From NCBI GenBank assembly GCA_021785355.1, contig JAJYFR010000004.1, positions 7,184-71,183 of the forward strand: a stretch of 64,000 nt of DNA, read 5' to 3'. The notes beneath the pieces are model-generated. The model was not told the DNA's origin, did no database searches, and saw only the letters and a program-made list of their open reading frames with translations. Of the stretch, positions 1 to 64,000 are shown in pieces (the first letter of the stretch is position 1; every line of letters begins with the position of its first letter). The stretch comes from a bacterium. GTDB taxonomy: Bacteria; Patescibacteriota; Dojkabacteria; JAKAPS01; JAJZLI01. Made by a program: the position numbers and the translations under genes.

Positions 1-3000
1 ACAGCAGCTACAACACTAGATCCTACAGATAAAGCTATAGAAGAGATAGCCATCCCTCCAAAAATACTTGTCATGGCACTATTTAAAAAAGCCATTCCAC
101 CTTTTTCACCTAATAAAGCTTCCCAAAAACTTGGAGAAGTTATACTTGTATCTAACTGTAATATAAAGAAAGGTTCCATCACTTTACTCCCTAAAAACTC
201 ACCTGCTTTTCCAAATGTATCTGCTATAAAAGATTTTTCTGAGACTCTTTTAAATATAGCCCAGCCTATTCCTCCTGTTGCACCTATAGCTATTCCTGCT
301 ACAGGCCCTAAAAAATATCCAGAAACTACAGCAAGCAGAATTGCAGGATTCATACTTTCTCCTAAAAATTTAGTTGCAGTACCTACACCTACTTTTCCTA
401 ATGCTGTATCTATTATTAAAAATTTAGGATCTATATTTTCTAAATAAGATAATCCCCATTTAAAACTAGTATACCCTAATGTCACTGCTGCAAAAGCAGG
501 TAAAGTTGTTGCTCCAAAAGCTACAGAAAGTAAAGTTCCTCCAAACAAACCACTATTAAAAGCTTTCATTAAATCTTCTGTGCTTAGTTTTGTAATAAGG
601 GAAGTAGATCTCATACTAGCAGCTACTTTTCCTACAGAACCAAGACCTGATTCTTGAATTGTTCTAAAAGCTTCTTTTCCTAACTCTAATTTAGGAATAC
701 TACTAGATATAATATTAGGATCCTTCAAAAGATCTAAACTGTCTACAAATCTTGTTCCAGGGGTTAGGGTTATTCCTTCAAATATTTTGTCAGGAGAAAT
801 ATCTGTTAAGCTTAAATTCTTTATATAATCAGAATTTTTAGCCATATCTACAATCTCTTGATCTGAGAAACCTATTTTTTTAGCAGCTTCTACAAAATCA
901 GAATACTTCATTTCTTCTATATTAATTCCTCTACCTTTAAAAAAGTCTTTAACGGAAGTATCTGTTACTACAGAGAAACGATTTGATATTATTTCTTTTG
1001 ATATTATTTTTTTTGCTGCCCCTTCATCTATAAATCTAATTGCTCTTGGATCTTTTATGATATCTGCAGTTCTCCTCATTGCATCTATTTGAGTATTTAC
1101 TGTCTTAATTCTTAATCTACTATTATCTAGGTTAATTTTAGATTTTTCTATTTTTTTTAGATCTTCTTCTTGTAAACCTGAGGTTTTGATTATGTGCTCT
1201 CTTGCCACCTTATCAATAAAACCTGAAGCATCTCCATGTATAGCTTTATCCCAAAGAGCACCCACATTAGTATCTTTACTTAAAGTATCTACTAATCCAC
1301 TATCTAAACTTCTTCCTGAAATATCTTTTAAGTTTTTTAGATTCTCTTCCAAATTTTTACTTATATCTACTTCATTTACATTTGCAAAAATAGTCCTTGG
1401 GGCAAGGGGGTCATATCTATATAAAAGATCCTGTCTTGAATAAAAATCTGCTCTTCTATATTCATCAAACATTTTTTGAACATGAGCTATATCAGGTTTT
1501 ATTTTATCTCCTTCTAAATACTTAACAAGATCCATTCTATCTATCTCCTCAGCGGGTATCCCAAGTTTTACTAACTCTTCTTTTAAACTAACTTTTCCTA
1601 AATTTTTCCACTCATTAAAAGGAACATTTTTTAATCTTAAATCTTTTATATCTTTTAAAGGTTCTAATTTAGGATCTTCTTTTACTATAAAACTAGAAGC
1701 TCTTTTTTCATAAATATTTATAGCTAATGACATTCCTCCTGTAACTACTCCCACTAATAACCCTAATGGTCCACCGACTAGTCCTACCCCTATTAAAGCT
1801 CCTCCTCCTGCAAAACCTAATCCAGTATGTAGAGCATCATACAAAGATATATCTGAAATACTATGCAAAACAGAATCTTCAAATAAAGATGCTTTTATAA
1901 AATCTGCTACTGAACCTGTTATTAAACCTGCACCAAAGACAACTAATCCTATAAAAGGATTTGAGATGAAAAATAAGGAAACTATTCCCGATACTCCTCC
2001 AAATTGAAAAAGATACTCTGATTTAAATAAAGAAATTCTAAATTCACTTGCACCTATTGCAGATAATTCTTCATAACTACCCGCAAGTCTTCCTACTACT
2101 AAATAGTCTATAGCTTTTATAGCAGATGTTCCTATAAAAATACCTGCAAATATTAAAGGGGCATTAGCTATTCCCAAGAAAGCAGCAATACCTGCACCTA
2201 AAATACCTGTTGAAAATCCAAAAGTTGTAGATTTAAAAACAACTTCAGTAGTACTCAAAGACCTCTCAATCATTGAAGAGTTTATTCTTTCTATAAGATT
2301 AGCAGTTAATGGATTTTGCTCTGAAAAAAAAGAGGTGAAATCTACTAAAAATTTTGATGTAAAATATGCACCTCCTACAACAGCACCTAGTAAAGGATTA
2401 GAAAGTATAATGCCTGTTATTAAACCTGGAATAAGAGCCTCTACTCCATCCTTTAAAATAAGCTTCCCTACTCCCAAGGCAAATTTAAAACTATCTATGG
2501 ATATAAATACTTTTTCTGTAAGACCTCCACTTACATTTCTTAGTATAGAATATGCAAATTCTCCATCTCCCACATTTTTTGCAACATATAAAAGAGCTTT
2601 ATCTACAAAATATCTCCCCACAAATACAACAGCAGCAGGGAGTGCTTCTATAAAATCTATGAATTTTAAAAGATTCCTCTTTTTAACCTTCTTATCTCTA
2701 CGTGTTACTAAATTTGGATTTTTTTTATCCTTTCCTTTTTGTAATCCTATTTGAAATGGTTTAAAGTTTATTTTTAAAACTCTTTTATTTGTAGTTGTAA
2801 AAACTTCTCCAAACTTATCCTCCCATTGTTTAAAATCTAATGCTCCTAAAGTTGAAAATGAGAATTTTTTAGATTTTTCAGGATATAATAACCTATTAGT
2901 ATGTCTAAGTCCTGTTGCTGTAGGAGAATATTTATCTCTAGTTAAACCTTGGTTTTTAGGAGATGCAAGAGTATTTATTGTTCCTAAATAATCTCTAGTG

Positions 3001-3803
3001 TTCTGATCTATAATACTCCTTAGGGCAGGATTTTTTGTCCTTGCAATCCCTGCTGACCACAGATTTCTATCCCTAGTAGCTACAAAATATTTTTCCCATT
3101 CAGAAATAGCTTTCCAACTAGAAGGCATTGAGAATATACTGGACTTTCTTTTATACCTGCCTTTTTTATTAGATAATATAAAATTAAAAAGCTCTTGTCT
3201 TTTAAATTTACCATCATCCATTGGAGGAGGCATATATGCCTCTCCTTTAGCATCTTCTAATATAGCTATTCTATTATCAACTATGACTGGACGTAATTTT
3301 TCGTCTAGCTGATACATGTAACCATGGGTATATAGAGATTCTAATTGACTCCTTATAGCATTTGCATAAATAGGTTTTCTTAATTCTTTTTTTAAACCAT
3401 CTATTCCAAATATATATTTAGGAGCACCTTTTCCTTTAAAAGCTTGAGGGTAGAAATGTTTAGATATAGCAGGAGCGAGAGCCTTTGCTAAAAGATCAGC
3501 TTCTCTTTCTTTAAAATTGGACTTATATGGCTTATAACTAGCTTTTTTAAATTCTTCTTTTAAATTTTGAGATACGGTTAGTTTTATATATGTTTTTACA
3601 TAAGATTCTTTTACTAACCTTGATAAAACATTGTCCTTGTCAGGAGATAAGCCATCAGGAAGATCTCCTCCTGTATAACCTGAATAGGGGGAAGTAAGTT
3701 TATCTAAACTTAAACCTTTAGACCTTAAATCCCTTTCTAGGTCACTTAATTCGTAATACTCATTTGTATATACACTTATTATTTTCTTTTTTAATTCATC
3801 CAT
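1..3803 (-). CDS. Giant multi-pass membrane protein (>1260 aa); start at ATG 3803..3801, C-terminus beyond the window start
   Basis: Manual minus-strand translation from ATG 3803 (MDELKKKIISVYTNEYYELSDLERDLRSKG...) appears to run open to position 1. Only short low-complexity antisense ORFs are listed on the plus strand (73..447, 1186..1443, 2335..2754). The central region has several glycine-rich TM helices (GLITGIILSNPLLGAVVGGAYF, GILGAGIAAFLGIANAPLIFAGIFIG, GLGFAGGGALIGVGLVGGPLGLLVGVVTGG). No ATPase or other catalytic motifs recognised. Confidence 0.5.
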   Translation of the reverse strand, partial: MDELKKKIISVYTNEYYELSDLERDLRSKGLSLDKLTSPYSGYTGGDLPDGLSPDKDNVLSRLVKESYVKTYIKLTVSQNLKEEFKKASYKPYKSNFKEREADLLAKALAPAISKHFYPQAFKGKGAPKYIFGIDGLKKELRKPIYANAIRSQLESLYTHGYMYQLDEKLRPVIVDNRIAILEDAKGEAYMPPPMDDGKFKRQELFNFILSNKKGRYKRKSSIFSMPSSWKAISEWEKYFVATRDRNLWSAGIARTKNPALRSIIDQNTRDYLGTINTLASPKNQGLTRDKYSPTATGLRHTNRLLYPEKSKKFSFSTLGALDFKQWEDKFGEVFTTTNKRVLKINFKPFQIGLQKGKDKKNPNLVTRRDKKVKKRNLLKFIDFIEALPAAVVFVGRYFVDKALLYVAKNVGDGEFAYSILRNVSGGLTEKVFISIDSFKFALGVGKLILKDGVEALIPGLITGIILSNPLLGAVVGGAYFTSKFLVDFTSFFSEQNPLTANLIERINSSMIERSLSTTEVVFKSTTFGFSTGILGAGIAAFLGIANAPLIFAGIFIGTSAIKAIDYLVVGRLAGSYEELSAIGASEFRISLFKSEYLFQFGGVSGIVSLFFISNPFIGLVVFGAGLITGSVADFIKASLFEDSVLHSISDISLYDALHTGLGFAGGGALIGVGLVGGPLGLLVGVVTGGMSLAINIYEKRASSFIVKEDPKLEPLKDIKDLRLKNVPFNEWKNLGKVSLKEELVKLGIPAEEIDRMDLVKYLEGDKIKPDIAHVQKMFDEYRRADFYSRQDLLYRYDPLAPRTIFANVNEVDISKNLEENLKNLKDISGRSLDSGLVDTLSKDTNVGALWDKAIHGDASGFIDKVAREHIIKTSGLQEEDLKKIEKSKINLDNSRLRIKTVNTQIDAMRRTADIIKDPRAIRFIDEGAAKKIISKEIISNRFSVVTDTSVKDFFKGRGINIEEMKYSDFVEAAKKIGFSDQEIVDMAKNSDYIKNLSLTDISPDKIFEGITLTPGTRFVDSLDLLKDPNIISSSIPKLELGKEAFRTIQESGLGSVGKVAASMRSTSLITKLSTEDLMKAFNSGLFGGTLLSVAFGATTLPAFAAVTLGYTSFKWGLSYLENIDPKFLIIDTALGKVGVGTATKFLGESMNPAILLAVVSGYFLGPVAGIAIGATGGIGWAIFKRVSEKSFIADTFGKAGEFLGSKVMEPFFILQLDTSITSPSFWEALLGEKGGMAFLNSAMTSIFGGMAISSIALSVGSSVVAA

Positions 3804-4503
3804 TTATATAATTGTATACATTTTCATAAATAGTTTGATTAGAATAGAATAAAGATAGATCCTCCTCTCTAAACAAACCTTTTTCTATCACATTAAACAT
3901 TTTAAAAACATTACTTTCTTCTTGTAAATTATAAAAAAAACTAGAAGCTCCTTCAAAGTTAAAAAAATCCCTTATCTTATTAAGAATAACTATATCTTTT
4001 ATATATTTAAATCCTGAAAGACCTTTATATCTATCCAGGTACAAGAAATTCTCATCTTTTGTAATATTAGGAATATATGATATATCTAAAAAATTATCTT
4101 TAGACAAATTTGCATCTGTTTCTATAGAAATAGGAATATTTTGTGTATTATATATATTTTTACTTAGAATAAGCTTCTCTCCTTCTTCAGAAAGAAATAG
4201 GTCTAAAAAATCTTTATCAAAAAATTCATAGAGAAAAGAATAGTTATAACTTTCTTTATTTTCTCTTAACACAATATCTTCTATTGCACCGTATAGATAA
4301 TCATATAAAGGTTCATTTATATCATCAAAAGATAAAATGAAGTCTTCTTTTTTTAAAGAAAATAGAGAATTAAAAGAATCTATATCGCCAAAAGCTTTTA
4401 TAAACTCTGAAAAAAGATAAAAGTTATATCCAAAATTTTTGTTATAGAAATCTCTTAATATCATCTCTAGGATCCTAATGATTTTCTTGCATTTCCAGTC
4501 CAT
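3796..4503 (-). CDS. Hypothetical protein (235 aa), operonic between the VirB6-like gene and the giant membrane protein gene
   Basis: Complete ORF. Its stop overlaps the start of the downstream giant ORF by 8 nt and its start overlaps the upstream gene by 37 nt. Acidic, Phe/Tyr-rich, no recognisable motif. Confidence 0.45.
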   Translation of the reverse strand: MDWKCKKIIRILEMILRDFYNKNFGYNFYLFSEFIKAFGDIDSFNSLFSLKKEDFILSFDDINEPLYDYLYGAIEDIVLRENKESYNYSFLYEFFDKDFLDLFLSEEGEKLILSKNIYNTQNIPISIETDANLSKDNFLDISYIPNITKDENFLYLDRYKGLSGFKYIKDIVILNKIRDFFNFEGASSFFYNLQEESNVFKMFNVIEKGLFREEDLSLFYSNQTIYENVYNYING

Positions 4504-6020
4504 TTTCTTAAACTCGAATATGGCTGAGCAAAACCTCTCTTTAGTTCTGTTGCATAAGAAGAGAAATCATAACCCAATGCCTTAGTAGCATCTGCAATTA
4601 TCTTTGGTATCATTACAAAAAGTGCTATTGATATCAAAAGTCCTATTGTGTTTCCTTGTTGGGAACTAAAAATTGAGCCTAAACCTAATAAAGGAAGTGT
4701 ATTTCCATTAGAAAGCCCCGTAATTGAATTTTGAAGATAATATATAAGGTTAAACATTGTATATGTCACGACATAAATAAGTATAGCTTTTGACATACCT
4801 TTAAAAAAACTCCAAGTAGCTTTACTTTGTCCAGGAACAGAACCTAGAAGAAACATGAAAGGTGCAGCTATTGGTAGAAAAAGAAAAATAAGATATCCTT
4901 TTAAAAGTTGTATTATTATTTTAAACACAGTAAATAAAAGTATAACTGCAACTATAAAAACTATAATGCTGTCAGCTGCACCACCATTATGAATAATTCC
5001 TCCTATAGCTGAAAAAATATAGTGTACCCCCCCTGTTCCATCTGGCAAATTATTTATAACAGAACCTGTCCCTTGTAAAGCAGTCTTCATGTTATTTCCT
5101 GTAACTGCCCCATAAACACTAAAAATATAACTTCTAGAGGAAAATGCAGTTGGAAAATTAAAACTACCCGTGTTAAGAGATGTAAATATAGAATAGATTA
5201 ACCCTAGTAATATATTCATCAAATCTATCATAAAACCTCCTATAGCATAACTAAAAGTTATAAGAACAATAGCGGCCATTATATTAGGGAGTGCACTCAT
5301 AAATGTTATAGGAACCTGTCCTCCTACTTTCCCTCCTACAATTATCATTATTCCTGTAAAAAGAATTATAAGTATTAGAAGTAAATAAGATATGTTTCTA
5401 GATACTGTCCAAATATTATAAACAGGTGATAGAAAAGAAAACCCATAAACTGGACCTGACAGTTGAGATGCTGCATAAGTAGAACTTGTTAAACCTGATC
5501 TTTTATATAAATAAGCAAAATACCCAACTCCACTTTCAGGTTGAGTTGTATACATTGAACTTACTAAAGAATTCGCTTCACCAAAGGCCCCATAACCTCC
5601 TGTATAGTTGTATCCTGTAGTACTAGAACTACTAGCTTGTGTATAGTTTCCTAAGATAGCTATAGCACCCGATTGAAATAGTGAAGGAGTAAATCCACAT
5701 GACTCCCAAACTGAAAGTCCTGATCCATTAACAGGTGCACATTGATTTAGGGTCGTTTGCTGAGAACTAGTAGTTGTTTGCGCAAACATTTGTCCTGCAA
5801 AAAGAACTCCTAAGATTACTAAAAAAATAGGAATACTTTTAATATTAATAGAACTTTTTTGTCTTAGATTAGAATGTGTGCTATTTTCTAATATTTCTAC
5901 AGCTTCTGTTTTATATAAAGAAAGTTTTTTAGATATTATTTTTGATTTTAGTAAAAATATAGAAAATTTAAGCTTTTTCTCTTTTAAAATATTCTTATAG
6001 TATTTGTTTATTTTATTCAT
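4467..6020 (-). CDS. VirB6/TrbL-like polytopic membrane protein with N-terminal signal/anchor
   Basis: 517 aa with an N-terminal hydrophobic segment ending ...FAGQMFAQ. A Cys-containing Ser/Thr-rich ectodomain (CAPVNGSG...CGFTPSLFQSGAIAILGNYTQ) is followed by at least six TM helices. It shares the motif FTPxL...AIAxxxYTQ and overall architecture with ORF 54938..55876, which sits beside VirB4-like ATPases. Confidence 0.4.
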   Translation of the reverse strand: MNKINKYYKNILKEKKLKFSIFLLKSKIISKKLSLYKTEAVEILENSTHSNLRQKSSINIKSIPIFLVILGVLFAGQMFAQTTTSSQQTTLNQCAPVNGSGLSVWESCGFTPSLFQSGAIAILGNYTQASSSSTTGYNYTGGYGAFGEANSLVSSMYTTQPESGVGYFAYLYKRSGLTSSTYAASQLSGPVYGFSFLSPVYNIWTVSRNISYLLLILIILFTGIMIIVGGKVGGQVPITFMSALPNIMAAIVLITFSYAIGGFMIDLMNILLGLIYSIFTSLNTGSFNFPTAFSSRSYIFSVYGAVTGNNMKTALQGTGSVINNLPDGTGGVHYIFSAIGGIIHNGGAADSIIVFIVAVILLFTVFKIIIQLLKGYLIFLFLPIAAPFMFLLGSVPGQSKATWSFFKGMSKAILIYVVTYTMFNLIYYLQNSITGLSNGNTLPLLGLGSIFSSQQGNTIGLLISIALFVMIPKIIADATKALGYDFSSYATELKRGFAQPYSSLRKWTGNARKSLGS

Positions 6021-6071
6021 AAAAACTTGTCTTTGGGTTTAATATATTATTATAAACTAATTTTAAAATTT

Positions 6072-6731
6072 TTAAAGTAGATCTTTTCTGTTTTTATTAG
6101 TTTTTTTTAAACTTTCTTTGTATCTGTATTCTTCTATCTTTTTATGGTTACCTGATAAGAGAATTTTAGGTACTTTTTTCTCTAAAAAAACTTCAGGTCT
6201 TGTATATTGAGGGTATTCTAATAAATCATTTTCAAAAGATTCGCTCTCTAAAGAATCTTTATTTCCTAAGACTCCAGGAAGAAGTCTAGTTATTGAATCT
6301 ATTAAGCATAAAGTAGGAAAATCACCAGAAGATAGTACAAAATCACCTAAAGATATTTCTTCGTCTACGAAATTTAAGAATCTTTCATCAAAACCTTCAT
6401 ATTTACCTGAAAATATAGTTATATTTTTTTTTAAAGAGAGTTCTTTTGCTTTTTTTTGAGAATATTTTTTTCCTGAAGCACTAAGCATTATAGAATAAGT
6501 ATCTTCTTTTATTGAGCTTAAAGCTTTAAATAGTACATCTACTCTCAATACCATTCCAGCTCCACCTCCATATGGAGGTGAATCTAAAGAACCTCTTTTA
6601 TCAAAAGAAAAATCCCTTAGATTAAGATTATCTATCTGGATGATATTGTTTTTTATAGCATTTCCAATAATTCCAAACCCTTCTGCATTTAGAAGTAGCT
6701 CTGGATATAAAGAAAATGTGTTAAATTTCAT
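6072..6731 (-). CDS. trmD: tRNA (guanine37-N1)-methyltransferase
   Basis: TrmD hallmark motifs DSPPYGGGAGMVLRVD (SAM-binding knot) and C-terminal LLSGNHKKIEEYR; length 219 aa. Confidence 0.9.
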   Translation of the reverse strand: MKFNTFSLYPELLLNAEGFGIIGNAIKNNIIQIDNLNLRDFSFDKRGSLDSPPYGGGAGMVLRVDVLFKALSSIKEDTYSIMLSASGKKYSQKKAKELSLKKNITIFSGKYEGFDERFLNFVDEEISLGDFVLSSGDFPTLCLIDSITRLLPGVLGNKDSLESESFENDLLEYPQYTRPEVFLEKKVPKILLSGNHKKIEEYRYKESLKKTNKNRKDLL

Positions 6732-7055
6732 TTATATCAAACTTTCTATTTGTTTTACAAATTCCTCTTTTGGTCTAACACCTATAAGTCTTGACACTTC
6801 TTTTCCTTCTTTAAAAAACACAATATTAGGAATGCTCATAATGTTATATTGAGAAGCAATATCTGTACTAGCATCTACATCTAACTTACATACTTTAACT
6901 TTATCTTTAAACTCTTCTGATAATTCTTCTATTATAGGAGAAATCATATGACAAGGCATACACCAATCTGCCCAAAAATCCACTATAACTAACTTTTCTT
7001 TTTCATCTAAAACTTCACTTTTAAATGTTTGAGAATCTAATACTGTATGAGCCAT
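6732..7055 (-). CDS. trxA: Thioredoxin
   Basis: 107 aa with active-site variant WADWCMPCHMI (the CxxC of WCGPC) and a thioredoxin fold-like layout (VIVDFWADWC...FFKEGKEV). Confidence 0.85.
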   Translation of the reverse strand: MAHTVLDSQTFKSEVLDEKEKLVIVDFWADWCMPCHMISPIIEELSEEFKDKVKVCKLDVDASTDIASQYNIMSIPNIVFFKEGKEVSRLIGVRPKEEFVKQIESLI

Positions 7056-7092
7056 AATTTTAAAAAATAAAATAATTATAATTTATTATAGC

Positions 7093-7130
7093 ATAAAAAA
7101 AGGTGGGTTTTTATGTCCACCTTCTTTTAT
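7093..7130 (-). terminator. Rho-independent terminator downstream of the pilin gene 7147..7713 (minus-strand sense)
   Basis: Perfect 7-bp inverted repeat AAGGTGG(7100-7106)/CCACCTT(7117-7123) with a 10-nt loop. On the minus strand the stem is followed by TTTTTTTATG (complement of 7092-7100). The plus strand has CTTTTAT after the stem. Confidence 0.65.
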
Positions 7131-7146
7131 TTAAACTTAACTAATA

Positions 7147-7713
7147 TTAGTTATACTCATAAGCTATTGGGTATCCTGTTGTATTAGTTGTTGCACCTTT
7201 TTGCATACCTGTTGCAAATACTAGAACTTTTGTTCCACTAGCATTTTCTGCTACGTAATAATTAACATTTCCTCCAACTCCTGGATTTGATGTTAAATAA
7301 TTTTTCATAGTAGGTACTGCTGTTTCGAATGCAGCTAAAGTTTCACAAGAATCTGCTCCTGATACTACTACAGTTGCAACTTGTGTAGGAAGTGTTCCTG
7401 TTGTTGTTGTTGCACAACTTGGGGTTCCTGTTGTATTGCCTTGTATATCATATCCATAAGCTGTTCCTGATGTAACAATTGCAGGTGATGTTAATTGAGG
7501 TAATGTAGGTAAAGCCCCTTTATTATCAACTGTGTATTGCTGTATAGATTTAAATATTTGTTGTATATTACTTGTCATTGTTGTATTGTTTGAGTCAGCA
7601 ATTCTTCCTACTGGATTTAATGCTACAAATACTACCAATGCTAAAATAGCAATAATAACGATTACAATCAAAATTTCTATTAAGGTAAAACCTTTATTAT
7701 TAAATTTTTTCAT
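7147..7713 (-). CDS. Type IV pilin (major pilin candidate)
   Basis: N-terminus MKKFNNKGFTLIEILIVIVIIAILALVVFVAL is a class III signal peptide (G|FTLIE with Glu+5) plus a hydrophobic alpha1 helix. Strong SD AAGGAGGTGA lies 10 nt upstream and a strong terminator downstream. 188 aa, Thr/Gly-rich C-terminal domain. Confidence 0.8.
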   Translation of the reverse strand: MKKFNNKGFTLIEILIVIVIIAILALVVFVALNPVGRIADSNNTTMTSNIQQIFKSIQQYTVDNKGALPTLPQLTSPAIVTSGTAYGYDIQGNTTGTPSCATTTTGTLPTQVATVVVSGADSCETLAAFETAVPTMKNYLTSNPGVGGNVNYYVAENASGTKVLVFATGMQKGATTNTTGYPIAYEYN

Positions 7714-7775
7714 ATTATCTCACCTCCTTTTTGTATACATATAATTTATATTAGTGCACTTTTTTTGTCAATAAA

Positions 7776-8306
7776 TCAAAAGTTATACTCTGAATATGCA
7801 ACAGAAAAACCTTTTTTATCTACACTTTTACCTTTACCTAAATCATTAGAAAAAACAACGACTTTTGTTCCATATATATTTTTAGCTACATAAAAGTCAC
7901 CTTGTGGAAGATTTTTGTTTAGATATTTTTGAATTTCAAAATATATTGGAGTATTCATAGATATATTTAAACACATATTTTCTTTTGCTCCTGCCTGTAT
8001 ACAGTTAGGTATTCCTTGTGTATTATTATTTATATTAAAACCTGATCCTATACCACTTGTTGAAATATTATTTAATATTAAAGGACTTGATATAGCAGGA
8101 ATTGAAGGAGGTAACATTCCGTGATTTTGAAGAGAATAATCTTCTATTGCTGTAAGAAGAGTCTCTACTCCATTTTCTCTTTGAGTATTATATGTATCAG
8201 AAACAGCTTTAACAGGATTAATTTCAAAAAAAACAATTAAAACAAATAGTGCTATTGTTATTAACAATATTAATATATCAGAAATATTAAGCTTTTTTAT
8301 TTTCAT
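7776..8306 (-). CDS. Pilin-like paralog lacking the canonical prepilin cleavage motif
   Basis: N-terminal hydrophobic segment (ILILLITIALFVLIVFF) without G-F-T-L-I-E. Its C-terminus (GTKVVVFSNDLGKGKSVDKKGFSVAYSEYNF) is clearly homologous to the C-terminus of the adjacent pilin (GTKVLVFATGMQKGATTNTTGYPIAYEYN). Confidence 0.5.
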   Translation of the reverse strand: MKIKKLNISDILILLITIALFVLIVFFEINPVKAVSDTYNTQRENGVETLLTAIEDYSLQNHGMLPPSIPAISSPLILNNISTSGIGSGFNINNNTQGIPNCIQAGAKENMCLNISMNTPIYFEIQKYLNKNLPQGDFYVAKNIYGTKVVVFSNDLGKGKSVDKKGFSVAYSEYNF

Positions 8307-8363
8307 AACTATATATTTAATATAGCATAACCTATATTTTTTTCAACTAAGTCTATTGTAAAG

Positions 8364-8372
8364 TTATCCACA
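8364..8372 (+). promoter_or_regulatory. Perfect DnaA box (TTATCCACA) 65 bp upstream of dnaA
   Basis: Exact match to the consensus 9-mer TTATCCACA at 8364-8372 in the dnaA promoter region. Confidence 0.5.
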
Positions 8373-8436
8373 ATCTGATATTCTCTTTATTTACTTACCT
8401 GCCCCTAAATATTTTTATATTTTTTATTAATATATT

Positions 8437-9771
8437 ATGCAAAATAATATCAATGCTATATGGAAGATAGCCTCTTCTCAAATAAAGATAAAAATTACAG
8501 ACAAAAACTTTAAGATATGGTTTGGTAAAGTTAAACTAGACAGTATTGATAAAAATATAGCAACAATATCTTCTCAAAACTCTTTTACATCAGATTATAT
8601 TCAAAAAAATTATTTTAATATAACAAAAAATGCACTAAAAGATGCATATGGAGAAGATTTAGATATTGTTTTTAAAACAAGACAAGAAGATATAAAAATA
8701 GAAGATGAGCCTATCTTTTATAGTAATGAAAGTATAAAAAATGACATTAATTCAAACCTAAATCCTAAATATACATTAGATAGTTTTATTGTAGGTTCAT
8801 CTAATAGATTAGCTCATGCTGCTTCACTTGCTATAGTTGATTCTCCTGGTATTTTATATAATCCTTTTTTTATTTATGGAGGAGTTGGTTTAGGAAAAAC
8901 ACATTTAATGCAAGCTATAGGAAATGAGTTGATAAAAAGAAATCCTGATATTAAAATTTCTTATATGAGTAGTGAAACTCTCTTAAATGATTTTATAAAC
9001 TCAATAGTTAAAGGTAAAAATGAGAATTTTAGAAAAAAATATAGAGAAAATGATATTTTAATAATAGATGATATACAGTTTATTTCTGGCAAAAAAGGTA
9101 TACAAGAAGAATTTTTTCACACATTCAATACTTTACAGCAATCTAATAAGCAAATCATATTAGCTTCAGATAGACATCCTAAAGATATTGAAAATTTAGA
9201 AGAAAGGTTAGTTTCTAGATTTGAAGGAGGAATGGTTGCAGATATATCTAATCCTGATGAAGAAATGAGGATAGCTATTTTAAGAAAAAAATGTGAAGAA
9301 AAAAACTTAGTATTAGAAGAAGATATCATAAATATGATAGCTGAAAATATAAAATCTAATATTAGAGAGTTAGAGGGTGTTCTTACTAAAATAATAGCAA
9401 CAGAAAAAGTTTTAAATAAAAAATTAAATAAAGATGAAATATCTAATTTAATAGGGATAAATATTAAAAGAAGAAGTAAAATTTTAAAACCTAAAGATAT
9501 AATAATTAATGTTTGTGAACAATTTGGAATATCTCAAAGAGAAATAATAGGAGATAGAAGAACTAATAGAATTGCTCTTCCAAGACAGATAGCAATGTAT
9601 ATATTAAGAAAAGACCTAAATTTACCTTTAGTTGAAGTGGCAAATATCCTTAAGAGAAAAGATCATACTACAGTTTTGCATGCTGTGGATAAAATAGAGG
9701 ATTTAATAGATAATGATGTTTATTTAAAAGATAAAATAAGTAGTATACGTAGCTCTTTACAGCGATATTAG
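8437..9771 (+). CDS. dnaA: Chromosomal replication initiator protein DnaA
   Basis: Walker A GGVGLGKTHLMQAIGNE, Walker B ILIIDDIQFISGKKGIQEEFFHTFN, sensor/box VII region ILASDRHPKDI and a C-terminal DNA-binding domain (ALPRQIAMYILRKDLNLPLVEVANIL). 444 aa. Confidence 0.95.
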   Translation: MQNNINAIWKIASSQIKIKITDKNFKIWFGKVKLDSIDKNIATISSQNSFTSDYIQKNYFNITKNALKDAYGEDLDIVFKTRQEDIKIEDEPIFYSNESIKNDINSNLNPKYTLDSFIVGSSNRLAHAASLAIVDSPGILYNPFFIYGGVGLGKTHLMQAIGNELIKRNPDIKISYMSSETLLNDFINSIVKGKNENFRKKYRENDILIIDDIQFISGKKGIQEEFFHTFNTLQQSNKQIILASDRHPKDIENLEERLVSRFEGGMVADISNPDEEMRIAILRKKCEEKNLVLEEDIINMIAENIKSNIRELEGVLTKIIATEKVLNKKLNKDEISNLIGINIKRRSKILKPKDIIINVCEQFGISQREIIGDRRTNRIALPRQIAMYILRKDLNLPLVEVANILKRKDHTTVLHAVDKIEDLIDNDVYLKDKISSIRSSLQRY

Positions 9772-10080
9772 TAAATGTGTAAATATTGTGTAAATATTGT
9801 GCATACAATGTTTATAATTTGTTTTTTTTGAGGATAGTTTATAAAAACTTATACATATAAATATTAGTAATATATAAAACTATTCACATAAAAAAATCTT
9901 TGTTTTATAATAATAAATCAAAAAATATGTTTTATTTGCAAAAGATATTTAAGTTGTATATTATAAACAAGAAATACACAGTAATTTTTACTTTAACAAC
10001 AATAAAAATTACTAATTTTTAGAGTTATAAACATGTACTACTAAATACTACTATATTTTATATATAATAATAAAAGAAGA
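9772..10080. other. Putative chromosomal replication origin (oriC), the AT-rich dnaA-dnaN intergenic region
   Basis: 309 bp of non-coding, extremely AT-rich DNA between dnaA and dnaN. It contains a tandem 13-bp direct repeat (TGTAAATATTGTG x2 at about 9778-9803) and degenerate DnaA-box-like 9-mers (CTATTCACA at 9884-9892, 7/9). Confidence 0.45.
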
Positions 10081-11217
10081 ATGGATATAAATATAATAAG
10101 AGAAAATTTCATAGAACTCTTAAATTTTAATATAAAAACATATACATCAAAAGTAAGTATTCCTATACTTTCAAATGTATATATTGAAGCTAGAAATGGT
10201 AAATTGATATTAAAAAGTACAAATTTAGAAAATAGTGTTATTTCTTTTTGTGGAGTTGAAATAATAAAAGAAGGAGAAACTACTGTTAATATTAAAAATA
10301 TATATGATTTTGTAACTAATTTAAAATCAGAAATAATAAATATTAAATTTGAAAATAATACACTTACTATATCTGATAGTTTAAATAAAATATCTTTAAA
10401 TACTATACCAGCAGATGAATTTCCTGATATACCTGATAATGATAGTGATTTATTATTTAAAGTTCCAGCTTATGATTTTTCTTATGCTTTAGATAAAGTT
10501 ACATTTGCTACTTCAACTGATTTATCTAAATTAGTTTTATCTGGAGTTTTTTTTGAGATCAAAGATAATTTTTTAAAATTAATAGGTATTAATGGTTTTA
10601 GATTCTCTAGTTTTAATATAAAAGGTTTAAAAAATATAAAAAAAGATATTATTGATAATATAATAGTTCCATCATCTTCTTTAGATAATATTTCTAAAAT
10701 AATAAAAGATTTAGGTTTAGATAATGATAGTTTTGTTTCAGTTTATCTTGTTGGAAAAAATAATCAATTAATATTTGAAATAGATAATGTTAAATTTTTA
10801 GTTAGATTAATTGAAGGTAAATATCCTGATTATAATAAAATTTTTCCTGAAGATTATGAATGTAGTTTTTCTTTAAATGTAGAAGAGTTTAAAGATGTTA
10901 TAAAACTTTCTTCTATTTTTAAATTAAAAGATATATCTAGAATTTATATAGAAATAGATCCTAAAGAAAATGTAATTAAATTTCAATCATCTTTAAAAGA
11001 AGTTGGAGAAAGTATTAGTATAATAAAAACTAAAATAAAAGGAGTTAAATCTACTGTTAGTTTTAATTCTAAATATATAATGGATTTATTAAATAATTAT
11101 GAAGCTGAAGATATAGAAATAAGTATAAATTCTTCTTCTTTAAAAAAAGTATCAAAGTTTAATGAAAAGAAAAATGATGATTTTGTATATCTTGTAATGC
11201 CTCTTTTGGAAAGATAA
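10081..11217 (+). CDS. dnaN: DNA polymerase III beta sliding clamp
   Basis: 378 aa immediately downstream of dnaA. The N-terminus (INIIRENFIELLNFNIKTYTSKVSIPILSNVYIEARNGKLILKSTNLENSV) is typical of beta clamp domain I, and the size fits the three-domain organisation. Confidence 0.85.
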   Translation: MDINIIRENFIELLNFNIKTYTSKVSIPILSNVYIEARNGKLILKSTNLENSVISFCGVEIIKEGETTVNIKNIYDFVTNLKSEIINIKFENNTLTISDSLNKISLNTIPADEFPDIPDNDSDLLFKVPAYDFSYALDKVTFATSTDLSKLVLSGVFFEIKDNFLKLIGINGFRFSSFNIKGLKNIKKDIIDNIIVPSSSLDNISKIIKDLGLDNDSFVSVYLVGKNNQLIFEIDNVKFLVRLIEGKYPDYNKIFPEDYECSFSLNVEEFKDVIKLSSIFKLKDISRIYIEIDPKENVIKFQSSLKEVGESISIIKTKIKGVKSTVSFNSKYIMDLLNNYEAEDIEISINSSSLKKVSKFNEKKNDDFVYLVMPLLER

Positions 11218-11219
11218 TC

Positions 11220-11504
11220 TTAAAAAGATCCTACTTTAATATTAATATCTATTATATTATTTTCTTTATATTTTTTAATTATTTTTTTAATTAATATATT
11301 TTTTGTAAGTAATATTTCTTGAGAAACATTTGAATTTTTAACTTTAAGTATAATTATATTATCTTTTAAATCTATAAACTTTATATATTTTTTTGAATTA
11401 ATACTAAGTACTGAGTCTAGAGAATCATAAACAATATCCCTTATTTCTATTTTTGACTGTATTTTATTTAATGAAATTTTAGATATGGATATCTTTTTAA
11501 GCAT
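11220..11504 (-). CDS. DciA-like / DUF721-family small protein (putative helicase-loading factor)
   Basis: 94 aa. The C-terminal pattern KFIDLKDNIIILKVKNSNVSQEILLTKNILIKKI...IIDINIKVGSF resembles the DUF721/DciA signature (G-L-x-V-x-V-x-S-x-W-x-x-E-L ... I-x-x-I-x-x-R-V-G) and the gene abuts dnaN. Weak in-head similarity only. Confidence 0.4.
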   Translation of the reverse strand: MLKKISISKISLNKIQSKIEIRDIVYDSLDSVLSINSKKYIKFIDLKDNIIILKVKNSNVSQEILLTKNILIKKIIKKYKENNIIDINIKVGSF

Positions 11505-11862
11505 TAGATATTTTTTTTATAAAATCTTTAGCTTTATTAAAATTCTCCATTTTAGTTAATTTAAAAATATTTAGAACATCATCTGAAGATACAGATTCTT
11601 TTCCTGCAAATTTTTTAATTTCAGAATCATCTAAATCTACACTTAATCTAAACCTATTAACCATATTGTTTAAAGGTTTTACTATATAGATTATATTTTT
11701 ATTTAAACAATTTTCACATCTTATATAAGCTATTGTTACATTTTCATTTTTATCTATAAGTTCTACTAAATTTTTATCATGAAATGCTCCACATTTCTCA
11801 CAATAAGAAGGTATAATATCTAATATCTCTTTTATATCTGGATTGTTTTTATTCTTTGCCAT
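11497..11862 (-). CDS. Zinc-ribbon hypothetical protein
   Basis: 121 aa with two CxxC pairs (CEKCGAF...CENCLNK). Confidence 0.45.
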   Translation of the reverse strand: MAKNKNNPDIKEILDIIPSYCEKCGAFHDKNLVELIDKNENVTIAYIRCENCLNKNIIYIVKPLNNMVNRFRLSVDLDDSEIKKFAGKESVSSDDVLNIFKLTKMENFNKAKDFIKKISNA

Positions 11863-11880
11863 ATATTTGATTATATAACA

Positions 11881-12990
11881 TTATGTCAATAAAGTTTTCT
11901 TTTTTTTGGAAATATTAGTAATAAAAGCTATTATTAAGAATACTATTAATATTGTAAAACCTAATATAATAGCTTTGTGAAAACCTGTTATTATTAATGC
12001 TATTATACCTATAACAGCAGTGAATAAATATTCTATAAAAGCTACTTTTTTTTGAGAAAATCCTAGATCTAATAATCTGTGATGCAGATGTCTTTTATCA
12101 TTTATATTTATTAATCCTAATAATGTTTTAGGTTTTTCTTCTATTATTCTGGATATTATTACCCAAAAAGAGTCTATAACAGGAATAGATAAAACCATCA
12201 TTGTTGAAGCTAGTTTAGCTCCTGAATAAATAGAAAGAATTGCTATTATAAAACCATAAACACTTTTTCCTGAAGCTCCTGAAAAAATTTTAGAAGGATA
12301 AAAGTTATAAAATAGAAATCCTATCAAGAGTCCAGCAAATATAAAACCCATAAAAGCCGTATCATATGTTTGAAAACGTATAGATAAAAGTCCTATTATT
12401 ATTGCAATTATAGATAAATTTCCTTCTGCAAGACCGTCTGTACCTGCCATCCATTTAACAGCATTTATGATAATTAATATCCAAATTATAGAAAGGAAGA
12501 AAGAAACAAAATATAGATGAACCCCTAAAAAATTAAAAGGTATCTGATTTAAAGAAAAGATTCCATATAAAGGTTTTGATATATAATAAATATCTAAACC
12601 AGAGAGAGTTACTATGAGAGTTGCTATAATTTGTATAATCAATTGAAGTTTAGCACTTATATCAAAAATATCATCTATTATACCTCCTAAAAATAACACA
12701 GAAACACCTATTATAAAGAATAATAAATGATAATTTATTTTCAAAAAGAAAAGTATTAAAAATATAAAAGGAAAGATTACTGCAATTCCTCCTAATTTTA
12801 ATTTAGGATCTTGATGAATCCTTCTTTTAGCAGTAGAGTCTAACCTTAAACCTTGAGGTAGATCGTAAACTTTAAATTTTTTAGAAAAATAACCTATTAA
12901 AGGAGTTAGAAGAAAAGAAATTAAAAAACTTTCTAAAAAAATAGGTAAAAAAGATATATATTTTAAATACACTATAAGACTATTATTCAT
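11881..12990 (-). CDS. Glycosyltransferase family 4 polyprenyl-phosphate hexosamine-1-phosphate transferase (WecA/MraY family)
   Basis: 369 aa polytopic membrane protein with the family motif INAVKWMAGTDGLAEG (NxxNxxDGxDGLA) and an HHRLLDLGFSQKKV segment. Confidence 0.7.
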   Translation of the reverse strand: MNNSLIVYLKYISFLPIFLESFLISFLLTPLIGYFSKKFKVYDLPQGLRLDSTAKRRIHQDPKLKLGGIAVIFPFIFLILFFLKINYHLLFFIIGVSVLFLGGIIDDIFDISAKLQLIIQIIATLIVTLSGLDIYYISKPLYGIFSLNQIPFNFLGVHLYFVSFFLSIIWILIIINAVKWMAGTDGLAEGNLSIIAIIIGLLSIRFQTYDTAFMGFIFAGLLIGFLFYNFYPSKIFSGASGKSVYGFIIAILSIYSGAKLASTMMVLSIPVIDSFWVIISRIIEEKPKTLLGLININDKRHLHHRLLDLGFSQKKVAFIEYLFTAVIGIIALIITGFHKAIILGFTILIVFLIIAFITNISKKKKTLLT

Positions 12991-13424
12991 AGAGACATTT
13001 GTATGATTTTATACACATCTAAAACTGTAAAAAAAATAAAGGCTATACCCAAAAAATGGCTTAGGAAATACATTCCTTTGACCTTATAGTAGGTTTTGTA
13101 TGACGTGTAAAAAAATAAAAAGTATCCAAAAATTAAAACCGATAGAATTAAAAATAATGAGACTTTAGGATATAAAACAAACTTATTATTGAAAAATATT
13201 ATAGGTATATTTCCAGGAAGGTGGGAATAGTAAATTATAAGTAAAATTATATAATTTATTATTAAAAATAAATTTATAAAGAGATAAAACCATGTAAAAA
13301 AATTCTTCCAAAAAGATATATTTTTTATTTGTTCTACATAATTATTGATAAAATTTTTATTTTTTAACAATAAAGATTCTTTTTTTATGTTTAAAGGTAT
13401 TTGATTTAATTTTTTATATTCCAT
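12987..13424 (-). CDS. Hypothetical small polytopic membrane protein
   Basis: 145 aa with 3-4 hydrophobic helices; overlaps the GT4 gene by 4 nt (operonic). Confidence 0.45.
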   Translation of the reverse strand: MEYKKLNQIPLNIKKESLLLKNKNFINNYVEQIKNISFWKNFFTWFYLFINLFLIINYIILLIIYYSHLPGNIPIIFFNNKFVLYPKVSLFLILSVLIFGYFLFFYTSYKTYYKVKGMYFLSHFLGIAFIFFTVLDVYKIIQMSL

Positions 13425-13551
13425 CTTTGTTTAAGTATAACACAATAATATATCTATATTTATAGGTATTTTATATTATATTTTCTTATGTATTTTTATC
13501 ACTTATATTAGAAAATATAAAGATTATTTATAAAAATATAAGATTAATTTA

Positions 13552-15540
13552 CTAGTTATAGAAGTAAGTGTAAGTGTTGTTAGAGTTATAAATAATATTG
13601 TATAAAAATAGTTTATTTTTTGAAGTTATAAATCCGTTTATTATATTGGGAGTATTAACTAATTTTTGTAATTTATTAAATATATTTATATTTACATAAA
13701 TAACCCCATTATTTTTTATATGAAAAGCACTTTCTGTCAAAGAATTTATAACTAAAGCTTGGCTACTTAAAGAGTTTTTAGTTGTAGATAGGTTTAAATC
13801 TCCAGGGTTATTAGTATATATATTTTTTATTATCTGGCCTTTATCAAGTGATATAAAATCATAACTAACTATATTTAGAGAGTTGTTTTTATTTTTCTTA
13901 TTGTAATAAGCAATCATATAGGATTTTTTACCAGAAATTATATTTTTTAATATACTCTCGTTATTATAAAAAGTTTGATATATATTGATATTTTCTGTTT
14001 CTATATTTATTAAATTATTATAAAAAGTTTTAAGAAGAGAGGTTTTTATGAGTTTTGTTTTATTTAAAAGGTTTATATTTTTATTGTAGTAAAAATTGTT
14101 TATATAAATTTTTTTACTTTTCCCTATATTTTCTATTAAACTTTTATAAGTAATAGCTGTTTGTATAGTATCTTTTATATAACCATTTTCTTCTTGATAA
14201 TATTTAAATAAAACCATTTTATTTTCATAAAAATAAACATTTTTTAGTACTGGACTTAAAAAACTAGTAAGATATAGAATTTGAGAATCTTTTGTGCTAA
14301 TTTTTGAATTTATATTTATAGCTTTATTGTAATTATGATTTTGGATAAGAGACATTTCATATACAGTATTATTTTCTATATATTTGTAATCTTTATATAT
14401 TGTATAGGTATAAAATCCTATACATATAAGTAATATAATTATTATTATAGAAAATAAAGGTTTTCTTTTTTTCAATTTCTTTTTTTTAGTATCATAATCT
14501 ATTAAATAATTCTTTTTTATATTATCAAAATTAGAAATATCTAGTTTTGATAAGGATTCTTTTTTTACGATTTCTTTTTCATCTTTATCTTGATTTTGAG
14601 GAATATTAATAATATTTTTAGTTTGAATTAAAACTTTAGGCTTTTTTAATACATCTATTAATTTATAATCCAGAGTTTTCTTTAATCCTTCCTCAAGAGA
14701 AGTTTTAGGTGTCCATTCTTCATAAACATTAATAGAATTTTTTATTCTATCTTCTAACCTCTCTTCTCTACTCTCTTTATGTGTTATAGGAAATCCTGTA
14801 ATATCAGATATTCTGAAAGCTAAAGAGATATTTGATATATCTTCTTTGTTTGCAAGAACAAATTCACCTTCTTTGTCTGAAAATAAAATATTTGCTATTC
14901 CAAAAAGAATATCTTCAAGATATATATAGTGAAAAAAAGAATTTTCTTTATTTATAGAGATTTTCTCTTTTTCTTTTATACTTTCTATTATTTCGTTAAT
15001 AGGTGTTTTTATAAAATTATCTAATCTTTCTCCATAAACCTCCCCTACTTTTATTAAAGAGACTTTAGAACCTTCTTTCTCTTTTAATGTTTTTTTCTCT
15101 ATACTTTCCGTGTATTCTAAAAAATATTTTGATTTTTCTTTTGATAAATTTAAAACAACTCCAATATTGGCAGAATAAAATTTTGAAATTTTGAAAAAAA
15201 TATCTAATAATTCTAAATTTTTTTGCACATTTATTTCTTCTTTATATTCAAAATTTCCTAAAAATAAAGAGAAATTTAAAGAGTTTAATTTCTTTAAAAT
15301 ATCTAATATATCTATATTTGATAAAACGTCTAAAATTTTAACTTCACCTTTAATATTTTTATCTTTAATACTTTTTATTTTTTTTATATTTTCAATATTT
15401 TTTCTTGTAATACTGTCAATTAAAAGTACATTTCCTCCTCCTAACAAAATCTCTTCGGTAAGTTTTTCTCCTAAGAAATTTAACCCATTAAATATTAATG
15501 ATGTAGGTAAATTTTTTGTAAAAAAATTATTTTTGGACAT
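13552..15540 (-). CDS. Membrane-anchored protein with degenerate NAD-dependent epimerase/dehydratase-like N-terminal domain
   Basis: 662 aa. The N-terminal approx 290 aa carries relics of the SDR-epimerase fold (KVGEVYGERLD, FFHYIYLEDILFGIANILFS) but lacks an intact GxxGxxG. A single TM (LFSIIIIILLICIGFYTYTIY) is followed by an approx 290-aa Asn/Tyr-rich extracytoplasmic domain. Confidence 0.4.
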   Translation of the reverse strand: MSKNNFFTKNLPTSLIFNGLNFLGEKLTEEILLGGGNVLLIDSITRKNIENIKKIKSIKDKNIKGEVKILDVLSNIDILDILKKLNSLNFSLFLGNFEYKEEINVQKNLELLDIFFKISKFYSANIGVVLNLSKEKSKYFLEYTESIEKKTLKEKEGSKVSLIKVGEVYGERLDNFIKTPINEIIESIKEKEKISINKENSFFHYIYLEDILFGIANILFSDKEGEFVLANKEDISNISLAFRISDITGFPITHKESREERLEDRIKNSINVYEEWTPKTSLEEGLKKTLDYKLIDVLKKPKVLIQTKNIINIPQNQDKDEKEIVKKESLSKLDISNFDNIKKNYLIDYDTKKKKLKKRKPLFSIIIIILLICIGFYTYTIYKDYKYIENNTVYEMSLIQNHNYNKAININSKISTKDSQILYLTSFLSPVLKNVYFYENKMVLFKYYQEENGYIKDTIQTAITYKSLIENIGKSKKIYINNFYYNKNINLLNKTKLIKTSLLKTFYNNLINIETENINIYQTFYNNESILKNIISGKKSYMIAYYNKKNKNNSLNIVSYDFISLDKGQIIKNIYTNNPGDLNLSTTKNSLSSQALVINSLTESAFHIKNNGVIYVNINIFNKLQKLVNTPNIINGFITSKNKLFLYNIIYNSNNTYTYFYN

Positions 15541-15634
15541 TAATTAAGCTTATCAGTTTTACCTTTATAAGTAAATTATATTTAAGTTTTTGTGTTATAT
15601 AAATCAATTTGAAAACAAGAAAAATACAAAGGGT

Positions 15635-15664
15635 TTGACAAAGAACATAAGGGAGTGCTAAACT
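15635..15664 (+). promoter_or_regulatory. Putative sigma70-type promoter of hrcA overlapping a CIRCE half-site
   Basis: TTGACA at 15635-15640, 17-18 nt spacer, then TAAACT-like -10 at 15659-15664. The 9-mer GAGTGCTAA (15653-15661) equals the right half of the CIRCE consensus TTAGCACTC-N9-GAGTGCTAA, but the left half is absent. TGCTAAAC is repeated directly at 15656-15663 and 15686-15693. Confidence 0.4.
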
Positions 15665-15696
15665 ATTGGCAGTTACGTTAAAAGTTTGCTAAACAT

Positions 15697-16419
15697 ATGA
15701 CACCAAGACAAGCTAAAATACTAGAATATGTTATTTTAGAGTACATGGAAACAGCTCAAGCTGTAGGGTCTGTCTCAATGTCTAGAAAATATAGAGTAGA
15801 TGCCTCTCCTGCTACAATAAGGAACGAGATGGCAAATCTTATAGATTTAGGATTTTTATCAAAAGAGCATTTTTCTTCTGGTAGGATTCCTACAACTGTT
15901 GGATTTAGATATTATTTAGAAAACTTTTTAAGAGAAGAGGATTTGAATTATTTAGATGAAATGGCTATAAAAGAAGCATTGCATGAGTCTAGATTTCAAA
16001 GAGAAAAAATATTAAAAACTGCTGTAGAAATATTATCTAAACATTTAGAATATACAGCTATAGCGCTTGCATCTGGATCTTTATATTATTCAGGAATTTC
16101 AGATATTTTAAATTATCCTGAATTTGAAGATTTAGCTACTCTTAAAAATATAATATCAGTAATAGAAAATGCTGATATATTAGATAGTATTTTTGAGAAA
16201 GGAAATAAATATGAAGGTGGGGTAAAAATATTAATAGGAGAAGAAACAGGATTTAATAGTTTTAGTTCTTGCGCAATTGCATATAAAGGTTTTAGATTAC
16301 ATAGAGGGGAACAAGGGTATCTTGCTGTTATAGGTCCTTTTAGAATGAACTATAATAAAGTTCTACCCTTTTTAAACTATACAGCAGATATATTAGAAGA
16401 GGTAACCTCTGGGTGGTAA
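15697..16419 (+). CDS. hrcA: Heat-inducible transcription repressor HrcA (short form)
   Basis: N-terminal winged-helix signature AQAVGSVSMSRKYRVDASPATIRNEMANLIDLGFLSKEHFSSGRIPTTVGFRYYLENFL and position upstream of grpE-dnaK. 240 aa, shorter than canonical HrcA (about 340 aa). Confidence 0.8.
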   Translation: MTPRQAKILEYVILEYMETAQAVGSVSMSRKYRVDASPATIRNEMANLIDLGFLSKEHFSSGRIPTTVGFRYYLENFLREEDLNYLDEMAIKEALHESRFQREKILKTAVEILSKHLEYTAIALASGSLYYSGISDILNYPEFEDLATLKNIISVIENADILDSIFEKGNKYEGGVKILIGEETGFNSFSSCAIAYKGFRLHRGEQGYLAVIGPFRMNYNKVLPFLNYTADILEEVTSGW

Positions 16420-16442
16420 TTTATTTATATATTTAAAATATT

Positions 16443-16970
16443 ATGGCTACAAAAAAAACAAAAGAACCAAAAATAAAGATAGAAGAAGAAGTTATAAAAG
16501 AACTTGATTCTAGAGATAAAGAAATAGAAGATCTTATAAAAACAAAAGATGATTTAGAGAATAAATTAAAAAATGCTTTATCTGACTATCAAAATTTTAA
16601 AAGAAGAATAGAAACTGAAAAAGAAAATAATGCAGACGTATTAAACAATTTATTACTTAGGGATTTTATAAATATGTCTGATAATCTATATCTTTATATT
16701 AAACATATAGAGAAAACCATTAAAGATGAAAATATTTTAATGGGAATAAACATGATATATGAAGAGAGCCTTAATGTAATAAAAGCACAAGGAGTAACAC
16801 TCTCTTCTGTTAAAGAGGGAGATACTTTTTCTCCTTTATTACATGAGGTTGTTGGTACTGTAGCAGGAGAAGATGAAAATAAGATAAGAGAGGTAGTTAG
16901 GGTAGGTTACGAGAAAGATGGTAAGGTTATAAGGCCAGCAAGAGTTATCGTAGAAAAAAAAGAAAATTAA
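16443..16970 (+). CDS. grpE: Nucleotide exchange factor GrpE
   Basis: N-terminal coiled coil plus C-terminal GrpE core (DFKRRIETEKENNADVLNNLLLRDFINMSDNL ... VVRVGYEKDGKVIRPARVIV). Confidence 0.85.
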   Translation: MATKKTKEPKIKIEEEVIKELDSRDKEIEDLIKTKDDLENKLKNALSDYQNFKRRIETEKENNADVLNNLLLRDFINMSDNLYLYIKHIEKTIKDENILMGINMIYEESLNVIKAQGVTLSSVKEGDTFSPLLHEVVGTVAGEDENKIREVVRVGYEKDGKVIRPARVIVEKKEN

Positions 16971-16994
16971 ATTATTTTAGTATTATAAACAATT

Positions 16995-18908
16995 ATGTCA
17001 AAAATTTTAGGAATAGATTTAGGAACAACAAATTCAGCAATGTCCTTTATGGAAGGAGGAAATCCTACTGTAATAACAAATTCTGAAGGAGCAAGAACTA
17101 CTCCGTCAGTAATAGCAATTTTACCTGATAAATCTAGAGCTGTAGGTATTACAGCTAAGAATCAAATGGTTTTGAATCCAAAACAAACTTTTTATTCAAT
17201 TAAAAGGTTAATAGGAAGATCATTTGATGACGAAGAGGTACAAAGAGATTTAAAAGTATTTCCTTTTGAGTTAAGAAAATCTTCAGGAGGAGGAATAGAA
17301 GTTCAATTTGGAGATGAATGGTTAGCTCCAGAAGCTTTATCTGCACTAGTTTTATCTAAATTAAAAACAGATGCAGAGGCTTTTTTAGGAGAAAAAATAA
17401 CAGAGGCAGTTATAACTGTACCTGCATATTTTGATGATTCTCAAAGACAAGCAACTAAAAACGCAGGAAAAATAGCAGGTTTAGATGTAAAAAGAATAAT
17501 TAATGAACCAACAGCAGCAGCACTTGCTTATGGATTTGATAAAAAGGGAGAAAAAACAATAGTTGTTTATGATTTAGGAGGAGGAACATTTGATGTTTCA
17601 ATTCTAGAATTAGGAGATGGAATATTTGAGGTTATATCAACAAATGGAGATACCCATTTAGGAGGAGACGATTTCGATAGAAGAATAATAGATTATATTG
17701 CAGAAGAGTTTCAGAAAACAAATGGAATAGATTTAAGGAGTGACTCTGCTGCACTACAAAGATTAAAAGAAGCAAGTGAAAAAGCAAAAATAGAACTATC
17801 TTCTACTAATCAAACTCAAATAAACATTCCTTTCATAACTGCAGATGCAACAGGGCCAAAGCATTTAAATATGAGTATTACTAGAGCTCAGTTAGAAAAT
17901 TTAGTTAAAGACTTAGTTGATGAAACTATGACTCCTGTAAAAAAAGCATTAGAAGATGCTAAAAAGAAAGTTGGAGATATAGATGAGATTATATTAGTAG
18001 GTGGTATGACAAGAATGCCAGCAATTAGTGATGCTGTAAAAAATTTCTTTAATAAAGAACCTAATAAAAGTGTGAACCCTGATGAAGTAGTTGCAATAGG
18101 AGCTGCTGTACAAGGAGGAGTTTTAGCTGGAGATGTAAGAGACGTAACTTTACTAGATGTTACTCCCCTATCTTTAGGTTTAGAAACTCTAGGAGGTGTT
18201 TCTACTAGAATAATAGATAGAAATTCAACAATTCCTATTCAAAAGCAACAAGTTTTTACTACAGCAGCAGATAATCAAACTTCTGTAGAAATACATATTT
18301 TGCAAGGAGAGAGAGAATTTGCAAAAGATAATAAAACTTTAGGTAGATTTATTTTAGATGGAGTTGCTCCTGCTAAGAGAGGGATTCCTCAAATAGAAGT
18401 ATCTTTTGATATTGATGCAAACGGTATTTTGAAAGTTTCTGCAACAGATAAAGCTACAGGGAAACAACAACATATAACAATTACTGCAAATACTTCTCTT
18501 TCTGATGATGAAGTTGAAAGATTAGTAAAAGAAGCAAAGGAGAATGAAGAAGAAGATAAAAAGAAGAAGGAGTTGATAGACCTTAAAAATACTTCTGAAA
18601 CTGTTGCTTTTTCAGCTGAAACATTTTTAACAGAGAATAAAGATAAGATACCAGAAGACAAAAAAACTTTATTAGAAGAAAAAATCTCAGCTCTAAAGGA
18701 AGTAAGTTCAAAAGAAGATGTATCTAAAGAAGACTTAGAGAAAGCTATGAATGAACTAGAAAGCACTATGCAAGAGATAGGAACGTCTATGAATCAAGGA
18801 GGCTCTAATACTGAAGGAGATACTTCAGGAGGCACTACAAATGAGGAAGGAGGAAATAGCGAAGAAACTCCACCTACAGATGAACCTAAAGAAGGTGAAG
18901 TTCTCTAA
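16995..18908 (+). CDS. dnaK: Molecular chaperone DnaK (Hsp70)
   Basis: Hsp70 signatures [24 protein letters not shown] and [13 protein letters not shown]; 637 aa with an acidic C-terminal tail. Confidence 0.97.
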
Positions 18909-19088
18909 AACTCTTTAAATATAATATTAAGGCTCTCTAATGATAGGGGGCCTTTTTATTTTTATAAGTGTATTTATTAAAAAATAAGTTGAATTGTATC
19001 TTTCAGTGGAGTGTAATGTTCTATATACTTACTATTGTTATCAGTAATAAAATTTTTTGATATATTATTTATAAGAACATAAATAATT

Positions 19089-19295
19089 CTAAATTTTATT
19101 TTCTAGGAATGTTTTTAATTTCTGAGATTTTAATTTAGTGAATTTTTTAATTTTTGTTTGACTTGTTAAAACCCTTATCGAAAAATCTTCATTATTATCT
19201 GTTATTATTTCTAGGTCACTTAAAAATTTAACCTTCTCTTCTTCTGGGAGGATTTCATCAAGGTTTAGATATTTTATATGTTGATAATTAATCAT
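19089..19295 (-). CDS. Small hypothetical protein (68 aa), uncertain
   Basis: Only ORF in an otherwise empty 520-bp gap; acidic/Lys-rich, no motif. Confidence 0.2.
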   Translation of the reverse strand: MINYQHIKYLNLDEILPEEEKVKFLSDLEIITDNNEDFSIRVLTSQTKIKKFTKLKSQKLKTFLENKI

Positions 19296-19430
19296 TAATT
19301 ACATTTTATCAATTAATTAATAATAATACTATATTTAGGTTTTATTAAAATTAGATTATAAAATTAAAGACCACTGTTTATTGCCTTACTGTAAACAAAA
19401 CTTTATTTTTATTTAAAAAAAATTAAAAAT

Positions 19431-20384
19431 ATGATAATCTTCCTTTACATGGATAATAAAGATTTAACAACCGATTTAAATAGAACTGATATAAATAATC
19501 CAAACGATATATATAAGAAAAACTCAAAACTTAATGAAAATCTTGATTTTAAAAATTTATCTTCATTTTTGTACCTATTAGGAGGCATTTTATTAATATT
19601 AGGTATATTGGTTTTGATAATTAATATAGTAATTAATTATCAAAGTGCATGGATATACTTATCTATGGGTATAATTTTAAGCATAATATTATATTTTTTA
19701 TATTGGTATTTAAAAAAGAGAGTTAAGGTAGATGTTGCATATATACTTCTTTTGGCTTCATATCTAGCGAATTACATTTCTGTTACGTATTTAACTCAGT
19801 TAGCATATGTGAATGGTTATAGTAGTTCTATGAGAAATTCTTTCTTTTTCTTTATGCTTGCTGTTGCAGGTTTATTCTATTATCAAACTCCATTAATAAT
19901 AGGTTTTAGCAGTTTTTACTTTGCTATAAGTATATATAATTTAGTTTCTCCAGGAGCAGTGTCTTATCTAAATAATGTTATTCTTATTTTGGGGTTGTTA
20001 TATATATTTATAAGTAATTTTTTAGATAAAAAATTTACAAAAGACTATTCTTCGTGGATACTTTTAGCGGGTTCATATTTATATTTTTATGGGTTATATT
20101 CTATGTTTGGACTGAATAATATCAATGGTGTTATATTTCTTATATTAATCACTTTATTAGTAGCTTATGGTTATTATAAAAACAGAATAGTCCCTATAGT
20201 CTTTGGATTTATAGGTGATTTTATTTATATGGCAACTCTTTTATATACATCATATACAAATCTTCTTTATCTAATGTTAATAATTGTGTTGTTAGGAATA
20301 ATATTAATACTTTCTTCTTTTGTAATAAAAAAATACTCTCTTTTAAGTTTCAATAAAGAAGATAGAGGTTCTGTTTTTATGTAA
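19431..20384 (+). CDS. Hypothetical polytopic membrane protein
   Basis: 317 aa with at least 8 predicted TM helices rich in Tyr/Leu/Ile; no catalytic motif recognised. Confidence 0.5.
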   Translation: MIIFLYMDNKDLTTDLNRTDINNPNDIYKKNSKLNENLDFKNLSSFLYLLGGILLILGILVLIINIVINYQSAWIYLSMGIILSIILYFLYWYLKKRVKVDVAYILLLASYLANYISVTYLTQLAYVNGYSSSMRNSFFFFMLAVAGLFYYQTPLIIGFSSFYFAISIYNLVSPGAVSYLNNVILILGLLYIFISNFLDKKFTKDYSSWILLAGSYLYFYGLYSMFGLNNINGVIFLILITLLVAYGYYKNRIVPIVFGFIGDFIYMATLLYTSYTNLLYLMLIIVLLGIILILSSFVIKKYSLLSFNKEDRGSVFM

Positions 20385-20462
20385 TATAGACTATAAAGAA
20401 CTCTGTTATATTTATTTTTCAAAAACATTGAAATATAAACAATTTCGGTATAAGATATAAGT

Positions 20463-21089
20463 ATGAAGTTTTATGATATATCTTATACTTTAAGCAATAA
20501 CACCCCTATTTATCCTGGAAATCCAGATTTTAATATAGAGAGATTTTTGGAAATACCAAAAGACCAATCAAATGTTTCTTTAGTTTCCTTTGGAACACAC
20601 ACGGCAACTCATATAGATGCTCCTTTTCATGTGAATAATGAAGGACAGACTATTGATAAAATAAATATTGAGAGATTTTTTGGAAAATGTAATGTTTTAG
20701 ACATTAGTTTTTCTAAAAATAAGATTACAAGAGAAGACTTGGAAAAATATGAAATAAAGAATGATTTTTTGTTAATAAAGACAAATAATTCTAATATAGG
20801 TTTTGATGAGTTTCATGAAGACTTTATATATTTAGATTTGTCAGCAGCAGAATATATAAAAGAAAAAGGGATTAAATTTATAGGAGTTGATGGACCTTCT
20901 GTTAAAAAATTTCATGAAAAAGATTTGATACATGAATTTTTTTTTAAAAACGATATAATTATTGCTGAAAACTTAAAATTAAAAGATGTTTCTGAAGGAG
21001 AATATCTTTTTGTGGGATTTCCTTTAAAAATAGCAGGAGCAGATGCTTCACCTGCTAGAATTATTTTAGTTGAAAATTATTATGAATAA
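20463..21089 (+). CDS. Cyclase-family protein (arylformamidase/kynurenine formamidase-like)
   Basis: Motif FGTHTATHIDAPFH (HxGTHxDxPxH metal-binding signature of the PF04199 cyclase family); 208 aa. Confidence 0.7.
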   Translation: MKFYDISYTLSNNTPIYPGNPDFNIERFLEIPKDQSNVSLVSFGTHTATHIDAPFHVNNEGQTIDKINIERFFGKCNVLDISFSKNKITREDLEKYEIKNDFLLIKTNNSNIGFDEFHEDFIYLDLSAAEYIKEKGIKFIGVDGPSVKKFHEKDLIHEFFFKNDIIIAENLKLKDVSEGEYLFVGFPLKIAGADASPARIILVENYYE

Positions 21090-22014
21090 AAAGATTGCTA
21101 TAATTGGTTTAGGTAAAATGGGTTTAAACTTAGGGTTAAATCTAAAGGATAAAAGCATAGATGTTTTTGGTTTTACTGATACACAAGAGGGAATAGATTT
21201 TGCTAGAAAAAGTAATTTTTTAACATTTAATACTATAGATGAAACAATTCAAAACTTTGGAGAAGAGAAAAGAATTTTTTGGCTAATGGTTCCTTCTGGG
21301 GCTGTTGACGACGTTCTATTTTCAGATAAAGAGGGTTTAGTAAATAAGCTTAAAGCAGGAGATATTATTATTGATGGAGGAAATTCTTATTATAAAAAGA
21401 GTATAGAAAGATATAATAAGTTAAAAGAGAGAGGTATAAATTTTTTAGATTGTGGAACTAGTGGAGGTGTAATGGGAGCTAGAAATGGTGCTTGTTTAAT
21501 GATTGGAGGAGATAGAGAAGTTTTTAGTGAAATAGAATGGGTTTTTTCTTCTGTTGCTCAAACTGAAGGTTATAGTTATATAGGGGGAGCTGGAGCTGGA
21601 CACTATGTAAAGATGATTCATAACGCTATAGAATACGGAATGCTTCAGTCTATTGCAGAGGGCGTAAATTTAGCTAAAAATGGAAAATATAAAGAAGTAG
21701 ACATGAACTCACTTCTAAAGGTCTGGAATCACGGAAGTATAGTAGAGTCTTATCTAACTAAGGTCCTAGAAAAACAACTCGAAATATACCCTAATTTAGA
21801 CGAAATAGAGCCTATTGTGGAAGATAACGGAGAAGGTGCGTGGACAATAAATGAAGCAATAGAAGAAAAGATTCCTTTGTCTTCTATATCAATATCTTTA
21901 TTTGAGAGATATTCCTCTAGAGGAAATGATGATTTTGGGAATAAGCTAATTTCTTTAATGAGAAATGGTTTTGGGGGACATGAAATGAAAGAAACTAATA
22001 TTAGTAAAAAATAA
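21070..22014 (+). CDS. gnd: 6-phosphogluconate dehydrogenase, short (approx 300 aa) NAD(P)-binding form
   Basis: N-terminal Rossmann motif KIAIIGLGKMGLNLGLNL, catalytic-region similarity (GTSGGVMGARNGACLMIGGD; HNAIEYGMLQSIAEG) and placement in a PPP cluster. Confidence 0.8.
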   Translation: MKIIMNKKIAIIGLGKMGLNLGLNLKDKSIDVFGFTDTQEGIDFARKSNFLTFNTIDETIQNFGEEKRIFWLMVPSGAVDDVLFSDKEGLVNKLKAGDIIIDGGNSYYKKSIERYNKLKERGINFLDCGTSGGVMGARNGACLMIGGDREVFSEIEWVFSSVAQTEGYSYIGGAGAGHYVKMIHNAIEYGMLQSIAEGVNLAKNGKYKEVDMNSLLKVWNHGSIVESYLTKVLEKQLEIYPNLDEIEPIVEDNGEGAWTINEAIEEKIPLSSISISLFERYSSRGNDDFGNKLISLMRNGFGGHEMKETNISKK

Positions 22015-22016
22015 AT

Positions 22017-22679
22017 ATGAAAATTTTTATAGATAGTGCGAACATAGATGAAATAAAAAAATTAGAAGAATTGGGAGTTATTGATGGTATTACAACTAAC
22101 CCAACACTTGCATCGGTTACTGGGAAAAATTTCAAAGAGTTAATAAAAGAGATTTTTGAAACTCTTTCTTCTGATAAAATTATAAACTTAGAAGTTATTG
22201 CTACAGATTATGATAATATTTTAATACAAGCAAGGGCTTTATCTGCTTTAGATAAAAGAGTTGTAGTTAAAATTCCTTGCATACCAGAGGGTTTAAAAGC
22301 ATGTAAAGTTTTAACAGCAGAAGGTATTAGAATTAATATAACTTTAGTATTTTCTCCTCTGCAGGCTCTGTTATGTGCAAATGCAGGGGCTTTTTTTGTA
22401 TCTCCTTTTGTAGGAAGACTAGATGATATTTCTATGGATGGAGTAGAAGTTGTAAAAGAGATAGTTGAGATATATAAGAAATATAATTACAAGACACAAG
22501 TACTCTTTGCTTCTGTACGTTCAGTTGAACATATAAGAGTAGCTGCTTTAGCAGGTGTTGATGTAATAACATCACCTTATGAATTTATTATGGACATGTA
22601 TAAACATCCTTTAACTGATAAAGGGTTAGAAAAATTTTTATCTGATTGGAATAATGCAGGGGAGGAGTTTATAGTATGA
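22017..22679 (+). CDS. tal: Transaldolase (short Tal/FSA type)
   Basis: MKIFIDSANIDEIKKLEELGVIDGITTNPTL and the Schiff-base Lys region VVVKIPCIPEG; 220 aa. Confidence 0.9.
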   Translation: MKIFIDSANIDEIKKLEELGVIDGITTNPTLASVTGKNFKELIKEIFETLSSDKIINLEVIATDYDNILIQARALSALDKRVVVKIPCIPEGLKACKVLTAEGIRINITLVFSPLQALLCANAGAFFVSPFVGRLDDISMDGVEVVKEIVEIYKKYNYKTQVLFASVRSVEHIRVAALAGVDVITSPYEFIMDMYKHPLTDKGLEKFLSDWNNAGEEFIV

Positions 22680-23104
22680 GTATATATATATCTTCTGACC
22701 ACAGAGGTTTTGATTTAAAAACTGAGATAGTAAAATATTTGGAATCTTTTAAGCTTATAGATTTGGGTCCAGAAAAATATAATAAAGATGATGATTATCC
22801 TTTGTTTGCACATTTATTAGCAAATAAAGTGTCAGAAAATGTAGATAATAGAGGAATACTTATTTGTGATACAGGTATAGGGATGGATATTACAGCTAAT
22901 AAACATAAAGGTATTAGAGCGGCAATATGTATAGATGAATTTTTTGCATACAGAGCAAGATTACATAATAATGCAAATGTATTAGTTTTATCTGCTGAAT
23001 ATAACAAGGATAATTATAAAGGAGTTATAGATAAATTTTTTTCAACAGATTTTTCTTCAGAAGAAAGACATAAAAGAAGAGTAGATGAAATAGATATATT
23101 ATGA
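22676..23104 (+). CDS. rpiB: Ribose-5-phosphate isomerase B
   Basis: RpiB/LacAB signature IYISSDHRGFDLK and GILICDTGIGMDITANK; 142 aa; ATGA overlap with tal. Confidence 0.85.
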   Translation: MSIYISSDHRGFDLKTEIVKYLESFKLIDLGPEKYNKDDDYPLFAHLLANKVSENVDNRGILICDTGIGMDITANKHKGIRAAICIDEFFAYRARLHNNANVLVLSAEYNKDNYKGVIDKFFSTDFSSEERHKRRVDEIDIL

Positions 23105-23703
23105 TACTTCCTGCTATATTAGAACAAGATAGAGAATCTTTTGAAATAAGCTTAAATAAAGTAAAAGATGATTTTAATTATATACATGTAGATATTCTCG
23201 ATTCCAGTTTAGTTCCGGAAAAGAGTCTTCCTTTAAAAGATATAAAAATAGAAGAAGGAATTCAGTATGAGTTTCATCTTATGGTGGAAAAACCTTCTTT
23301 ATATATTCAAGAATTAGAAAAACTTAATCCTTTTAGAGTAATAATACATCAAGAATCTAAAGAAATTTTAAATGAATACCCTTTATTTATAGAAAAATTT
23401 AATACATTTTTAGGTATAGATCTAGATACAAATATTAATAAGGACCTTTCAAAATATTTTGAAGGCTGTCTTTTAATGTCTGTAAAGATGGGAAAAAGTG
23501 GAAGATTATTCGACGAGAGAGTTTTAAAAAAGATAAAAGAAGCCTCTTCTTATTTTGATTTAATAGAAGTAGATGGAGGTATAAATAAAAACAATGTTGT
23601 TTTATGTAAGTCCTTTGGCGCAAGTATTTTTGCTATTCATTCAGGTATTTATGAAGGTGATCTGAAAAAGAATATTGAAACTCTAAAAACTTTAGTTGAA
23701 TAA
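23101..23703 (+). CDS. rpe: Ribulose-phosphate 3-epimerase-like protein (divergent)
   Basis: N-terminus MILPAILEQD...IHVDILDSSLVPEKSL parallels Rpe (ILSADF...IHVDVMDGHFVPN). (beta/alpha)8-like length of 200 aa and PPP context. Several catalytic positions are substituted, so function is uncertain. Confidence 0.5.
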   Translation: MILPAILEQDRESFEISLNKVKDDFNYIHVDILDSSLVPEKSLPLKDIKIEEGIQYEFHLMVEKPSLYIQELEKLNPFRVIIHQESKEILNEYPLFIEKFNTFLGIDLDTNINKDLSKYFEGCLLMSVKMGKSGRLFDERVLKKIKEASSYFDLIEVDGGINKNNVVLCKSFGASIFAIHSGIYEGDLKKNIETLKTLVE

Positions 23704-23791
23704 TATTCTCTATTTATTTGAATAGGAGTGTTTTTTATAAAACAAATCTTTTCTGATTGAAAAATTTTTACTAAAAGTATAGCATATTAAT

Positions 23792-24043
23792 ATGTATTAT
23801 AATTCTTGTGGATATAATTTTCTGACTCCTATAGAAGGAATTTTTATCTTGTTTGGGTGGATTATATTTGTTGTTTTTATAATAATGATATTTAGATATA
23901 TAAAAGGTGGTCATAAATCTTTGTATCATCACAGTATATTTAGTACAAAAGAAGATCCTATAGATATATTAAAAGTAAGGTATGCTAAAGGAGAAATTAC
24001 AAAAGAAGAATATCTTGATATTATAAAAATATTAGAGAAATGA
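23792..24043 (+). CDS. Small membrane protein with C-terminal SHOCT domain
   Basis: One TM helix plus C-terminal KVRYAKGEITKEEYLDIIKILEK (SHOCT-like). Confidence 0.5.
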   Translation: MYYNSCGYNFLTPIEGIFILFGWIIFVVFIIMIFRYIKGGHKSLYHHSIFSTKEDPIDILKVRYAKGEITKEEYLDIIKILEK

Positions 24044-24330
24044 TGCCTGCAAGAGATATAAATAATAAAATAATTTTTGGTGTATGTGCTGGATTATCTG
24101 AGTATTACAATGTTGATGTTGTAATTATGAGAGTTATATTTCTTATAGGTTTTCTATTCATGGGGATTACACTTGTCATATATTTAATTTTAGCTTTAAT
24201 TATGCCCATAGATACCTCTGTTAATTTTAAAAATGAAAAATCTCCACTTCAAATATTAAAAGAAAGGCTAGCTCGAGGGGAAATAACAAAAGAGCAATTT
24301 AAAGAGATGAAAGAGATATTAGATTCTTAA
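24040..24330 (+). CDS. PspC-domain membrane protein with C-terminal SHOCT domain
   Basis: IIFGVCAGLSEYYNVDVVIMRVIFLIGFLF matches the PspC N-terminal domain; the C-terminus LKERLARGEITKEQFKEMKEILDS is SHOCT-like; ATGA overlap with the upstream gene. Confidence 0.6.
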   Translation: MMPARDINNKIIFGVCAGLSEYYNVDVVIMRVIFLIGFLFMGITLVIYLILALIMPIDTSVNFKNEKSPLQILKERLARGEITKEQFKEMKEILDS

Positions 24331-24461
24331 CAAAGATAGATATTTCGTAGTTTTGTGAATAATGTATATGTGTTCTTTACAAAAACTATAAGATATTTAT
24401 AAGGTTGTATCTATTTTCATTCTAGCTTGTAAGATTAATTAGAGAGGTATTATTAAATAGA

Positions 24462-25520
24462 TTAACTGTTAAAAGCTAAATTAGAAGGGTTTATACTCAT
24501 TTTTTTGCAATTTTCTTTTAGAAAATACTTAAATAATTGTTTTGTATTTAAGCTCCTTTCTCCCATAACATGAATATTTTTTTTAGCAAGAAGTACTTCT
24601 TGTGCGGTTTTTTCTAGAAGTTCAGCTCTACTAGAGGTAAGTGAATATCCAGGATCAAGAGGTTCATCACCGATAGAAATACCTTCTGCAACAGGTTGCG
24701 GTATTTTTGACACCATTCTACCTTTAAAATATTCGGGATTTTTTCTTGCAATATCTAATGTAAATGAGAGTACTTTGTTGAAATCTTTTTCACTTGTAAA
24801 AACAATAATACCGTCCCCTCTACACTCAGATCTATCTAGATCTTTTAAGTTACTAAATTCTATATAGCGTTGCCATATTTTAGTTTGGAGGGAAAGTCCT
24901 TTTTCATTAGACATCTTTAATATTTCGCTAAAAATTTGAGAAGCAAACATTGGGTCTGGATTTAAATAAATTCTCTGACTTTTTGGTCTATCTGTATGAC
25001 TTAATTTTTCTTTTACTCTTTCGTCTGAATACCCCATGATAAATCCTCCTATTAATTGACTTTGAATTTTAAGGTTAAATCTGAATTCAGGGTCTGATCT
25101 TCCATTTATATTTAAAGGGTCTCTATTATTTATATTTAATCCTGTATATTCTAAGTTAGGAGGAGCTCCTTCCATAAAATTTTTTCTAAAAAATTTAGAA
25201 GTTTTTCTTTTTATACTATCTTGAGTTTCTAGAGGCATGGCATTTGAAAATATAATATGTAAGTTTTTAAAAATATCATGCTCAGATTGAAGTAATTGCT
25301 TCATTTTATAAGGATCATTTATAATATCTCTATCTTTATCTGTTATATCAACATTATCTAAATAATTTTTTAAAAATGGATGTTCTTTTCTTCTATAACC
25401 TAAGGCTACTTCAATAACAGTATCACCTAAATCTCTTTTATGATTTTTTGCACTTTCATATGATTCAAATGCTATCAACAAATCATTCTCTCTATTTTGA
25501 TTTTCTAAAATTTCTGTCAT
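24462..25520 (-). CDS. Hypothetical protein (352 aa)
   Basis: Complete ORF with no recognisable motifs; monocistronic between the PspC pair and zwf. Confidence 0.4.
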   Translation of the reverse strand: MTEILENQNRENDLLIAFESYESAKNHKRDLGDTVIEVALGYRRKEHPFLKNYLDNVDITDKDRDIINDPYKMKQLLQSEHDIFKNLHIIFSNAMPLETQDSIKRKTSKFFRKNFMEGAPPNLEYTGLNINNRDPLNINGRSDPEFRFNLKIQSQLIGGFIMGYSDERVKEKLSHTDRPKSQRIYLNPDPMFASQIFSEILKMSNEKGLSLQTKIWQRYIEFSNLKDLDRSECRGDGIIVFTSEKDFNKVLSFTLDIARKNPEYFKGRMVSKIPQPVAEGISIGDEPLDPGYSLTSSRAELLEKTAQEVLLAKKNIHVMGERSLNTKQLFKYFLKENCKKMSINPSNLAFNS

Positions 25521-25690
25521 ATTATTCTTAATAAATAATAAATATGATAATATACTATCCTATAGAAAAATTCAAGATGTAGTAATTTAAGGTTTAAATA
25601 TTAACTAAAGAGTGTAAGTTTTTTATATATTGAGTTTTTTTAAATTAAATATGATTTTCAAAATCCCTATAGTTTATTATGTGAAAAATT

Positions 25691-27085
25691 TTATGAAATC
25701 CAATATCTATTATCTTTTTTTAGAAACATATCTCTTTCTGTGGGGCCTAAAGATCCTTTTTTATACAATATAGGCTTTTTGTTTTTTATATCGGTTTTAA
25801 TTTTATCTACAAGTATCCAAGAACTTTCTATTTCATCTGAACGGGTAAAATTAATTTGATTTCCTTCAATACAGTCTATCAATAGTTTTTCATATTCACT
25901 TTTAACTTCTCCGAAATAATCTGAAAAGTTATAAAGCATATTTATATTAGAGACTTCATAGTCATATATAGAAGGGATTTTTGCAAGCATTGTAAGCCCT
26001 ATTCCTAAAGCAGGTTGAATTAAAAATTTTAAAACATTATGTCCATTTTTTTTAAATAAATTATTATTTCCTTTTTTAAATACTACAGATATCTCTGTTT
26101 TCTTTTCTTTTAGAAATTTCCCAGTTTCTATATAGATAGGAACATTTCTCCATCTTGAATTTTTGATTTCTAATTTTAGAGCTATATAAGTTTCTGTTAA
26201 AGAATCTGGAGATACATTATTTTCTTCTTTATAACCTATATATTGTCCTTTTATAACATCAGAAAAAGTAAGCTTTTTTAATATATTATTTTTTTCTTTT
26301 CTTATATATTTTTCTTCAAAAAGATAAGGAGTATCCATAGTAAGGACTGATAACATTTGAAGTATATGATTTTGAAATACATCTACTAAAGCTCCTGTTT
26401 GTTCATAAAAAAAACCTCTTGTCTCTATTCCTATATCTTCACTAACTTTTATTTGAATATTATCTATATAATTATTATTCCATAGGTTTTCAAATATATT
26501 ATTTGCGAATCTAAATGAGAATATATTCTGAATAGGTTCTTTCCCTAAATAATGATCTATTCTAAATATTTGATTTTCACTAAAACCAGAGAGTAATGTT
26601 TTATTTAGAGATTTGGATGTTTTTAAATTTTCTCCAAAAGGTTTTTCTAAAACAATTCTAATAAAATTGTTATGATTACTGCAAGGTTTATTTAAACCAA
26701 CTTCTTCTATATTCAAAATAACTGCTTCATATAAAGAAGGTGGGATAGCAAGGTAAAGTATTTTGGAACTACATGTTTTGTCTAACCTAATTTTTAATTT
26801 TTCTAAATCTTCTTTTTTTAAAAAATCACATACAAAATATTCAATTTTAGAATAAAACTGTTCTCTATTTTCTTTATCTATAGTATCATTAAATCTTTGA
26901 GTAAAATCTGAAGTAGTCTCCTCATTTCTTCCTAAAGCAAGTATGTTAAATTTATCTTTATACTTAAAGTCTTTAAAAAGATTAGAGATAGAAGGAAAGA
27001 GTTTTTTATGAGCCAGATCTCCTGTTGCTCCAAATATAATGATCTCTATATTTTTATTAAGGACTTTATTGCAATTATCTTTCAT
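25691..27085 (-). CDS. zwf: Glucose-6-phosphate 1-dehydrogenase
   Basis: NADP-binding IIIFGATGDLAHKKLFPS, active-site RIDHYLGKE and EKPFG motifs; 464 aa. Confidence 0.95.
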   Translation of the reverse strand: MKDNCNKVLNKNIEIIIFGATGDLAHKKLFPSISNLFKDFKYKDKFNILALGRNEETTSDFTQRFNDTIDKENREQFYSKIEYFVCDFLKKEDLEKLKIRLDKTCSSKILYLAIPPSLYEAVILNIEEVGLNKPCSNHNNFIRIVLEKPFGENLKTSKSLNKTLLSGFSENQIFRIDHYLGKEPIQNIFSFRFANNIFENLWNNNYIDNIQIKVSEDIGIETRGFFYEQTGALVDVFQNHILQMLSVLTMDTPYLFEEKYIRKEKNNILKKLTFSDVIKGQYIGYKEENNVSPDSLTETYIALKLEIKNSRWRNVPIYIETGKFLKEKKTEISVVFKKGNNNLFKKNGHNVLKFLIQPALGIGLTMLAKIPSIYDYEVSNINMLYNFSDYFGEVKSEYEKLLIDCIEGNQINFTRSDEIESSWILVDKIKTDIKNKKPILYKKGSLGPTERDMFLKKDNRYWIS

Positions 27086-28376
27086 CTATATATTTACTTA
27101 AGTGTTTTTTTTGTTCTTCGAACCCTTTTTTCCCTAACAGAGCATACATATATTCTTTACCCTTTTCTACTCCTGGCTGATCGAAAGTGTCTATATTAAG
27201 CATTTCTCCTAAATAAGCTGTAGATAATTCAAAAAAATAAAAAAGAGCTCCTATATTAAATTCATCAATTTTATCTATATGTATGGTGCCGTGAGATCTA
27301 TTATTTTCTTTCAAAGAGATACTTGTTGCTAAGAACTCTTTTTTTATAAGATCTTCAAATTTAAGCCCATTTAAATATTTAACATTTTCTATTTCTGTAT
27401 TTATTTTTATATCACTTTCAAAATCTGAAGGAATAATGAAGGTTATTATTTTATCATTAGGACCTTCGTTATAGAGTTGTATTTGAGAGTGTTGATCTGT
27501 AGATCCTAAAGATGCTATTGGTGTTATTCCTGCAAAAATATTTTTTCCTTGTTTTGAAACTTTTTTCCCTAAACTTTCTGCTACTAACTGTCTGTACCAA
27601 AAACCAAAACGTTCAAGTTTTTTTGAATAAGGCATTAATATTGAAATATTTTTATTAAAATTTTTATAACTTAGATACTGAAGTTCTGCAAACATTAAAA
27701 CTTCATTACTAAAAGGATCTTCACTGTTAGTAATCTTATCAATATAAACAGCTCCTTCTAGAAATTTATCAATATCAAGGCCCATGACTGCTGCAGTAAG
27801 AAGTCCTATTATAGATAAAACAGAGAATCTATCTCCAACACTTGCATCTCCTTCTAAAATATCAATACCATAATTTTTTGCCAAACTCTCTAATGTAGTA
27901 TTTTTTGTGGACGTAGTAATTACTATGTGATCAGATACCTTTTCTTTTTTATTTTCGATAACTTCTGTAATGTATAGAAAATTAGCTATAATTTCTATTG
28001 TTTCTCCTGATTTTGAAATGACATTAAATAAAGTATCTTTAATATCTATTTTTTTAAAAAAATCTTCTATTTCATTGGGGTCAGTATTAGCTCCTATAAA
28101 TAGAACATTTACTCCACTAATAGATTTAAAAGATTGCTGTATTGTTCTAGAACCTAAATCGGATCCTCCTATTCCAACTACAACATAATTTTTATATTTA
28201 GAAATTATGTTTTTAGCAATAGATTTTATATTTTCAGTATCATTAAAAATGAGATTTCTAAATGTTAATAAATTTTTATCAAAAAGAGAATTTTTAAAGA
28301 GAAATAGATCTTCTTTTTTTATAGACAATTCTCCTATTTGAGGAGAAAACATATTGGTAGAATCATATTTTAACAT
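27075..28376 (-). CDS. pgi: Glucose-6-phosphate isomerase (short bacillar/archaeal-like type)
   Basis: SIS-domain motif VVVGIGGSDLGSRTI, a second SIS region and catalytic-region similarity (GSTDQHSQIQLYNEG); 433 aa; overlaps zwf by 11 nt. Confidence 0.85.
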   Translation of the reverse strand: MLKYDSTNMFSPQIGELSIKKEDLFLFKNSLFDKNLLTFRNLIFNDTENIKSIAKNIISKYKNYVVVGIGGSDLGSRTIQQSFKSISGVNVLFIGANTDPNEIEDFFKKIDIKDTLFNVISKSGETIEIIANFLYITEVIENKKEKVSDHIVITTSTKNTTLESLAKNYGIDILEGDASVGDRFSVLSIIGLLTAAVMGLDIDKFLEGAVYIDKITNSEDPFSNEVLMFAELQYLSYKNFNKNISILMPYSKKLERFGFWYRQLVAESLGKKVSKQGKNIFAGITPIASLGSTDQHSQIQLYNEGPNDKIITFIIPSDFESDIKINTEIENVKYLNGLKFEDLIKKEFLATSISLKENNRSHGTIHIDKIDEFNIGALFYFFELSTAYLGEMLNIDTFDQPGVEKGKEYMYALLGKKGFEEQKKHLSKYIDER

Positions 28377-28471
28377 AGAAAAACAAATGTAATATATTAA
28401 TTTATTATACTATTAAATAGAACTTAATAAAACCATTGATAGTCTTATAGTTTTAATATATAATACGGGTT

Positions 28472-29095
28472 ATGTATTTTGAAAGATCTAATTCACAAGA
28501 AGAGTTGTTGTTTTTAAAAAGTGCAGAAGATTTATTGGCAAGAAGAGTCGGTTTTTTAGAAACAGATTTTGAAGGTATTTTTTCTAATTTTTCTGAAAAC
28601 TCTGAATTAATAATTGACACAGAAGAGGTATCTACCCATATAAGTAGTGTTGCCTACGATAAAATCAAAGTTAGAAGAATATCCTTTACAGATTTATTTG
28701 GTCAAAAAATAAGTATAGGAAAAATAGATTATTTGGATAAGCGGAAAAAACAACCTTTACTAGTTGAATATAGTATGTTGGACAATGTTTTAGATGAAAA
28801 TATGCAAAGCTTAGGAATGGATGTAAATGTAAGAATGCAAGGAAGTAAAAAATATAGTTATACTTCTAGTGAAATTGAGAAAGATGGTGAGTTTTATATC
28901 TTCAACCATTCTAAAGAAAAATTTATAAATACAATAGGAAGAAGCGATATAAGGAGGGAAAGAATTTCTGATAAATTTGAGATAATTGAAGTTTGTGAAA
29001 AAAATATATTAAATTTGAAAAAAAACCTTGAGAAAAGAAACGTTAATTCTAAAATTTCTTTTAGAAAAATAACAAATGGAAAGCCAAGAAAATAG
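28472..29095 (+). CDS. Hypothetical protein (207 aa)
   Basis: Complete ORF, charged, no motif; overlaps the next ORF by 20 nt. Confidence 0.4.
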   Translation: MYFERSNSQEELLFLKSAEDLLARRVGFLETDFEGIFSNFSENSELIIDTEEVSTHISSVAYDKIKVRRISFTDLFGQKISIGKIDYLDKRKKQPLLVEYSMLDNVLDENMQSLGMDVNVRMQGSKKYSYTSSEIEKDGEFYIFNHSKEKFINTIGRSDIRRERISDKFEIIEVCEKNILNLKKNLEKRNVNSKISFRKITNGKPRK

Positions 29096-29522
29096 AAATT
29101 ATTTAGAAAATGAGAAAGAAAGCGTAATAAGAGAATATAAAGATGTTTCTTCTAAATTTACTTCTTTTATTAATAATTTTGAAGGCAAAAATTCAACTTT
29201 TTATCTAGAAAATAGAAATCAAGAGTTAAGTTTTTTTGACCATCAAAATATTTTAGCATTACAAGTTTTTTCTCAAATATCAGGAAATATAACAACTTTT
29301 TTAGTAGAATCAGAGAATAATTTTTTTGAAATTTACATAACAAGGCTTTTAGAAAACGAAACATTTATTTATTTTTCAATAAATGAGAGGGGGAAGTTAG
29401 AAATGGTAATAGAAAGTCCAAAGGTCAAAGTAACAAGGTCTACTTTAAAAAAAACAGATATTAATCTTATAAGAAGTGCCTTAGGGTTTTTTTTAGAGAT
29501 AAAAAGAAGTATAGAGAAGTAA
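29076..29522 (+). CDS. Hypothetical protein (148 aa)
   Basis: Complete ORF, no motif. Confidence 0.4.
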   Translation: MESQENRNYLENEKESVIREYKDVSSKFTSFINNFEGKNSTFYLENRNQELSFFDHQNILALQVFSQISGNITTFLVESENNFFEIYITRLLENETFIYFSINERGKLEMVIESPKVKVTRSTLKKTDINLIRSALGFFLEIKRSIEK

Positions 29523-29568
29523 TTATATAAATTATAATGTTTATATAAAACTAAGAATACATTTTATT

Positions 29569-30438
29569 TCAATAAAGTTTTAATGTTAATAACGTGCCTG
29601 TACTAGATATTGTAGCTAAAGCTACTAAGTTATTATTATTGGTATTATAAAACATAACATCATAAAAGATTCCTAATTTTTTAGAATTGTTCACTTGTAC
29701 AGTATATTGTTGTGCATAAAAAGATTTATTTGAAATAGTTATATTATTTGCAGTAGATGAAGGGTTTGAATAATTAGTATTGTTATATATTATTGGTCCA
29801 TTTTTATGAGGAGTTACAAAAGAAGGAAAATTCTTAGCTTCAGATAAAGGTAGAATAGTATTATATGGTAATTGTGAAAAATTAAATGGAATTACAAAAT
29901 TAGTAAAATTATTTACAATAACAGGTTTATCGTATGATTGATTTGTAGTAGGAGAGGTATATGGGCCAGAGCCTGATCCATAATACACTAGAAAATCTTT
30001 AGTACAACCGGATGCATATATGTATGCTCCGTGAGGATTTGGTCCTGCAGTTATTCCTTCAAATACAATAGATGTTATAAGATATGCATCACTCTCCCAG
30101 TTTTTTGAAGCAGTATTTTGGTCTTGTAGTAATGTATTTTGTGAAGGTTGATTGGGATATAAGTTTATTGGAAACATAGCTGAAGTAGCTGTTCCTTCAG
30201 TTTTACAAGTATTATTACTATTTAAATTTTTTGTGGTAGAGGTTTTTATTTTTTGTATGTTAGTCGATTGTTTAGAGGAGTTATTTGTGCTCTTATTATT
30301 TACAAAGAATAAATAAAGAATTAATAATAACAACAGTGCTATTATTACTATAAGAGAAGTAACTAATAATGTTGGAAATTTAGAATTTGTTTTTTCAACA
30401 TTATTTTGAGGTTGTATATCTTGTACATTTTCTTCCAT
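29569..30438 (-). CDS. Secreted/anchored Asn/Ser/Thr-rich hypothetical protein
   Basis: N-terminal TM anchor (LLVTSLIVIIALLLLLILYLFFV), a low-complexity linker, then a C-terminal approx 200-aa domain. Confidence 0.45.
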   Translation of the reverse strand: MEENVQDIQPQNNVEKTNSKFPTLLVTSLIVIIALLLLLILYLFFVNNKSTNNSSKQSTNIQKIKTSTTKNLNSNNTCKTEGTATSAMFPINLYPNQPSQNTLLQDQNTASKNWESDAYLITSIVFEGITAGPNPHGAYIYASGCTKDFLVYYGSGSGPYTSPTTNQSYDKPVIVNNFTNFVIPFNFSQLPYNTILPLSEAKNFPSFVTPHKNGPIIYNNTNYSNPSSTANNITISNKSFYAQQYTVQVNNSKKLGIFYDVMFYNTNNNNLVALATISSTGTLLTLKLY

Positions 30439-30492
30439 CTTTTACATATATTATCATATATTCTTTTTTTTACAATTCTTGTGTATGATCCA

Positions 30493-30521
30493 ACTCGAAT
30501 ATTTGAAGATATTATAGATAT
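30493..30521 (+). promoter_or_regulatory. Putative sigma70-type promoter of rpmH-rnpA-yidC
   Basis: TTGAAG(30493-30498), 17-nt spacer, TATAAT(30516-30521), 30 nt upstream of the rpmH start. Confidence 0.4.
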
Positions 30522-30551
30522 AATGTATAATAAATAATCTTTATAAATATT

Positions 30552-30734
30552 ATGAAAAGAACTTATCAGCCTAAAAAATTAAAAACTTTAAGAAAATTTG
30601 GATTTATGGAAAGATCTTCTTCTCATGGAGGAAGAAATGTCTTAAAAAGAAGACGTCTTAAGGGAAGAGTAAATCTTACAATTTCAGATATTTTTAGAAA
30701 AATAGGTAAGAAACCTAGAAATAAAGTAAGATAA
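30552..30734 (+). CDS. rpmH: 50S ribosomal protein L34 (with approx 15-aa C-terminal extension)
   Basis: [43 protein letters not shown] matches L34 (MKRTFQPSxxKRxRxHGFRxRMxTxxGRxVLxxRRxKGRxxLT). Confidence 0.85.
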
Positions 30735-31073
30735 ATGTTGCCTTCTAAATACAGACTTAGAAGTAATTATAATAAGATATATAAAGATAAGTCTAAAATT
30801 CATGATGAATATTTTATTCTTTTTTATAAAGAAAATTTATTAAATAATTCTAGATTTGGATTTGTCATAAGGAAGAGATTAGGAAAAGCACATCTGAGAA
30901 ATTTAGTAAAAAGAAGGTTTAGGTATATAGTTAACGAAAATTTAGGTATTATAAAAGAGGGTTATGATTTTATCTTTCTTATAAACCCTAATTTAAAGAA
31001 TTGGGAAGATATAACCTATTTAGATATAAAGAAACATGTTTTAAATACTTTAGAAAAGATAAATAATATATGA
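30735..31073 (+). CDS. rnpA: Ribonuclease P protein component
   Basis: Immediately follows rpmH; basic 112-aa protein with RNR-like motif FGFVIRKRLGKAHLRNLVKRRFR. Confidence 0.8.
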   Translation: MLPSKYRLRSNYNKIYKDKSKIHDEYFILFYKENLLNNSRFGFVIRKRLGKAHLRNLVKRRFRYIVNENLGIIKEGYDFIFLINPNLKNWEDITYLDIKKHVLNTLEKINNI

Positions 31074-31912
31074 ATATATTTTCTCAAATAGCATCCCCCC
31101 TTATTTTTATTTGGAATACAATCTTATTTAATCCTATTATAAATATATTTGTTTTCTTTTATAAAATTTCAGGTTCAAATTTAGGTTTAGCTATAATTAT
31201 AATTACAGTACTTTTAAGGTTACTACTGTGGCCTCTTTTAAAATCTCAACTACAGTCGTCTCGTAATATGCAAAAAATGCAACCTAAGCTTGCTAGTATA
31301 AACAAAAAATATGCAGGAGATGTTGTTAAATTAAGAGAAGAGCAGATGAAAATTTTTAAAGAAGAAGGTGTTAATCCTTTAGGGAGCTGTCTGTCTTTAT
31401 TGGTTCAATTACCTATTCTTTGGGGAGTATATGAAGCTATTATTGTTATGTCTAATCATACCGCAGCTTATCTTAATAAAATAATGTACTTTTCTTTTCT
31501 TAAATATCCCGCTTTATATCATTATAATTTAAGTTTTCTAAATATAAATATGGGAAAAGATGCAATGGAAATAGGTATTTTTTCGGTAGGAGCTTTAAGT
31601 TATATAATTTTATCTTTATTAGTAGCATTTTCTCAATATTTAGTATCTAAAGTTTCTTTACCTCAAACAACAAATGAAATTATAGAGGAGAAAACAGAAC
31701 TAGAACTTCAAAGTAAAGATAAAAAAGCATTAGATGTAGATCCTGCTCAATTCGGGAATATTATGTCTAAACAAATTCTTTATGTTATGCCTGTATTATT
31801 GCTTTTGATTTCTTTAGGTATATTAGGTCCTATTCCTGCAGCATTATCTTTATATTGGGCTGTACAGTCAATTGTTATATACTTACAAACAATTCTTTTT
31901 ATGAAGAAATAG
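31070..31912 (+). CDS. yidC: Membrane protein insertase YidC (short form)
   Basis: Conserved TM2 region GLAIIIITVLLRLLLWPLLKSQLQSSRNMQKMQPKL plus five TM helices; ATGA overlap with rnpA; 280 aa. Confidence 0.85.
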   Translation: MNIFSQIASPLIFIWNTILFNPIINIFVFFYKISGSNLGLAIIIITVLLRLLLWPLLKSQLQSSRNMQKMQPKLASINKKYAGDVVKLREEQMKIFKEEGVNPLGSCLSLLVQLPILWGVYEAIIVMSNHTAAYLNKIMYFSFLKYPALYHYNLSFLNINMGKDAMEIGIFSVGALSYIILSLLVAFSQYLVSKVSLPQTTNEIIEEKTELELQSKDKKALDVDPAQFGNIMSKQILYVMPVLLLLISLGILGPIPAALSLYWAVQSIVIYLQTILFMKK

Positions 31913-32624
31913 TATTTTTTCTAAATAAGTTTATCCATTCTTCTAAATTTAGCTCATGAGCTCTTTTATCTTCATATCCTTCTATGTTATATAATTTTAA
32001 ATTATTTTTTAATTTTTTTCTGGGCTGAATATAACCTTTTTTTATAAAGTTTTCTAAATTAACATCTTCTTTATTAAAAGTTTTTATTTGTTTTATGTAT
32101 ATAATTTGAGATTGTACTTTTGGTGAAGGATAAAAATTTTTATTATCTATAACATCTCCCCTTTCTACAGAAGTAGAGTATATAGATACTGTATTAAAAA
32201 GTAGGTCACCTGGGGTTGTATACTTTTGAGCCACTTCTTTTTGCAGTATTACATATATGTTACTAGCTCTTATTTCATCTTTTAAAAATTTGGATATAAT
32301 ATTTTTTGATATATTATAAGGTAGAGCAGATACTATAGTAAATTTGTCAAAAGGAATATCTTTTAAATCTATAGATAATACATCTTTGTTGATGATATTA
32401 AGGTTATCGAATTTTTCTTTTAAAGAATAACTTAAAACAGGATCTTTTTCTATACATATAAGATTCTTTGTTTTTTTTAAAATTTCTTCTGTTATAAATC
32501 CTTTACCTGGGCCAATTTCTATTATATTCTCTTCTGGTTGAATATATTTTATAAGAGAATGTGCATATTTTTTATTTTTTAAAAAATTTTGACCTAATTT
32601 TTTTTGAGGAGTATTAAAATACAT
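31899..32624 (-). CDS. rsmA: 16S rRNA (adenine1518/1519-N6)-dimethyltransferase
   Basis: KLGQNFLKNKKYAHSLIKYIQPEENIIEIGPGKGFITEEIL (SAM-binding motif I EIGPGxGxLT) and the ALPYNIS motif. Confidence 0.85.
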   Translation of the reverse strand: MYFNTPQKKLGQNFLKNKKYAHSLIKYIQPEENIIEIGPGKGFITEEILKKTKNLICIEKDPVLSYSLKEKFDNLNIINKDVLSIDLKDIPFDKFTIVSALPYNISKNIISKFLKDEIRASNIYVILQKEVAQKYTTPGDLLFNTVSIYSTSVERGDVIDNKNFYPSPKVQSQIIYIKQIKTFNKEDVNLENFIKKGYIQPRKKLKNNLKLYNIEGYEDKRAHELNLEEWINLFRKNTISS

Positions 32625-32886
32625 TATTTGTTACTATCTGAGGAACATAACTTTGAGCGTTATATATATATTTTTTTTGAATAATACTTTTTATTTGTTG
32701 ATATTCTTGAGTATTAACATTTGTTATAGGCGTAATATTTGTATTTAATGTAGTATTTTCAGAAAAATAGGTGTCTATTATTATTATATTTATCATAAGA
32801 AATATAAGTATTAATAATAATTCTATAATTTCAATTATGTGTGTTTTTAGAAATGTATTATCTGTATGTGTTTTTGTTTTTTTCAT
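32614..32886 (-). CDS. Small single-TM protein in the pilus operon
   Basis: 90 aa, one TM helix; overlaps rsmA by 11 nt and abuts the pilO-like gene. Confidence 0.35.
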   Translation of the reverse strand: MKKTKTHTDNTFLKTHIIEIIELLLILIFLMINIIIIDTYFSENTTLNTNITPITNVNTQEYQQIKSIIQKKYIYNAQSYVPQIVTNNVF

Positions 32887-33440
32887 TATTGTATATACAA
32901 ATCTAAAGTTATGCCAGTATTAAGAACAGTTGTTCCTTTTTGAAGCGCAATATTAACTCCTGTAATATTTGTTGCATAATAAGAATTTTCTATCATTGTT
33001 AAAAATTCTAGTGTAGATTCAAAATTTCCAATTATAGATATATTTACAAGAAGAGTATTACTTGTTGTGCTAGAGGATGTAGGAGATACTATTTTTATAG
33101 CTTTTGATGTTACTGTTGCGTTACTGAAAACTATATTATTTCCGCTAAGTCCTGATAATTGTGCAATTTCATTTTCTTGTGCAACCCAGAGAGTAATAGA
33201 ATTTTGAGAAATAAGACTATTGTATAAGAAATTTATTTTAGAAGTATAATTATTTTTTTCAGATAATAGATTTTCTTCTTCTAAATTTTTTTGTTTTAAA
33301 CTCTGAAGTTGTCCATTAAGTGTAGTTTGTTGAGTTTGCACAGAAGAATACATTCCATATATAAAATAAAGCAGATATAAAACTACTATAGTAAATATTG
33401 TATATAAGATTATATTTTTATATTGTTTAATTTGTTGCAT
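32886..33440 (-). CDS. PilO-like type IV pilus inner-membrane assembly protein
   Basis: Bitopic: N-terminal TM (ILYTIFTIVVLYLLYFIYGMY), a coiled coil (LNGQLQSLKQKNLEEENLL), then a periplasmic domain; directly downstream of the pilM-pilN fusion. Confidence 0.45.
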   Translation of the reverse strand: MQQIKQYKNIILYTIFTIVVLYLLYFIYGMYSSVQTQQTTLNGQLQSLKQKNLEEENLLSEKNNYTSKINFLYNSLISQNSITLWVAQENEIAQLSGLSGNNIVFSNATVTSKAIKIVSPTSSSTTSNTLLVNISIIGNFESTLEFLTMIENSYYATNITGVNIALQKGTTVLNTGITLDLYIQ

Positions 33441-35031
33441 TATAGTTAAATGTCATCTTAAATCCTGTATTAAAAGTATTTTGAAAATTAGAAATAGGCA
33501 TAATTACATTAGAAAAATCTTTAGTTCCTAATATATTATTTTCTAAAATTAATAATTCTTTGGAATTTTGAGCAAATCCTTGAAGATTTACTTGCCATTT
33601 TACAGAACTTCCCACCCCCGCATTAAGTATTTGTAATTGATTTAAAGTTATTCCAGGAGGAACTAAGTTTGCTATCTGAGTTATTACCTGAGACCATTTA
33701 TTTTGAGCGGTATATGTTTTTTTTAATGTTAATAAATTTGTATTAAGGTTAGTTATATCTTGCGTTAAACCTACATATTTAGGATTATTAACTTGAGATT
33801 GATATATGTGTATCTGTTTTTTTATTCCAGTTATTTCTATATTGTTTACAACTATAAGAAATATAAAAATTCCTATTATGAAAAGTATATTTATTAATAT
33901 TATTTTTAGAGAAGAAAAACTAAATTGTACTAAATATTTTAGAATTGATGATTTTTTTTGTTTTTGAGGCAGTAAGTTCATATAACTATACTTTTTTACT
34001 TTATTGACAAGCTCTATTCCTATTAGAGGAATATAAGCTGAAATTTGTTCGTGTTTTTCCCATTGAGGTATAGGATAAAGTCTGATATTTGATTTTGCTT
34101 TTTCTACAGGTATTTTAACTTCTTTTTCTATTTTTTCTAATACACCTTTTATAGAAGCTGTTTCTCCATATATATATATTTTTTTTATTTTGTCACTTCC
34201 ATAAAAATTTATAGCTTTTGAAAGTTCTTGAAATAATTGAGTAAAGAGTATGTCTATATGTTTTTTTAATTCTTCATCTTTAATATCTATTCCATTTTTT
34301 TGTAGGAAGGTTTGTATAGCTTCATCTTCTAACTTTTTATATTCTCCTATTGTTTTAGATATTTGGTTTAATCCAAAATAAAAAGAAGTTGAAAATTGTA
34401 TAGCATCCTTTTTATTAATAGATATGCTTGTAAGACTTTTTCCCATATCCAAAAGAAGATATTCTTCTTCTTGATCTTTTCCTAGAGTAATAGCTCTTAG
34501 GGAAGATTGTGCTCTATTTTCAAAAAGAAGAGGAGTAAGGTTAACAATTTTAAGAGTTTCAATAAAAGAATCTGCACTTTCTTTACTTACAGCTGTTACA
34601 ATTATTTCATAAGAGTCTTCATTTTCTGAAAGTATATTAAATGTCCAATAAATATCTTTTTCTTGCATTGGAATAAGACTTGTTATTTGGAATTCTATCG
34701 CTTTTTTAATTTTATTTTTCTCTACTTTAGGAAGACTAAAAATCTGGGAATATATTTGATCATCTGGCATTGTTACGACAACAAATCTAGTTTTTATTTT
34801 TTTTGGATTTTTAGCTTCTAGTAAAGTTTTAAGAGTTTCAGCAACAACATTAGGTTGTCTAATAACTCCTGCAATGAAAGTAGAAGCTGGCATTTCTGTT
34901 TCTGATATGTTTTTAAGCTGAAAAGAATCTTTTTTATTTTTTTCATACTCTAAAATTTTCACAGAACCTGGTGAAATATCAATAGAAAAAACATTTACTT
35001 TTTTAAGAATATTTTTTAAAAAATTATCCAT
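33427..35031 (-). CDS. pilMN: PilM-PilN fusion protein (actin-like ATPase domain plus TM and PilN-like domain)
   Basis: N-terminal approx 340 aa resembles the PilM/FtsA-like fold (FSIDISPGSVKILEY...; LLLDMGKSLTSISI; IYIYGETASIKGV). This is followed by a TM (ILINILFIIGIFIFLIVV) and an approx 140-aa PilN-like periplasmic domain. Confidence 0.7.
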   Translation of the reverse strand: MDNFLKNILKKVNVFSIDISPGSVKILEYEKNKKDSFQLKNISETEMPASTFIAGVIRQPNVVAETLKTLLEAKNPKKIKTRFVVVTMPDDQIYSQIFSLPKVEKNKIKKAIEFQITSLIPMQEKDIYWTFNILSENEDSYEIIVTAVSKESADSFIETLKIVNLTPLLFENRAQSSLRAITLGKDQEEEYLLLDMGKSLTSISINKKDAIQFSTSFYFGLNQISKTIGEYKKLEDEAIQTFLQKNGIDIKDEELKKHIDILFTQLFQELSKAINFYGSDKIKKIYIYGETASIKGVLEKIEKEVKIPVEKAKSNIRLYPIPQWEKHEQISAYIPLIGIELVNKVKKYSYMNLLPQKQKKSSILKYLVQFSFSSLKIILINILFIIGIFIFLIVVNNIEITGIKKQIHIYQSQVNNPKYVGLTQDITNLNTNLLTLKKTYTAQNKWSQVITQIANLVPPGITLNQLQILNAGVGSSVKWQVNLQGFAQNSKELLILENNILGTKDFSNVIMPISNFQNTFNTGFKMTFNYNATN

Positions 35032-35059
35032 ATTTAATATCTTACATTATTTTTTGAGT

Positions 35060-36484
35060 TTAGTTAATCTCATTCCAAGAAATAACTGTAGTTGTACCTA
35101 AAACGAAATTAAAACCAGTAGTTTCATTTATTATATTGCTATTAAGAGTAATTTGAGTAGAGGAAGGCGAATTAGAGTCATAAACTGAATTATTTATGAA
35201 AATATTACCTCCAGCCCATAATGCTCCGCTAACATTTGTTGTTCCATCTCCGCTATCATCTGTGTCATTGTTTATATAAATATTCCCAGGAGAATAAATA
35301 ATTCCAGTAACATTTAGATTTAGATTTCCTCCACTTCCTATATATATGCCTTGATTTCCTGCTATAAGAGGTGGAAGATATTCATTCGCAGAAGGTGAGT
35401 AGGGTGATGTATCTATAAAACTTGCGTTAGTTTGAAATTTATTTTTTACAATTATAGAAGAATTTGTAAAATTGTAAGTAATTGTATTTCCTGCTGAATC
35501 TGTAGTAGGTAAATTTAAATTTGAGTCTATATAATAAACTCCAGCAGGAGGGGATATAGTATCTGTTTGAGTTGTAGTGTTTATGCTTTCATGATTAAAT
35601 AGAAAAGATACAAAAGAAGGTGAACTTGTATAATATGTATTGTTAGTTTGGGCTGTATTTTCCCAAGAACTCATATTAAATACAGGAAGATTAATTTGAG
35701 CAGGAGGAGATAGATTTACTTGAGATCCTATTGTAGAGTTTGTAATAATACAAGAATTAAATCCCCAAAATGAATTCTGACAACTTAATTCTCCTGGTAA
35801 ATCTGAGTTTACAATAATTCCTGTTATAAAATTAGACTGTAAGTTTATAATAGAGGATGTAGGTGTGTTGTTTACTTGGTAAAAATAATCTCCGAATCCT
35901 CCTCCTATTCCCACAGAATTTATATTATTTGAATTAAAATTTGCATCATAGAATTGTAATTCATTATTAGATTGTATATCTCCGTTAACTTGAAAGAAGC
36001 CTCCCATAATAGTATCGTTTGCAAATAATGAATAATTTAATATAGGAGGATTTTGACCTAATTGCGCAACTACCTGTATTGTTCTTTTGACTAATATTTG
36101 TGAATTTTGAGGAGATAAACCTTCTGCTGTTGATACTATTGTTGCTTGTACAGGATTAGTAGAAGTATTGTATGTTACAGTTACAGTATCGGTGCCGTTA
36201 ATAGTTGTATTTATTGGAGATGAGAATGTTCCTCCTGTATAACTTTGTCCTTGTTCTCCAATCTGGAGAAGTGCATTTTCTAATCCAGATTCAGAGAGCG
36301 CTTTTATTTGAGATTCTAATATATCGTTTTGAGAAAGAGAGTATTCACTTGTTGCTATTGAAAGAATAGTAGTAACTACAGTGAGTAGAATAGCTGTTAC
36401 TACTATTACTGCTATGAGTAGCGCTTGTCCTTTATTGTCTTCTTTGAGTTGCTGTAGTTTCATATGTTTTTGTTGTACTAACAC
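35060..36484 (-). CDS. Large pilin-like / pilus-associated protein (PilX/ComGG-like, possible tip or minor pilin)
   Basis: 474 aa with N-terminal KGQALLIAVIVVTAILLTVVTTILSIA (pilin-like hydrophobic helix lacking Glu+5) and a large Asn/Thr/Ser-rich beta-rich domain; embedded in the pilin gene block. Confidence 0.4.
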   Translation of the reverse strand: MLVQQKHMKLQQLKEDNKGQALLIAVIVVTAILLTVVTTILSIATSEYSLSQNDILESQIKALSESGLENALLQIGEQGQSYTGGTFSSPINTTINGTDTVTVTYNTSTNPVQATIVSTAEGLSPQNSQILVKRTIQVVAQLGQNPPILNYSLFANDTIMGGFFQVNGDIQSNNELQFYDANFNSNNINSVGIGGGFGDYFYQVNNTPTSSIINLQSNFITGIIVNSDLPGELSCQNSFWGFNSCIITNSTIGSQVNLSPPAQINLPVFNMSSWENTAQTNNTYYTSSPSFVSFLFNHESINTTTQTDTISPPAGVYYIDSNLNLPTTDSAGNTITYNFTNSSIIVKNKFQTNASFIDTSPYSPSANEYLPPLIAGNQGIYIGSGGNLNLNVTGIIYSPGNIYINNDTDDSGDGTTNVSGALWAGGNIFINNSVYDSNSPSSTQITLNSNIINETTGFNFVLGTTTVISWNEIN

Positions 36485-36926
36485 CTGTTAATCCAAAATT
36501 TTTCTCAGTAATACTAATAAATATAGTAGGAGAGAGTCCTGTATTCGCCTCTTCTGTAAAAGTTAAAGAATATGTATATACATTAGATGAAGATATTTGA
36601 GAAGGAGAATTGTCATTATATTGAGAATATATATTACCATTTTGAGAAAAAAAAGATATAGTGTCTCCTGAAGAATCAGTTTGTATTGTGAGTTTAGTTG
36701 AAGTTGGAGAAGAGGGATTAGGGGATACTACCTCATATGCACTTTCAATGTTTTGAGTTATTTCTTTCATACTTATTCTTATAGTATCATTTGCGTTTGC
36801 AATAGTAGAAACTTTATTCTCAGTTAGTATCATGTCTACAATAATTACAGTAATTGTAAGAATTACAACTCCTGATATGAGTACATAAAGTAATGTTTCT
36901 ATTAAAGTTTGCCCTTTATTATTCAT
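36432..36926 (-). CDS. Minor pilin / pseudopilin
   Basis: N-terminus MNNKGQTLIETLLYVLISGVVILTITVI (G|QTLIE class III signal). Confidence 0.6.
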   Translation of the reverse strand: MNNKGQTLIETLLYVLISGVVILTITVIIVDMILTENKVSTIANANDTIRISMKEITQNIESAYEVVSPNPSSPTSTKLTIQTDSSGDTISFFSQNGNIYSQYNDNSPSQISSSNVYTYSLTFTEEANTGLSPTIFISITEKNFGLTGVSTTKTYETTATQRRQ

Positions 36927-36927
36927 T

Positions 36928-37416
36928 TTAATATGCTTGCCAATTAGTTAAATATTCACTTTCGCTATACGAGAAATTTTCTCCATATGATATAAAAGAT
37001 ACATTTGCGGTAACTTCAACTGAATTTGTAGATATTGTACCTGAAGTTGCATATGAATTCTGAGAAGATCTATATGCATTATCTATGTTAATAGAAATAG
37101 TATATTCATTATATACCTCTGTTCCAGGTACAAGTTCCCATCCTTGAAGTGTATGGGGAGGGGAATTTGTTGAATTGTATTTAAGGTAATATGTTCCTGT
37201 CTGAAGATCTGAGAAAGATTGGTTTTGAAGGGCATATAAACTCTCTAATTGTTGTTGTAATAAGTATTTAGCTTCAAGTTTTTGTTTTGATATTTCTATA
37301 GTTTTTAAAATATCTTGAGTAGCAATTAATGATGATCCAAAAATTATACCAATTATAGTTAGTGAGAGTAGAAGCTCTATAAATGCTTGTCCTTTTTTAT
37401 TAGTAAACAGCTCCAT
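36928..37416 (-). CDS. Minor pilin / pseudopilin
   Basis: N-terminus MELFTNKKGQAFIELLLSLTIIGIIFGSS (G|QAFIE). Confidence 0.6.
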   Translation of the reverse strand: MELFTNKKGQAFIELLLSLTIIGIIFGSSLIATQDILKTIEISKQKLEAKYLLQQQLESLYALQNQSFSDLQTGTYYLKYNSTNSPPHTLQGWELVPGTEVYNEYTISINIDNAYRSSQNSYATSGTISTNSVEVTANVSFISYGENFSYSESEYLTNWQAY

Positions 37417-37867
37417 TATTATTAATGTTTAAATTTATAGAATAAAAATTTCCTCCAAGTGTAAAAGAAATTCCATTATTTGTAAGTTGTCCTGTTACGT
37501 TATTGAAAATTATAGGATTATTGTCTGTAGGAGAAAGGTTGCTAATACTTACACCTGGGGGTAGAGTATATGAATTATTTAGTGAATTTGTAGAGGAGTA
37601 AGTATTTCCTGGAAATTCAGTAACCTGATTATTTTGAAAATATACTCCATATTGAGAATAATTATCAAGATTATTAATTGCATTATCTTGAGCTTGTTTT
37701 ATTAAAGAGTATATTGTTTGGTTAGCAGAATTAACATTAGAACGATTAAGAAATGATATATAAGATATAGAGACCATGGATACTATTGTAAGGAGGATTG
37801 CCATAGTTATTAATATTTCAATTAGGGTAAAACCTTTATTTTTAAACATATTATTTAGATCCTGCAA
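37400..37867 (-). CDS. Type IV pilin-like protein
   Basis: N-terminus NKGFTLIEILITMAILLTIVSMV (G|FTLIE). Confidence 0.75.
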   Translation of the reverse strand: MQDLNNMFKNKGFTLIEILITMAILLTIVSMVSISYISFLNRSNVNSANQTIYSLIKQAQDNAINNLDNYSQYGVYFQNNQVTEFPGNTYSSTNSLNNSYTLPPGVSISNLSPTDNNPIIFNNVTGQLTNNGISFTLGGNFYSINLNINNNGAVY

Positions 37868-39086
37868 CTGAAGTTCCTGGTGTTGTTCCTATACTACCTG
37901 TCATTTGGTATATTGGAGCAATAACTGAAAGTGCAATTAACAAAACTCCACCTCCCATAACAAATAACATCAAAGGCTCTATAATTACAGATAAGTTAGC
38001 AAGAGTATCATCAATTTGGTTTTGATAAAATTCAGAAACAGAAAGTAACATCTCTGAAGTATTTCCTGTTTTATCTCCTACTGCTATCATTCTTGTGGCA
38101 AGAGATGGAAAGAATTTTGGATATTTTTCTAAAGTTAAAGACATTATTTCCCCTCTTTCTACACTAGTAGAGAGTTCATCTATTATTCTTTTATATGCTT
38201 CATTTGAAACAGTATCTTTAACAATTAAGATTCCTTGATTAATGGGTATTCCACTTTTTAGTAAGTTACCTAAAGTTCTAGTGAAGTTAGTTACATTTAT
38301 CTTTTTTATTATATCTCCTGCAATAGGAATTTTTACAGATAATATATTCCATAAGTATTTTGCTTGAGGTAATTTCAATAAAAATTTCATAATAAAAACA
38401 AAAATTATTAGAACTATCAAAACTTCTATTCCATAATTAGTAAGCAAATTAGAAAGACCTAGCATTATTTGTGTAGGTAAAGGTAGAGTTTGTCCTGATC
38501 CTTTAAACATAGATTGTAATTGAGGAAATACAAAAACTATTAACCCTACACCTACAATTAACATTATAGATACAATTATAGCTGGATACATAAGAGCTCC
38601 TACAACTTTTTTCCTTAAAAGATAGCTTTTTTCAATTTGGTCTTTTATAAGTTGTGTATTTTCTGTTAAAGTTCCACTAGTTTCTCCTATTTCTATCATT
38701 TTAGAGATAAGAGGTGTGAATATTTTAGGATATTTACGCATAGAATCAGACAGTTTATTTCCTGATTCTACGTTAAATCTTAAATCTTCTATTATTTTTT
38801 TAAATACAGGTGTTTGAGCATCCTGCACTAGAGACTCTAATGTTTCTGATAGGGACAATCCTGCATTGATCATTTTTCCCATATGATCAAAAAATAATAG
38901 TTTTTCTACTAACTTAACTTTTCCTTTGGATAAATTTTTAGAGCTTTCTTTTCCCTCTTCTAAAGATATAATACTTAAGTTTTGAGATTTTATAATCTCG
39001 ATAGCTTCGTCTCTGCTATTTGAGCTTATCGACCCCTTTTCTATATCTCCAGAATTATTAGTAGCTTCATATTTAAATTCTGCCAT
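37851..39086 (-). CDS. pilC: Type IV pilus platform protein PilC (GspF family)
   Basis: 411 aa with two T2SSF repeats (cytoplasmic domains followed by TM helices; ...LSNLLTNYGIEVLIVLIIFVF...; ...ATRMIAVGDKTGNTSEMLLSVSEFY...). Confidence 0.85.
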   Translation of the reverse strand: MAEFKYEATNNSGDIEKGSISSNSRDEAIEIIKSQNLSIISLEEGKESSKNLSKGKVKLVEKLLFFDHMGKMINAGLSLSETLESLVQDAQTPVFKKIIEDLRFNVESGNKLSDSMRKYPKIFTPLISKMIEIGETSGTLTENTQLIKDQIEKSYLLRKKVVGALMYPAIIVSIMLIVGVGLIVFVFPQLQSMFKGSGQTLPLPTQIMLGLSNLLTNYGIEVLIVLIIFVFIMKFLLKLPQAKYLWNILSVKIPIAGDIIKKINVTNFTRTLGNLLKSGIPINQGILIVKDTVSNEAYKRIIDELSTSVERGEIMSLTLEKYPKFFPSLATRMIAVGDKTGNTSEMLLSVSEFYQNQIDDTLANLSVIIEPLMLFVMGGGVLLIALSVIAPIYQMTGSIGTTPGTSVAGSK

Positions 39087-39139
39087 ATATAAAATATATA
39101 GATTTTAAAAAGTAAAATCAAGTATGATATAATATATTT

Positions 39140-39748
39140 ATGGGAGAAGAAATTAAATATACAGACACTCCTCTATTAGAGCGGAGAATATTAGAATTAG
39201 AATCTCAAAACTCAAAGTTATCAGAAGAGAACGAATTTTTAAAATCCTACAATGAAAGTCTGACTTCTCGTCTTGAAAGAGAAATACGAAATAATCATAT
39301 AGATACTTTAACTGGTTTGTACAATAGGTGTTTTCTAGAGTCTCAAAAGGAAAGATTAAATATTCTTTCTTTTGGAGGAATTCTTTATGGAGTAGTATTT
39401 TTGGACATTAATGGTTTAAAAGAGATAAATGATACTAAAGGGCATAAAGAAGGAGATATTTTAATTAAGAAAATAGCACAATGTTTAGAAGAAACTGTAA
39501 GTTCAAGAGACTTCATCATAAGACTTGGTGGAGATGAATTTTTAGTTATTGTTAATGATTTTCCTCCTAGGTCAAATGAAGTAGAAAAAGATGTGGTTAT
39601 AGATAGAATAAAGGAAGGTATGGAAAGTAGAAATTTAGATATATCTTTAGGTTTTGCAATATCCAGTGAAGGTGATAGTATAGATACTATAATAGATCTT
39701 GCAGATTTAAGGATGTATGAGGATAAAAGAAAAATCAAAAAAAGATAA
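39140..39748 (+). CDS. Diguanylate cyclase (GGDEF domain) with N-terminal coiled coil
   Basis: Intact active site RLGGDEFLVIV, Mg/GTP-binding region VVFLDINGLKEINDTKGHKEGD, and an N-terminal coiled coil with no sensor domain; 202 aa. Confidence 0.85.
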   Translation: MGEEIKYTDTPLLERRILELESQNSKLSEENEFLKSYNESLTSRLEREIRNNHIDTLTGLYNRCFLESQKERLNILSFGGILYGVVFLDINGLKEINDTKGHKEGDILIKKIAQCLEETVSSRDFIIRLGGDEFLVIVNDFPPRSNEVEKDVVIDRIKEGMESRNLDISLGFAISSEGDSIDTIIDLADLRMYEDKRKIKKR

Positions 39749-40964
39749 AAACATATTAATTATAGGTTCAGGTTTTGCAGGAATATCCTTTTATAAAGAA
39801 TTTCATAAATTAATACATGAAAGAAGTGATATAAAAATCACAATTTTATCAGAAAATAATTATTTTTTATTTACACCCCTTCTGCATGAAGTTGCAACTG
39901 GAAATTTATTACCAGAAGACATAATAACACCCATAAGGGAAAATTTTTTTTGCTGTACTAGAGAGATTATAATAGATAAGGCTCTTTATATAGACGTTTT
40001 AAAAAAACAAGTGAAATTAAAAAAAACATCTGTAGATTATGATTACCTTGTAATAGCGACTGGGGCGAGCACTAATTTTTTTAATATTAAAGGTGTTAAG
40101 GAATATGCTTATCCTCTCAAGGATATACATGATAGTATAAGGCTAAAGAATGGAATTGTTTCTTTGTTTGAAAAAGCTGAAATGGAGAAATGGAAGAAGA
40201 TAGATGTAGTTTTAGTAGGAGGTGGGGCTACAGGAATAGAATTGTCTGTTGAAATCTCTGAATTTATAGAACAGTTAAAGCCATATTATAAAAATTTAAG
40301 AGAAGAAGATGTAGAATTAAGAGTCAAAATTTTGAATGCCTCTGAAAATTTTATTCCAGATTTTCCTCAAAAGGTAAGAAAGAAGGTACTTTCTTTTTTT
40401 TCAAATATAAATAGTAAAGTCTCTATAGTTTTAAATTCAAGGGTAAAGGTAGTAGAGGAGAATAAAGTGATTTTAGATAACAGAAAGGCAGTTAATTATG
40501 ATTTTTTAGTATGGTCCGCAGGAGTGAAGCCTATTATTCCTTCTAATAATTTAGGAATAGATGTACTGAAAAGAATACCTGTAAATCAATTTTTGCAAAC
40601 AGAATCAGAAAATGTTTTTGCAATCGGAGATGTAGCTGCTGTAAAAAATTTAGAAGGAGGACTTTATCCTCAGTTAGCGCAAATTGCAGAAGAAGAAGCC
40701 AAAATATGCGCATTAAATATATATAATGATATAAATCATAAACCTAAAAAACCTTTTTTATATAATTTAGATAGTTTGCTCCTCTCTTTAGGTCACAATA
40801 ATGCAATTGTTTATTTTAAAGGAATTCTTATTACAGGAAAATCTGCGTGGATACTTTGGAAATTTATATATCTAGTTTTGATGTTTAATGGTAGGTCAAA
40901 GGTTATGACAGCCTTTAATTGGATTTCTGATCAATTTTCCCCAAGAGATATATCCAAAATATAA
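39717..40964 (+). CDS. ndh: Type II NADH dehydrogenase (NDH-2) / FAD-dependent pyridine nucleotide-disulfide oxidoreductase
   Basis: FAD-binding KNILIIGSGFAGISFYKEF, NAD-binding VVLVGGGATGIEL, and a C-terminal membrane-association helix; overlaps the GGDEF gene by 32 nt. Confidence 0.8.
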   Translation: MRIKEKSKKDKNILIIGSGFAGISFYKEFHKLIHERSDIKITILSENNYFLFTPLLHEVATGNLLPEDIITPIRENFFCCTREIIIDKALYIDVLKKQVKLKKTSVDYDYLVIATGASTNFFNIKGVKEYAYPLKDIHDSIRLKNGIVSLFEKAEMEKWKKIDVVLVGGGATGIELSVEISEFIEQLKPYYKNLREEDVELRVKILNASENFIPDFPQKVRKKVLSFFSNINSKVSIVLNSRVKVVEENKVILDNRKAVNYDFLVWSAGVKPIIPSNNLGIDVLKRIPVNQFLQTESENVFAIGDVAAVKNLEGGLYPQLAQIAEEEAKICALNIYNDINHKPKKPFLYNLDSLLLSLGHNNAIVYFKGILITGKSAWILWKFIYLVLMFNGRSKVMTAFNWISDQFSPRDISKI

Positions 40965-41054
40965 TACTTGAGTGTGTTAAATTGTAATTATAATTTAATA
41001 TTGAAGTAGTATAATTTGTTTGCAATATATTACTATTTGTAGTATATAATATGT

Positions 41055-42485
41055 ATGGATATACAATTAATAAAGAAAACTTTAGAATTTTATAATCCTT
41101 GGTGGAAGAGTACTCAAAGTTTGAATGAAATTCCTGTTTTTAGAAGAGATATATATGAAAATATATTTGAAAGTGTAAATGATATAAGACAGATAGTATC
41201 TATTACAGGACCTAGAAGAGTAGGTAAAACTACTATATTAAGGCAATTAATATCAGATTTAATATTTGAAGAGAAAATAGATCCTTTGAAAATAATCTAT
41301 CTTTCTATGGATGATCCTTATATATATTCAAAATCATCAGATATGGAATTTTTTGATAATATTCTTTCTGTTTATGAAAAATTTATATTAAGAGGTGATT
41401 TAGAAAAAACAAAGGTTTATTTTTTTATAGATGAAGTTCATAAATTTAAGGAATGGGAGTTATTTTTAAAAAAATATTATGACAGAGGATATAATATAAA
41501 ATTTATAATATCTGGTTCTGTTTCTCATTCTATATTAGGGAAAAGTCAGGAATCTTTAGCTGGTAGAATTAAAAATTTTAAAGTATATACTTTTTCTTTT
41601 TATGAATATCTTTTTTATAAAATATCTTTTGATGACAAACTAGATCTACCTTTAAAGGAAAATCTTTTAAAATTTTTAAAAAATATACATTCATTAGGAA
41701 AAAATATCTTTCATAATACAAATTTATTTGTCAAAGAAATAGAACCTTATTTATTAGATTTTAAATTTTATGAAGAAGAGATAAGAAATTATTTTTATGA
41801 ATACCTAGTTATAGGAGGTTTTATTGAAAGTTGGTCTATATCTGGACAAGGAATGAGATATGAATATTTATATCAAACTCAAATCGAAAAAGTTTTACTT
41901 CAGGACATATATATACTTGAAGATATAAAAAATACTAAACTTTTAGCATCTCTATTTTTTAAATTCTCTGAAAATTTTGTATCAGAATTTAGTCTCAATT
42001 CCCTAGTAAAAGATTTAAATTTACATAGAGATACAACAGATAGGTATATTAATCTTCTGATAGATTCAAATTTAATATTTTCTCTTTCAAAATATGAAGA
42101 AAATCTAAATAAAAATTCTAATATAAAAGTTTTTTTATCAGATATAGGTATAAGAAATAGTATATTAAAGTTAAACGAAGAAGATATTATTGGAAATAAA
42201 AACTTATTTTTAAAATATATAGAGAACTTAGTTCTACTTTCTCTTGTAAGATATTCAGATTCTATAGATATTAATTATTACAGAGAAAGAGAAAAAGAAA
42301 TAAATTTTATATTAAAATATTCTTCTTTTAATGTAGCTCTAAGTATTGATGGGATAAAAATAAATAAAACCCTATTTAATAAATTTAAATTTGAATATAT
42401 TTTTAATATAACAATGGAGGATGATTTTTCTCTAGATTCAAATATAATTAATTTTCCTTTTATCTTATTCTTTATTCTTTTATAA
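41055..42485 (+). CDS. AAA+ ATPase of the AAA_14/DUF4143 family
   Basis: Walker A ITGPRRVGKTTILRQLI, Walker B VYFFIDEVHKF, C-terminal DUF4143-like region; 476 aa. Confidence 0.65.
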   Translation: MDIQLIKKTLEFYNPWWKSTQSLNEIPVFRRDIYENIFESVNDIRQIVSITGPRRVGKTTILRQLISDLIFEEKIDPLKIIYLSMDDPYIYSKSSDMEFFDNILSVYEKFILRGDLEKTKVYFFIDEVHKFKEWELFLKKYYDRGYNIKFIISGSVSHSILGKSQESLAGRIKNFKVYTFSFYEYLFYKISFDDKLDLPLKENLLKFLKNIHSLGKNIFHNTNLFVKEIEPYLLDFKFYEEEIRNYFYEYLVIGGFIESWSISGQGMRYEYLYQTQIEKVLLQDIYILEDIKNTKLLASLFFKFSENFVSEFSLNSLVKDLNLHRDTTDRYINLLIDSNLIFSLSKYEENLNKNSNIKVFLSDIGIRNSILKLNEEDIIGNKNLFLKYIENLVLLSLVRYSDSIDINYYREREKEINFILKYSSFNVALSIDGIKINKTLFNKFKFEYIFNITMEDDFSLDSNIINFPFILFFILL

Positions 42486-44139
42486 CTCTTAATACTTCTT
42501 CAATAGAAGTTATACCTTCTATTGCTTTTGCCAGACCATCTTCAACCATTAAACTCATTCCTTTTTCTTGTGCCATTTTTTGTATTTCTTCTGAAGTAGC
42601 TTTATGTGTTATAAGAGATTTCATTTCGTCATCTACTTGTAGTATTTCATAAATACCTATTCTTCCTTTATATCCATTAGTACAGTATTCACAACCTACA
42701 GCTTGATAAAATTTAGTATTGGTTATTTTCTTATCGACACCTTTCTTTTTATATTGTTCTTCTAATATTTTTAATACTTTACTGTCCATGGAATATTCTT
42801 TTTTGCATGTATTACATAATTTTCTAACTAATCTTTGCGCAATTACAACATTAAGAGTAGATGCAACCAAAAATGATTCTATTTGCATATCTATTAATCT
42901 AGGGATTGCTCCTGATGCATCATTTGTATGGAGAGTAGATAAAACTAAATGTCCTGTCATAGCTGCATTTATAGATATATCTGCAGTTTCATTGTCTCTT
43001 ATTTCTCCTACCATTATAATATCAGGGTCTTGTCTTAAAAAAGATCTTAAACCACTTGCAAAAGTAAGCCCAATAGAAGTATTAACTTGTGTCTGATTTA
43101 CTCTAGGCATGCTGTACTCAATAGGATCCTCTATTGTATCAAGATTAACCTCTGGTGTATTTAACTGAGAGAGAATAGTATAGAGTGTTGTACTTTTTCC
43201 TGAACCTGTTGGTCCTGTTACAAGAATCATTCCCACAGTTCTTTTGATAGAATCTTTTATTATTTCTAAATCTCTTCCTCTAAATCCTAAAGCTTCAAGG
43301 TTATATGATTTTGCATTATCTTCTAATAATCTTGCTACTAAAACCTCTCCAAAATATACTGGCATTATTGATATTCTGAAAGAGATAAATTGATTATCTA
43401 TACTAATTTTAAATCTACCATCCTGAGGAAGTCTATGTTCATCTATTTTCAAATTAGAAAGTATTTTAATTCTGGCTATTACAGCTTTATGTATATCTAT
43501 AGAATAAGTAGCTTGGTCATGTAATATCCCATCAATTCTATATCGTATTATTGCTTTTTCTTCTAAAGGTTCTATATGAATATCTGAAGCTCCCATTGTT
43601 TTTGCATATTCCAGTATAGTATCTGTTATATTAATTATAGGGAGAGCTTCTGCATCTTCTCCTTTTAAACCTTTTGTTTCTTTTTCATTTTTTTCAATTA
43701 TATTTTTCAACTCTTCTTTTATTGAGGTCTTATACATCTTTAGTCCCTCAAAAAAAGACTTTTCTGTTATAAAATAAGGATCAATAATATATCCTGTTCC
43801 TTTCTTTATGAATTCTAAAGTGTTTATATCTCTAGGATTAGTCATTCCTATTTTTAGCTCAGAAGGAGTTTTTTCAAATGCAATTATCTTTTTTTCAATT
43901 GCAATTTTTTCAGGAATAATTTTTACAGTATCAGGATCAATACTTTTATGTATTAGTGATATATGAGGTATTGAAAATTCTTCTGTAACAAGTTCTCCTA
44001 ATTTATCTTCTGTTATTATGTTTCTACCTATAATAAGTTCTTCAATTGAACTTCCAATCTGTTTTGACTTATCTTCGAGCTTTTCATACTCTTCATTCGA
44101 GATATATTTATTTTTTATTAATAATTCTTTTAAATCCAT
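42472..44139 (-). CDS. pilB: Type IV pilus assembly ATPase PilB (GspE family)
   Basis: N-terminal GSPII_E_N-like domain, Walker A MILVTGPTGSGKSTTLY, Asp/His boxes, Walker B IIMVGEIRD, and a tetracysteine motif (CNTCKKEY...CEYCTNGYKGR); 555 aa. Confidence 0.9.
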   Translation of the reverse strand: MDLKELLIKNKYISNEEYEKLEDKSKQIGSSIEELIIGRNIITEDKLGELVTEEFSIPHISLIHKSIDPDTVKIIPEKIAIEKKIIAFEKTPSELKIGMTNPRDINTLEFIKKGTGYIIDPYFITEKSFFEGLKMYKTSIKEELKNIIEKNEKETKGLKGEDAEALPIINITDTILEYAKTMGASDIHIEPLEEKAIIRYRIDGILHDQATYSIDIHKAVIARIKILSNLKIDEHRLPQDGRFKISIDNQFISFRISIMPVYFGEVLVARLLEDNAKSYNLEALGFRGRDLEIIKDSIKRTVGMILVTGPTGSGKSTTLYTILSQLNTPEVNLDTIEDPIEYSMPRVNQTQVNTSIGLTFASGLRSFLRQDPDIIMVGEIRDNETADISINAAMTGHLVLSTLHTNDASGAIPRLIDMQIESFLVASTLNVVIAQRLVRKLCNTCKKEYSMDSKVLKILEEQYKKKGVDKKITNTKFYQAVGCEYCTNGYKGRIGIYEILQVDDEMKSLITHKATSEEIQKMAQEKGMSLMVEDGLAKAIEGITSIEEVLRVIKE

Positions 44140-45536
44140 TATTCATTTGGAGGAACTATATATACTCCATTTATAATTGAAGCAAGAGTTTTAAATATTT
44201 GATTTTGTGCTTGACTTAAAGAAATATTTCCTTCTATAACAGAATTAAATACATTATCCACAAATTTATAATCTCCCATCTCCCAAGATTTTGAAGTTGG
44301 TGCCATTTGTACAAAGGGTTCCATATATTTATAATTTGTAGCCAAGTTTGCCATATCTGTTCTAGGAAAAACTTCTCCTAAAACTTCTTTATTTTTAATT
44401 TCATTATTATAAAGAGTAGTAAGAGTGCTTTGAGAATCTAAATAATTTAGAAAATTCCAAGCTACCTGAGGGTATTGAGAATACTTTACAACTGCCTTTG
44501 CAAAATATAAAGATAAATTAACATTTTGTCCAGGTATTTGAGGTGGTGCCATTACTCCTATATTTATATTAGGATTTAGTATAAATATATTTTGAATTTC
44601 CCAAGAAGGTTCTAATATCATAGCAACACTTCCCCCCGCAAATGCAGATACAGAGTTAGGGAAAGTAGCACTCCAACCATCTGTTTGAGCTATTTGGTAA
44701 TAAAGATTTAAAGCTTCTTGTGCTTGTGGTCCATTTGCAAAAGTAACTTGGTTTCCGCCTATCATTTGAGTGTTATTGATAAACATAAGATAAGTCAATA
44801 TATTATATGCATTATTTATATTTCCAGTGCTCTTACCTATATCTATAGCTGCTTGTGTTACATTTCCATTACTATCTTTAACAACTAATTTAGGTATTTG
44901 ACTAACGAAAGTATTTATATTTGAAGATGGTGCACTTAAACCTGCTTTTGCAAATTCTGTTTTATTATAAATTAAACTTAATCCATCATAATTTGAAGGA
45001 AGTGCATAAATATTCCCATTTGAAGTTAAATCTTGGAAAGCAGTAGGGTAGAAAATGCTTTTGAAAGTATTTATATTTATAATATTTGAAGGTGCAGGAT
45101 ATAGGTATTTTTGAAAAATAGGAAGATATGTATTTCCTATAGTTACAATATCAGGAGTATTTCCTCCTTTTTGTAATGTTTGAAATAAAGTGCTTTCATA
45201 ATTTTTAGAAGGGACCTGAATATAATTTATTTTTACTCCAGGATGACTTTTTTCGTATTGATTTATAACAGAGGAATATACGCTTTGAGGTTGTCTTATT
45301 CCCCACATAGTTAATACTATTTCTTTAGGTTTTTTATTAAAAGTAGCTGTTATTAGATATACTAGTGCTCCTCCTAATATAAGGACTCCAGCAAAAACAG
45401 CAATAGATATAATAATAAGTCTTTTTCTTTTTTCTTTAATTTTTTGAATTTCTAAAAAAGAATTTTCAGGTACGCCTTGGGGTAAAGTTTCTTGAGAAGG
45501 TGTAGGTGTTGTGGTTGCTTCATATTTATCTTGCAT
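44139..45536 (-). CDS. Membrane-anchored extracellular solute-binding protein-like (SBP_bac_1-type) orphan
   Basis: N-terminal TM (LIIISIAVFAGVLILGGALVYLI) then an approx 400-aa domain with a periplasmic sugar-binding-protein-like pattern (TMWGIRQPQSVYSSVINQYEKSHPGVKINYIQVP...GNTPDIVTIGNTYLP). No permease/ATPase genes adjacent. Confidence 0.45.
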   Translation of the reverse strand: MQDKYEATTTPTPSQETLPQGVPENSFLEIQKIKEKRKRLIIISIAVFAGVLILGGALVYLITATFNKKPKEIVLTMWGIRQPQSVYSSVINQYEKSHPGVKINYIQVPSKNYESTLFQTLQKGGNTPDIVTIGNTYLPIFQKYLYPAPSNIININTFKSIFYPTAFQDLTSNGNIYALPSNYDGLSLIYNKTEFAKAGLSAPSSNINTFVSQIPKLVVKDSNGNVTQAAIDIGKSTGNINNAYNILTYLMFINNTQMIGGNQVTFANGPQAQEALNLYYQIAQTDGWSATFPNSVSAFAGGSVAMILEPSWEIQNIFILNPNINIGVMAPPQIPGQNVNLSLYFAKAVVKYSQYPQVAWNFLNYLDSQSTLTTLYNNEIKNKEVLGEVFPRTDMANLATNYKYMEPFVQMAPTSKSWEMGDYKFVDNVFNSVIEGNISLSQAQNQIFKTLASIINGVYIVPPNE

Positions 45537-45543
45537 TATTTTA

Positions 45544-46404
45544 TTATATACTATTCATATATTCCTTCAATTCTCTCCATAAAACAGGGTCATCTTTAGC
45601 ATATTCAATAGTAGTTTTTAAAAAATTTAAAGGATCACCTGTTGTTAACCATTTACCTTCTATTTTTGTTGCAAGAACAGAACCTTGTTTTGTGAACTTT
45701 GAAATAGCATCAATTAGCCATAATTCATTATTTTTTCCCAATACTTTTTTGTCTAATTCCTCTACTACATCTCTGTTTAATATATATCTTCCAAAAGAGA
45801 CATGGCTTGACATAATATTTTCAATACTAGGTTTTTCTATTATTTGATCTACAGTAATACCATCTTCTTTGAATTTTATATTACTATATTTTACAATTTC
45901 TTCTTTTGGTAATTCTTGAGTAGCTAATATTATTTTTTTAGGGTGTTTATAACTAAATTCTATTAATTGTTTTGTTGCAGGAACTGTAGCTTTCACAATA
46001 TCATCTCCAAACATATATATAAAATTTTCCTCATCTTTAATTAAATTTTTTGCAACTAAAAGAGGTGTACCATTTCCATAAGGAAGATGTTTCTTTTGTC
46101 TAACATATATATAATTAGCTTTCTTAGGTAAATCTTTTAATTCTTTGAGTAGTTCTAATTTTCCACTTTCTTCTAAATGAAATTCTAAATCTATATTATT
46201 ATCAAAATGGCTTTCTAGAGTATATTGACCTCTTGTTACCATTATTATGTCTTTAATTCCAGAGTCAATAAGTTCCTCCACTAGGTATTGGATAATAGGT
46301 TTGTTTATAATAGGAAGCATTTCCTTTGGTTGTACTTTTGTTGCAGGTAAAAACCTCGTTCCATAGCCAGCTAGGGCTATTACAGCTTTAGTTATTTTAT
46401 TCAT
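45544..46404 (-). CDS. galU: UTP--glucose-1-phosphate uridylyltransferase
   Basis: AVIALAGYGTRFLPATKVQPKEMLPIINKPIIQYLVEE (G-x-G-T-R-x-LPxTK signature), 286 aa. Confidence 0.9.
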   Translation of the reverse strand: MNKITKAVIALAGYGTRFLPATKVQPKEMLPIINKPIIQYLVEELIDSGIKDIIMVTRGQYTLESHFDNNIDLEFHLEESGKLELLKELKDLPKKANYIYVRQKKHLPYGNGTPLLVAKNLIKDEENFIYMFGDDIVKATVPATKQLIEFSYKHPKKIILATQELPKEEIVKYSNIKFKEDGITVDQIIEKPSIENIMSSHVSFGRYILNRDVVEELDKKVLGKNNELWLIDAISKFTKQGSVLATKIEGKWLTTGDPLNFLKTTIEYAKDDPVLWRELKEYMNSI

Positions 46405-46501
46405 ATATAAATTTATTATATTATAAAATAAAAAAAATACAATATTTTTTTCTTCTAAATATCTTTAAATATGGTGTCTATTGTGATATTGTATATTCTA
46501 T

Positions 46502-48439
46502 ATGGAAGGTCAAAATAACGAGCATGCAATACCTCAAAATATAATGAGCGTGGAGTTCAAGTTAATAGGGGATCTAACGATTAAACAGTTTGTTTTTGTT
46601 GCTATACCTTTACTACTTGGATTTCTGATGTTCGTTTTTAAAGTTAATAATTATATAACTTTAGTATTCACGGGTATCTTTTTATTAGCAGCTTTATTTA
46701 TAGATTTTATTCCTCTTGATGATAGACCTCTAGATGAGTGGATAATAAATTTTATAATTGCAGTGAAAAATCCTACACAAAGAATATGGGGAAAGAAACC
46801 TTCGTACCCCAATATTTTAAGAATTCCTAAAGCTATAATGCCAAAAGTTAAGAAAAATGAGGATGTAGCTACATTTCTCTATCAATCTCCTTTAGATACA
46901 AGTATACAAAGTTCGAGTGGTAATAGTGCTACAAAAATTTTAGATGATAAAGAAAAAAATTTTATGTCAAATATAGATAATATAAATGATTCTTTAGGAG
47001 ATAATGTCTCAATAAATGCAGGAGGAAGGCCTGTTATTTCTCCTGCTTTTAATATTCCTACAAGTAATAATTTTCAAAATAATCCTACAAAAGAAGATGT
47101 ATCAAGTAATACAAATCCTACAGAGAATGTACCTTTTACAACAGGAGATAATAGTAAGAATAAAGATGATAATTTACTTTCATCTAGAATAGGCAATGAA
47201 GATCCTAAAAATTTTTATAAACCTGAAAAGCTATATACTGAAGAAAGGGAAGAAGATTCTTCTGATGTAAAGAAAACAATACCATCAGTTGATGCCTCAA
47301 GTATGAACGCCAATCCTTTTTTTTCTCAAGATAATCCTTTTGGTCTTATTAATACAGGAAACCACGTTAACCCTGTACCTCAGCAAAGTAATGAAAGTTT
47401 CTCTACTGTACCTTCCACACCTGAGATTAAAGATGAAAATCCTAATTTAGATAAGGCAGATAAAATTGAGGATACTTCTTTTAGAGAAGGAGGTGTAAAT
47501 ATATTAGATCTATCTTCTCAAATGGATAGTGTTGAGGGTATTACAATTCCATCTGTTAATGAAAGTATTTCGAATCCATATGACAATGCTACTGTGGCAA
47601 CTCCTATTGATATTACAAAAGATTCTCCACCACAAGAAGAGACAGTGGAGCCTCAAATCTCAAATGTGTCTGAGAATGACAATATAGCTCCAACCCAAAT
47701 AGATAATGCACCTGTTGATGAAAGTATTAATCCATATGACAATGCTACTGTGGCAACTCCTATTGATATTGCAAAAGATACTCCACCACAAGAAGAGATA
47801 GTTGAACCTCAAATCTCAAATGTATCTGAGAATGATAATATAGCTCAGACCCAAATAGATAATGTACCTGTTGATGAAAGTATTAATCCATATGACAATG
47901 CTACTGTGGCAACTCCTATTGATATTGCAAAAGATACCTCACCACAAGAAGAGACAGTTGAACCTCAAATCTCAAATGTTATAAATAAGAGTCCAGAGAG
48001 TAATAACGAAATGAACGAAATGTTGGAAAGGTTGAAAAAGTTAGAGGAAGAAAATTCATCCTTAAAAAAGGCATTAGAAACAACATCAAGTACTCCTTCT
48101 CCTCAAAATACTAATTCTTCAATAAATAGCAATTTTGATATAAATGATTTTAAAAAATATCTTCCTGAATTTGTAAATAACCCTAATGTTATAGCAGGAG
48201 TATTAGTAGATAGCCAAGGAAATATCATTCAAGATGCAGTTATAATAATAAAAGATTCTTCTCAAAAACCTATTAGAGCTATAAAAAGTAATCAACTTGG
48301 ACAATTTTTTATTAGAACTCCATTACCTGATGGAAATTATACACTTGAAGTTACACATCCAAAGTTTGCATTTGAAAGTACTGGGGTGGACTTGACGGGT
48401 GTGATAAAAGAACCTATATTAATATATTCTAAGACTTAA
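46502..48439 (+). CDS. Membrane-anchored surface protein with tandem 52-aa repeats and C-terminal CarboxypepD_reg-like beta-sandwich domain
   Basis: 645 aa with two N-terminal TM helices and a Ser/Asn/Pro-rich region. A 52-aa unit (NPYDNATVATPIDI[TA]KD[ST]PPQEE[TI]VEPQISNVSENDNIA.TQIDN.PVDESI) occurs 2.6 times, followed by a coiled coil (EMLERLKKLEEENSSLKKALE). The C-terminus VIAGVLVDSQGNIIQDAVIIIKDSS...GQFFIRTPLPDGNYTLEVTHPKFAF matches the carboxypeptidase-regulatory-like pattern. Confidence 0.6.
   Translation: MEGQNNEHAIPQNIMSVEFKLIGDLTIKQFVFVAIPLLLGFLMFVFKVNNYITLVFTGIFLLAALFIDFIPLDDRPLDEWIINFIIAVKNPTQRIWGKKPSYPNILRIPKAIMPKVKKNEDVATFLYQSPLDTSIQSSSGNSATKILDDKEKNFMSNIDNINDSLGDNVSINAGGRPVISPAFNIPTSNNFQNNPTKEDVSSNTNPTENVPFTTGDNSKNKDDNLLSSRIGNEDPKNFYKPEKLYTEEREEDSSDVKKTIPSVDASSMNANPFFSQDNPFGLINTGNHVNPVPQQSNESFSTVPSTPEIKDENPNLDKADKIEDTSFREGGVNILDLSSQMDSVEGITIPSVNESISNPYDNATVATPIDITKDSPPQEETVEPQISNVSENDNIAPTQIDNAPVDESINPYDNATVATPIDIAKDTPPQEEIVEPQISNVSENDNIAQTQIDNVPVDESINPYDNATVATPIDIAKDTSPQEETVEPQISNVINKSPESNNEMNEMLERLKKLEEENSSLKKALETTSSTPSPQNTNSSINSNFDINDFKKYLPEFVNNPNVIAGVLVDSQGNIIQDAVIIIKDSSQKPIRAIKSNQLGQFFIRTPLPDGNYTLEVTHPKFAFESTGVDLTGVIKEPILIYSKT
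47574..47980. repeat. Tandem direct repeat, 156-bp unit x approx 2.6 copies (approx 93% identical), coding
   Basis: Units start at 47574, 47729 and 47885 (AATCCATATGACAATGCTACTGTGGCAACTCCTATTGATATT...). Differences between copies are mostly synonymous or conservative. Confidence 0.85.
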
Positions 48440-48442
48440 AAT

Positions 48443-49111
48443 ATGCAAAAAAATACACGTATTGTAGCTACAACTCAAGATCATCTAAGTATAGAAGATA
48501 TAAAGGATAATTTTGTTGTACTTAAAAATGGAAATGTATCTGTTGTTATAGAAACTTCTGCTGTAAATTTCTATCTTCTCTCAGAGGTTGAACAGAGTTC
48601 TAAGATATATGCTTTTGCTGGGTTGCTTAACTCTTTAGGTTTTTATATACAGGTTATGATTCACACAGAAAATGTTGATATATCTGCATATCTTAAACAT
48701 ATAGATGAATATAAAGTAAAAGAAAAGGATCCTAAAATTAAATATCAGATAGATATATATAGAAAATTTGTAAAAGACCTTATTGTTAAGAATAATGTTT
48801 TAGATAAACATTTTTATATAGTTATACCTTATATGACTCAAATGCCTAAAAAACCTGGTTTTATAGATAAATTTATGAAAAAAGATTCAGCACCATCTTT
48901 TGATGTAGATCAATTAATACTTCAAGCTTCATCGAGACTTTTGCCAAGGAGAGATCATGTAATAAGGCAACTTTCAAGGATGGGATTAAAATCAAAGCAG
49001 TTAGATAGTTCAGATTTGATAAAACTTTTTTATAATATCTATAATCCTGCAAATTCTAAAATAAGAAGAAATTTCGATGAATATACTTCTCCAATAGTTA
49101 GTTCTCAATAA
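48443..49111 (+). CDS. Hypothetical protein paired with VirB4-like ATPase (possible split-off VirB4 N-terminal domain)
   Basis: 222 aa ending 2 nt before the ATPase gene. The N-terminal region (DHLSIEDIKDNFVVLKNGNVSVVIE...LLNSLGFYIQVMIH) is similar to ORF 56152..56670 (DILGIEEDLIILKNSVYSKIFEI...FLISLKIDIQFIAI), which likewise precedes the second VirB4-like gene. Confidence 0.45.
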   Translation: MQKNTRIVATTQDHLSIEDIKDNFVVLKNGNVSVVIETSAVNFYLLSEVEQSSKIYAFAGLLNSLGFYIQVMIHTENVDISAYLKHIDEYKVKEKDPKIKYQIDIYRKFVKDLIVKNNVLDKHFYIVIPYMTQMPKKPGFIDKFMKKDSAPSFDVDQLILQASSRLLPRRDHVIRQLSRMGLKSKQLDSSDLIKLFYNIYNPANSKIRRNFDEYTSPIVSSQ

Positions 49112-49113
49112 TA

Positions 49114-51126
49114 ATGAAAATACCACAAATACTTATAAAAAAAGAAGAGAAAACAAATGAAGTACAACAGCCTATACAGGAAGTTTCTCCTAATAGTAAT
49201 ATAGATCCTACTTCTTTGTTTGGAATGGGCATGAATAGTATTAAGGATATAATAGCACCTTCTTCTCTAGAGGTGGATTTTTCTTATGTTAAGATAGGAG
49301 ATAAATATTATAAAACATATTTTGTATTAGCTTATCCTAGGTATGTTGTTCCTAATTGGCTTTCTCCATTAATAACATTTGAACATTCTATTGATATAAG
49401 TATGTTCTATTATCCTATTAGTGCAGCAGCAGTACTTTCTCAATTAAGAAAGAAAATTGCGGAAATGGAAGCAAGTACAAATAATTTGATTGAATCTGGA
49501 AAAGTAATGGATCCTAATTTAAAAGTTGCGCTTTCAGATGCAAAAGAATTACAAGAAAACTTAGCAAAGGGTTCAGAGAGATATTTTCATTTTGCCTTAT
49601 ATGTCACAGTTAGAGCAGATACAGAGGAAGAATTATCTGATATATCAAAGAATCTTGAATCTACTATGGGGGCAATGTCTTTAATAATCAAACCTACTAC
49701 TCTCCAGATGGAGGAAGGTTTTCTTTCAACATTACCAACTTCTAGCGATAACCTATATTATACTCATAATATGGATACAACTTCTATTGCGACTACATTT
49801 CCTTTTGTATCCTCGGAGTTAACTTCAGATAACGGTGTTTTATATGGGATAAATAAAGCAAATAAGAGTCTTGTTGTATTTGATAGATTTGAATTAGAAA
49901 ATGCAAATTCTGTAATTTTTGCAAAATCTGGAGCAGGAAAAAGTTACTTAGTAAAATTAGAAGCTCTTCGTTCATTAATGTTAGGAACACAAATAATAAT
50001 AATAGATCCAGAGAGTGAATATTTTACTTTATGTAAAGCTTTAAATGGGGCTTATGTTACATTTTCTCAAGATGGTAATTCAAAGATAAATCCATTTGAT
50101 CTTTCTGGTATTTATGAAGAGGGGGAGGATGAATTAAGGTTTAAAATACTTTCTTTACACGGATTGTTTAAGGTTATGTTAGGGGATGAAGGTGGTATTA
50201 GTAGTATGGAAAATGCAATTTTAGATAAGGCTTTAATTTTAACATATAGAGATAAAGGGATAACTTTTGATCCAGAAACTCAAGTGAAAGCGCCTCCTTT
50301 AATGGAAGATTTATATAAAATATTACTTTCTATGGAAGAGGCTGAAGCTCATTCTCTTGCTCAAAGATTAGAAAAATATGTAAAAGGGTCTGCTTCTGGA
50401 ATTTTTGATCAACAAACTAATATAGATCTAAATAATAATTTCATGGTCTTTTCCATAAAAGATTTATCAGATGAATTAAGACCTGTAGCTATGTTTTTAA
50501 TGTTAGATTTCATATGGACAAGAGTAAAAAGAGATTTAAGAAAAAGAATTTTTATAATAGATGAAGCTTGGATGTTAATGAAATATCCTGACTCTGCACA
50601 ATTTGTATATGCTGTAGCAAAGAGAGCTAGAAAATATTATCTAGGGCTTACTACAGTGTCTCAAGATGTTGATGATTTTATCTCAAATGAATATGGTAAA
50701 GCTGTTGTAACAAATTCTTCAATTCAAATTCTTTTAAGGCAGTCTCCTACGGCAATAGATCATTTATCTGAAGTATTTTATCTTTCTGCTGGAGAAAAAA
50801 ATCTTCTTTTGAGTGCAGATGTTGGGGAAGGAATCTTTTTTGTTGGAACAAATCATGTTGCAATACAGATACTTTCAAGTGAGTATGAAAATAGACTTAT
50901 AACAACAAATCCTGAAGAAATTTTAAAAATGCAGCAAGATGCATCTTCTTTAGGAAGGATAGTTCCTAATAATTTTGTAAATTCAAATTTTGATAGTAAC
51001 GATAATACTAAATTATTTCAAAGTGATATGATAAATATGAATAAGGAAGAGACAGGAGAAGTTTCTAAAGATGAAGAAGATTCAACCTTATCTCAAAATT
51101 CTAGTACAGAAGGAATAGTTAATTAA
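49114..51126 (+). CDS. VirB4/TraC/TrbE-family conjugation/T4SS ATPase (FtsK-HerA superfamily), copy 1
   Basis: Walker A VIFAKSGAGKSYLVK, downstream IIIDPESEY motif, Walker B RKRIFIIDEAWMLM, and later VSQDVDDF; 670 aa; N-terminal region YYKTYFVLAYPRYV shared with copy 2 (YFKTYYVAEYPSEV). Confidence 0.7.
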   Translation: MKIPQILIKKEEKTNEVQQPIQEVSPNSNIDPTSLFGMGMNSIKDIIAPSSLEVDFSYVKIGDKYYKTYFVLAYPRYVVPNWLSPLITFEHSIDISMFYYPISAAAVLSQLRKKIAEMEASTNNLIESGKVMDPNLKVALSDAKELQENLAKGSERYFHFALYVTVRADTEEELSDISKNLESTMGAMSLIIKPTTLQMEEGFLSTLPTSSDNLYYTHNMDTTSIATTFPFVSSELTSDNGVLYGINKANKSLVVFDRFELENANSVIFAKSGAGKSYLVKLEALRSLMLGTQIIIIDPESEYFTLCKALNGAYVTFSQDGNSKINPFDLSGIYEEGEDELRFKILSLHGLFKVMLGDEGGISSMENAILDKALILTYRDKGITFDPETQVKAPPLMEDLYKILLSMEEAEAHSLAQRLEKYVKGSASGIFDQQTNIDLNNNFMVFSIKDLSDELRPVAMFLMLDFIWTRVKRDLRKRIFIIDEAWMLMKYPDSAQFVYAVAKRARKYYLGLTTVSQDVDDFISNEYGKAVVTNSSIQILLRQSPTAIDHLSEVFYLSAGEKNLLLSADVGEGIFFVGTNHVAIQILSSEYENRLITTNPEEILKMQQDASSLGRIVPNNFVNSNFDSNDNTKLFQSDMINMNKEETGEVSKDEEDSTLSQNSSTEGIVN

Positions 51127-51256
51127 AAATAAAAAATCCATCAAGATGCAATCACTTATAGGCCTTCTTTTATTAATATTAAATTTCAATATATATGTAA
51201 TTTATATATAGAAATATAGCCTTAAATTGATATTTTTCCACGTATAATATGGCGTA

Positions 51257-51285
51257 TTGACAAAAATTATAGGCCATAATATAAT
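51257..51285 (+). promoter_or_regulatory. Consensus sigma70-type promoter internal to the T4SS-like locus
   Basis: TTGACA(51257-51262), exactly 17 nt, TATAAT(51280-51285); 35 nt upstream of ORF 51320. Confidence 0.45.
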
Positions 51286-51319
51286 CTGGTTTATATAAAT
51301 ATATTTTAGATTATAAATA

Positions 51320-51625
51320 ATGAATACTAAAAATTTAGATAATTATATAGACCAATTAGTAGTAGATAAAGGTTTTGATTTAGGTAATGTTGATTTAGTA
51401 AAAAGGGTTAAAGATGAGTTATATGATCTTGTAGAAGATGCTATAAACTCAGAGATAGTAAATAAATTATCTCAAGATAAAATATCTGAATTTGAAAAGT
51501 TATTTAATAACAATGTTTCTGACGAAGTTGTGGTATCTTTTCTCAAATCAAATATAGAAAATTTAGATCAAGTAATAGAATCAGTTTTATTAAATTTTAG
51601 AAATATATATTTAGATAATAATTAA
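51320..51625 (+). CDS. Small acidic hypothetical protein (101 aa)
   Basis: Complete ORF downstream of a consensus promoter, 2 nt before the 996-aa ORF. Confidence 0.45.
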   Translation: MNTKNLDNYIDQLVVDKGFDLGNVDLVKRVKDELYDLVEDAINSEIVNKLSQDKISEFEKLFNNNVSDEVVVSFLKSNIENLDQVIESVLLNFRNIYLDNN

Positions 51626-51627
51626 TT

Positions 51628-54618
51628 ATGGATATAAAAACAGAGGAACAGCAATCTTTAATAGTACAAGAAGTAGAGGACAGTATAAAAGATTTTGAAG
51701 TTATATTATCAGCAGAAGAAATTATTAATGAATATTTATATAAATTATCTTTAGGAGAAGAAGAAGATAGAGGTGATGAAAATAAGGTCTCTGTAGATGA
51801 AGGTTTAAATGAAACTGATACAACAAAAGATTTGCTTATTAAGAGGGATGAAAATAAAAATCCAAAAGTTTTGAATGAAGATGATCTTCTAAATATACAT
51901 ATTGTTGATATTAGTGATCAAACAAAAAGAAGAGCACATGACAATGCAAGAGAACAATTAACTGAAGAAAAAAATAAATTAACAGGAGTTGGTGGCATAG
52001 CAAAAAAATTAGGTAGATATGGATACTTTGAAGGTACAACTTATCAAAGATATAAAAAACAAGCACTTATAGAAGAATTATTAAAAGATACAGATGGTAA
52101 GACAGCAGAAAGATTTGAAGCAGGAAGCATTAGAACAGAGAGAAATACAGAGATAAGTGTTAAAGCTGCAGAAAGTGAAGAAGAAAAAACTTTGAAAGAA
52201 TTAATAATTAGTATGGCTAAAGGTGAAATTGAAGAAAGTGAATATATTGAATTAAAAAGGAAATTAATATCTGAATTATTTATTTCATCTTCTTTGAAAG
52301 AAAGTAAGAATACTGATTTTGAAAAATTTGAAGATAATATAGATAAATATATAGACCAAATTAAAGTATTAATAGATCATGGTAAAACAGTTGAAGATAT
52401 AAGAGATTTAATAACCTTAAACCTAGGTATAGCAAAAGATTTATCAATTACAAGAGTTGAATATAGTAAAACTGATAAAGTTTTAGAAGGTTTAAAAAGG
52501 CACAAAATTGCAGGGAAATTAGTTAATGAAACTGTTTTTGCAACAGGTGGATCTGTTTTAGGCAGAGTAGCTTTTAGCATAGCTTCTTCTAGAGCTGCAA
52601 CAATTGCTAGTTTTGGAGGAGCTGCTGTTGTAAGTTCTCTACTTTCAGCAGCTAAAGAAAAGCAAAGAATAAAAAGAGATAGGCAAATGCAGATTAGAGA
52701 TTATTCCGCAGGAAGATCAAATGGATTAGAAGGTAAAAGAAGAGAACAACTTCAGAGAACTGTATATGATTTAATGCCTATAAAAGATTCTTTTAATGAC
52801 CTTGTAGAATCATTTGATAAATTTAATAAAAGTATAGAGGGAGATAAGATTTCTTTTGAAAAGATGTTAAAAATAATTGGAGAGTATAGAGCAAGAAGGA
52901 TTGTATCTTTAGCTAGTGATATAGATCTATTTATATATTCTTCTTCAGAGAATATGCAAGAAGAGTTTAGTGACCTAGACTGGTATGTAAGATATGTTCA
53001 ATCTAAAATGCAAATATCAGAAAATCAAGATAAAATAAAATCAATATTGGGTGTTGATGATATTGATATAGAAGGTTTAATAGGGGAACAAATCGAAGAA
53101 TCTGTTAAAAATATTGAAGAAGATATTTCTCAAAAAGATTCAATATTTAGAGGTGTAAAATCTGCAAGAATAGGTAGATATGTAGCTTGGAATCTAGTAA
53201 CAGGACTTACAATAGGAGCTTTAGGACAAGGTGTAGTAAGAGAATTAATGGAGAAGCATGAAGAATTATTGAAAAATGGTGTTATAAAACAAGATTTTCT
53301 AGAAGGTCTTTTGAATAAATGGAATCAAGTAAAAATAAAGAAAACTACTTATATGCATAGTCCTAAAATAGCACTTAGATCAAAAGGTCGTGTTGGGGAA
53401 ATTTTTATGAATGGTAAAAAAATCCAAGAGGTTAAATTAAATAAAAATGGAAGCCTTACTTCAAGTTCAATTCAAACTTTACAACAAAAAGGAATAGGAG
53501 TTAAAACTAGTACCGTTTATACAAGTTCTGGGGGAGAAGTTATGCGTAATAATAGTATAGTTGCTGGCAATACAAATGTTCAAAGAAATCTTTGGTATGA
53601 CAATAATAATGCGCAAGGAGTATATACTAAGAATGAATTAGGTATATGGTGGGGTTCTAATACTGGATATAATAGTAAAGGAGATGTAGTTTTCAATATT
53701 GCTAGTATGACAAACAAAGGTTCATATCAAGGAAATTCTTCTGTGGCAATACAAAATCTTATTGAAGAAGGAAAAATGAAAATCTGGATTACTGCTAGTA
53801 GATCTACTCAAAATAAAGCATATGTATTTAATGTGAATAGAAATGGTTTAGTAAATATAGATAAAAATTCTTTAGCATATAGATTATTCTCAAAAAGTAG
53901 TACAGGTCATGTTAAATTCAATGGTGCATTTGTTGAAGCTGTAGTTCCTCAAGCAACAACAAAACTAGGAACTCATATAGGAGATCCAGTTGCAACTTAT
54001 GTAGGTTCAAATACAGCTAATCCTATTATAAATAAAGAGACAATTACTACACTTTTTGAAAAGCCTACAAGATATATTAAACCAAAAACTCAAATAGGAT
54101 GGCCTTGGTTTATACCTGTTGTAGGAAGAACTCCTTTAGAAAAAGCAGAAATTAATTCTAATCAAGAAAATTCAGAAATACCTGGAAACTCATTGGCAAA
54201 ATCAAGAGAAGTAAACGATTTTAATCTTATAGGTGATATTGGAAGTATTAATAGTAGTACAGATGAAGATATAAGAGGACTTTTTAATGAACTTTATATT
54301 AATGACAAAGAAGAAAGTAAAGTTTCTAGAGTAACAAAAAGAGAGCAAGCTAGGTATGCTATATCAATGATTAAAGATTATTTTAAAGTTATGTCAGCAG
54401 AAGAAATAAAATTATTAAATGAATATTTAAAGAAACGTAAAATGAATAAAGATAAGTATGAGAATGAAAGAAAAGATCTATTTTCTGAGAATTTTCTACT
54501 TCAAGAATATGATACTTTTAAATCTAGATTTGAAAATGATGAGGCTTTCAGATTGGATGTTTTAAGAAAATGGGCAGAAGTGCATCTCTACTATATTAAT
54601 AATAAAGGTTCTATATAA
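51628..54618 (+). CDS. Large hypothetical membrane-associated protein (996 aa) of the T4SS-like locus
   Basis: Acidic coiled-coil-rich N-terminus; hydrophobic Gly/Ala/Ser-rich segments around residues 300-340 (GGSVLGRVAFSIASSRAATIASFGGAAVVSSLLSAA) and about 530 (VAWNLVTGLTIGALGQGVV); Asn/Gly/Ser/Thr-rich C-terminal approx 450 aa suggestive of an extracytoplasmic beta-rich domain. No ATPase or peptidase motif. Confidence 0.55.
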   Translation: MDIKTEEQQSLIVQEVEDSIKDFEVILSAEEIINEYLYKLSLGEEEDRGDENKVSVDEGLNETDTTKDLLIKRDENKNPKVLNEDDLLNIHIVDISDQTKRRAHDNAREQLTEEKNKLTGVGGIAKKLGRYGYFEGTTYQRYKKQALIEELLKDTDGKTAERFEAGSIRTERNTEISVKAAESEEEKTLKELIISMAKGEIEESEYIELKRKLISELFISSSLKESKNTDFEKFEDNIDKYIDQIKVLIDHGKTVEDIRDLITLNLGIAKDLSITRVEYSKTDKVLEGLKRHKIAGKLVNETVFATGGSVLGRVAFSIASSRAATIASFGGAAVVSSLLSAAKEKQRIKRDRQMQIRDYSAGRSNGLEGKRREQLQRTVYDLMPIKDSFNDLVESFDKFNKSIEGDKISFEKMLKIIGEYRARRIVSLASDIDLFIYSSSENMQEEFSDLDWYVRYVQSKMQISENQDKIKSILGVDDIDIEGLIGEQIEESVKNIEEDISQKDSIFRGVKSARIGRYVAWNLVTGLTIGALGQGVVRELMEKHEELLKNGVIKQDFLEGLLNKWNQVKIKKTTYMHSPKIALRSKGRVGEIFMNGKKIQEVKLNKNGSLTSSSIQTLQQKGIGVKTSTVYTSSGGEVMRNNSIVAGNTNVQRNLWYDNNNAQGVYTKNELGIWWGSNTGYNSKGDVVFNIASMTNKGSYQGNSSVAIQNLIEEGKMKIWITASRSTQNKAYVFNVNRNGLVNIDKNSLAYRLFSKSSTGHVKFNGAFVEAVVPQATTKLGTHIGDPVATYVGSNTANPIINKETITTLFEKPTRYIKPKTQIGWPWFIPVVGRTPLEKAEINSNQENSEIPGNSLAKSREVNDFNLIGDIGSINSSTDEDIRGLFNELYINDKEESKVSRVTKREQARYAISMIKDYFKVMSAEEIKLLNEYLKKRKMNKDKYENERKDLFSENFLLQEYDTFKSRFENDEAFRLDVLRKWAEVHLYYINNKGSI

Positions 54619-54714
54619 AAATCTTTGTTCATTTAACAATAAAAATGTTGCTATTAATAGAAAATTTAAGGTATTTTGATTTTATTTTATAAAACTTTTA
54701 AAATACTTTAAATT

Positions 54715-54957
54715 ATGCAACAGATTCCGGGACTAAATCAATTTGTTAATAATATAGCAGGTGTAATGATAACCACAGTAGAAACAGTCCTTATATTAAT
54801 AGTAATAGCATTTGGTATCCAGTTTATAATGTACTCCGATAATCCTCAAGAAAGATCTAGATTGATTAGAAGAATAATTTGGGTTTTAGTAGGACTTTTT
54901 ATCGTTATAGGTGCTCAAAATTTTACTACATTTCTACATGCGATTATTGGCGGTTAG
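54715..54957 (+). CDS. Small 2-TM protein, VirB2/TrbC pilin-like candidate
   Basis: 80 aa with two hydrophobic helices separated by a short polar loop (…VETVLILIVIAFGIQFIMYSDNPQERSRLIRRIIWVLVGLFIVIGA…); immediately upstream of the VirB6-like gene. Confidence 0.35.
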   Translation: MQQIPGLNQFVNNIAGVMITTVETVLILIVIAFGIQFIMYSDNPQERSRLIRRIIWVLVGLFIVIGAQNFTTFLHAIIGG

Positions 54958-55876
54958 TCTAATATTAATATTTCTTTTTTCAAGACCTGTATTTGCTCAA
55001 GGTACAAATTCTAATATTCTCAATTGCAATTCATCAATTTCTTTTTCCATAGATGGAGTTATGTGTTCTTTGGGGTATATAATAGATCAATTTACAGAAT
55101 TTACTCCTAATATTTTATCTAATAATGGATATGGAGGAAGTCTTGCAGGGATAGCTTTTAATCAATATACCCAAGGCACTGAGTATATTGCGTTTGCAAT
55201 AATACCGATACTTATATATTTATATATACTTAATTTTTTAGGTGAAGTATCTTTAGGTAAAACAGGTTTATCTCCACAGGATTTAATGTATAGTATTTTT
55301 ATGTCTGTATTAATATTAATACTTTCTCCTTATATTTTATCTATGCTTATAACATTTATTAATGTATTAGATAAATTTATAATTATTCATATTATACACT
55401 CATCTAATCCTAGTTTATTTCAAACAATTATTAATTCAATGAATCTTAGTAATTTTAATTCAGGTATATTTTCAGGCATAATTAATTATATTTTATACAT
55501 TCTTCTTATTATTGTTCTGTTTTTATTTTCATTTCAATTTATATTAAGATTTATTTTACTTTGGATATTAATACTTTTCTTTCCTTTTGGAGTTGCTTTG
55601 TCTATATACCCTCCATTTGGAAATATTCTAGGATCTATTCTGTCTAAAATTATGCAATTATTATTTATTCAACCTGCTTTTTTAATAGGTATATCTATTT
55701 TTATATTAATAGTTAATAATTTCTCTATTAATGTAGTTGAGAAATTTATCATCTCAATAGTTACATTATTCTCATTAGCGTTAATCCCTAATTTACTTAC
55801 AAGATATCTTAATTTTTCTTTTTCATTTGGACAAAGAAATATAAGGAGTATATTGAAATATGGATACAAAAGATAG
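54938..55876 (+). CDS. VirB6/TrbL-like polytopic membrane protein (paralog of 4467..6020)
   Basis: Probable start at ATG 54938 giving signal peptide MRLLAVSLILIFLFSRPVFAQG (the ORF track's 54911 start is in the same frame). Cys-containing ectodomain with FTEFTPNILSNNGYGGSLAGIAFNQYTQ, then at least six TM helices. Confidence 0.45.
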   Translation: MRLLAVSLILIFLFSRPVFAQGTNSNILNCNSSISFSIDGVMCSLGYIIDQFTEFTPNILSNNGYGGSLAGIAFNQYTQGTEYIAFAIIPILIYLYILNFLGEVSLGKTGLSPQDLMYSIFMSVLILILSPYILSMLITFINVLDKFIIIHIIHSSNPSLFQTIINSMNLSNFNSGIFSGIINYILYILLIIVLFLFSFQFILRFILLWILILFFPFGVALSIYPPFGNILGSILSKIMQLLFIQPAFLIGISIFILIVNNFSINVVEKFIISIVTLFSLALIPNLLTRYLNFSFSFGQRNIRSILKYGYKR

Positions 55877-56159
55877 TTGTAAAGTTTATAAAATAAAAAA
55901 TTTACATTCAGGTTATATTAATATAACTAACAATGTTTTAATATTTCTTTTCTCTATTATACCCATACTTTTTATCATATTTAGCCCTATTATTATTCAA
56001 TTAAAAATATTTTTATCTTCTTTTATTGTTATGACATTTTATGTTTTATTTAAACAAGAATATAAAGGTAATGTTTTATATTTGTATATATATTTTTTCA
56101 TTCTTTTTATGAAGAAAAAGAAAAAGTATTATTTTGAAGAGGAAAGTATAGATGTATAA
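55860..56159 (+). CDS. Small hydrophobic hypothetical protein (99 aa)
   Basis: Two TM helices; overlaps both flanking genes (operonic). Confidence 0.35.
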   Translation: MDTKDSCKVYKIKNLHSGYINITNNVLIFLFSIIPILFIIFSPIIIQLKIFLSSFIVMTFYVLFKQEYKGNVLYLYIYFFILFMKKKKKYYFEEESIDV

Positions 56160-56670
56160 TATAAAAAATTTTTATGACATATTAGGTATAGAAGAAGATT
56201 TAATAATTTTAAAAAATTCTGTATATTCTAAGATTTTTGAAATATTTCCTGACAATTTTATACTTTCTGATATAGAAGAAAGATATTCTTTTATAAAAAA
56301 ATATGAAGAGTTTTTAATATCTTTAAAAATAGATATTCAGTTTATTGCTATAAATTTTAAATTACCTCAAAAGGAGAATTTAAAATATTTATCTAATATA
56401 AAGGATAAAAAGTTTAATATGTTATATAAAGAGGCTTTATTAAATAAGGATAATGAAGTTCTTAGAAATTTATTTAATCAGAGATTTTTTTTAATACACT
56501 CTGTAAATAAAAAAAGAAAACATCTTGATTATCAAAAAGATTTATTAGAGGTTAAAAGTGTATTTTCTTCACAAGAAAAACAATTAAGATATATGTTATC
56601 TCAAATTCCTTTATCTTTCAAAAAAATGAATAAATCGGAGATAATTAAAATTTTAAAATTTTTTAGTTAA
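56152..56670 (+). CDS. Hypothetical protein paired with VirB4-like ATPase copy 2 (homolog of 48443..49111)
   Basis: 172 aa, ends 4 nt before the ATPase gene; see the similarity noted for 48443..49111. Confidence 0.45.
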   Translation: MYNIKNFYDILGIEEDLIILKNSVYSKIFEIFPDNFILSDIEERYSFIKKYEEFLISLKIDIQFIAINFKLPQKENLKYLSNIKDKKFNMLYKEALLNKDNEVLRNLFNQRFFLIHSVNKKRKHLDYQKDLLEVKSVFSSQEKQLRYMLSQIPLSFKKMNKSEIIKILKFFS

Positions 56671-56674
56671 AGTT

Positions 56675-58306
56675 ATGAAAATTCTTTATAAAAATAAACA
56701 AGATAAGATTTTCCCTAAAAAGATTGAAGAAAAGCCTTCTTTTATAAAGGTAAATAATAAGTATTTTAAAACTTATTATGTTGCAGAGTATCCTTCTGAA
56801 GTGTACAGTTTCTTTCTTTCAGACATATTTTCATTGGGAGGTAATATAATGGTCACTCAATATTTAAAAGCTGTAAAAAAAGATCAAATACTTAATTCTA
56901 TAAAAATGAAATTATCTGCCATTGAAGCCCAAAGACATTCTCGTTTCAAAAAAGGAAAGTTAAATGATATTACTTTAGATCTAGAAGTCTCAAATCTGGA
57001 GGATTTTAGAAGAATTCTTGTTTCTTCAAAAGAAACGAGTTTATCTTTTGGTTTTTATTTAACTTTATATTCTAAAAATTTATATAGATTAAAATCTTTA
57101 TCAAAAAATTTAGAACTACTTCTTTCTTCTAAATCTTTTAATATATATTCTCTAGATTTTAGACAAGATGCTGGGTATAAAACAATATTACCTTTTAATT
57201 TAAATATATCTTCGAAATCTTTTATTTTAAATACCAAATCTGTAGCATATATGACTCCTTTTGTTCTTAGTAACTATACTGATTATAGTGGTGTTATTTA
57301 TGGGGTAAATTCACTGACAAATTCAATGTTAATTTTTGATATATTTAAATATGAAAATTATAATGGTGTTGTTTTTGCCAAATCAGGTTCTGGAAAGAGT
57401 TTTTTTGCCAAAATAAATATAATAAGGTCACTTTCTAAAGGTATAAAGGTAGTTGTAATAGATCCAGAAGGAGAATATAAGGATCTATGTAAAAATTTAA
57501 AAGGTAAATATATTGATCTTTCTCATAAATCAAAAAATCATATAAATCCTTTTGATTTATATGAAGGAGAAAGTATTGATGAAAAAATACAATTCATAAA
57601 AAGTTTTTTACGAAAGACATGTACGTATTTCGATTCAAATGAAATAGATAAAGCTTTAATTGAGATTTTTAGAGATTTTAAGAATCCTACATTTGTAGAT
57701 TTATATAATTTTTTAGAGAAAAAGAATAGTAGAATGGCTCTAGAAATATTTAATATATCAAAAGGATCAAATTCAAATCTATATTCAAATGAAAGTAATA
57801 TTAAACTTTCATCTAAAGATAATCTAATAGTATTTGATATATCTTCACTAGATAGTTATAACATATCTTTAATGATGCATGTAGTGCTTAATTTTATTTG
57901 GAAATTTCATCAAAGACAAGATAAAAGATTAGTTTTTATAGATGAAGCTCATAGATTATTTGAGAATGAGGATTTGTTAAGTTATCTTAAAATGGTATCA
58001 AAAAGAGCAAGGAAATATAACTTAGGATTGATATATATAACTCAAGATATTGAAGATTTTATATCTTCAGAAGAAGGTAGGTCAATAATAGCAAATACAT
58101 CATTGAAGGTTTTAATGAAGCAAGAAAAGGTAAATGTAGAAAAGATAGGAAAAACATTTATGCTATCTTCTGAAGAAAAGGAAGCTTTATTAAAATTTTC
58201 ATTAGGAGAATCCTTGATACTTTTTGGAGATTTAAGAGTATATAATAAAGTCTTTGCTTTTGAATTTGAGGAAAAGATTTTTAATAAAAGGCAGGAGATT
58301 CCATAG
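56675..58306 (+). CDS. VirB4/TraC/TrbE-family conjugation/T4SS ATPase, copy 2 (shorter paralog)
   Basis: Walker A VVFAKSGSGKSFFAK, VVVIDPEGEY, Walker B KRLVFIDEAHRLF, ITQDIEDF; 543 aa. Confidence 0.7.
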   Translation: MKILYKNKQDKIFPKKIEEKPSFIKVNNKYFKTYYVAEYPSEVYSFFLSDIFSLGGNIMVTQYLKAVKKDQILNSIKMKLSAIEAQRHSRFKKGKLNDITLDLEVSNLEDFRRILVSSKETSLSFGFYLTLYSKNLYRLKSLSKNLELLLSSKSFNIYSLDFRQDAGYKTILPFNLNISSKSFILNTKSVAYMTPFVLSNYTDYSGVIYGVNSLTNSMLIFDIFKYENYNGVVFAKSGSGKSFFAKINIIRSLSKGIKVVVIDPEGEYKDLCKNLKGKYIDLSHKSKNHINPFDLYEGESIDEKIQFIKSFLRKTCTYFDSNEIDKALIEIFRDFKNPTFVDLYNFLEKKNSRMALEIFNISKGSNSNLYSNESNIKLSSKDNLIVFDISSLDSYNISLMMHVVLNFIWKFHQRQDKRLVFIDEAHRLFENEDLLSYLKMVSKRARKYNLGLIYITQDIEDFISSEEGRSIIANTSLKVLMKQEKVNVEKIGKTFMLSSEEKEALLKFSLGESLILFGDLRVYNKVFAFEFEEKIFNKRQEIP

Positions 58307-59336
58307 GTTTTGCTAAAGCTACTCCAGAAGGATCATTTAATTGATTAAAACCAGATCCTGCAACTCCTGTTATTCCATATTGCCACAGTATTTGTTGTGT
58401 TTTTGGGTTAAGAACAAATATTCTATCATTATGATCATCTACTATTAAGTAATTTCCATTAGGAAGTAATTGAGTAGAAGATGGATGATTTAGGGTGTTA
58501 GCTCCTGTTGGTTGGTAAGTCCAAACAACATTACCTTGTTGAGTTATCTCTTGTACTTTTCCAGGGTATACCCAATCTGTTGATAAGATATTTCCATTAG
58601 GTAAAGGAACTGCATCGGAAGGATATAACTGAGGTATATTTATTTGCCAATTGATAACTTTTTTAGCAATATTTACATCTATTGCCATATGATTTGCTAT
58701 TGATGTTATCAATATACTGTTATTTGGTAGAGGCATAGCATCATTTGGTGCATCTAGGTATCCTGCTTGAGTACCAGGAAGACCAGTATGTCCATATTGC
58801 CAAACTACTTTACCTGCTTTATTAACAGCAATAACTCTCATATTAGCATCATCTGTAATTACAGTATTTCCGTTAGGTAGTCTAAATGAATCATCTACAT
58901 ATTTACCTAAATATCCTGTTTGTGCTCCTGGTACACCTAAGTGTCCATATTGCCAAACTATACTTTTTGTCTGAGTATTTATCTCAATAACTTTACTATA
59001 ATCTTCTTCATTAACTAATAATCTGTTAGGAGCATAGACTTGAACGTCATCAGGATCTTTTATCCCATCCATTTGCCATATAATTTGTTTTTGAGGGTTA
59101 ACTTCTATTATTCTATTATTTTTAGAATCACAAATATAAATGTCTCCTCCAAGTGGAGTTGAAGCAAGTATTGCTTGTTGCTTTGCTTTTTGAGCTTTTA
59201 TAATACTTTCTGTAGATTTTATTTTTGATATATATATATTAGCTTTATAAGATTTACTTATTATTAATCCAACGATAACAAGCATAATCAAGTATAGTAA
59301 TATAAGATATATTGTTTTTTTTGAAAATTTTTTCAT
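58281..59336 (-). CDS. Membrane-anchored NHL/YVTN-type beta-propeller repeat protein
   Basis: N-terminal TM (IYLILLYLIMLVIVGLIISK) then six or more repeats of an approx 45-aa unit (…NRIIEVNPQKQIIWQMDG…; …KVIEINTQTKSIVWQYGHLGVPGAQTGYL…; …RVIAVNKAGKVVWQYGHTGLPGTQAGYL…). Confidence 0.5.
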   Translation of the reverse strand: MKKFSKKTIYLILLYLIMLVIVGLIISKSYKANIYISKIKSTESIIKAQKAKQQAILASTPLGGDIYICDSKNNRIIEVNPQKQIIWQMDGIKDPDDVQVYAPNRLLVNEEDYSKVIEINTQTKSIVWQYGHLGVPGAQTGYLGKYVDDSFRLPNGNTVITDDANMRVIAVNKAGKVVWQYGHTGLPGTQAGYLDAPNDAMPLPNNSILITSIANHMAIDVNIAKKVINWQINIPQLYPSDAVPLPNGNILSTDWVYPGKVQEITQQGNVVWTYQPTGANTLNHPSSTQLLPNGNYLIVDDHNDRIFVLNPKTQQILWQYGITGVAGSGFNQLNDPSGVALAKPMESPAFY

Positions 59337-59770
59337 TAATTTACGGTATAACTTACTGTTTTCTGATATATATTATTAATATATATCTTTATGCTATATG
59401 TTCCTTTAGGATAATCTAAGTTATGAGTTTTATCCCAATTAAAATATACATATCCTGTTGTAATGTTAGGTTTTATAGAATAACTATCTATATAATAATT
59501 ATTGTAATACCTAATATAAGATATTTGGGTGTTTTTAGTCAAATTATTTATTTTTAAAAATAAATAAATATTTCTATCAATTGAATGATTGAAAGCTTTT
59601 GTTATAGACAAAGGTTGTCCATTGCTTGATATATTTTTTGCAAAAAATGCTTTGGATACAGATAAAGAAGATGCTTTATTATTTGTAGGAGTATTTTTAT
59701 TTAAGAATAATATTAAAGCTATACCTAAAAGCACTATTATTACTGCAGTTGTAAGTCTTTTATTCTTCAT
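59336..59770 (-). CDS. Secreted/anchored hypothetical protein (144 aa)
   Basis: N-terminal signal/anchor (LTTAVIIVLLGIALILFL); 1-nt overlap with the NHL gene. Confidence 0.4.
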   Translation of the reverse strand: MKNKRLTTAVIIVLLGIALILFLNKNTPTNNKASSLSVSKAFFAKNISSNGQPLSITKAFNHSIDRNIYLFLKINNLTKNTQISYIRYYNNYYIDSYSIKPNITTGYVYFNWDKTHNLDYPKGTYSIKIYINNIYQKTVSYTVN

Positions 59771-59772
59771 AA

Positions 59773-60138
59773 TTAATTACCTTTACTACTTGAACTTTTC
59801 TTATCAGTGGAAGCAGTTTTATCCTTAGTAGTTTTTGAATTTTCAGTTTCTATCTCTTTTTCTACATTTATTTCAGGAACTTTTATTTCTGCTTTATCCT
59901 TTTTATCTTTTCCTGCCGATTGAATTTCTCCTTTAGTAACTTCATTTTCAAATTTAAGATCTTGTGAATTTGTCTTTAATTCTGTTATTCCTTTATTTAC
60001 CTCAGTTTTTAGTGTAGGTGTTTGTGCAAAAACATTTCTTATGCTAAAAAAATATAACAATAAAATTAAACTTACTAATAAAAGAAAAATATATTTTACA
60101 TTTATTTTATTTAACATATGAATATATAGTAAATACAA
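59773..60138 (-). CDS. Anchored Lys/Glu-rich low-complexity protein (121 aa)
   Basis: N-terminal TM/signal ending VFAQ, then a charged KE-rich tail. Confidence 0.4.
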   Translation of the reverse strand: MYLLYIHMLNKINVKYIFLLLVSLILLLYFFSIRNVFAQTPTLKTEVNKGITELKTNSQDLKFENEVTKGEIQSAGKDKKDKAEIKVPEINVEKEIETENSKTTKDKTASTDKKSSSSKGN

Positions 60139-60156
60139 AATGTATGAAAGTCAATA

Positions 60157-60882
60157 TTATTGAATCAATGAAGCTGTCACTATAAACCGTTGAGTCCCTA
60201 TTCCAGGAGGAATACATGTCATTAGTGTTAAATATCTATCTTTTGGAGGAGAATATAGAACTGATACATCTGTAGGTGATACAACTTTTGTTGCAAATAC
60301 TTTATATTTATATATTATACCTTTAAATTTGGTAATAATAATATCTCCAGTTTTTAATTGTAATATATTTGTAAATATTCCCAAGAAAGAATTAGGATAA
60401 AGGTCGGCAAACCATTGAGGTGCTGAATGTCCATATATGTATGTATTTCCAATTTCTCCAGGAAGTGCAGTACCTTTCATTTGAGCAACAGAATTAACAA
60501 GAACTTTTTCATATGCTTGTGTACTAAAACCATCAACACCTGCTTTTACAGGAATATTTTTTAAATTAATTGAAGGTATGGATAGGTAAAAGTATCCATT
60601 GTATGTATTATGAGAACTCATATCTGTAGCCTCTATTATTTTTGAAAAATATTGAGCAGAAGGGTCTGATTTTATAATTTTTGTTTTATATTCATGAAAT
60701 AAATTTTGATCAATATAATAATTGATCAGAGGCGATAGTGCTATTGATATAAATAATCCTCCCATTACAAAGAGGAATATTGATCCATAATTAAGTTTAA
60801 ACTTCTTTTTTTTTACAAATTTTTTCTTTTTATGTAATATAGGCTTACTATTTATTTTTTTTACATACATATACCTCTGCAT
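60157..60882 (-). CDS. Sortase-family transpeptidase
   Basis: N-terminal TM anchor; motif YLSIPSINLKNIPV (the sortase L-x-I-P-x-I pattern), catalytic His region YIYGHSAPQWF and catalytic Cys in TLMTCIPPG (TLxTC signature). Confidence 0.7.
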   Translation of the reverse strand: MQRYMYVKKINSKPILHKKKKFVKKKKFKLNYGSIFLFVMGGLFISIALSPLINYYIDQNLFHEYKTKIIKSDPSAQYFSKIIEATDMSSHNTYNGYFYLSIPSINLKNIPVKAGVDGFSTQAYEKVLVNSVAQMKGTALPGEIGNTYIYGHSAPQWFADLYPNSFLGIFTNILQLKTGDIIITKFKGIIYKYKVFATKVVSPTDVSVLYSPPKDRYLTLMTCIPPGIGTQRFIVTASLIQ

Positions 60883-60948
60883 AAATATATTATAGCACTT
60901 ATTATTAAGCTATCAGAATATTGACTTATATGCTAAAATCTAACTACT

Positions 60949-62019
60949 ATGAGTGATTATTATGAAATATTAGGTATCTCTAAAGATGCTGACGAGAAAG
61001 AGATAAAAAGAGCATATAGAAAGCTTGCTGGGGAATATCATCCAGATAAGAATAAAGCCTCAGATGCTGATAAAAAATTTAAAGAAATAAATGAAGCTTA
61101 TTCTGTACTTTCAGACCCAGTTAAAAGGCGTAACTACGATCAATTTGGTAATGCAGATTTTTCTTCCGGAGGTGGGCAAGGTTTTTCTGGTGCTGATTTC
61201 GGGGGAGCAAATTTTGGGGGATTTGAAGATATTTTTTCAGATTTTTTTGGTTCAAATTTTAATTTTTCAGGAAATTCTTCTGAGCAAAGAAGTAGAAGTA
61301 ATTCAGGTGAAGATATAGAGCTTATTTTAGAAGTTAATTTAAAAGATGTAATTTTTCCTACAGAAAAAGATATATCTTTTTATGCAATGAGTAAGTGTAG
61401 TTACTGTAATGGTACAGGATCCAAATCTGGAAAAGTAGATACTTGCAATACTTGTAAGGGTTTAGGAAAAGTGCAAAGAGTAACTCAAAGTTTTATTGGA
61501 AATATATCTATGGAAAGCATTTGTCCTACTTGTAAAGGTTCAGGGAAGGTAATAAAAGATAAGTGTAATCATTGTATTGGTTCAGGTAGGATAAAAGAGT
61601 TAAAGAAGATGAAAATAAAAATACCTCAAGGTGCTAGCAATGATACTGTTTTAAAATTTGCAGGATCTGGATCTGCGGGGTTAAATGGAGAAAAGAGTGG
61701 TGATTTATATTTAAACATAAAGATTTTAGAAGATAAGGAATATAAAAGAGAAGGGAATGATCTTCTAGGAACTCTTAATATAGATATCCCTACTGCAGTA
61801 TTAGGAGGAGTAGTAGATGTAAAAACTATTTATGATACTGTAAAATTAAAAATTCCTGCAGGGGTACAGGATGGAGAAAGATTTAAAATTAAAAATAAAG
61901 GGGTGCCTTCTTTACATGGTAGTAGAGTGGGTGATTATATAGTCAAGATAAAGGTTAATATTCCTAAAAAAATCAGCTATAAGGAGAGAGCTTTATATCA
62001 AGAATTAATGAAATTATAG
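60949..62019 (+). CDS. dnaJ: Molecular chaperone DnaJ
   Basis: J domain (DYYEILGISKDADEKEIKRAYRKLAGEYHPDKN), Gly/Phe-rich linker and four CxxCxGxG zinc-finger repeats (CSYCNGTG, CNTCKGLG, CPTCKGSG, CNHCIGSG). Confidence 0.95.
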   Translation: MSDYYEILGISKDADEKEIKRAYRKLAGEYHPDKNKASDADKKFKEINEAYSVLSDPVKRRNYDQFGNADFSSGGGQGFSGADFGGANFGGFEDIFSDFFGSNFNFSGNSSEQRSRSNSGEDIELILEVNLKDVIFPTEKDISFYAMSKCSYCNGTGSKSGKVDTCNTCKGLGKVQRVTQSFIGNISMESICPTCKGSGKVIKDKCNHCIGSGRIKELKKMKIKIPQGASNDTVLKFAGSGSAGLNGEKSGDLYLNIKILEDKEYKREGNDLLGTLNIDIPTAVLGGVVDVKTIYDTVKLKIPAGVQDGERFKIKNKGVPSLHGSRVGDYIVKIKVNIPKKISYKERALYQELMKL

Positions 62020-62541
62020 ATTTTTAAGCATTAAAAAATCTTCAAAAAGAATTTTTTTCATATTAGGATTATATAATCCTACTGCAGGATGATACATAGG
62101 TATTACTGTATATTGAGAAAGTTTAAATTTTTTTCCATGTATCTCAGATATTTTTTTATCTTTAAAAAAAAGACTCATAGATAATCTACCTAGAGTACAA
62201 ATTATTTTTGGTTTTATAATATCAAATTGTAATTTTAAAAAAGGGGAACATCTCTCTATTTCTATTTCATTAGGATCTCTATTTTCAGGTGGTCTACATT
62301 TTACAATATTTGTTATAAACACATCTTTTCTTGTAAGTTCTATACTTTCAAGCATTGAGTTTAGTAGAGAACCAGATCTTCCACAAAAAGGAATACCATC
62401 TCTATCCTCATTTGCTCCAGGGGCTTCTCCTATAAACATTATTTTAGCCTTAAGACTTCCTTCTCCTGGAACAGCATTATTTCTTGTTTTACATAAATTA
62501 CATTTTGTGCAATTTATAATTTCATTTCTTATACTATCCAT
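62014..62541 (-). CDS. udg: Uracil-DNA glycosylase, family 4 (Fe-S type)
   Basis: CTKCNLCKTRNNAVPGEGSLKAKIMFIGEAPGANEDRDGIPFCGRSGSLL (family-4 Cys cluster plus GEAPG motif) and C-terminal HPA motif (MYHPAVGLY). Confidence 0.9.
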   Translation of the reverse strand: MDSIRNEIINCTKCNLCKTRNNAVPGEGSLKAKIMFIGEAPGANEDRDGIPFCGRSGSLLNSMLESIELTRKDVFITNIVKCRPPENRDPNEIEIERCSPFLKLQFDIIKPKIICTLGRLSMSLFFKDKKISEIHGKKFKLSQYTVIPMYHPAVGLYNPNMKKILFEDFLMLKNL

Positions 62542-63569
62542 TAATATCCAATAGGTAAGAAATTTTTTAAATTCTCTGTGTTAATAGTTACTGTATCTAC
62601 ATGTTCTGTTAATATTTTCTTTGCAACTTTTCTTGCTATATTCATTAAGATTCTTTCTAATTCTCTTATTCCAGCTTCATAACCTAAAGGTCTTATAATA
62701 TCAGACCAAACATCATCATCTATTATGAGTTGTTTATTATTTAAACCAATATTTTTATAAACTTTTGGCATTATATAGTCTTTTGCTATTCTTAATTTTT
62801 CTTCATCTGTATATGAAGAAAATCTTATAATTTCTAATCTATCGAGTAAGGCTGATGATATTGTGCCCAAATTATTTGCAGTCAGAATAAACATTACTTT
62901 TGAAAGGTCAATTGGATAATCAATATAGTGATCTGAGAAAGAATTATTTTGTTCAGGGTCTAATATTTCTAAAAAAGTTGCCATAATAGATGATCTGACT
63001 GAACCATCGTCAGATATTTTATCAAATTCATCAAGAAGAATAACAGGATTATTACTGCCTGCTTTTATTAAAGCCTTAACAATATATCCTGGTTCTGCAT
63101 CAGGATTTACTTTTGATTGACCTCTAATTTCTAATACAGAAGAAAGTCCTCCCAAAGGAATTCTTACAAATTTTCTATTTAATGCTTCTGCAATAGATCT
63201 TGCAATTGTTGTTTTTCCTATACCTTGTAGACCAACAAAGCATAAAATTGGAGCTGGTTGTTCTTTGTTAAAATTCATAGAAGATAGGTATTCTAATATT
63301 CTTTCTTTAACATCTATTATTCCATAATGATTTTTATCTAAAATTTGTTTTGCATTTCCTATATCTAAATTATCAGAAGTACTTTTATTCCAAGGTACTT
63401 TTGTTATGGTATCTATATATTTAGATATAACTTCATAATCTGAGGAATAGCTTTGGAATTTAGAAGCTCTGTCTAATCTTGAAATTAAAGCCTCTATATT
63501 TTCTTTAAGGACAGGCGGTATATATATACTTTCAATTTTTTCTTTTAAATTTTTTATATCATCTATCAT
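62541..63569 (-). CDS. Stand-alone Lon-homologous AAA+ ATPase module (no LON N-terminal domain, no protease domain)
   Basis: Collinear with the Lon segment between the N domain and the peptidase domain: VPWNKSTSDNLDIGNAKQILDKNHYGIIDVKERILEYL (Lon helical region), Walker A ILCFVGLQGIGKTTIARSIAEAL, RKFVRIPLGGL, Walker B NPVILLDEFDKIS, sensor-1 FILTANN, Arg-finger LLDRLEIIRF, YTDEEKLRIAKDY and EAGIRELER. The ORF ends at ...NLKNFLPIGY, where Lon continues into the protease domain. 1-nt stop/start overlap with udg. Confidence 0.8.
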   Translation of the reverse strand: MIDDIKNLKEKIESIYIPPVLKENIEALISRLDRASKFQSYSSDYEVISKYIDTITKVPWNKSTSDNLDIGNAKQILDKNHYGIIDVKERILEYLSSMNFNKEQPAPILCFVGLQGIGKTTIARSIAEALNRKFVRIPLGGLSSVLEIRGQSKVNPDAEPGYIVKALIKAGSNNPVILLDEFDKISDDGSVRSSIMATFLEILDPEQNNSFSDHYIDYPIDLSKVMFILTANNLGTISSALLDRLEIIRFSSYTDEEKLRIAKDYIMPKVYKNIGLNNKQLIIDDDVWSDIIRPLGYEAGIRELERILMNIARKVAKKILTEHVDTVTINTENLKNFLPIGY

Positions 63570-64000
63570 TTCACTATTTGTCCTATATAATATCCTAGTA
63601 TAGCAGCTATCATTCCAATTATGAGAATCTCTAAAGCATTCTTTATTCTATCTTCTTTTCTATCTGCAGCTTTAAAGAAACCTATAAAAAATAATGATAT
63701 AGCAACTAGCAATATAGAAAATATTACGGCAATATTTGTTTTTAAAAATATGTAGGGTATTGTTGGTATAAGTGCTCCTATAAGGAAAGATATTCCCATA
63801 AATACTGCATCAGTTTTGGGTCTTATGGTTTTTTCAATATCTTCCCCTAATATTAAAGTTGAAGCAATACCTTTTTCTATATCAGGATATTTTGAAAGTA
63901 TTTGAACCATGTTATCCAAATCAGATTTCTCTACTCCTTGATCCTTTAAATTCTTTGATATAAGACTTCCGGCTTTTTCTTTAATATTTTCATCTTCAGT
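63566..64000 (-). CDS. VIT1/CCC1-family membrane protein, 3' portion (N-terminus beyond the window end)
   Basis: The frame stays open upstream of the TTG chosen by the ORF track (…TEDENIKEKAGSLISKNLKDQGVEKSDLDN-MVQIL…). The C-terminal TM region AVFMGISFLIGALIPTIPYIFL…LFFIGFFKAA…IGMIAAILGYYIGQ resembles the VIT-family C-terminus (…GGLIPLLPY…FGYVKG…). Confidence 0.5.
   Translation of the reverse strand, partial: TEDENIKEKAGSLISKNLKDQGVEKSDLDNMVQILSKYPDIEKGIASTLILGEDIEKTIRPKTDAVFMGISFLIGALIPTIPYIFLKTNIAVIFSILLVAISLFFIGFFKAADRKEDRIKNALEILIIGMIAAILGYYIGQIVK

Follow-up and report, generated by a model that had tools for sequence, protein, structure and literature searches.

The locus at 46502..58306 of the 64-kb stretch of DNA analysed here (64,000 nucleotides, hereafter the window) resembles a type IV secretion system (T4SS) with two VirB4-family ATPases, which raises the question of what the second ATPase is, whether it serves the same machine as the first, and where it came from. 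All ORFs of the locus lie on the plus strand, where the first-pass annotation had placed them (Table 1), and the reading of a T4SS-like locus in a CPR-like organism is supported. The two ATPases, VirB4-1 (g3) and VirB4-2 (g10), are paralogous, with 32% identity over ~560 residues (E 1e-94), and the motifs quoted earlier are present in both (g3/g10: FAKSGAGKSY/FAKSGSGKSF, IIDPESEY/VIDPEGEY, and IIDEAW/FIDEAH). A HerA-type identity was tested as well; VirB4 profiles score far ahead of HerA/DUF87, and an N-domain partner is present. The locus is probably the cytoplasmic-membrane core of a chromosomal, non-conjugative Patescibacteria T4SS. It would consist of module A (g1-g3), the universally conserved set, and module B, a second, lineage-restricted and fast-diverging set in the order pilin (g6), VirB6-like protein (g7), small TM protein (g8), TrsD2 (g9) and VirB4-2 (g10).

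Table 1. Features of the locus and one distant candidate partner, in window coordinates.
Feature	Coordinates	Strand	Length	Assignment
517-aa polytopic membrane protein	4467..6020	-	517 aa	Candidate VirB6-like partner of module A, ~40 kb distant
g1	46502..48439	+	645 aa	PrgI/VirB3-like anchor, repeats, CarboxypepD_reg; opens module A
Tandem repeat within g1	47553..47979	+	156 bp (52 aa) x 2.7 copies	
g2, TrsD1	48443..49111	+	222 aa	Free-standing VirB4 N-terminal-domain homolog
g3, VirB4-1	49114..51126	+	670 aa	Canonical Patescibacteria-type VirB4 ATPase
Promoter-like site	51257..51285	+		Sigma-70-type consensus, TTGACA-17-TATAAT, 12/12; in 193-bp gap before g4
g4, DUF5663	51320..51625	+	101 aa	First gene of inserted two-gene cassette
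g5	51628..54618	+	996 aa	Second gene of inserted cassette
g6	54715..54957	+	80 aa	VirB2/TrbC-like T4SS pilin; opens module B
g7	54938..55876	+	312 aa (321 aa from GTG at 54911)	Divergent VirB6/TrbL-like, module B
g8	55860..56159	+	99 aa	Small membrane protein (hairpin) at the VirB3/TcpE position within module B
g9, TrsD2	56152..56670	+	172 aa	Divergent TrsD-like VirB4 N-domain protein
g10, VirB4-2	56675..58306	+	543 aa	Divergent, fast-evolving, lineage-restricted VirB4 paralog

Split VirB4 proteins and the partners of each module

In Patescibacteria T4SSs, VirB4 is encoded by separate genes, one for a small VirB3-like anchor with two TM helices, one for the N-terminal domain as a free-standing protein (TrsD) and one for the ATPase. 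Both modules can be laid along the fused mycoplasma VirB4 profile (NCBIfam VirB4_plasma). In module A, g2 aligns to positions 101-233 (E 2.2e-9) and g3 to 280-893; in module B, three consecutive genes are colinear with the profile, g8 covering 20-99 (weak, E 0.014), g9 103-273 (weak, E 0.003) and g10 294 onwards. The earlier suggestion that the small ORF before each ATPase is a split-off VirB4 N-terminal domain thus holds, both proteins being TrsD-like. A direct BLASTP comparison of g2 and g9 is marginal (E 0.004), and profile-profile comparison of their ortholog families supports the homology (94% probability, E 1.4e-7). The g9 family also aligns with a 27-sequence Patescibacteria TrsD profile over 169 columns (hhalign, 97.6% probability, E 3.2e-12), and the g9 ortholog in L008 weakly matches the TraC-like family PF26593.

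Module A is the canonical set. Against the CD1110 family of NCBIfam ('VirB4-like conjugal transfer ATPase'), VirB4-1 scores 398 bits (cut-off 325); it also matches Pfam P-loop_TraG (6e-28) and the VirB4 C-terminal domain structure PDB 4AG5 (E 1e-50). It is 82-86% identical to its counterparts in sister genomes and 56-62% identical to the nearest canonical VirB4 in Curtissbacteria/WWE3 loci (L037, L024, L046, L080, L017). It groups with Microgenomatia/WWE3-like genomes and, in the neighbor-joining (NJ) tree, falls among the canonical VirB4 proteins. TrsD1 (67-83% identity in sister genomes) also matches TrsD/TraD (E 5e-7). In 75 fetched Patescibacteria loci, virB4 is preceded by a TrsD1 homolog (tblastn, E <= 1e-8, aligned length 180 aa or more), which in the loci with listed coordinates ends within a few hundred bases of the virB4 start. 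The protein once read as a separate repeat-bearing surface protein is g1, a membrane anchor with a two-TM PrgI/VirB3-like N-terminus (residues ~10-85; predicted helices 21-39 and 52-70), an extended low-complexity region containing 52-aa repeats (93% matches, score 736, Tandem Repeats Finder) and a C-terminal CarboxypepD_reg beta-sandwich (34.3 bits, above the Pfam cut-off of 32.3). Its PrgI match lies below the cut-off (24.3 bits, cut-off 27), and a Curtissbacteria ortholog with the identical fusion (L037:7212-8717) reaches 39.3 bits (E 9.8e-10); the fusion is kept in four relatives (L006, L007, L008, L009).

Within the locus, no pilin gene belongs to module A. A candidate VirB6-like partner is the 517-aa polytopic protein, the only other window protein matched by an HMM of g7 and its distant relatives (E 1.3e-11, to be read with caution given its high compositional bias). 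In Curtissbacteria L037 and Daviesbacteria L018, homologs of this protein precede virB4 by 5-9 kb, and the L037 homolog has a weak TrbC pilin match (E 0.002). On the contig, the 517-aa gene adjoins genes for a 1458-aa membrane protein and a 762-aa NlpC/P60 protein.

Module B brings its own membrane components. The predicted VirB2-like pilin is borne out by g6, which exceeds the Pfam cut-offs for TrbC/VirB2 (30.9 bits, cut-off 27.9) and T4SS_pilin (29.6 bits, cut-off 26.6) and falls below that of the NCBIfam Mbov_0395 pilin-like family (33.8 bits, cut-off 40; E 2e-8); it has two predicted TM helices (17-35 and 50-68) separated by a basic loop and is 58-89% identical in L006-L009. The VirB6-like assignment of g7 is supported indirectly. 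With a predicted signal peptide, Cys-pair ectodomain and ~6 TM helices, g7 has no direct Pfam match. An exhaustive profile search gave 76 relatives, and among 40 of these that were scanned, matches were seen to TrbL (6/40, best 3.5e-7), TrbL_4 (5/40, best 6e-8) and T4SS_pilin (4/40). In the PDB, the three best Foldseek matches for its AF2 model (pLDDT 60) all fall on TrwI/VirB6 of R388 (E 0.12-0.35, TM 0.38-0.48, probability 0.96-0.98). By this transitive route and low-confidence model, g7, whose family is limited to 13 clusters, would be a divergent VirB6/TrbL-like channel protein. The small protein g8 is a weak candidate for a VirB3-like partner: it lies directly upstream of TrsD2/VirB4-2 in 5/5 genomes, and 2/5 orthologs weakly match Pfam TcpE (E 0.005), while profile comparison showed no similarity with staphylococcal TrsC or with the PrgI portion of g1. 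VirB4-2 itself scores 268 bits against the CD1110 family, below the cut-off of 325, and matches P-loop_TraG (4.6e-24) and 4AG5 (E 4e-32). No VirB8-like or VirB1-like gene is present in the locus.

Two adjacent modules and the island between them

Module B is rare, with only ~11 protein clusters found, and lies immediately downstream of the canonical module in 5/5 genomic contexts examined. Conservation of the neighbourhood in relatives was tested and found: the five genomes share the order PrgI-fusion, TrsD1, VirB4-1, a variable segment, pilin, VirB6-like protein, small TM protein, TrsD2, VirB4-2, sortase and dnaJ. These five are the only fetched virB4-containing loci with two virB4 genes within +/-10 kb.

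The variable segment is occupied here by g4 and g5, which are an unrelated cassette in a variable island and not conserved T4SS parts. Of the two, g4 is a DUF5663 protein (Pfam 29.1 bits, cut-off 23.7), and g5 has no Pfam or NCBIfam match, a poor AF2 model (pLDDT 55) and relatives in only five other clusters among 5.8 billion proteins, always after DUF5663 and in non-T4SS contexts. The pair is absent from the equivalent position in four related genomes (L006-L009) and in L095 and L096 occurs at sites remote from T4SS genes, so that g5 is not supported as the apparatus component it was once taken for; nor does it contain the hydrophobic segments ascribed to it, with no strong segment detected (Kyte-Doolittle, 19-residue window, threshold 1.6). 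The promoter-like site before g4 is only a lead, since the total of such sites in the region is no higher than in shuffles.

It is conceivable, albeit unlikely, that both modules build one composite machine in which VirB4-1 and VirB4-2 co-assemble, for instance as an inner and an outer ring or in a hexamer made of heterodimers, comparable to VirB4 in the R388 inner-membrane complex, with module B supplying the only dedicated pilin. The lack of a module A pilin is consistent with this, as is the fact that the modules are always adjacent and co-oriented, module B never being seen without module A directly upstream in the five genomes and the two being contiguous, with no insert, in L009. However, both ATPases come with a cognate TrsD and a small TM partner, one set for each, and a second VirB6-like protein is encoded elsewhere, a pattern expected of insulated paralogous complexes. 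Moreover, an island of unrelated genes, in this window with a consensus promoter, separates the modules, and canonical single-VirB4 Patescibacteria work without module B.

Divergence and origin of the second ATPase

In the trimmed VirB4 alignment of the same genomes, mean identity is 86% for VirB4-1 and ~53% for VirB4-2, so that module B evolves about three times faster than module A. To its orthologs in these genomes VirB4-2 is 49-69% identical, against 82-86% for VirB4-1. The VirB4-2 ortholog group comprises P0001-P0011 only, with the next relatives dropping to ~34% identity. Such a pattern could mark a decaying or neofunctionalised duplicate, either structural or gating without a motor role, or heading to loss. 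There is precedent in the reduced genomes of Rickettsia, where virB4 is duplicated and one copy (virB4b) is more divergent and GC-poor (PMC2653234), and the sub-threshold CD1110 score of VirB4-2 and the lower overall GC of g8/g9 (17%) would also fit. Nevertheless, this explanation is improbable: none of the five module B ORFs is disrupted in any genome examined, and module B has GC3 values usual for the genome. Walker A, DPExEY, NPFD, Walker B DEA, the arginine-rich KRxRKY and QD are invariant over 11 clusters that are only 47-69% identical, which indicates purifying selection on catalysis. Of 129 columns with 95% conservation or more in canonical Patescibacteria VirB4, VirB4-2 retains 64, among them clade-specific residues missing in outgroups, such as F-A-K before Walker A.

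Other origins were also considered: the locus could be left over from, or carried by, an integrated conjugative element, or module B could have come by horizontal transfer from a different monoderm or archaeal T4SS or from a Ced-like DNA-import system. VirB4-1 does exceed the cut-off of a conjugal-transfer family, and an AbiEii toxin-antitoxin pair lies between the modules in two relatives. In the NJ tree VirB4-2 is placed outside the rest of the Patescibacteria VirB4 proteins and also outside a Streptomyces homolog (94/100 bootstraps), and so may not be a within-clade duplicate; its CedD score (51 bits) is slightly above that of VirB4-1. Yet long-branch attraction is a likely cause of this placement. 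Without exception, outgroups share less identity with VirB4-2 (20-26%) than with VirB4-1 (25-38%), indicating acceleration rather than a different origin. TrsD2 matches the Patescibacteria TrsD profile and not staphylococcal TrsD (E 0.08), the Ced scores are far under their cut-offs (51 vs 600), and the genome-typical GC3 argues that module B is not recently foreign. On both sides lie housekeeping genes whose synteny is conserved (upstream galU; downstream sortase, dnaJ, UDG and Lon-like), even in genomes where VirB4-2 identity falls to 49%. As first noted, no relaxase, coupling protein (VirD4/T4CP), VirB11 or integrase occurs in the precomputed Pfam annotation of every called gene in the window, the sole T2SSE ATPase being pilB of a type IV pilus cluster, and the 64 kb contain no tRNA or repeat border. 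Taken together, an element or foreign origin is very unlikely. A T4CP or relaxase could sit elsewhere on the chromosome, beyond the window; VirD4-like genes are far from virB4 in most Patescibacteria (PMC12102498).

Proposed function and relation to known Patescibacteria systems

The Patescibacteria T4SS derives from monoderm MPF-FATA conjugation machinery. As to assembly, substrates and whether the two modules form separate or mixed machines, we infer that each VirB4 hexamer would dock at the membrane via its cognate VirB3-like and TrsD partners and use ATP for pilin extraction and for building a short conduit through the VirB6-like channel. Because module B adds its own VirB2-like pilin and VirB6-like protein, it could make up a minimal but complete unit for inner-membrane translocation and pilus assembly. 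The system would serve exchange with a host bacterium, through effector export or uptake of host molecules, and not conjugation, with the fast-evolving module B perhaps being the host-facing, specificity-determining version.

The T4SS of Patescibacteria (CPR) is already described, with an MPF-FATA-derived VirB4, TrsD, PrgI/VirB3, a VirB2-like pilin and VirB6, and without a relaxase (Wang 2023; Quinonero-Coronel 2025). TrsD is its most abundant partner, and the genes lie near dnaA/dnaN/rpmH/rnpA/ksgA (PMC12102498). Epibiotic growth of Southlakia epibionticum requires this T4SS, in which the pilins are essential and relaxase and T4CP are absent (PMC10633639, PMC12857230). The locus in the window has the gene set described for this system (PMC10633639, PMC12102498, PMC12857230), likewise without a relaxase and near oriC, with dnaA, dnaN, rpmH, rnpA and ksgA all (5/5) inside the 64 kb. 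The apparatus is therefore not the undescribed envelope-spanning one that had been proposed; what is new relative to the published systems is that a narrow lineage carries an unreported, fast-evolving second ATPase module, complete with a separate pilin and a putative channel protein.

Genomic setting and the paired ATPases

The window has a GC content of 27% and is 96% coding under genetic code 11, and a tRNA scan and an Rfam scan of it returned no match. Gene content was read from the precomputed Pfam annotation of the source contig, which spans the entire window and describes a core chromosomal region around the replication origin. Positions 46502-58306 are filled by ten ORFs in the same orientation (g1 to g10) that form a type IV secretion system (T4SS)-like locus flanked by housekeeping genes in conserved synteny. 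Two modules can be distinguished within it: a canonical module A (g1, g2, and g3, encoding a PrgI/VirB3-like fusion, TrsD1, and VirB4-1) and a module B (g6 to g10, encoding a pilin, a VirB6-like protein, a small TM protein, TrsD2, and VirB4-2), with g4 and g5 lying between them.

Features of the window and related loci (window coordinates unless another locus is named)
Feature	Position	Strand	Remark
Cluster with VirB6-like and NlpC/P60 genes	1-6020	-	extends upstream on the contig (L089:1-7584)
517-aa polytopic protein	4467-6020	-	extended VirB6-like HMM match
dnaA	8437-9771		Pfam annotation
dnaN; hrcA-grpE-dnaK; pentose-phosphate genes; rpmH-rnpA-yidC; ksgA	in window		Pfam annotation
352-aa protein	24462-25520	-	borderline HopA1 family match
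Type IV pilus cluster (pilM/N, pilins, pilC, pilB)	in window		Pfam annotation
GGDEF-domain protein	39140-39748	+	inside or beside type IV pilus cluster, between pilC and pilB
AAA_14/DUF4143 ATPase	41055-42485	+	inside or beside type IV pilus cluster, between pilC and pilB
galU	before T4SS-like locus		Pfam annotation
g1	46502-48439	+	PrgI/VirB3-like fusion
g3	49114-51126	+	VirB4-1
Variable island, VirB4-1 to pilin gene	51127-54714		L006:5236-7722; L007:6192-7882; L008:3283-7609
Sigma-70 consensus	51257-51285	+	193-bp gap upstream of g4
g10	56675-58306	+	VirB4-2
Overlap of g10 and beta-propeller gene	58281-58306		26 nt, 3' ends
Beta-propeller gene	58281-59336		convergent with g10
Beta-propeller protein, sortase, dnaJ, uracil-DNA glycosylase	after T4SS-like locus		Pfam annotation
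Streptomyces sp. BHT-5-2 VirB4 (L092)	NZ_CP081497.1 2186417-2188159		70%-GC gene

The first-pass annotation had held that this is not a canonical ICE or conjugative element, and that view stands: no relaxase, coupling protein (T4CP), VirB11, integrase, or transposase is found among the called genes of the 64-kb window, nor does this stretch show an oriT or the tRNA or repeat borders of a mobile element. A VirB1-like cell-wall hydrolase is likewise absent within 46.5-58.3 kb. The module B genes have a GC3 typical for this genome and lie within conserved synteny, which makes an origin of module B by recent acquisition or through an ICE unlikely. An ICE remnant was also considered and rejected, given housekeeping flanks, native GC3, and 64 kb free of integrase, relaxase, T4CP, and tRNA genes. 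Elsewhere in the window, a 352-aa protein scores 22.5 bits (cut-off 22.7; E 1.2e-4) with the HopA1 type III effector family, a borderline match that makes it a possible candidate for a secreted effector in a CPR genome.

The presence of two VirB4-family ATPases, as originally proposed, was confirmed. On the NCBIfam model 'VirB4-like conjugal transfer ATPase, CD1110' (cut-off 325 bits), g3 scores 398 bits and g10 scores 268 bits; the two are 32% identical to each other across about 560 residues (E 1e-94), and both match the solved VirB4 C-terminal domain of PDB 4AG5 (E 1e-50 for g3 and 4e-32 for g10). A HerA/FtsK-type translocase, which the first-pass annotation had named as the competing identity, was rejected, as the VirB4 profiles are far stronger and TrsD partners are present. 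For g3 and g10 alike, P-loop_TraG (E 1e-24 to 1e-28) beats HerA/DUF87 by about 15-20 orders of magnitude (DUF87 E 1e-8 to 1e-10). An archaeal Ced/Ted DNA importer was rejected as well, with CedB at 34.7 bits (cut-off 700) and CedD at 51 bits (cut-off 600).

The small ORFs g2 and g9, which end 2-4 nt upstream of their respective VirB4 genes, had been suspected of being a split-off VirB4 N-terminal domain, and the profile matches bear this out. On a fused mycoplasma VirB4 profile, g2 maps to positions 101-233 (E 2e-9) and g9 to 103-273 of the N-terminal region, and g2 also matches the TrsD/TraD profile (E 5e-7). Their supposed mutual homology is marginal by direct BLASTP (E 0.004) and clear when the two families are compared profile to profile (94% probability, E 1.4e-7); the g9 family additionally aligns with a 27-sequence Patescibacteria TrsD profile (hhalign, 97.6%, E 3e-12). 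Since g8, g9, and g10 map colinearly onto the single fused profile (20-99, 103-273, and 294 onwards), the reading of these genes as a split VirB4 is well founded, although the match of g8 taken by itself is weak (VirB4_plasma, E 0.014), as are the TcpE matches of two of five orthologs (E 0.005). The g8 family, a candidate for the VirB3-like role in module B, has no similarity to the PrgI N-terminus of g1 or to staphylococcal TrsC. In 75 of the loci retrieved, virB4 is preceded by a TrsD homolog. Against staphylococcal TrsD, the TrsD2 family shows no profile similarity and TrsD1 only a weak one (E 0.0012, probability 19%), and the TrsD profile finds no solved homolog among PDB sequences.

Membrane components and the variable island

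The g1 product, initially taken for a repeat-bearing surface protein, is instead a PrgI/VirB3-like anchor fused to repeats and a CarboxypepD_reg domain. Its N-terminus carries two TM helices and matches PrgI at 24.3 bits, below the cut-off of 27, and a Curtissbacteria ortholog with the same fusion (L037) reaches 39.3 bits, above the cut-off. The remainder contains a tandem repeat of 156 bp in 2.7 copies and the C-terminal domain, so that about 540 residues of acidic N/S/T/P-rich repeats and CarboxypepD_reg beta-sandwich are joined to the anchor. The two TM helices bring the two ends of the protein to one side of the membrane, and a basic stretch after TM2 hints that the 'surface-like' tail could be on the cytoplasmic side. 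The pilin g6 is of the VirB2/TrbC type and scores above the Pfam gathering cut-offs for TrbC and T4SS_pilin.

The identity of g7 was approached by several routes. This protein combines a signal peptide with about six TM helices, has no direct Pfam match, and belongs to a close family that, in a word-indexed homology search, numbers only 13 clusters and stays within the narrow lineage. An exhaustive profile search of 1.8 billion representatives recovered 76 relatives, 40 of which were scanned: six carry a TrbL/VirB6 domain, five TrbL_4, and four T4SS_pilin, with best E values of 3.5e-7 for TrbL and 6e-8 for TrbL_4. The TrbL and TrbL_4 matches fall mostly among the weaker relatives, and the ten best distant relatives yield a single weak TrbL match in Pfam. 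The AF2 model is mediocre (pLDDT 60), and its three best Foldseek matches among 350,000 PDB chains are all TrwI/VirB6 of the R388 T4SS (probability 0.96-0.98, E 0.12-0.35, TM 0.38-0.48). These sequence and model comparisons point, with moderate confidence, to a divergent VirB6-like protein.

The extended VirB6-like HMM matches only one other window protein, which is 517 aa long (E 1.3e-11; compositional bias is high). The g7 family and the 517-aa protein are not significantly similar by hhalign and are linked only via this broader, compositionally biased HMM. In Curtissbacteria and Daviesbacteria, its homologs are encoded 5-9 kb upstream of virB4, and it is plausible that the 517-aa protein is the VirB6-like partner of the canonical module. 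Were this the case, each VirB4 would have its own set of VirB3-like, TrsD, and VirB6-like proteins. The cluster in which it is encoded also specifies proteins of 222-235 aa, 1458 aa, 280 aa, and 762 aa; the 1458-aa protein is a Gly-rich, multi-TM membrane protein whose gene is cut by the window start, and the 762-aa NlpC/P60 protein is encoded just past that start, close to the 517-aa VirB6-like gene. This cluster probably belongs to the canonical T4SS as a dispersed portion that contributes a channel and a cell-wall hydrolase.

Between VirB4-1 and the pilin gene lies an island whose content differs between genomes. In the window it holds g4 (DUF5663) and g5, a 996-aa protein that had been counted among the components of the apparatus. 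That assignment did not survive comparison, as neither gene is found at this position in four related genomes (L006-L009) and the pairing of DUF5663 with a large protein recurs away from T4SS genes, beside those for a glycosyltransferase, PNPase, or UvrD. The island is occupied by an AbiEii toxin-antitoxin pair in L006 and L007 and by kelch, GNAT, HD, and DUF3850 genes in L008, while in L009 the gap between the modules is empty. Judged by these neighborhoods, g4 and g5 form a cassette of their own inside a variable island. The cassette possibly has its own promoter, a perfect (12/12) sigma-70 consensus (TTGACA-17-TATAAT) upstream of g4, in a region where the total count of promoter-like sites is not above chance. 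The AF2 model of the 996-aa protein is poor (pLDDT 55, pTM 0.28).

Divergence and ancestry of the second module

The conservation of the neighborhood in relatives, which the first-pass proposal had named among its tests, was found in all five contexts examined (the window contig and L006-L009), which share the order PrgI-fusion, TrsD1, VirB4-1, variable insert, pilin, VirB6-like protein, small TM protein, TrsD2, VirB4-2, sortase, and dnaJ. Among the virB4-containing loci retrieved, no others have a further virB4 within 10 kb. As far as the searched literature shows, a tandem second module had not been reported for Patescibacteria. The 3' end of VirB4-2 overlaps that of a convergent gene for a membrane-anchored beta-propeller (PQQ_2/NHL-like), which is not at this position in L006 and L007 and has no detected homolog in L008 and L009.

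The two ATPases differ sharply in their rates of change. Over a trimmed alignment from the same genomes, mean identity is 86% for VirB4-1 versus 53% for VirB4-2, and the other module B proteins, too, have diverged much further than TrsD1 has. In a genome of 27% GC, synonymous sites have probably reached saturation at such divergences. VirB4-1 shares 56-62% identity with its nearest canonical VirB4 in Curtissbacteria and WWE3 loci, has a mean identity of 49% to other classes, and is nested among 84 canonical sequences in an NJ tree, where it clusters with Curtissbacteria, WWE3, and Daviesbacteria. By this affinity of VirB4-1, the organism would probably be Microgenomatia/WWE3-like. The VirB4-2 ortholog group comprises 11 clusters at 47-100% identity, after which identity falls to about 34%; it is monophyletic in NJ (100/100) and in 94/100 replicates lies outside all canonical Patescibacteria VirB4 as well as outside a Streptomyces homolog. 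VirB4-2 shows one and the same identity (31%) to all canonical Patescibacteria VirB4, and it is uniformly more distant than VirB4-1 from every outgroup. This uniform extra distance suggests acceleration, together with a possible long-branch attraction artefact, and on the present alignments VirB4-2 could be either a duplicate whose evolution has sped up or a separate lineage of old standing.

A further possibility is that module B is a degenerating duplicate. This is less likely because the motifs are conserved, with Walker A, DPExEY, NPFD, Walker B, KRxRKY, and QD all invariant in the VirB4-2 group. Canonical Patescibacteria VirB4 have 129 columns with a conservation of at least 95%, and VirB4-2 keeps half of these, including clade-specific residues such as F-A-K before Walker A.

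The Streptomyces sp. BHT-5-2 sequence is a genuine gene for VirB4, and its product is 37.7% identical to VirB4-1. It is closer to canonical Patescibacteria VirB4 than are Firmicute plasmid VirB4 (23-28%) or VirB4-2 (31%), an affinity of possible relevance to the monoderm donor that has been proposed for the Patescibacteria T4SS.

From T4SS biology and Saccharibacteria genetics, it can be envisaged that VirB4 hexamers would be anchored by their VirB3-like and TrsD partners and would power pilin extraction and the assembly of a conduit through VirB6-like channels, with the system serving host interaction (effector export or import of host molecules) as opposed to conjugation. We tentatively favor, at somewhat short of an even chance, two insulated paralogous complexes of which the fast-evolving one would face the host. 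A composite machine driven by both ATPases ranks next and is rather unlikely. More speculative, and improbable as it stands, is that module B represents a self-contained minimal T4SS on a deep-branching VirB4 lineage outside the described clade, a previously unrecognized MPF sub-class kept by one CPR lineage beside its canonical system as a second, rapidly co-evolving host-contact machine, or else that the locus encodes a monoderm T4SS with two motors, the first of its kind, in which the two VirB4 rings differ. Apart from the Patescibacteria T4SS, no T4SS is known to be essential for the growth of its bearer. Two complete paralogous ATPase modules, one slow-evolving and universal and the other fast-evolving with its own pilin and channel, offer a natural contrast with which to ask which parts contact the host and which belong to the conserved motor, and the cognate triads (VirB3-like, TrsD, and VirB4) are open to testing of interaction specificity.

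Comparison with known secretion systems

The locus had been put forward as a candidate for an undescribed envelope-spanning apparatus. This was right in kind, as it is a T4SS, and wrong as to novelty, since the system has been described (PMC10633639; PMC12102498); a new kind of apparatus is not revealed here. Wang et al. (2023) reported an unusual T4SS in Southlakia epibionticum (SEML1_0006-0019) that resembles Gram-positive conjugation machinery, has no recognizable relaxase or coupling protein, and is required for epibiotic growth, with its pilins being essential (PMC10633639). In a survey of 3,035 Patescibacteria genomes, Quinonero-Coronel et al. (2025) found 2,474 VirB4 in 2,417 of the 3,035 assemblies, forming a monophyletic clade nested in MPF-FATA with TrsD as the commonest partner. 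PrgI/VirB3, VirB6, and VirB2-like pilins occurred near virB4, relaxases were almost always absent, and the T4SS genes were often near dnaA, dnaN, rnpA, ksgA, and rpmH; tandem VirB4 duplication is not discussed (PMC12102498).

The window fits every point of this description: its VirB4 is of the MPF-FATA type with TrsD directly upstream, a PrgI/VirB3-like anchor and a VirB2-like pilin are encoded along with a putative VirB6-like protein, neither a relaxase nor a T4CP is nearby, and the locus is chromosomal, near dnaA, dnaN, rpmH, rnpA, and ksgA and close to a type IV pilus cluster. It departs from the described systems in having two tandem VirB4 modules, the second highly divergent (about 31% identity to any VirB4), in having a single pilin and not an array, and in that the candidate VirB6-like partner of the canonical module and the NlpC/P60 protein are encoded at a distance of about 40 kb or more.

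Among conjugative systems, the staphylococcal pGO1/pSK41 operon (MPF-FATA; CagC-like TrsB, TrsC, TrsD, TrsE, TrsF, and the CHAP hydrolase TrsG) shares the order of small pilin-like protein, small TM protein, TrsD, and VirB4, as well as the split of VirB4 into TrsD and ATPase. It differs in being plasmid-borne and conjugative with a MOBQ relaxase and T4CP, in lacking a VirB6-like gene between the pilin-like protein and TrsC, and in a VirB4 only 23-28% identical to those of the window. The linked relaxase, T4CP, and oriT of conjugative MPF-FATA T4SS and ICEs (pGO1, pIP501, pCF10, CTn2) are absent from the 64 kb. Among solved structures, the one nearest in sequence to both ATPases is the VirB4 C-terminal domain of Thermoanaerobacter pseudethanolicus (PDB 4AG5/4AG6), a Firmicute whose VirB4 is a single full-length polypeptide including the N-terminal domain, with no separate TrsD-like protein.

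For the tandem second module, the closest analogue is found in Rickettsiales with their duplicated virB4/virB6, where the rvh T4SS has duplicated virB4, virB6, virB8, and virB9 (Gillespie et al., 2009; PMC2653234). Both are chromosomal, non-conjugative T4SS of obligately host-dependent bacteria with reduced genomes, and both have two VirB4 paralogs, of which one is conserved and the other evolves faster and is poorer in GC, alongside multiple divergent VirB6-like proteins, putative ones in the window (PMC2653234 for rvh). The rvh system is nevertheless a diderm MPF-T system with an outer-membrane core, and its virB4b is neither clustered with other vir genes nor endowed with conserved features (PMC2653234), whereas the second copy in the window is part of a complete tandem module and keeps all ATPase motifs. 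Taken as an analogy, the parallel duplication of VirB4 and VirB6 suggests convergent evolution in obligately host-dependent bacteria.

Follow-up and report, generated by a model that had tools for sequence, protein, structure and literature searches.

Organization of the T4SS locus

The window analyzed here, a 64-kb stretch of DNA considered at its full length, comes from an ultrasmall (Patescibacteria) bacterium and carries a T4SS locus on its + strand in the order prgI-like, trsD-like and virB4, followed further along by a pilin gene, a polytopic VirB6-like candidate and a virD4-like gene. The first gene of this locus (positions 46502..48439, +; ORF list) encodes a 645-aa protein that combines a PrgI/VirB3-like hairpin (PF12666), a predicted disordered linker, a coiled coil and a beta-sandwich (PF13620). 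A preliminary description of this DNA had placed the gene beside a T4SS-like locus, and the gene in fact heads it.

The second gene (48443..49111, +) encodes a 222-aa TrsD-like, or VirB4 N-terminal-domain-like, protein with no TM segment by hydropathy; the assignment draws on a weak precomputed TraC-like match (PF26593) and on two NCBIfam models, TrsD at 29.7 bits and VirB4_plasma over positions 101-233, both far under their cut-offs. The third (49114..51126, +) encodes a 670-aa VirB4-like ATPase, likewise with no TM segment, which matches PF19044 (E 6e-28), AAA_10 and DUF87, with TraC_F_IV and CagE_TrbE_VirB just under their cut-offs. The remainder of the locus (51320..58306, +), annotated from TM counts and from Pfam matches precomputed for L001 and L002, two loci of 99.9% identity, comprises a DUF5663 protein (101 aa), a 996-aa soluble protein, a VirB2-like pilin (54715-54957, +), the VirB6-like candidate (54938-55876, +), which is named from its membrane topology (TM count) only and has no family match, proteins of 99 and 172 aa, and a VirD4-like P-loop protein (56675-58306, +). 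Neither the 996-aa nor the 312-aa protein of the locus has a Pfam match. The same gene order is repeated in the related loci L086-L092. Cultivated Saccharibacteria require their T4SS to grow as epibionts (PMC12102498, PMC12857230).

Domain layout of the 645-aa protein

The N-terminus of the protein is a PrgI (VirB3-like) domain (aa 10-85; 46529..46756, +), recognized from PF12666 and from family alignments, with the invariant N-terminal motif H8/P11-Q12-N13/M15/F19/I22-G23. As a single sequence it scores 24.3 bits against PF12666, under the gathering cut-off of 27; a profile of the family N-domain, however, retrieved 88 stand-alone proteins, all of them previously annotated as PF12666, with E-values down to 1e-42, and most full-length relatives have a precomputed PF12666 match. 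A scan of GTDB species representatives did not return the source species, and the nearest relatives in it are only ~54% identical in the conserved N-domain.

Within this domain lies a hairpin of two TM helices (aa 27-70; 46580..46711, +; hydropathy and AF2) joined by a loop of ~5 residues (KVNNY), and these are the only TM-like segments of the protein, the maximum KD19 beyond aa 100 being 1.23. The same two-TM hairpin, with a loop of 3-9 aa, is found by hydropathy in 71/71 family members surveyed, and in just three of these 71 is it followed by another hydrophobic segment exceeding KD19 1.6 (up to 1.93). The hairpin is followed by a conserved helix (aa 77-96; 46730..46789, +), predicted by AF2 as helices 77-89 and 91-96, in which D78, F84 and P91-T92 are invariant and which matches the C-terminal helix of VirB3 (anatomy in PMC12857230). 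The AF2 model of the N-terminal region has helices at 27-45, 50-67 and 77-96, with pLDDT of 80-85 over the hairpin; its mean pLDDT of 63.8 is low. Foldseek against the PDB, where VirB3 is represented by structures such as 7O41 (TrwM), found nothing at E < 4, but the model is of too little confidence for the VirB3 fold to be judged from it. PDB sequence searches with the N- and C-terminal profiles likewise returned nothing significant. A second family-conserved helix (aa 142-167; 46925..47002, +; AF2), with an LDxxEK motif and an invariant E151, ends the part that stays with PrgI where the protein is split; in L086 and L087, the 174-aa PrgI proteins carry this motif at their C-terminal end.

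Beyond this helix the protein continues as an acidic, N/S/P/D-rich linker of ~330 aa (aa 166-496; 46997..47989, +) that is predicted to be disordered from charge-hydropathy and composition. Its length and sequence vary across the family, no column being conserved in a 25-sequence alignment, and the fused proteins of the family have lengths of 328-873 aa. The linker gives way to a conserved coiled-coil helix (aa 500-528; 47999..48085, +; residues 14-42 of an AF2 model of aa 487-645), whose consensus motif IxxLExENxxL is found in all close relatives, and the protein closes with a seven-strand beta-sandwich of transthyretin/CarboxypepD_reg/CnaB-like type (aa 565-643; 48194..48430, +). The sandwich matches PF13620 (CarboxypepD_reg) over aa 564-631 at 34.3 bits (cut-off 32.3), is modeled by AF2 as seven strands with pLDDT of 94-98, and is closest in the PDB to carboxypeptidase N/D/M C-terminal domains, CnaB2, pilins and SdrD B (Foldseek, E 1e-4 to 1e-3 over these matches and 1e-4 to 4e-3 over the carboxypeptidase domains). 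The anchored protein ending in a carboxypeptidase-regulatory-like beta-sandwich that had been proposed from the sequence is therefore borne out by the Pfam, AF2 and Foldseek results and by the TM hairpin.

The N-terminus, a polar conserved PrgI motif, is no signal peptide; the first hydrophobic segment begins at ~aa 27 and is part of the hairpin. Similarly, the C-terminus has neither LPXTG nor another wall anchor, the protein ending in KEPILIYSKT straight after the last beta-strand. At 645 aa, with ~550 aa beyond the hairpin, the protein falls outside the small size (10-15 kDa) by which PrgI/VirB3 proteins are recognized (PMC12857230).

A tandem array in the linker

Tandem Repeats Finder detected an array at 47553-47979 with a period of 156 bp, 2.7 copies, 93% matches, 1% indels and a score of 736. 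Every other array in the 64-kb window scores 84 or less, and the 156-bp array is thus its sole strong tandem repeat. It lies in frame within the 645-aa ORF (46502-48439, +) and is a genuine in-frame duplication. The ORF list contains no minus-strand ORF of 60 aa or more over this gene, and Rfam and tRNA scans of the 64-kb window returned nothing, so the array overlaps no RNA gene.

With the unit register taken from Val, unit 1 (aa 352-404; 47555..47713, +) has 53 aa, one extra Ser codon included, unit 2 (aa 405-456; 47714..47869, +) has 52 aa, and the partial unit 3 (aa 457-493; 47870..47980, +) has 37 aa, its similarity to the others stopping ~15 residues ahead of the coiled coil. Nucleotide identity is 92.9% between units 1 and 2 (11/156 positions differ), 96.4% between units 2 and 3 (4/111) and 92.8% between units 1 and 3. 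The preliminary description, which had recognized two full and one partial 52-aa unit of 156 bp at ~93% identity, is confirmed on these points; its coordinates (47574-47980) began ~20 nt late and were otherwise right. A 32-nt core (pattern AATCC...ACTCC) is unchanged in all three units, and an amino-acid core, NPYDNATVATPIDI, is invariant. Units 2 and 3 additionally have a 72-nt tract in common (47710..47781, +, equal to 47866-47937 of unit 3).

Synonymous divergence is 0.085-0.18 among the units vs ~0.0015 among strains, and the expansion, which had been called recent, is recent in a relative sense only. The dN/dS ratio among units is ~0.3, from tiny counts of 2-6 changes per class. This comparison, earlier proposed as a check, gives no sign of diversifying selection on the units, and the same ratio, with the same tiny counts, faintly suggests that the sequence of the unit is under some constraint and might not serve purely as inert spacing. 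Searches for the 52-aa unit or its core elsewhere in the protein and in the linkers of 12 relatives yielded compositional, low-scoring matches and no homologue, and scans of JGI metagenomes with the exact 32-nt core and with a back-translated NPYDNATVATPIDI pattern gave 0 matches each.

Copy number among alleles and relatives

The identical 645-aa protein (P0001) is encoded on 16 contigs, whose flanks carry SNPs; in independently assembled contigs from several samples (L002-L005) the array is equal base for base. This allele occurs, among others, in ERZ27237444, ERZ27233562, ERZ27236914 and GCA_021785705.1. With 16 contigs from several samples sharing it, the array does not stem from an error in a single assembly. 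A shorter allele, P0002 of L001 (GCA_027424935.1), encodes 593 aa and has exactly one 52-aa unit fewer, being otherwise identical (593/593) in a genome of 99.85% identity (31 SNPs across 21.8 kb). In the alignment, its remaining unit begins with the unit-2 marker GCA and continues with the unit-3 markers ACC, TCA and ACA, i.e., unit 2 is lost by way of a unit-2/unit-3 hybrid, and the deletion junction falls within the 72-nt tract common to both units. This tract would be the interval of a crossover or, equally, of a graph collapse: judged from the sequences, recombination and assembly collapse fit the loss equally well, and collapse during assembly may account for the shorter allele because a graph loop arises wherever k < 72. 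Copy-number polymorphism within the source species is accordingly unproven on these alleles, the shorter one being the sole exception to 16 contigs that all have 2.7 copies. In either case, loss of one 156-bp unit (52 codons) keeps the frame and leaves the rest of the protein unchanged; phase variation by frameshift, as at contingency loci with simple-sequence repeats, was rejected on the same ground, the unit being 52 codons long.

Repeats also occur in the linkers of relatives. In a sister lineage the same linker contains an unrelated 21-aa (63-bp) repeat at 2.5, 4.5 and at least 7.5 copies (P0004-6, P0009, L008), and outside this repeat P0004 and P0009 differ at 7/537 aligned residues. The linker of L012 contains a 159-bp x2 duplication, which is absent from its relative L010. 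The idea that copy number varies is supported by the 593-aa allele and the 21-aa repeat, with the caveat that the allele junction equals that of a de Bruijn-graph collapse. As for homologous repeat proteins in relatives, which the same idea had led one to expect, no homologue of the unit itself was found in the 12 relatives searched; independent repeats occur in the same linker of related lineages. For short-read assemblies, the array is a reminder that units may be wrongly counted.

The tail module as a fused or separate gene

The coiled coil and beta-sandwich form a module with 2451 representatives at 50% identity (E <= 1e-3). In L086, L087, L089, L091 and L092, this tail is an ORF of its own, directly behind a short prgI and ahead of the trsD-like gene and virB4; in L087 the tail ORF has a Shine-Dalgarno sequence and a TAG-ATG junction, and in L089 prgI and tail are separated by two in-frame stops. 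An apparent split in L090 was dropped as evidence because a 10-N scaffold gap lies between the two ORFs. The order prgI - tail - trsD - virB4 held in every locus examined, in WWE3, Woykebacteria, Dojkabacteria and other MAGs.

A local hmmsearch showed that PrgI is absent from 67 of the best 150 tail-module representatives, and at least 17 of these 67 are complete proteins of 529-1035 aa with an N-terminal motif of the form YPGKPLxHRFxPTExPR in common. These complete stand-alone tails (at least 17) have no signal peptide or TM segment, no hydrophobic stretch exceeding KD17 1.45 outside the sandwich. Two giant matches, P0150 and P0157, are generic multi-CarboxypepD_reg proteins and were excluded from the family. 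We found no mention of the tail module in the T4SS literature searched and no NCBIfam model for it; the module looks undescribed so far and is a candidate lineage-specific T4SS subunit. It is tentatively possible that, fused to or neighboring prgI, it is an unrecognized, Patescibacteria-wide cytoplasmic T4SS component tethered to VirB3, a reading more likely than that of an adhesin on an inverted hairpin. The composition of these systems past VirB3, VirB4, VirB6, TrsD and pilins is poorly known, and the carrier protein is more useful in this respect than the repeat.

Membrane side of the linker and tail

VirB3 homologues have two TM helices with N- and C-termini both cytoplasmic (PMC12857230; PMC12624023, 'IM/cyto'), and the hairpin has the same architecture. 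The family is characterized by 1:1 binding to the VirB4 N-terminal domain with the termini in the cytoplasm, an arrangement to which, for the 645-aa protein, the stand-alone tails free of export signals lend indirect support only. Because VirB3 termini are cytoplasmic and stand-alone tails have no signal peptide or TM segment, we read the tail as cytoplasmic: homology and gene fission indicate that linker and tail most likely lie beside the soluble TrsD-like protein and VirB4, and not at the cell surface. Charge-based topology rules were set aside as contradictory, K+R counts around the hairpin favoring termini inside and net charge (loop +0.85 vs C-flank -1.6) favoring the opposite orientation.

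The preliminary description had instead spoken of a surface protein, of its extracellular part and of a host-facing or phage-exposed role, terms that are not upheld for a PrgI/VirB3 homologue with two TM helices whose tail also exists as a separate protein with no signal peptide or TM segment. A tail outside the cell, with the hairpin opposite to that of VirB3, the linker crossing the wall, the sandwich acting as an adhesin or host-contact element and copy number under host or phage pressure, nevertheless has points in its favor and is to be weighed as an unlikely alternative. The closest folds of the sandwich are mostly extracellular or cell-surface domains (carboxypeptidase C-domains, CnaB, pilins, MSCRAMM B domains, SlaB; Foldseek), which also speaks against cytoplasmic placement, and around TM2 it is the loop side that carries the more positive net charge. 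Wall-spanning, variable linkers rich in P/S/T/N/D, with near-identical repeats, are common in surface proteins of monoderms. Moreover, a clear VirB8 is missing from the Patescibacteria T4SS, whose outer parts are unknown (PMC12102498). Against these points, the protein lacks a signal peptide and has just two TM helices, and its homology is to PrgI/VirB3, the termini of which are cytoplasmic and bind the cytoplasmic VirB4 (PMC12857230). In addition, its tail occurs without an export signal as a stand-alone protein in many lineages, its C-terminus has no wall anchor, and a dN/dS of ~0.3, together with one protein shared by 16 contigs with SNP-bearing flanks, gives no sign of diversifying selection. 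The more specific picture of a hairpin inverted relative to canonical VirB3, with the 550-residue tail as an extracellular stalk that bears its CnaB/transthyretin-like head through the epibiont wall to the host, appears improbable. If true, it would make the protein the first T4SS inner-membrane subunit to double as a surface adhesin, and the tandem repeat a spacer whose length varies in response to pressure from hosts or phages.

Proposed role of the repeat

We consider it probable, with the tail placed in the cytoplasm as argued above, that the array is a lineage-specific tandem duplication in the predicted-disordered linker of a PrgI/VirB3-tail fusion, where it lengthens a flexible, probably cytoplasmic tether. 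By analogy with PrgI/VirB3, the hairpin would belong to the subunit at which the VirB4 ATPase is docked to the cytoplasmic membrane. Units may be gained or lost through unequal recombination or replication slippage between near-identical units, each event adding or removing 52 residues of flexible spacer and leaving the folded parts untouched, and such changes in length would be tolerated because the linker acts solely as a tether. The repeat would then tune the reach of this tether, of which there would be six per machine if VirB3 stoichiometry holds, and would form no antigenic or host-facing surface. As an ordinary product of unequal recombination, it would chiefly mark how unconstrained the linker is.

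The units might instead be functional binding modules, each with a short linear motif (for example, the NPYDNATVATPIDI core) for a substrate, a VirD4-like protein or VirB4, with duplication raising valency. We regard this as rather improbable: the dN/dS of ~0.3, the core and the 72-nt stretch left identical between units, and the position of the array directly before the conserved coiled coil are what such modules might leave behind, but the substitution counts are too small for a meaningful dN/dS, a counterpart of unit or core turned up neither elsewhere in the protein nor in the linkers of its nearest relatives or the JGI metagenomes scanned, and a motif essential to the T4SS would be expected to be conserved across a family of >2000 representatives. 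That a single-copy segment was duplicated in error during assembly to give the array is highly improbable, for although short-read metagenome assemblies can mis-handle repeats and the L001 assembly has one unit fewer, the units differ at 4-11 diagnostic substitutions and one codon indel and are therefore not the same reads copied, their longest identical tract (72 nt) is shorter than the k of 141 suggested by the k141_ names of several ENA contigs, the identical 645-aa protein comes from different samples and submitters, and assemblers collapse repeats more than they expand them.

Comparison with known systems

Surface repeats of monoderms (Rib/alpha C, MSCRAMM B/Cna_B, SD) resemble the linker duplication proposed here in being in-frame, long and near-identical; they differ in copy number between strains, as the linker array may, and the C-terminal domain described here has a CnaB/transthyretin-like fold. 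In contrast to them, the 645-aa protein has no signal peptide, sortase motif or wall anchor, the topology evidence points to the cytoplasm, and the unit is predicted to be disordered and not a folded domain.

Closer in design are Escherichia coli ZipA and the FtsK linker, in which a membrane anchor is followed by a long, low-complexity, poorly conserved P/Q-rich linker and a globular cytoplasmic C-terminal domain. The likeness lies in the combination of anchor, variable flexible linker and globular C-terminal domain; the sequences are unrelated, and both belong to the divisome and not to a secretion system. We know of no near-identical long tandem units described in ZipA or FtsK linkers.

In VirB3-VirB4 fusions (Helicobacter pylori CagE, Campylobacter plasmids), as in the 645-aa protein, the C-terminus of the hairpin runs into further polypeptide of one machine, and these fusions are a precedent for a cytoplasmic VirB3 C-terminus (PMC12624023, PMC12102498). 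The partner here differs in consisting of a disordered linker, a coiled coil and a beta-sandwich and not of an ATPase, and a survey of Patescibacteria found no VirB3-VirB4 fusions (PMC12102498).

The nearest comparison is with PrgI/VirB3 itself (PF12666; pCF10 PrgI, R388 TrwM, Agrobacterium tumefaciens VirB3), homologues of which have been catalogued in Patescibacteria T4SS loci (PMC12102498). Known VirB3 homologues are proteins of 10-15 kDa with short cytoplasmic extensions (PMC12857230), whereas this one reaches 645 aa, its linker, coiled coil and beta-sandwich making up a tail of ~550 aa; its gene is separated from virB4 by a TrsD-like gene, and its single-sequence Pfam score lies just under the cut-off. 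Shared by both are the N-terminal motif, the two TM helices, the very short loop and the helix after them, as well as the position of the gene just upstream of the virB4 module in an MPF_FATA-like locus, and profiles link the fused protein to stand-alone PrgI.

Tandem Repeat in a PrgI-Like Protein

Tandem Repeats Finder detected an array at 47553-47979 with a period of 156 bp, 2.7 copies, 93% matches and a score of 736, the sole array scoring above 84 within the 64-kb window. It lies in frame with the ORF at 46502-48439 (+ strand, 645 aa), which bears out the near-identical 156-bp tandem coding repeat reported in the preliminary description, where the repeat was correctly characterized but its coordinates (47574-47980) began about 20 nt too late. 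The units, all on the + strand, span aa 352-404 (with one extra Ser codon), aa 405-456 and, as a partial copy, aa 457-493, with nucleotide identities of 92.9% (units 1 and 2), 96.4% (2 and 3) and 92.8% (1 and 3). As a feature the repeat is ordinary, and since the unit is 52 codons long a phase-variation switch is ruled out. We found no ORF of ≥60 aa on the opposite strand at this gene, and no RNA families or tRNAs in the window.

The protein comprises a membrane hairpin, a long linker, a coiled coil and a beta-sandwich. The Pfam PrgI match (aa 10-85) reaches 24.3 bits, slightly below the cut-off of 27; however, a profile of the N-domain alone recovered 88 stand-alone PF12666 proteins (best E-value 1e-42), which establishes the domain as a genuine PrgI/VirB3 homologue that agrees with that family in profile, two-TM hairpin and synteny but not in being a small protein. 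Hydropathy indicates exactly two TM helices at aa ~27-70, separated by a five-residue loop, and no segment after the hairpin hydrophobic enough for a third. AlphaFold2 modeling of aa 1-170 (mean pLDDT 63.8; hairpin 80-85) recovered the hairpin together with two further helices, one at 77-96 and a conserved one at 142-167, and modeling of aa 487-645 returned a long helix at aa 500-528, carrying the conserved IxxLExENxxL coiled coil, followed by a seven-strand beta-sandwich (pLDDT 94-98). The latter is a PF13620 member (CarboxypepD_reg, aa 564-631, 34.3 bits against a cut-off of 32.3), and among solved structures it most resembles the transthyretin-like C-domains of carboxypeptidases N, D and M, then CnaB2, Gram-positive pilins and SdrD B domains, with some cytoplasmic enzymes matching too. 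An anchored protein ending in a carboxypeptidase-regulatory-like beta-sandwich, as first proposed, is thus upheld by Pfam, hydropathy and AlphaFold2. The linker (aa 166-496, ~330 residues) is N/S/P/D-rich, net acidic and predicted from charge-hydropathy to be disordered, with no conserved columns across relatives; the repeat fills its last 142 residues and stops ~15 residues short of the coiled coil. An LPXTG-type surface protein is ruled out, there being neither signal peptide nor sorting signal.

Genomic Neighborhood

The gene is the first of a type IV secretion locus, confirming its claimed position beside a T4SS-like locus. It is followed by a TrsD-like/VirB4-N-domain-like protein (222 aa), VirB4 (670 aa), a DUF5663 protein, a soluble 996-aa protein without TM segments (51628-54618, + strand) that has no Pfam or NCBIfam match, a VirB2-like pilin (80 aa), a polytopic VirB6-like candidate, two small proteins and, finally, a VirD4-like P-loop protein. 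This is the Patescibacteria T4SS described previously as MPF_FATA-like and frequently origin-proximal, with widespread PrgI/VirB3, TrsD, VirB4, VirB6 and VirB2-like genes (PMC12102498). In the window, dnaA (8437-9771), dnaN (10081-11217) and a turn of GC skew from negative to positive near 8 kb place the replication origin ~37 kb from the locus, in agreement with that description (PMC12102498). GC content is ~27%, falling to 19-22% at 10000-16000, where a 662-aa ORF (13552-15540, - strand) has no Pfam match. A type IV pilus cluster, encoding a PilM/PilN fusion (534 aa), N_methyl pilins, PilC/T2SSF and PilB ATPase, and a GGDEF protein directly adjoin the T4SS locus upstream (33427-39086 and 42472-44139).

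Membrane Side of the Tail

The side of the membrane occupied by the tail, the portion after the hairpin domain, decides whether the protein is a surface stalk, as the preliminary description proposed. Most known examples of the beta-sandwich fold come from extracellular proteins, which favors a stalk and counts against a cytoplasmic tail; the charge statistics around the hairpin are equivocal. VirB3 homologues, however, have two TM helices and cytoplasmic N- and C-termini, clamp the cytoplasmic VirB4 and are fused to VirB4 in some systems (PMC12857230, PMC12624023, PMC12102498), and, by hydropathy, members of the present family lack a signal peptide and their TM helices are even in number. Moreover, in other Patescibacteria (loci L086, L087, L089, L091, and L092) the tail is a separate gene that sits exactly after a short prgI and before trsD-like/virB4. 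The split differs between loci, with a Shine-Dalgarno sequence and a TAG directly followed by ATG in L087 (Woykebacteria) and two in-frame stops at a different point in L089 (Dojkabacteria). No hydrophobic N-terminal segment occurs in the stand-alone tails of L086, L087, and L089 (maximum KD15 in the first 60 residues, -0.13 to 0.53). Among the best 150 of 2451 tail-module representatives, 78 carry a fused, complete PrgI domain, which is missing from 67; outside the sandwich, TM-like stretches are absent from all 67, of which at least 17 are complete proteins of 529-1035 aa sharing the N-terminal motif YPGKPLxHRFxPTExPR. Tails that function without an export signal are cytoplasmic by default, and since fusion partners share a compartment, the fused tail is likely cytoplasmic as well. 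A surface stalk is accordingly unlikely, and the claim of a surface, host-facing protein is probably wrong.

In stand-alone tails including P0186, P0189, P0194, P0211, and P0223 the motif takes the form (S)DLPxxPxxYPGKPLxHRFxPTExPR; it may be the peptide by which they dock to PrgI or VirB4 where a covalent link is lacking. Two unrelated split-type loci also carry a bAvd-like/23S_rRNA_IVP four-helix-bundle gene directly upstream of prgI (L087, 7536-7913; L092, 1332-1814). bAvd-like proteins accompany diversity-generating retroelements; no reverse transcriptase family is present among the genes listed for these two loci.

Origin and Variation of the Array

We lean toward the array having arisen by in-frame duplication, specific to this lineage, within a disordered tether that joins the hairpin to the coiled-coil and beta-sandwich module of a Patescibacteria T4SS. 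No counterpart of the 52-aa unit was found in relatives, which are ~54% identical in the conserved N-domain. That the units instead form a multivalent array of binding motifs appears doubtful. The suggested dN/dS comparison of units gave ~0.3 (Nei-Gojobori; dS 0.085-0.18, dN 0.024-0.051, from 2-6 changes per class), with no signal of diversifying selection, and as strain-level divergence is ~0.0015, the duplications long predate the strain diversity sampled. An assembly artefact, a possibility raised at the outset, is highly improbable, as diagnostic sites distinguish the units and the 2.7-copy form was recovered in multiple contigs, including k141_-named ones (names suggesting k=141 assembly).

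The identical 645-aa protein is encoded by 16 contigs, drawn from several samples in ENA and NCBI, and stays invariant while their flanks carry SNPs. One allele (P0002; locus L001, GCA_027424935.1) is 593 aa long and 593/593 identical to the window protein minus one 52-aa unit, and 31 SNPs over 21.8 kb mark L001 as a different strain or sample. Its remaining second unit begins with a unit-2 marker and continues with unit-3 markers, placing the breakpoint inside a 72-nt tract common to both units (47710-47781 and 47866-47937). This junction would be the exact product of unequal homologous recombination or slippage, and equally of a loop-skipping de Bruijn-graph assembler with k <72. Independent support for unit gain and loss in the same linker comes from a sister lineage with an unrelated 21-aa (63-bp) unit, present in 2.5 copies (P0004-6), 4.5 copies (P0009; near-identical to P0004 otherwise, with 7 mismatches) and at least 7.5 copies in the GTDB representative L008, where the array (6543-7026) enters a scaffold gap (N-run 6967-6976) and the called ORF is consequently only 368 aa. 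Similarly, L012 (MAS3.bin101) carries an independent 159-bp duplication (2.0 copies, 94%; 607-917, gene coordinates 606-916) in the same linker, and its close relative L010 has no equivalent. Long near-identical arrays are confined to these three lineages among 75 family genes scanned. The proposed copy-number variation is thus likely given the L001 allele and the sister-lineage series, although the L001 junction also fits assembly collapse. Separately, short contigs from different samples (L003-L005) share ends at window ~46304-46309 and 49989, and L003 diverges upstream of 45417, which suggests that strain-variable sequence around the prgI-trsD segment breaks assemblies.

Under the duplicated-tether reading, recombination or slippage between near-identical copies would add or remove units, which fits the L001 junction and the sister-lineage allelic series, and each added unit would contribute 52 more flexible residues with folded parts and frame unchanged. 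With fused proteins anywhere from 328 to 873 aa long, linker length is poorly constrained, and length changes are therefore tolerated and probably close to neutral. Collectively, repeat, anchor, fold and locus hold, and the preliminary interpretation is partly supported.

Distribution and Comparison with Known Systems

WWE3, Microgenomates, Daviesbacteria and other Patescibacteria share the PrgI and CarboxypepD_reg architecture, and GTDB species representatives contributed 197 confirmed loci, of which even the nearest is just ~54% identical. A C-terminal module profile matched 2451 cluster representatives at E ≤ 1e-3 and 227 at E ≤ 1e-30; its top matches, P0150 (3709 aa) and P0157 (3865 aa), are generic multi-domain proteins with 21-23 CarboxypepD_reg-like stretches and do not belong to the T4SS tail family. 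Our literature search returned no paper connecting the carboxypeptidase-regulatory-like domain with VirB3/PrgI, and NCBIfam has no model covering the fused protein or P0194, the one stand-alone tail scanned. This tail module, fused or adjacent to Patescibacteria VirB3, is a by-product of greater interest than the repeat. VirB3-VirB4 fusions, with the same attachment point as the tail of the window protein, are among the closest functional analogies, and membrane-anchored flexible tethers such as ZipA and FtsK may be as well.

Follow-up and report, generated by a model that had tools for sequence, protein, structure and literature searches.

The gene at positions 62541 to 63569 of the window (the whole 64-kb stretch of DNA analysed here) encodes a LonA AAA+ module that stands alone, ends at the linker between lid and peptidase, and belongs to a distinct protein family of one branch of Patescibacteria. 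The fold of this protein, its domain boundaries, its intact ATPase site, the monophyly of its family, and the family's vertical inheritance as part of an array of housekeeping genes are established below. With respect to function, we favour, at a probability of about one half and judging from sequence features, a family that descended from LonA and would serve as a non-proteolytic, ring-forming ATPase that remodels or holds a protein client at the expense of ATP.

A LonA ATPase module without N and peptidase domains

The gene and the parts of its product that flank the AAA+ core are as follows:

62541..63569, minus strand: LonA-type AAA+ ATPase gene (342 aa, 38.7 kDa, calculated pI 5.5)
63270..63569, minus strand: helical N-terminal region, residues 1-100 (from the start of the Lon alignment, the AF2 helices and the superposition on 6n2i)
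62601..62756, minus strand: Lon lid (small alpha) domain, residues 272-323 (Pfam PF22667), which includes sensor-2 Arg302

A Pfam scan of the 342-aa protein returned AAA (PF00004, residues 109-251, E 1.4e-20) and Lon_lid (PF22667, residues 272-323, E 8.2e-13) only, with neither a LON N domain (PF02190) nor a Lon_C / S16 Ser-Lys peptidase (PF05362). The NCBIfam model TIGR00763 ('endopeptidase La') aligned at profile positions 255-571 of 795 (E 8.5e-112), its score of 375.1 bits lying below the full-length cut-off of 608.05, as did the 276.8 bits obtained with NF008053 (cut-off 891). Lon similarity thus sets in at about position 249-255 of the E. coli-type profile, and the ORF terminates three to four residues past the last Lon-aligned position of the lid, where udg begins at the stop codon. 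The first-pass annotation had described a stand-alone Lon AAA+ module lacking N and protease domains, whose ORF stops where the Lon peptidase would start, and both descriptions agree with these boundaries. The motifs it quoted (VPWN, HYG and KERILEYL) are present as well, while its figure of about 90 residues ahead of Walker A has to be corrected: 112 residues precede the GLQGIGKT motif, which starts at residue 113.

Structural comparisons pointed to the same family. Bacillus subtilis Lon was the best match in the PDB (3m6a, E 1e-88, query residues 4-338), and residues 1-100 were found to be the counterpart of the C-terminal three-helix bundle of the LonA HI(CC) domain together with the linker helices (VPW, HYG, KERILEYL). 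In the AF2 model (pLDDT 90.3, pTM 0.85), this region folds into helices at residues 2-14, 19-36, 43-57, 70-80 and 85-100. Query-normalised Foldseek TM-scores of the model to LONP1/Lon AAA+ modules ranged from 0.81 to 0.90, and the model spans 6n2i from end to end (TM 0.86 by query, 0.87 by target). The models and structures that match the protein are exclusively those of LonA, and the presence of a LonA-type three-helix bundle in combination with the absence of a peptidase rules out membership of LonB or LonC. A ClpB/Hsp104 disaggregase was ruled out, too, given a single AAA+ module and a score of 14.5 bits against the ClpB model TIGR03346.

An intact gene between a transporter and a glycosylase gene

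The ATPase gene is tightly enclosed by its two neighbours:

62014..62541, minus strand: family-4 uracil-DNA glycosylase gene udg, whose ATG overlaps the ATPase stop; this adjacency recurs in many relatives
63566..64000, minus strand: 3' part of a VIT1-family transporter gene, whose TGA overlaps the ATPase ATG

The ORF, for which the first-pass annotation gave no strand, lies on the minus strand and has an ATG start and a TAA stop. Its start codon (63569-63567) overlaps the TGA of the VIT1 gene (63568-63566) in an ATGA, and its stop codon (62543-62541) has one base in common with the ATG of udg (62541-62539) in a TAATG, both exactly as previously claimed. The VIT1 gene runs past the end of the window (218 aa in the public gene call, with the frame open to base 64000), and the udg product is a genuine family-4 UDG (208.6 bits with TIGR00758; cut-off 125.3). 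In the source genome, the VIT1 transporter, ATPase and UDG genes are probably translated together. A reading of UGA as a sense codon found no support, as the long and conserved dnaK, dnaA and pgi genes are read through with table 11.

The identical protein was recovered on 20 contigs (two NCBI assemblies as well as Logan and ENA assemblies among the sources), with the VIT1-ATPase-UDG layout preserved. This answers the concern that a frameshift or an assembly error had produced the ORF and, together with the dense packing between VIT1 and udg, upholds the earlier view of an intact gene rather than a decayed fragment.

A nearly invariant ATPase site and a rebuilt pore loop

The catalytic residues and the first pore loop map to the following positions, conservation being given for the family described below:

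63210..63233, minus strand: Walker A GLQGIGKT, residues 113-120 (K119 in 206/207 family sequences)
63021..63038, minus strand: Walker B LLDEFD with D180 and E181 (both in 207/207)
62874..62876, minus strand: sensor-1 Asn232 (kept in 205/205)
62838..62840, minus strand: trans-acting Arg finger Arg244 (kept in 204/204)
62664..62666, minus strand: sensor-2 Arg302 (kept in 203/203)
63087..63125, minus strand: pore-loop-1 region RGQSKVNPDAEPG, residues 149-161, with Asn155 where canonical Lon has its invariant Tyr

Two stretches set the family apart from canonical LonA. Its Walker A motif reads G[LVI][QV]GxGKT, as opposed to the canonical GPPGVGKT, and its pore-loop-1 reads G[QR]S[RK]xx[PL][DE]AEPG (GQSKVNPD in the window protein) in place of GHRRTY[IV]GA[ML]PG. 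In the canonical loop, H, R, T, Y and G were invariant in 74 of 74 sequences. Position 155 of the family is instead occupied by Arg (39 sequences), Phe (34), Asn (33), His (32), Tyr (27) and others, while the flanks of the loop are conserved (S152, R/K153, P156, D/E157, E159, P160, G161). Of the roles considered in the first-pass annotation (unfoldase, chaperone or partner of a separately encoded peptidase), that of a canonical Lon-type unfoldase is disfavoured by the loss of the conserved Tyr from the pore loop; the occurrence of Phe or Tyr at this position in 61 of the 207 members (29%) would nevertheless leave room for threading in the family as a whole.

A separate family within Patescibacteria

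More than 200 distinct homologues with the same architecture were found in Dojkabacteria, WWE3, Microgenomates/Shapirobacteria and unclassified Patescibacteria. All of the best 120 database matches are 340-456 aa long and carry AAA and Lon_lid, but no Lon_C. We delimited the family as single-module proteins of ∼290-670 aa that display the G[LVI][QV]GxGKT and [DE]AEPG signatures and score above 420 bits against the family profile; the window protein, which is the first sequence of that profile, has both signatures. At 50% identity, the family resolves into 16 clusters scoring 427-554 bits, compared with at most 372 bits for canonical LonA. Pfam scans of nine of the 16 cluster representatives, the longest N- and C-terminally extended ones among them, revealed no further domain, and some members retain a linker-like tail (…FLPxxxGxxS). 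When 64 family and 74 canonical sequences were placed in a neighbour-joining tree, the family was monophyletic and apart from canonical LonA, with an internal divergence of 0.41 versus 0.37 among canonical LonA of many phyla. The short, protease-less Lon ATPase is hence the rule in this branch of Patescibacteria and unusual for bacteria generally. The first-pass annotation had called the arrangement unusual without this distinction, a description that holds for bacteria at large and fails for this branch (>200 sequences in 16 clusters at 50% identity).

An origin of the ATPase as the split-off first ring of tandem Lons (890-1700 aa, with two or three AAA+ modules plus Lon_C) was rejected, because each tandem module scores 190-320 bits with the family profile, i.e. 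less than canonical LonA (∼365 bits), and because the tandem modules show the canonical GPPG in Walker A and, for the most part, a Tyr in the pore loop rather than the family signatures. That tandem Lons topped the family-profile ranking was due only to their summed module scores. Text searches of the literature found no paper on a protease-less Lon in Patescibacteria. In JGI/IMG, several family members are named 'ATP-dependent Lon protease', a label which over-predicts the proteolytic capacity of the genomes that carry the family.

A conserved position among housekeeping genes

A scan of genome contigs with a whole-length alignment was dominated by canonical Lon genes (4 of 80 loci belonged to the family); the 80 metagenome loci considered here stem from a contig scan with a family-specific motif alignment. 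The usual position of the gene is within a housekeeping array, nusA-infB-rpsO-pnp-[ATPase gene]-udg-rnj-ftsK. PNPase is encoded immediately upstream in 50 of the 68 metagenome loci that have any upstream gene, whereas directly downstream 34 loci have a UDG gene and 12 an RNase J gene. In total, 56/80 metagenome loci contain a UDG gene and 57/80 an RNase J gene, and the one-base overlap between ATPase stop and UDG start recurs in eight loci besides this window. At the window locus, udg adjoins the ATPase gene and nusA, infB and dnaJ lie nearby, with VIT1 inserted upstream; pnp and rnj were not found in the window and the adjoining 10 kb (74 kb in all). A close relative (L092) shares this rearranged layout, with pnp 4.5 kb off and udg not adjacent, and another locus (L088) has none of pnp, rnj and udg near the ATPase gene.

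At these loci, relatives carry the same short gene and not a full-length lon, contrary to the refuting case named in the first-pass annotation. Neither Lon_C nor a Lon N domain was matched within 10 kb on either side of the gene in the 80 metagenome loci or in the Pfam tables of eight other family loci, and none of the 92 other family loci carries a Lon peptidase or N domain to a distance of ∼10 kb; the 64-kb window and the 10 kb beyond it are equally free of them. When 12 N-terminal and C-terminal segments of canonical Lon were compared by tblastn with the window and seven loci, no match was better than E 0.058.

Discussion

In the scenario that we favour, a LonA ancestor would have retained its three-helix bundle and AAA+ module while shedding both the N domain for substrate binding and the S16 peptidase. 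Ring assembly and ATP hydrolysis are predicted for the resulting protein because the Arg finger and the sensor-2 Arg, both of them invariant, matter only in an oligomer. Pore-loop-1 would have been rebuilt as a conserved S-[RK]-x-x-P-[DE]-A-E-P-G, rendering the substrate-gripping Tyr dispensable, and the ATPase might then remodel or hold a protein client rather than perform the processive unfolding typical of Lon. A counterargument is that canonical LonA loses activity upon truncation of the N-terminal region or the P domain. N-terminal truncations of Lon are indeed noted often to disrupt activity (PMC6722904). A precedent for oligomerisation is the E. coli Lon fragment 235-584, whose crystal packing forms an open helical hexamer (PMC6722904). 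In the usual view, ATPase and peptidase are inseparably fused in Lon, and laboratory truncations suggest that the ATPase part alone makes a poor enzyme. Yet a lineage of tiny genomes has kept just this part under strong selection, with all catalytic ATPase residues retained and the substrate-gripping loop rewritten, and has let the family diverge as much as Lon proteins of different phyla.

Among the alternatives, a split Lon protease, in which the ATPase feeds substrates in trans to a peptidase encoded elsewhere (a stand-alone S16 peptidase, a ClpP/HslV-like or another self-compartmentalised one), appears doubtful to us. Two-component AAA+ proteases are well established, ClpX serving ClpP and HslU serving HslV, and the wholly intact ATPase site, an end exactly at the lid/peptidase linker and the linker-like tail of some members would all suit such a partner. 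However, neither S16 nor any plausible cytosolic partner peptidase adjoins the gene in the window or the 92 other loci, an M16 peptidase downstream of rnj being confined to four of them; the Lon AAA+ module has no known element for docking onto a separate peptidase, and a translocase feeding a protease would not be expected to have lost the pore-loop Tyr, as most members have. A link to nucleic acids strikes us as quite improbable. Here, the ATPase would act with PNPase, RNase J and/or UDG, be it in the assembly or remodelling of a complex for RNA degradation or DNA repair, or as a DNA-associated ATPase that exploits the DNA affinity of LonA. The strongly conserved order with pnp, udg and rnj speaks for this, as does the fact that LonA is a DNA-binding protease and that RuvB, of the same AAA+ clade, acts on DNA. 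Against it, nusA-infB-rpsO-pnp…rnj-ftsK as a whole is a conserved housekeeping array, presumably with a similar order in Bacillus, and the adjacency may therefore mean inherited order, not function. Besides, pnp and rnj are missing around the window gene, udg has lost its adjacency in L092, and L088 dispenses with all three, while an acidic protein with a conserved Asp and Glu in its pore loop does not suggest the threading of nucleic acid.

The notion that the gene is merely a relic of lon, shortened by frameshift, assembly error or pseudogenisation, can be given next to no credence: nothing was found in its favour, the ORF is identical in independent assemblies, the abutting flanking genes leave no room for lost domains, tblastn of the window turned up no leftover coding sequence for Lon N or C, and the >200 homologues share a common architecture and invariant catalytic residues. 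Returning to the non-proteolytic remodeller or holder, we also entertain, tentatively and as a rather unlikely extension, that Lon was converted in this branch of Patescibacteria into an ATPase that replaces Lon and whose acidic, rebuilt pore loop addresses a new client or partner. The ATPase might work together with the RNA-decay or DNA-repair enzymes encoded around it (PNPase, UDG, RNase J); alternatively, it might dock as an additional ring onto another machine. If true, this conversion would represent a new functional class in the Lon lineage. Either way, the role of this ATPase would reveal what the Lon motor is capable of without its protease and bears on protein quality control or nucleic-acid turnover in ultra-small bacteria with a reduced toolkit.

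Comparison with known systems

Of the systems described so far, the LonA protease (endopeptidase La, MEROPS S16; TIGR00763) is the nearest: the ATPase shares its three-helix bundle, AAA+ alpha/beta domain and Lon lid, its Walker A/B, sensor-1, Arg finger and sensor-2 residues, and 38-43% identity with solved LonA/LONP1 AAA+ modules in structure-based alignments. It differs in the absence of the LON N domain and the S16 Ser-Lys peptidase, the loss of the pore-loop Tyr, a GLQG instead of a GPPG Walker A, the placement of its family in a separate clade, and a genomic position between pnp and udg/rnj. Nearly identical boundaries are found in E. coli Lon 235-584 (PDB 6N2I; query residues 3-339 correspond to chain residues 9-340), yet the latter is an artificial product of limited proteolysis, whereas the window ATPase is a natural, evolutionarily maintained gene product with signatures of its own. 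A far weaker likeness links the protein to the PADLOC defence ATPase DolB (66.9 bits, E 4.8e-19, residues 61-319); this assignment was discarded in view of the 375 bits for Lon and of housekeeping neighbours with no defence island.

As in the ClpX/ClpP and HslU/HslV pairs, the ATPase is encoded apart from any peptidase, and its Lon-type module, ClpX and HslU all belong to the HCLR clade of AAA+ proteins. However, it has neither an IGF-loop nor an HslU-type docking element, and its family lacks conservation of the aromatic pore-loop residue that ClpX and HslU keep. LonC, finally, is a Lon lineage that kept the peptidase and lost ATPase activity; the short ATPase family described here is its mirror image, having kept the ATPase site and lost the peptidase.

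Identity and integrity of the ATPase gene

The gene under study encodes a LonA-derived AAA+ ATPase that lacks both the protease and the N domain. It is packed tightly between its neighbours:

62541–63569, minus strand: ATPase ORF, 342 aa
63569–63567: ATPase ATG, overlapping the TGA (63568–63566) of the upstream gene
62543–62541: ATPase TAA, one base of which is shared with the downstream gene's ATG
60949–62019, opposite strand to udg: dnaJ, convergent with udg (gene ends overlap by 6 nt)

The upstream neighbour is a VIT1-family transporter whose frame stays open to the window end (218 aa in the public gene call), and downstream lies the gene for a family-4 uracil-DNA glycosylase (208.6 bits with TIGR00758 vs a cut-off of 125.3). 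Pfam found only AAA (residues 109–251) and the Lon AAA+ lid (272–323) in the ATPase. The NCBIfam LonA model TIGR00763 matched over positions 255–571 of 795 (E 8.5e-112), yet its 375 bits fall well below the full-length cut-off of 608, and the Pfam and NCBIfam scans of the window protein matched no curated model specific to this family. The closest solved relatives are all LonA or LONP1, led by B. subtilis 3m6a (E 1e-88) and followed by M. taiwanensis, human and yeast mitochondrial, E. coli and Y. pestis Lon. A confident AlphaFold2 model (pLDDT 90.3, pTM 0.85) matched Lon AAA+ modules with query-normalised TM-scores of 0.81–0.90 and covered PDB 6N2I, E. coli Lon 235–584, end to end (TM 0.86 by query, 0.87 by target). 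That fragment is a limited-proteolysis product which packs in the crystal as an open helical hexamer (PMC6722904). Given this end-to-end match and the domain matches, three parts of LonA make up the protein: the last three-helix bundle of the helical domain, the alpha/beta domain and the lid. Its C terminus falls in the linker by which LonA continues into its peptidase. Pfam, TIGR00763, the solved structures and the model thus bear out the stand-alone Lon AAA+ module that the first-pass annotation had proposed between a VIT-like gene and udg, with just two corrections: Walker A begins at residue 113, and the gene lies on the minus strand.

The gene is intact and conserved. An identical protein is recorded on 20 contigs that all share the VIT1-ATPase-UDG layout, among them contigs of two NCBI assemblies and of several Logan and ENA assemblies built from other samples; this speaks against the frameshift or assembly error that the first-pass annotation named as a refuting condition. 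Besides, when the N-terminal and the S16 C-terminal segments of 12 canonical LonA genes were run by tblastn against the full window, the adjoining 10 kb and the loci of four relatives, no match was better than E 0.058, and there is no space for lost domains because the flanking genes abut the ORF. Together, these observations rule out an artefact or fragment origin.

Conserved ATPase site and rebuilt pore loop

Signature residues were compared across 207 distinct family sequences.

Signature residues (window protein numbering) and their conservation in the family
Walker A Lys, K119: 206/207
Walker B, D180 and E181: 207/207
Sensor-1, N232: 205/205
Arg finger, R244: 204/204
Sensor-2, R302: 203/203

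The near-invariance of these positions shows strict selection on the ATPase site, including the residues acting across subunit interfaces. Walker A reads G[LVI][QV]GxGKT in the family vs canonical GPPGVGKT. Pore-loop-1, EIRGHRRTY[IV]GA[ML]PG in 74/74 canonical LonA sequences, is LRG[QR]S[RK]xx[PL][DE]AEPG in the family, with conserved flanks (S152, R/K153, P156, D/E157, E159, P160, G161). Where canonical LonA has the gripping Tyr, the family varies (Arg in 39, Phe in 34, Asn in 33, His in 32, Tyr in 27, Glu in 9 of the 207, and others); Phe or Tyr occurs there in only 29% of the family, and the window protein has Asn155. With conserved flanks around a variable Tyr position, the loop has been rebuilt rather than left to decay, and the aromatic paddle is dispensable in it.

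Family extent and genomic context

The best 120 matches among 5.8 billion proteins were all 340–456 aa with AAA and Lon_lid and no Lon_C; their named sources were Dojkabacteria, Shapirobacteria, WWE3, Microgenomates or 'Patescibacteria group', and their database labels 'AAA family ATPase' (NCBI) and 'ATP-dependent Lon protease' (JGI). A profile built from 26 members and run against 1.84 billion 50%-identity representatives split 16 family clusters (427–554 bits, 263–669 aa) from canonical LonA (≤372 bits), of which Clostridiales, Chloroflexi/Ktedonobacterales and Negativicutes sequences came closest. Pfam scans of nine family representatives, among them the longest, which are extended at the N or C terminus, revealed no further domains. 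A neighbour-joining tree built on 64 family members and 74 canonical LonA sequences recovered the family as monophyletic; its mean internal distance was 0.41, vs 0.37 for canonical LonA of many phyla. Our literature searches found no description of this family.

The same profile search also recovered, outside the window, about 30 tandem Lons (P0121–P0165; 890–1700 aa, one of 3865 aa) with two or three Lon-type AAA+ and lid modules ahead of one Lon_C peptidase, an architecture confirmed by Pfam for P0121, P0122, P0123, P0126, P0128, P0129 and P0140. The two modules are nearly identical in some (P0122, P0131), which could be an assembly artefact; in others they have diverged.

Gene context was compared in eight relatives (public gene calls), four GTDB-genome loci and 80 metagenome loci found by family-specific motif alignment. 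The consensus order is nusA-infB-(DHH or unknown)-rpsO-pnp-ATPase-(small variable ORF)-udg-rnj-ftsK-HTH. PNPase lies directly upstream of the ATPase in 50 of the 68 metagenome loci that have an upstream gene, while UDG follows directly in 34 and RNase J in 12 of the 80; anywhere in the locus, UDG occurs in 56, RNase J in 57 and PNPase in 64. Complete family ORFs there span 289–394 aa, eight loci share the one-base ATPase stop/UDG start overlap with the window, and none of the 80 had a Lon_C or Lon N-domain match within 10 kb on either side. The ATPase-udg slot is a variable insertion point: it holds a 141–170-aa calcineurin-like metallophosphoesterase (Metallophos_2) in nine metagenome loci (L109, L123, L126, L131, L158, L162, L163, L165, L173), a NUDIX gene in another locus (L087) and a DUF4202-like ORF in three. 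An M16 peptidase follows rnj in four loci, and two relatives (L090, L093) have dnaJ in this array as well, just upstream of nusA. The ATPase gene has been inherited vertically inside a housekeeping array in one Patescibacteria branch. The Patescibacteria-type short ATPase also turns up on three GTDB contigs (L007, L008, L010) whose MAGs bear the title 'uncultured Gammaproteobacteria bacterium'; two of them (L008, L010) have it within the full Patescibacteria order rpsO-pnp-ATPase-rnj-ftsK, and the titles look like mislabels.

The window's sub-clade carries the nusA-infB-DHH segment in inverted orientation, with VIT1 inserted upstream of the ATPase. The conserved array is rearranged here, since the 74 kb examined (window plus 10 kb) gave no PNPase or RNase J homologue. 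Just past the window's high end (L001, 404–3486), the neighbours of DHH-infB-nusA are two DDE_Tnp_1 transposase genes and an ABC ATPase; relatives have rpsO-pnp in place of these IS transposase genes.

The rest of the window

The window's G+C content is about 27%, and the genome is a typical Patescibacteria (CPR) one. The window also carries a sortase gene and the following:

8437–9771: dnaA
10081–11217: dnaN
15697–18908: hrcA-grpE-dnaK (dnaJ encoded separately)
21070–28376: pentose-phosphate cluster, oxidative and non-oxidative (6-phosphogluconate dehydrogenase, transaldolase, glucose-6-phosphate dehydrogenase, phosphoglucose isomerase)
About 31900–39100, 42472–44139 and 46500–58300: large clusters for a type IV pilus (PilM, T2SSF, T2SSE, N_methyl pilin) and a type IV secretion-like system (PrgI-like, TraC-like, two VirB4/TraG-type ATPases, TrbC-like pilin)

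dnaA and dnaN coincide with a GC-skew sign change near 8 kb and a very AT-rich stretch (19–22% G+C at 10–16 kb), which probably mark the region of the replication origin. Pfam gave no match for a 996-aa ORF in the secretion-like cluster (51628–54618) or, at E 1e-4 or 1e-5, for long ORFs of 289–662 aa at 4467–6020, 13552–15540, 19431–20384, 24462–25520 and 29569–30438; for the 317-aa ORF at 19431–20384 the public collection records no called gene product.

Possible function and comparison with known systems

Two observations, the invariance of the trans-acting residues and the way the equivalent E. coli fragment packs in the crystal, suggest that the ATPase would form rings and hydrolyse ATP. 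Since its rebuilt pore loop has no conserved aromatic residue, it is presumably not a canonical Lon-type polypeptide translocase. The best reading, to which we give a probability of roughly 0.5, is a non-proteolytic ATP-driven remodeller or holder. That the ATPase instead serves a partner peptidase encoded far from its gene seems unlikely, as no neighbour gene in the loci compared supports such a partner. A functional link to the nucleic-acid enzymes encoded around it would account for a striking synteny; however, this synteny belongs to a larger conserved array and is broken in the window's own genome, and the protein (pI 5.5) is acidic, as is its pore loop, which makes such a role quite improbable.

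LonB, LonC and ClpB identities were rejected, and similarity to the PADLOC DolB profile is weak (66.9 bits). The ancestor of the window protein is the LonA ATPase module, and the two are predicted to work alike. From Lon protease, in contrast, it differs in having neither N nor S16 domain, in scoring below the curated cut-offs and in lacking the pore-loop Tyr.
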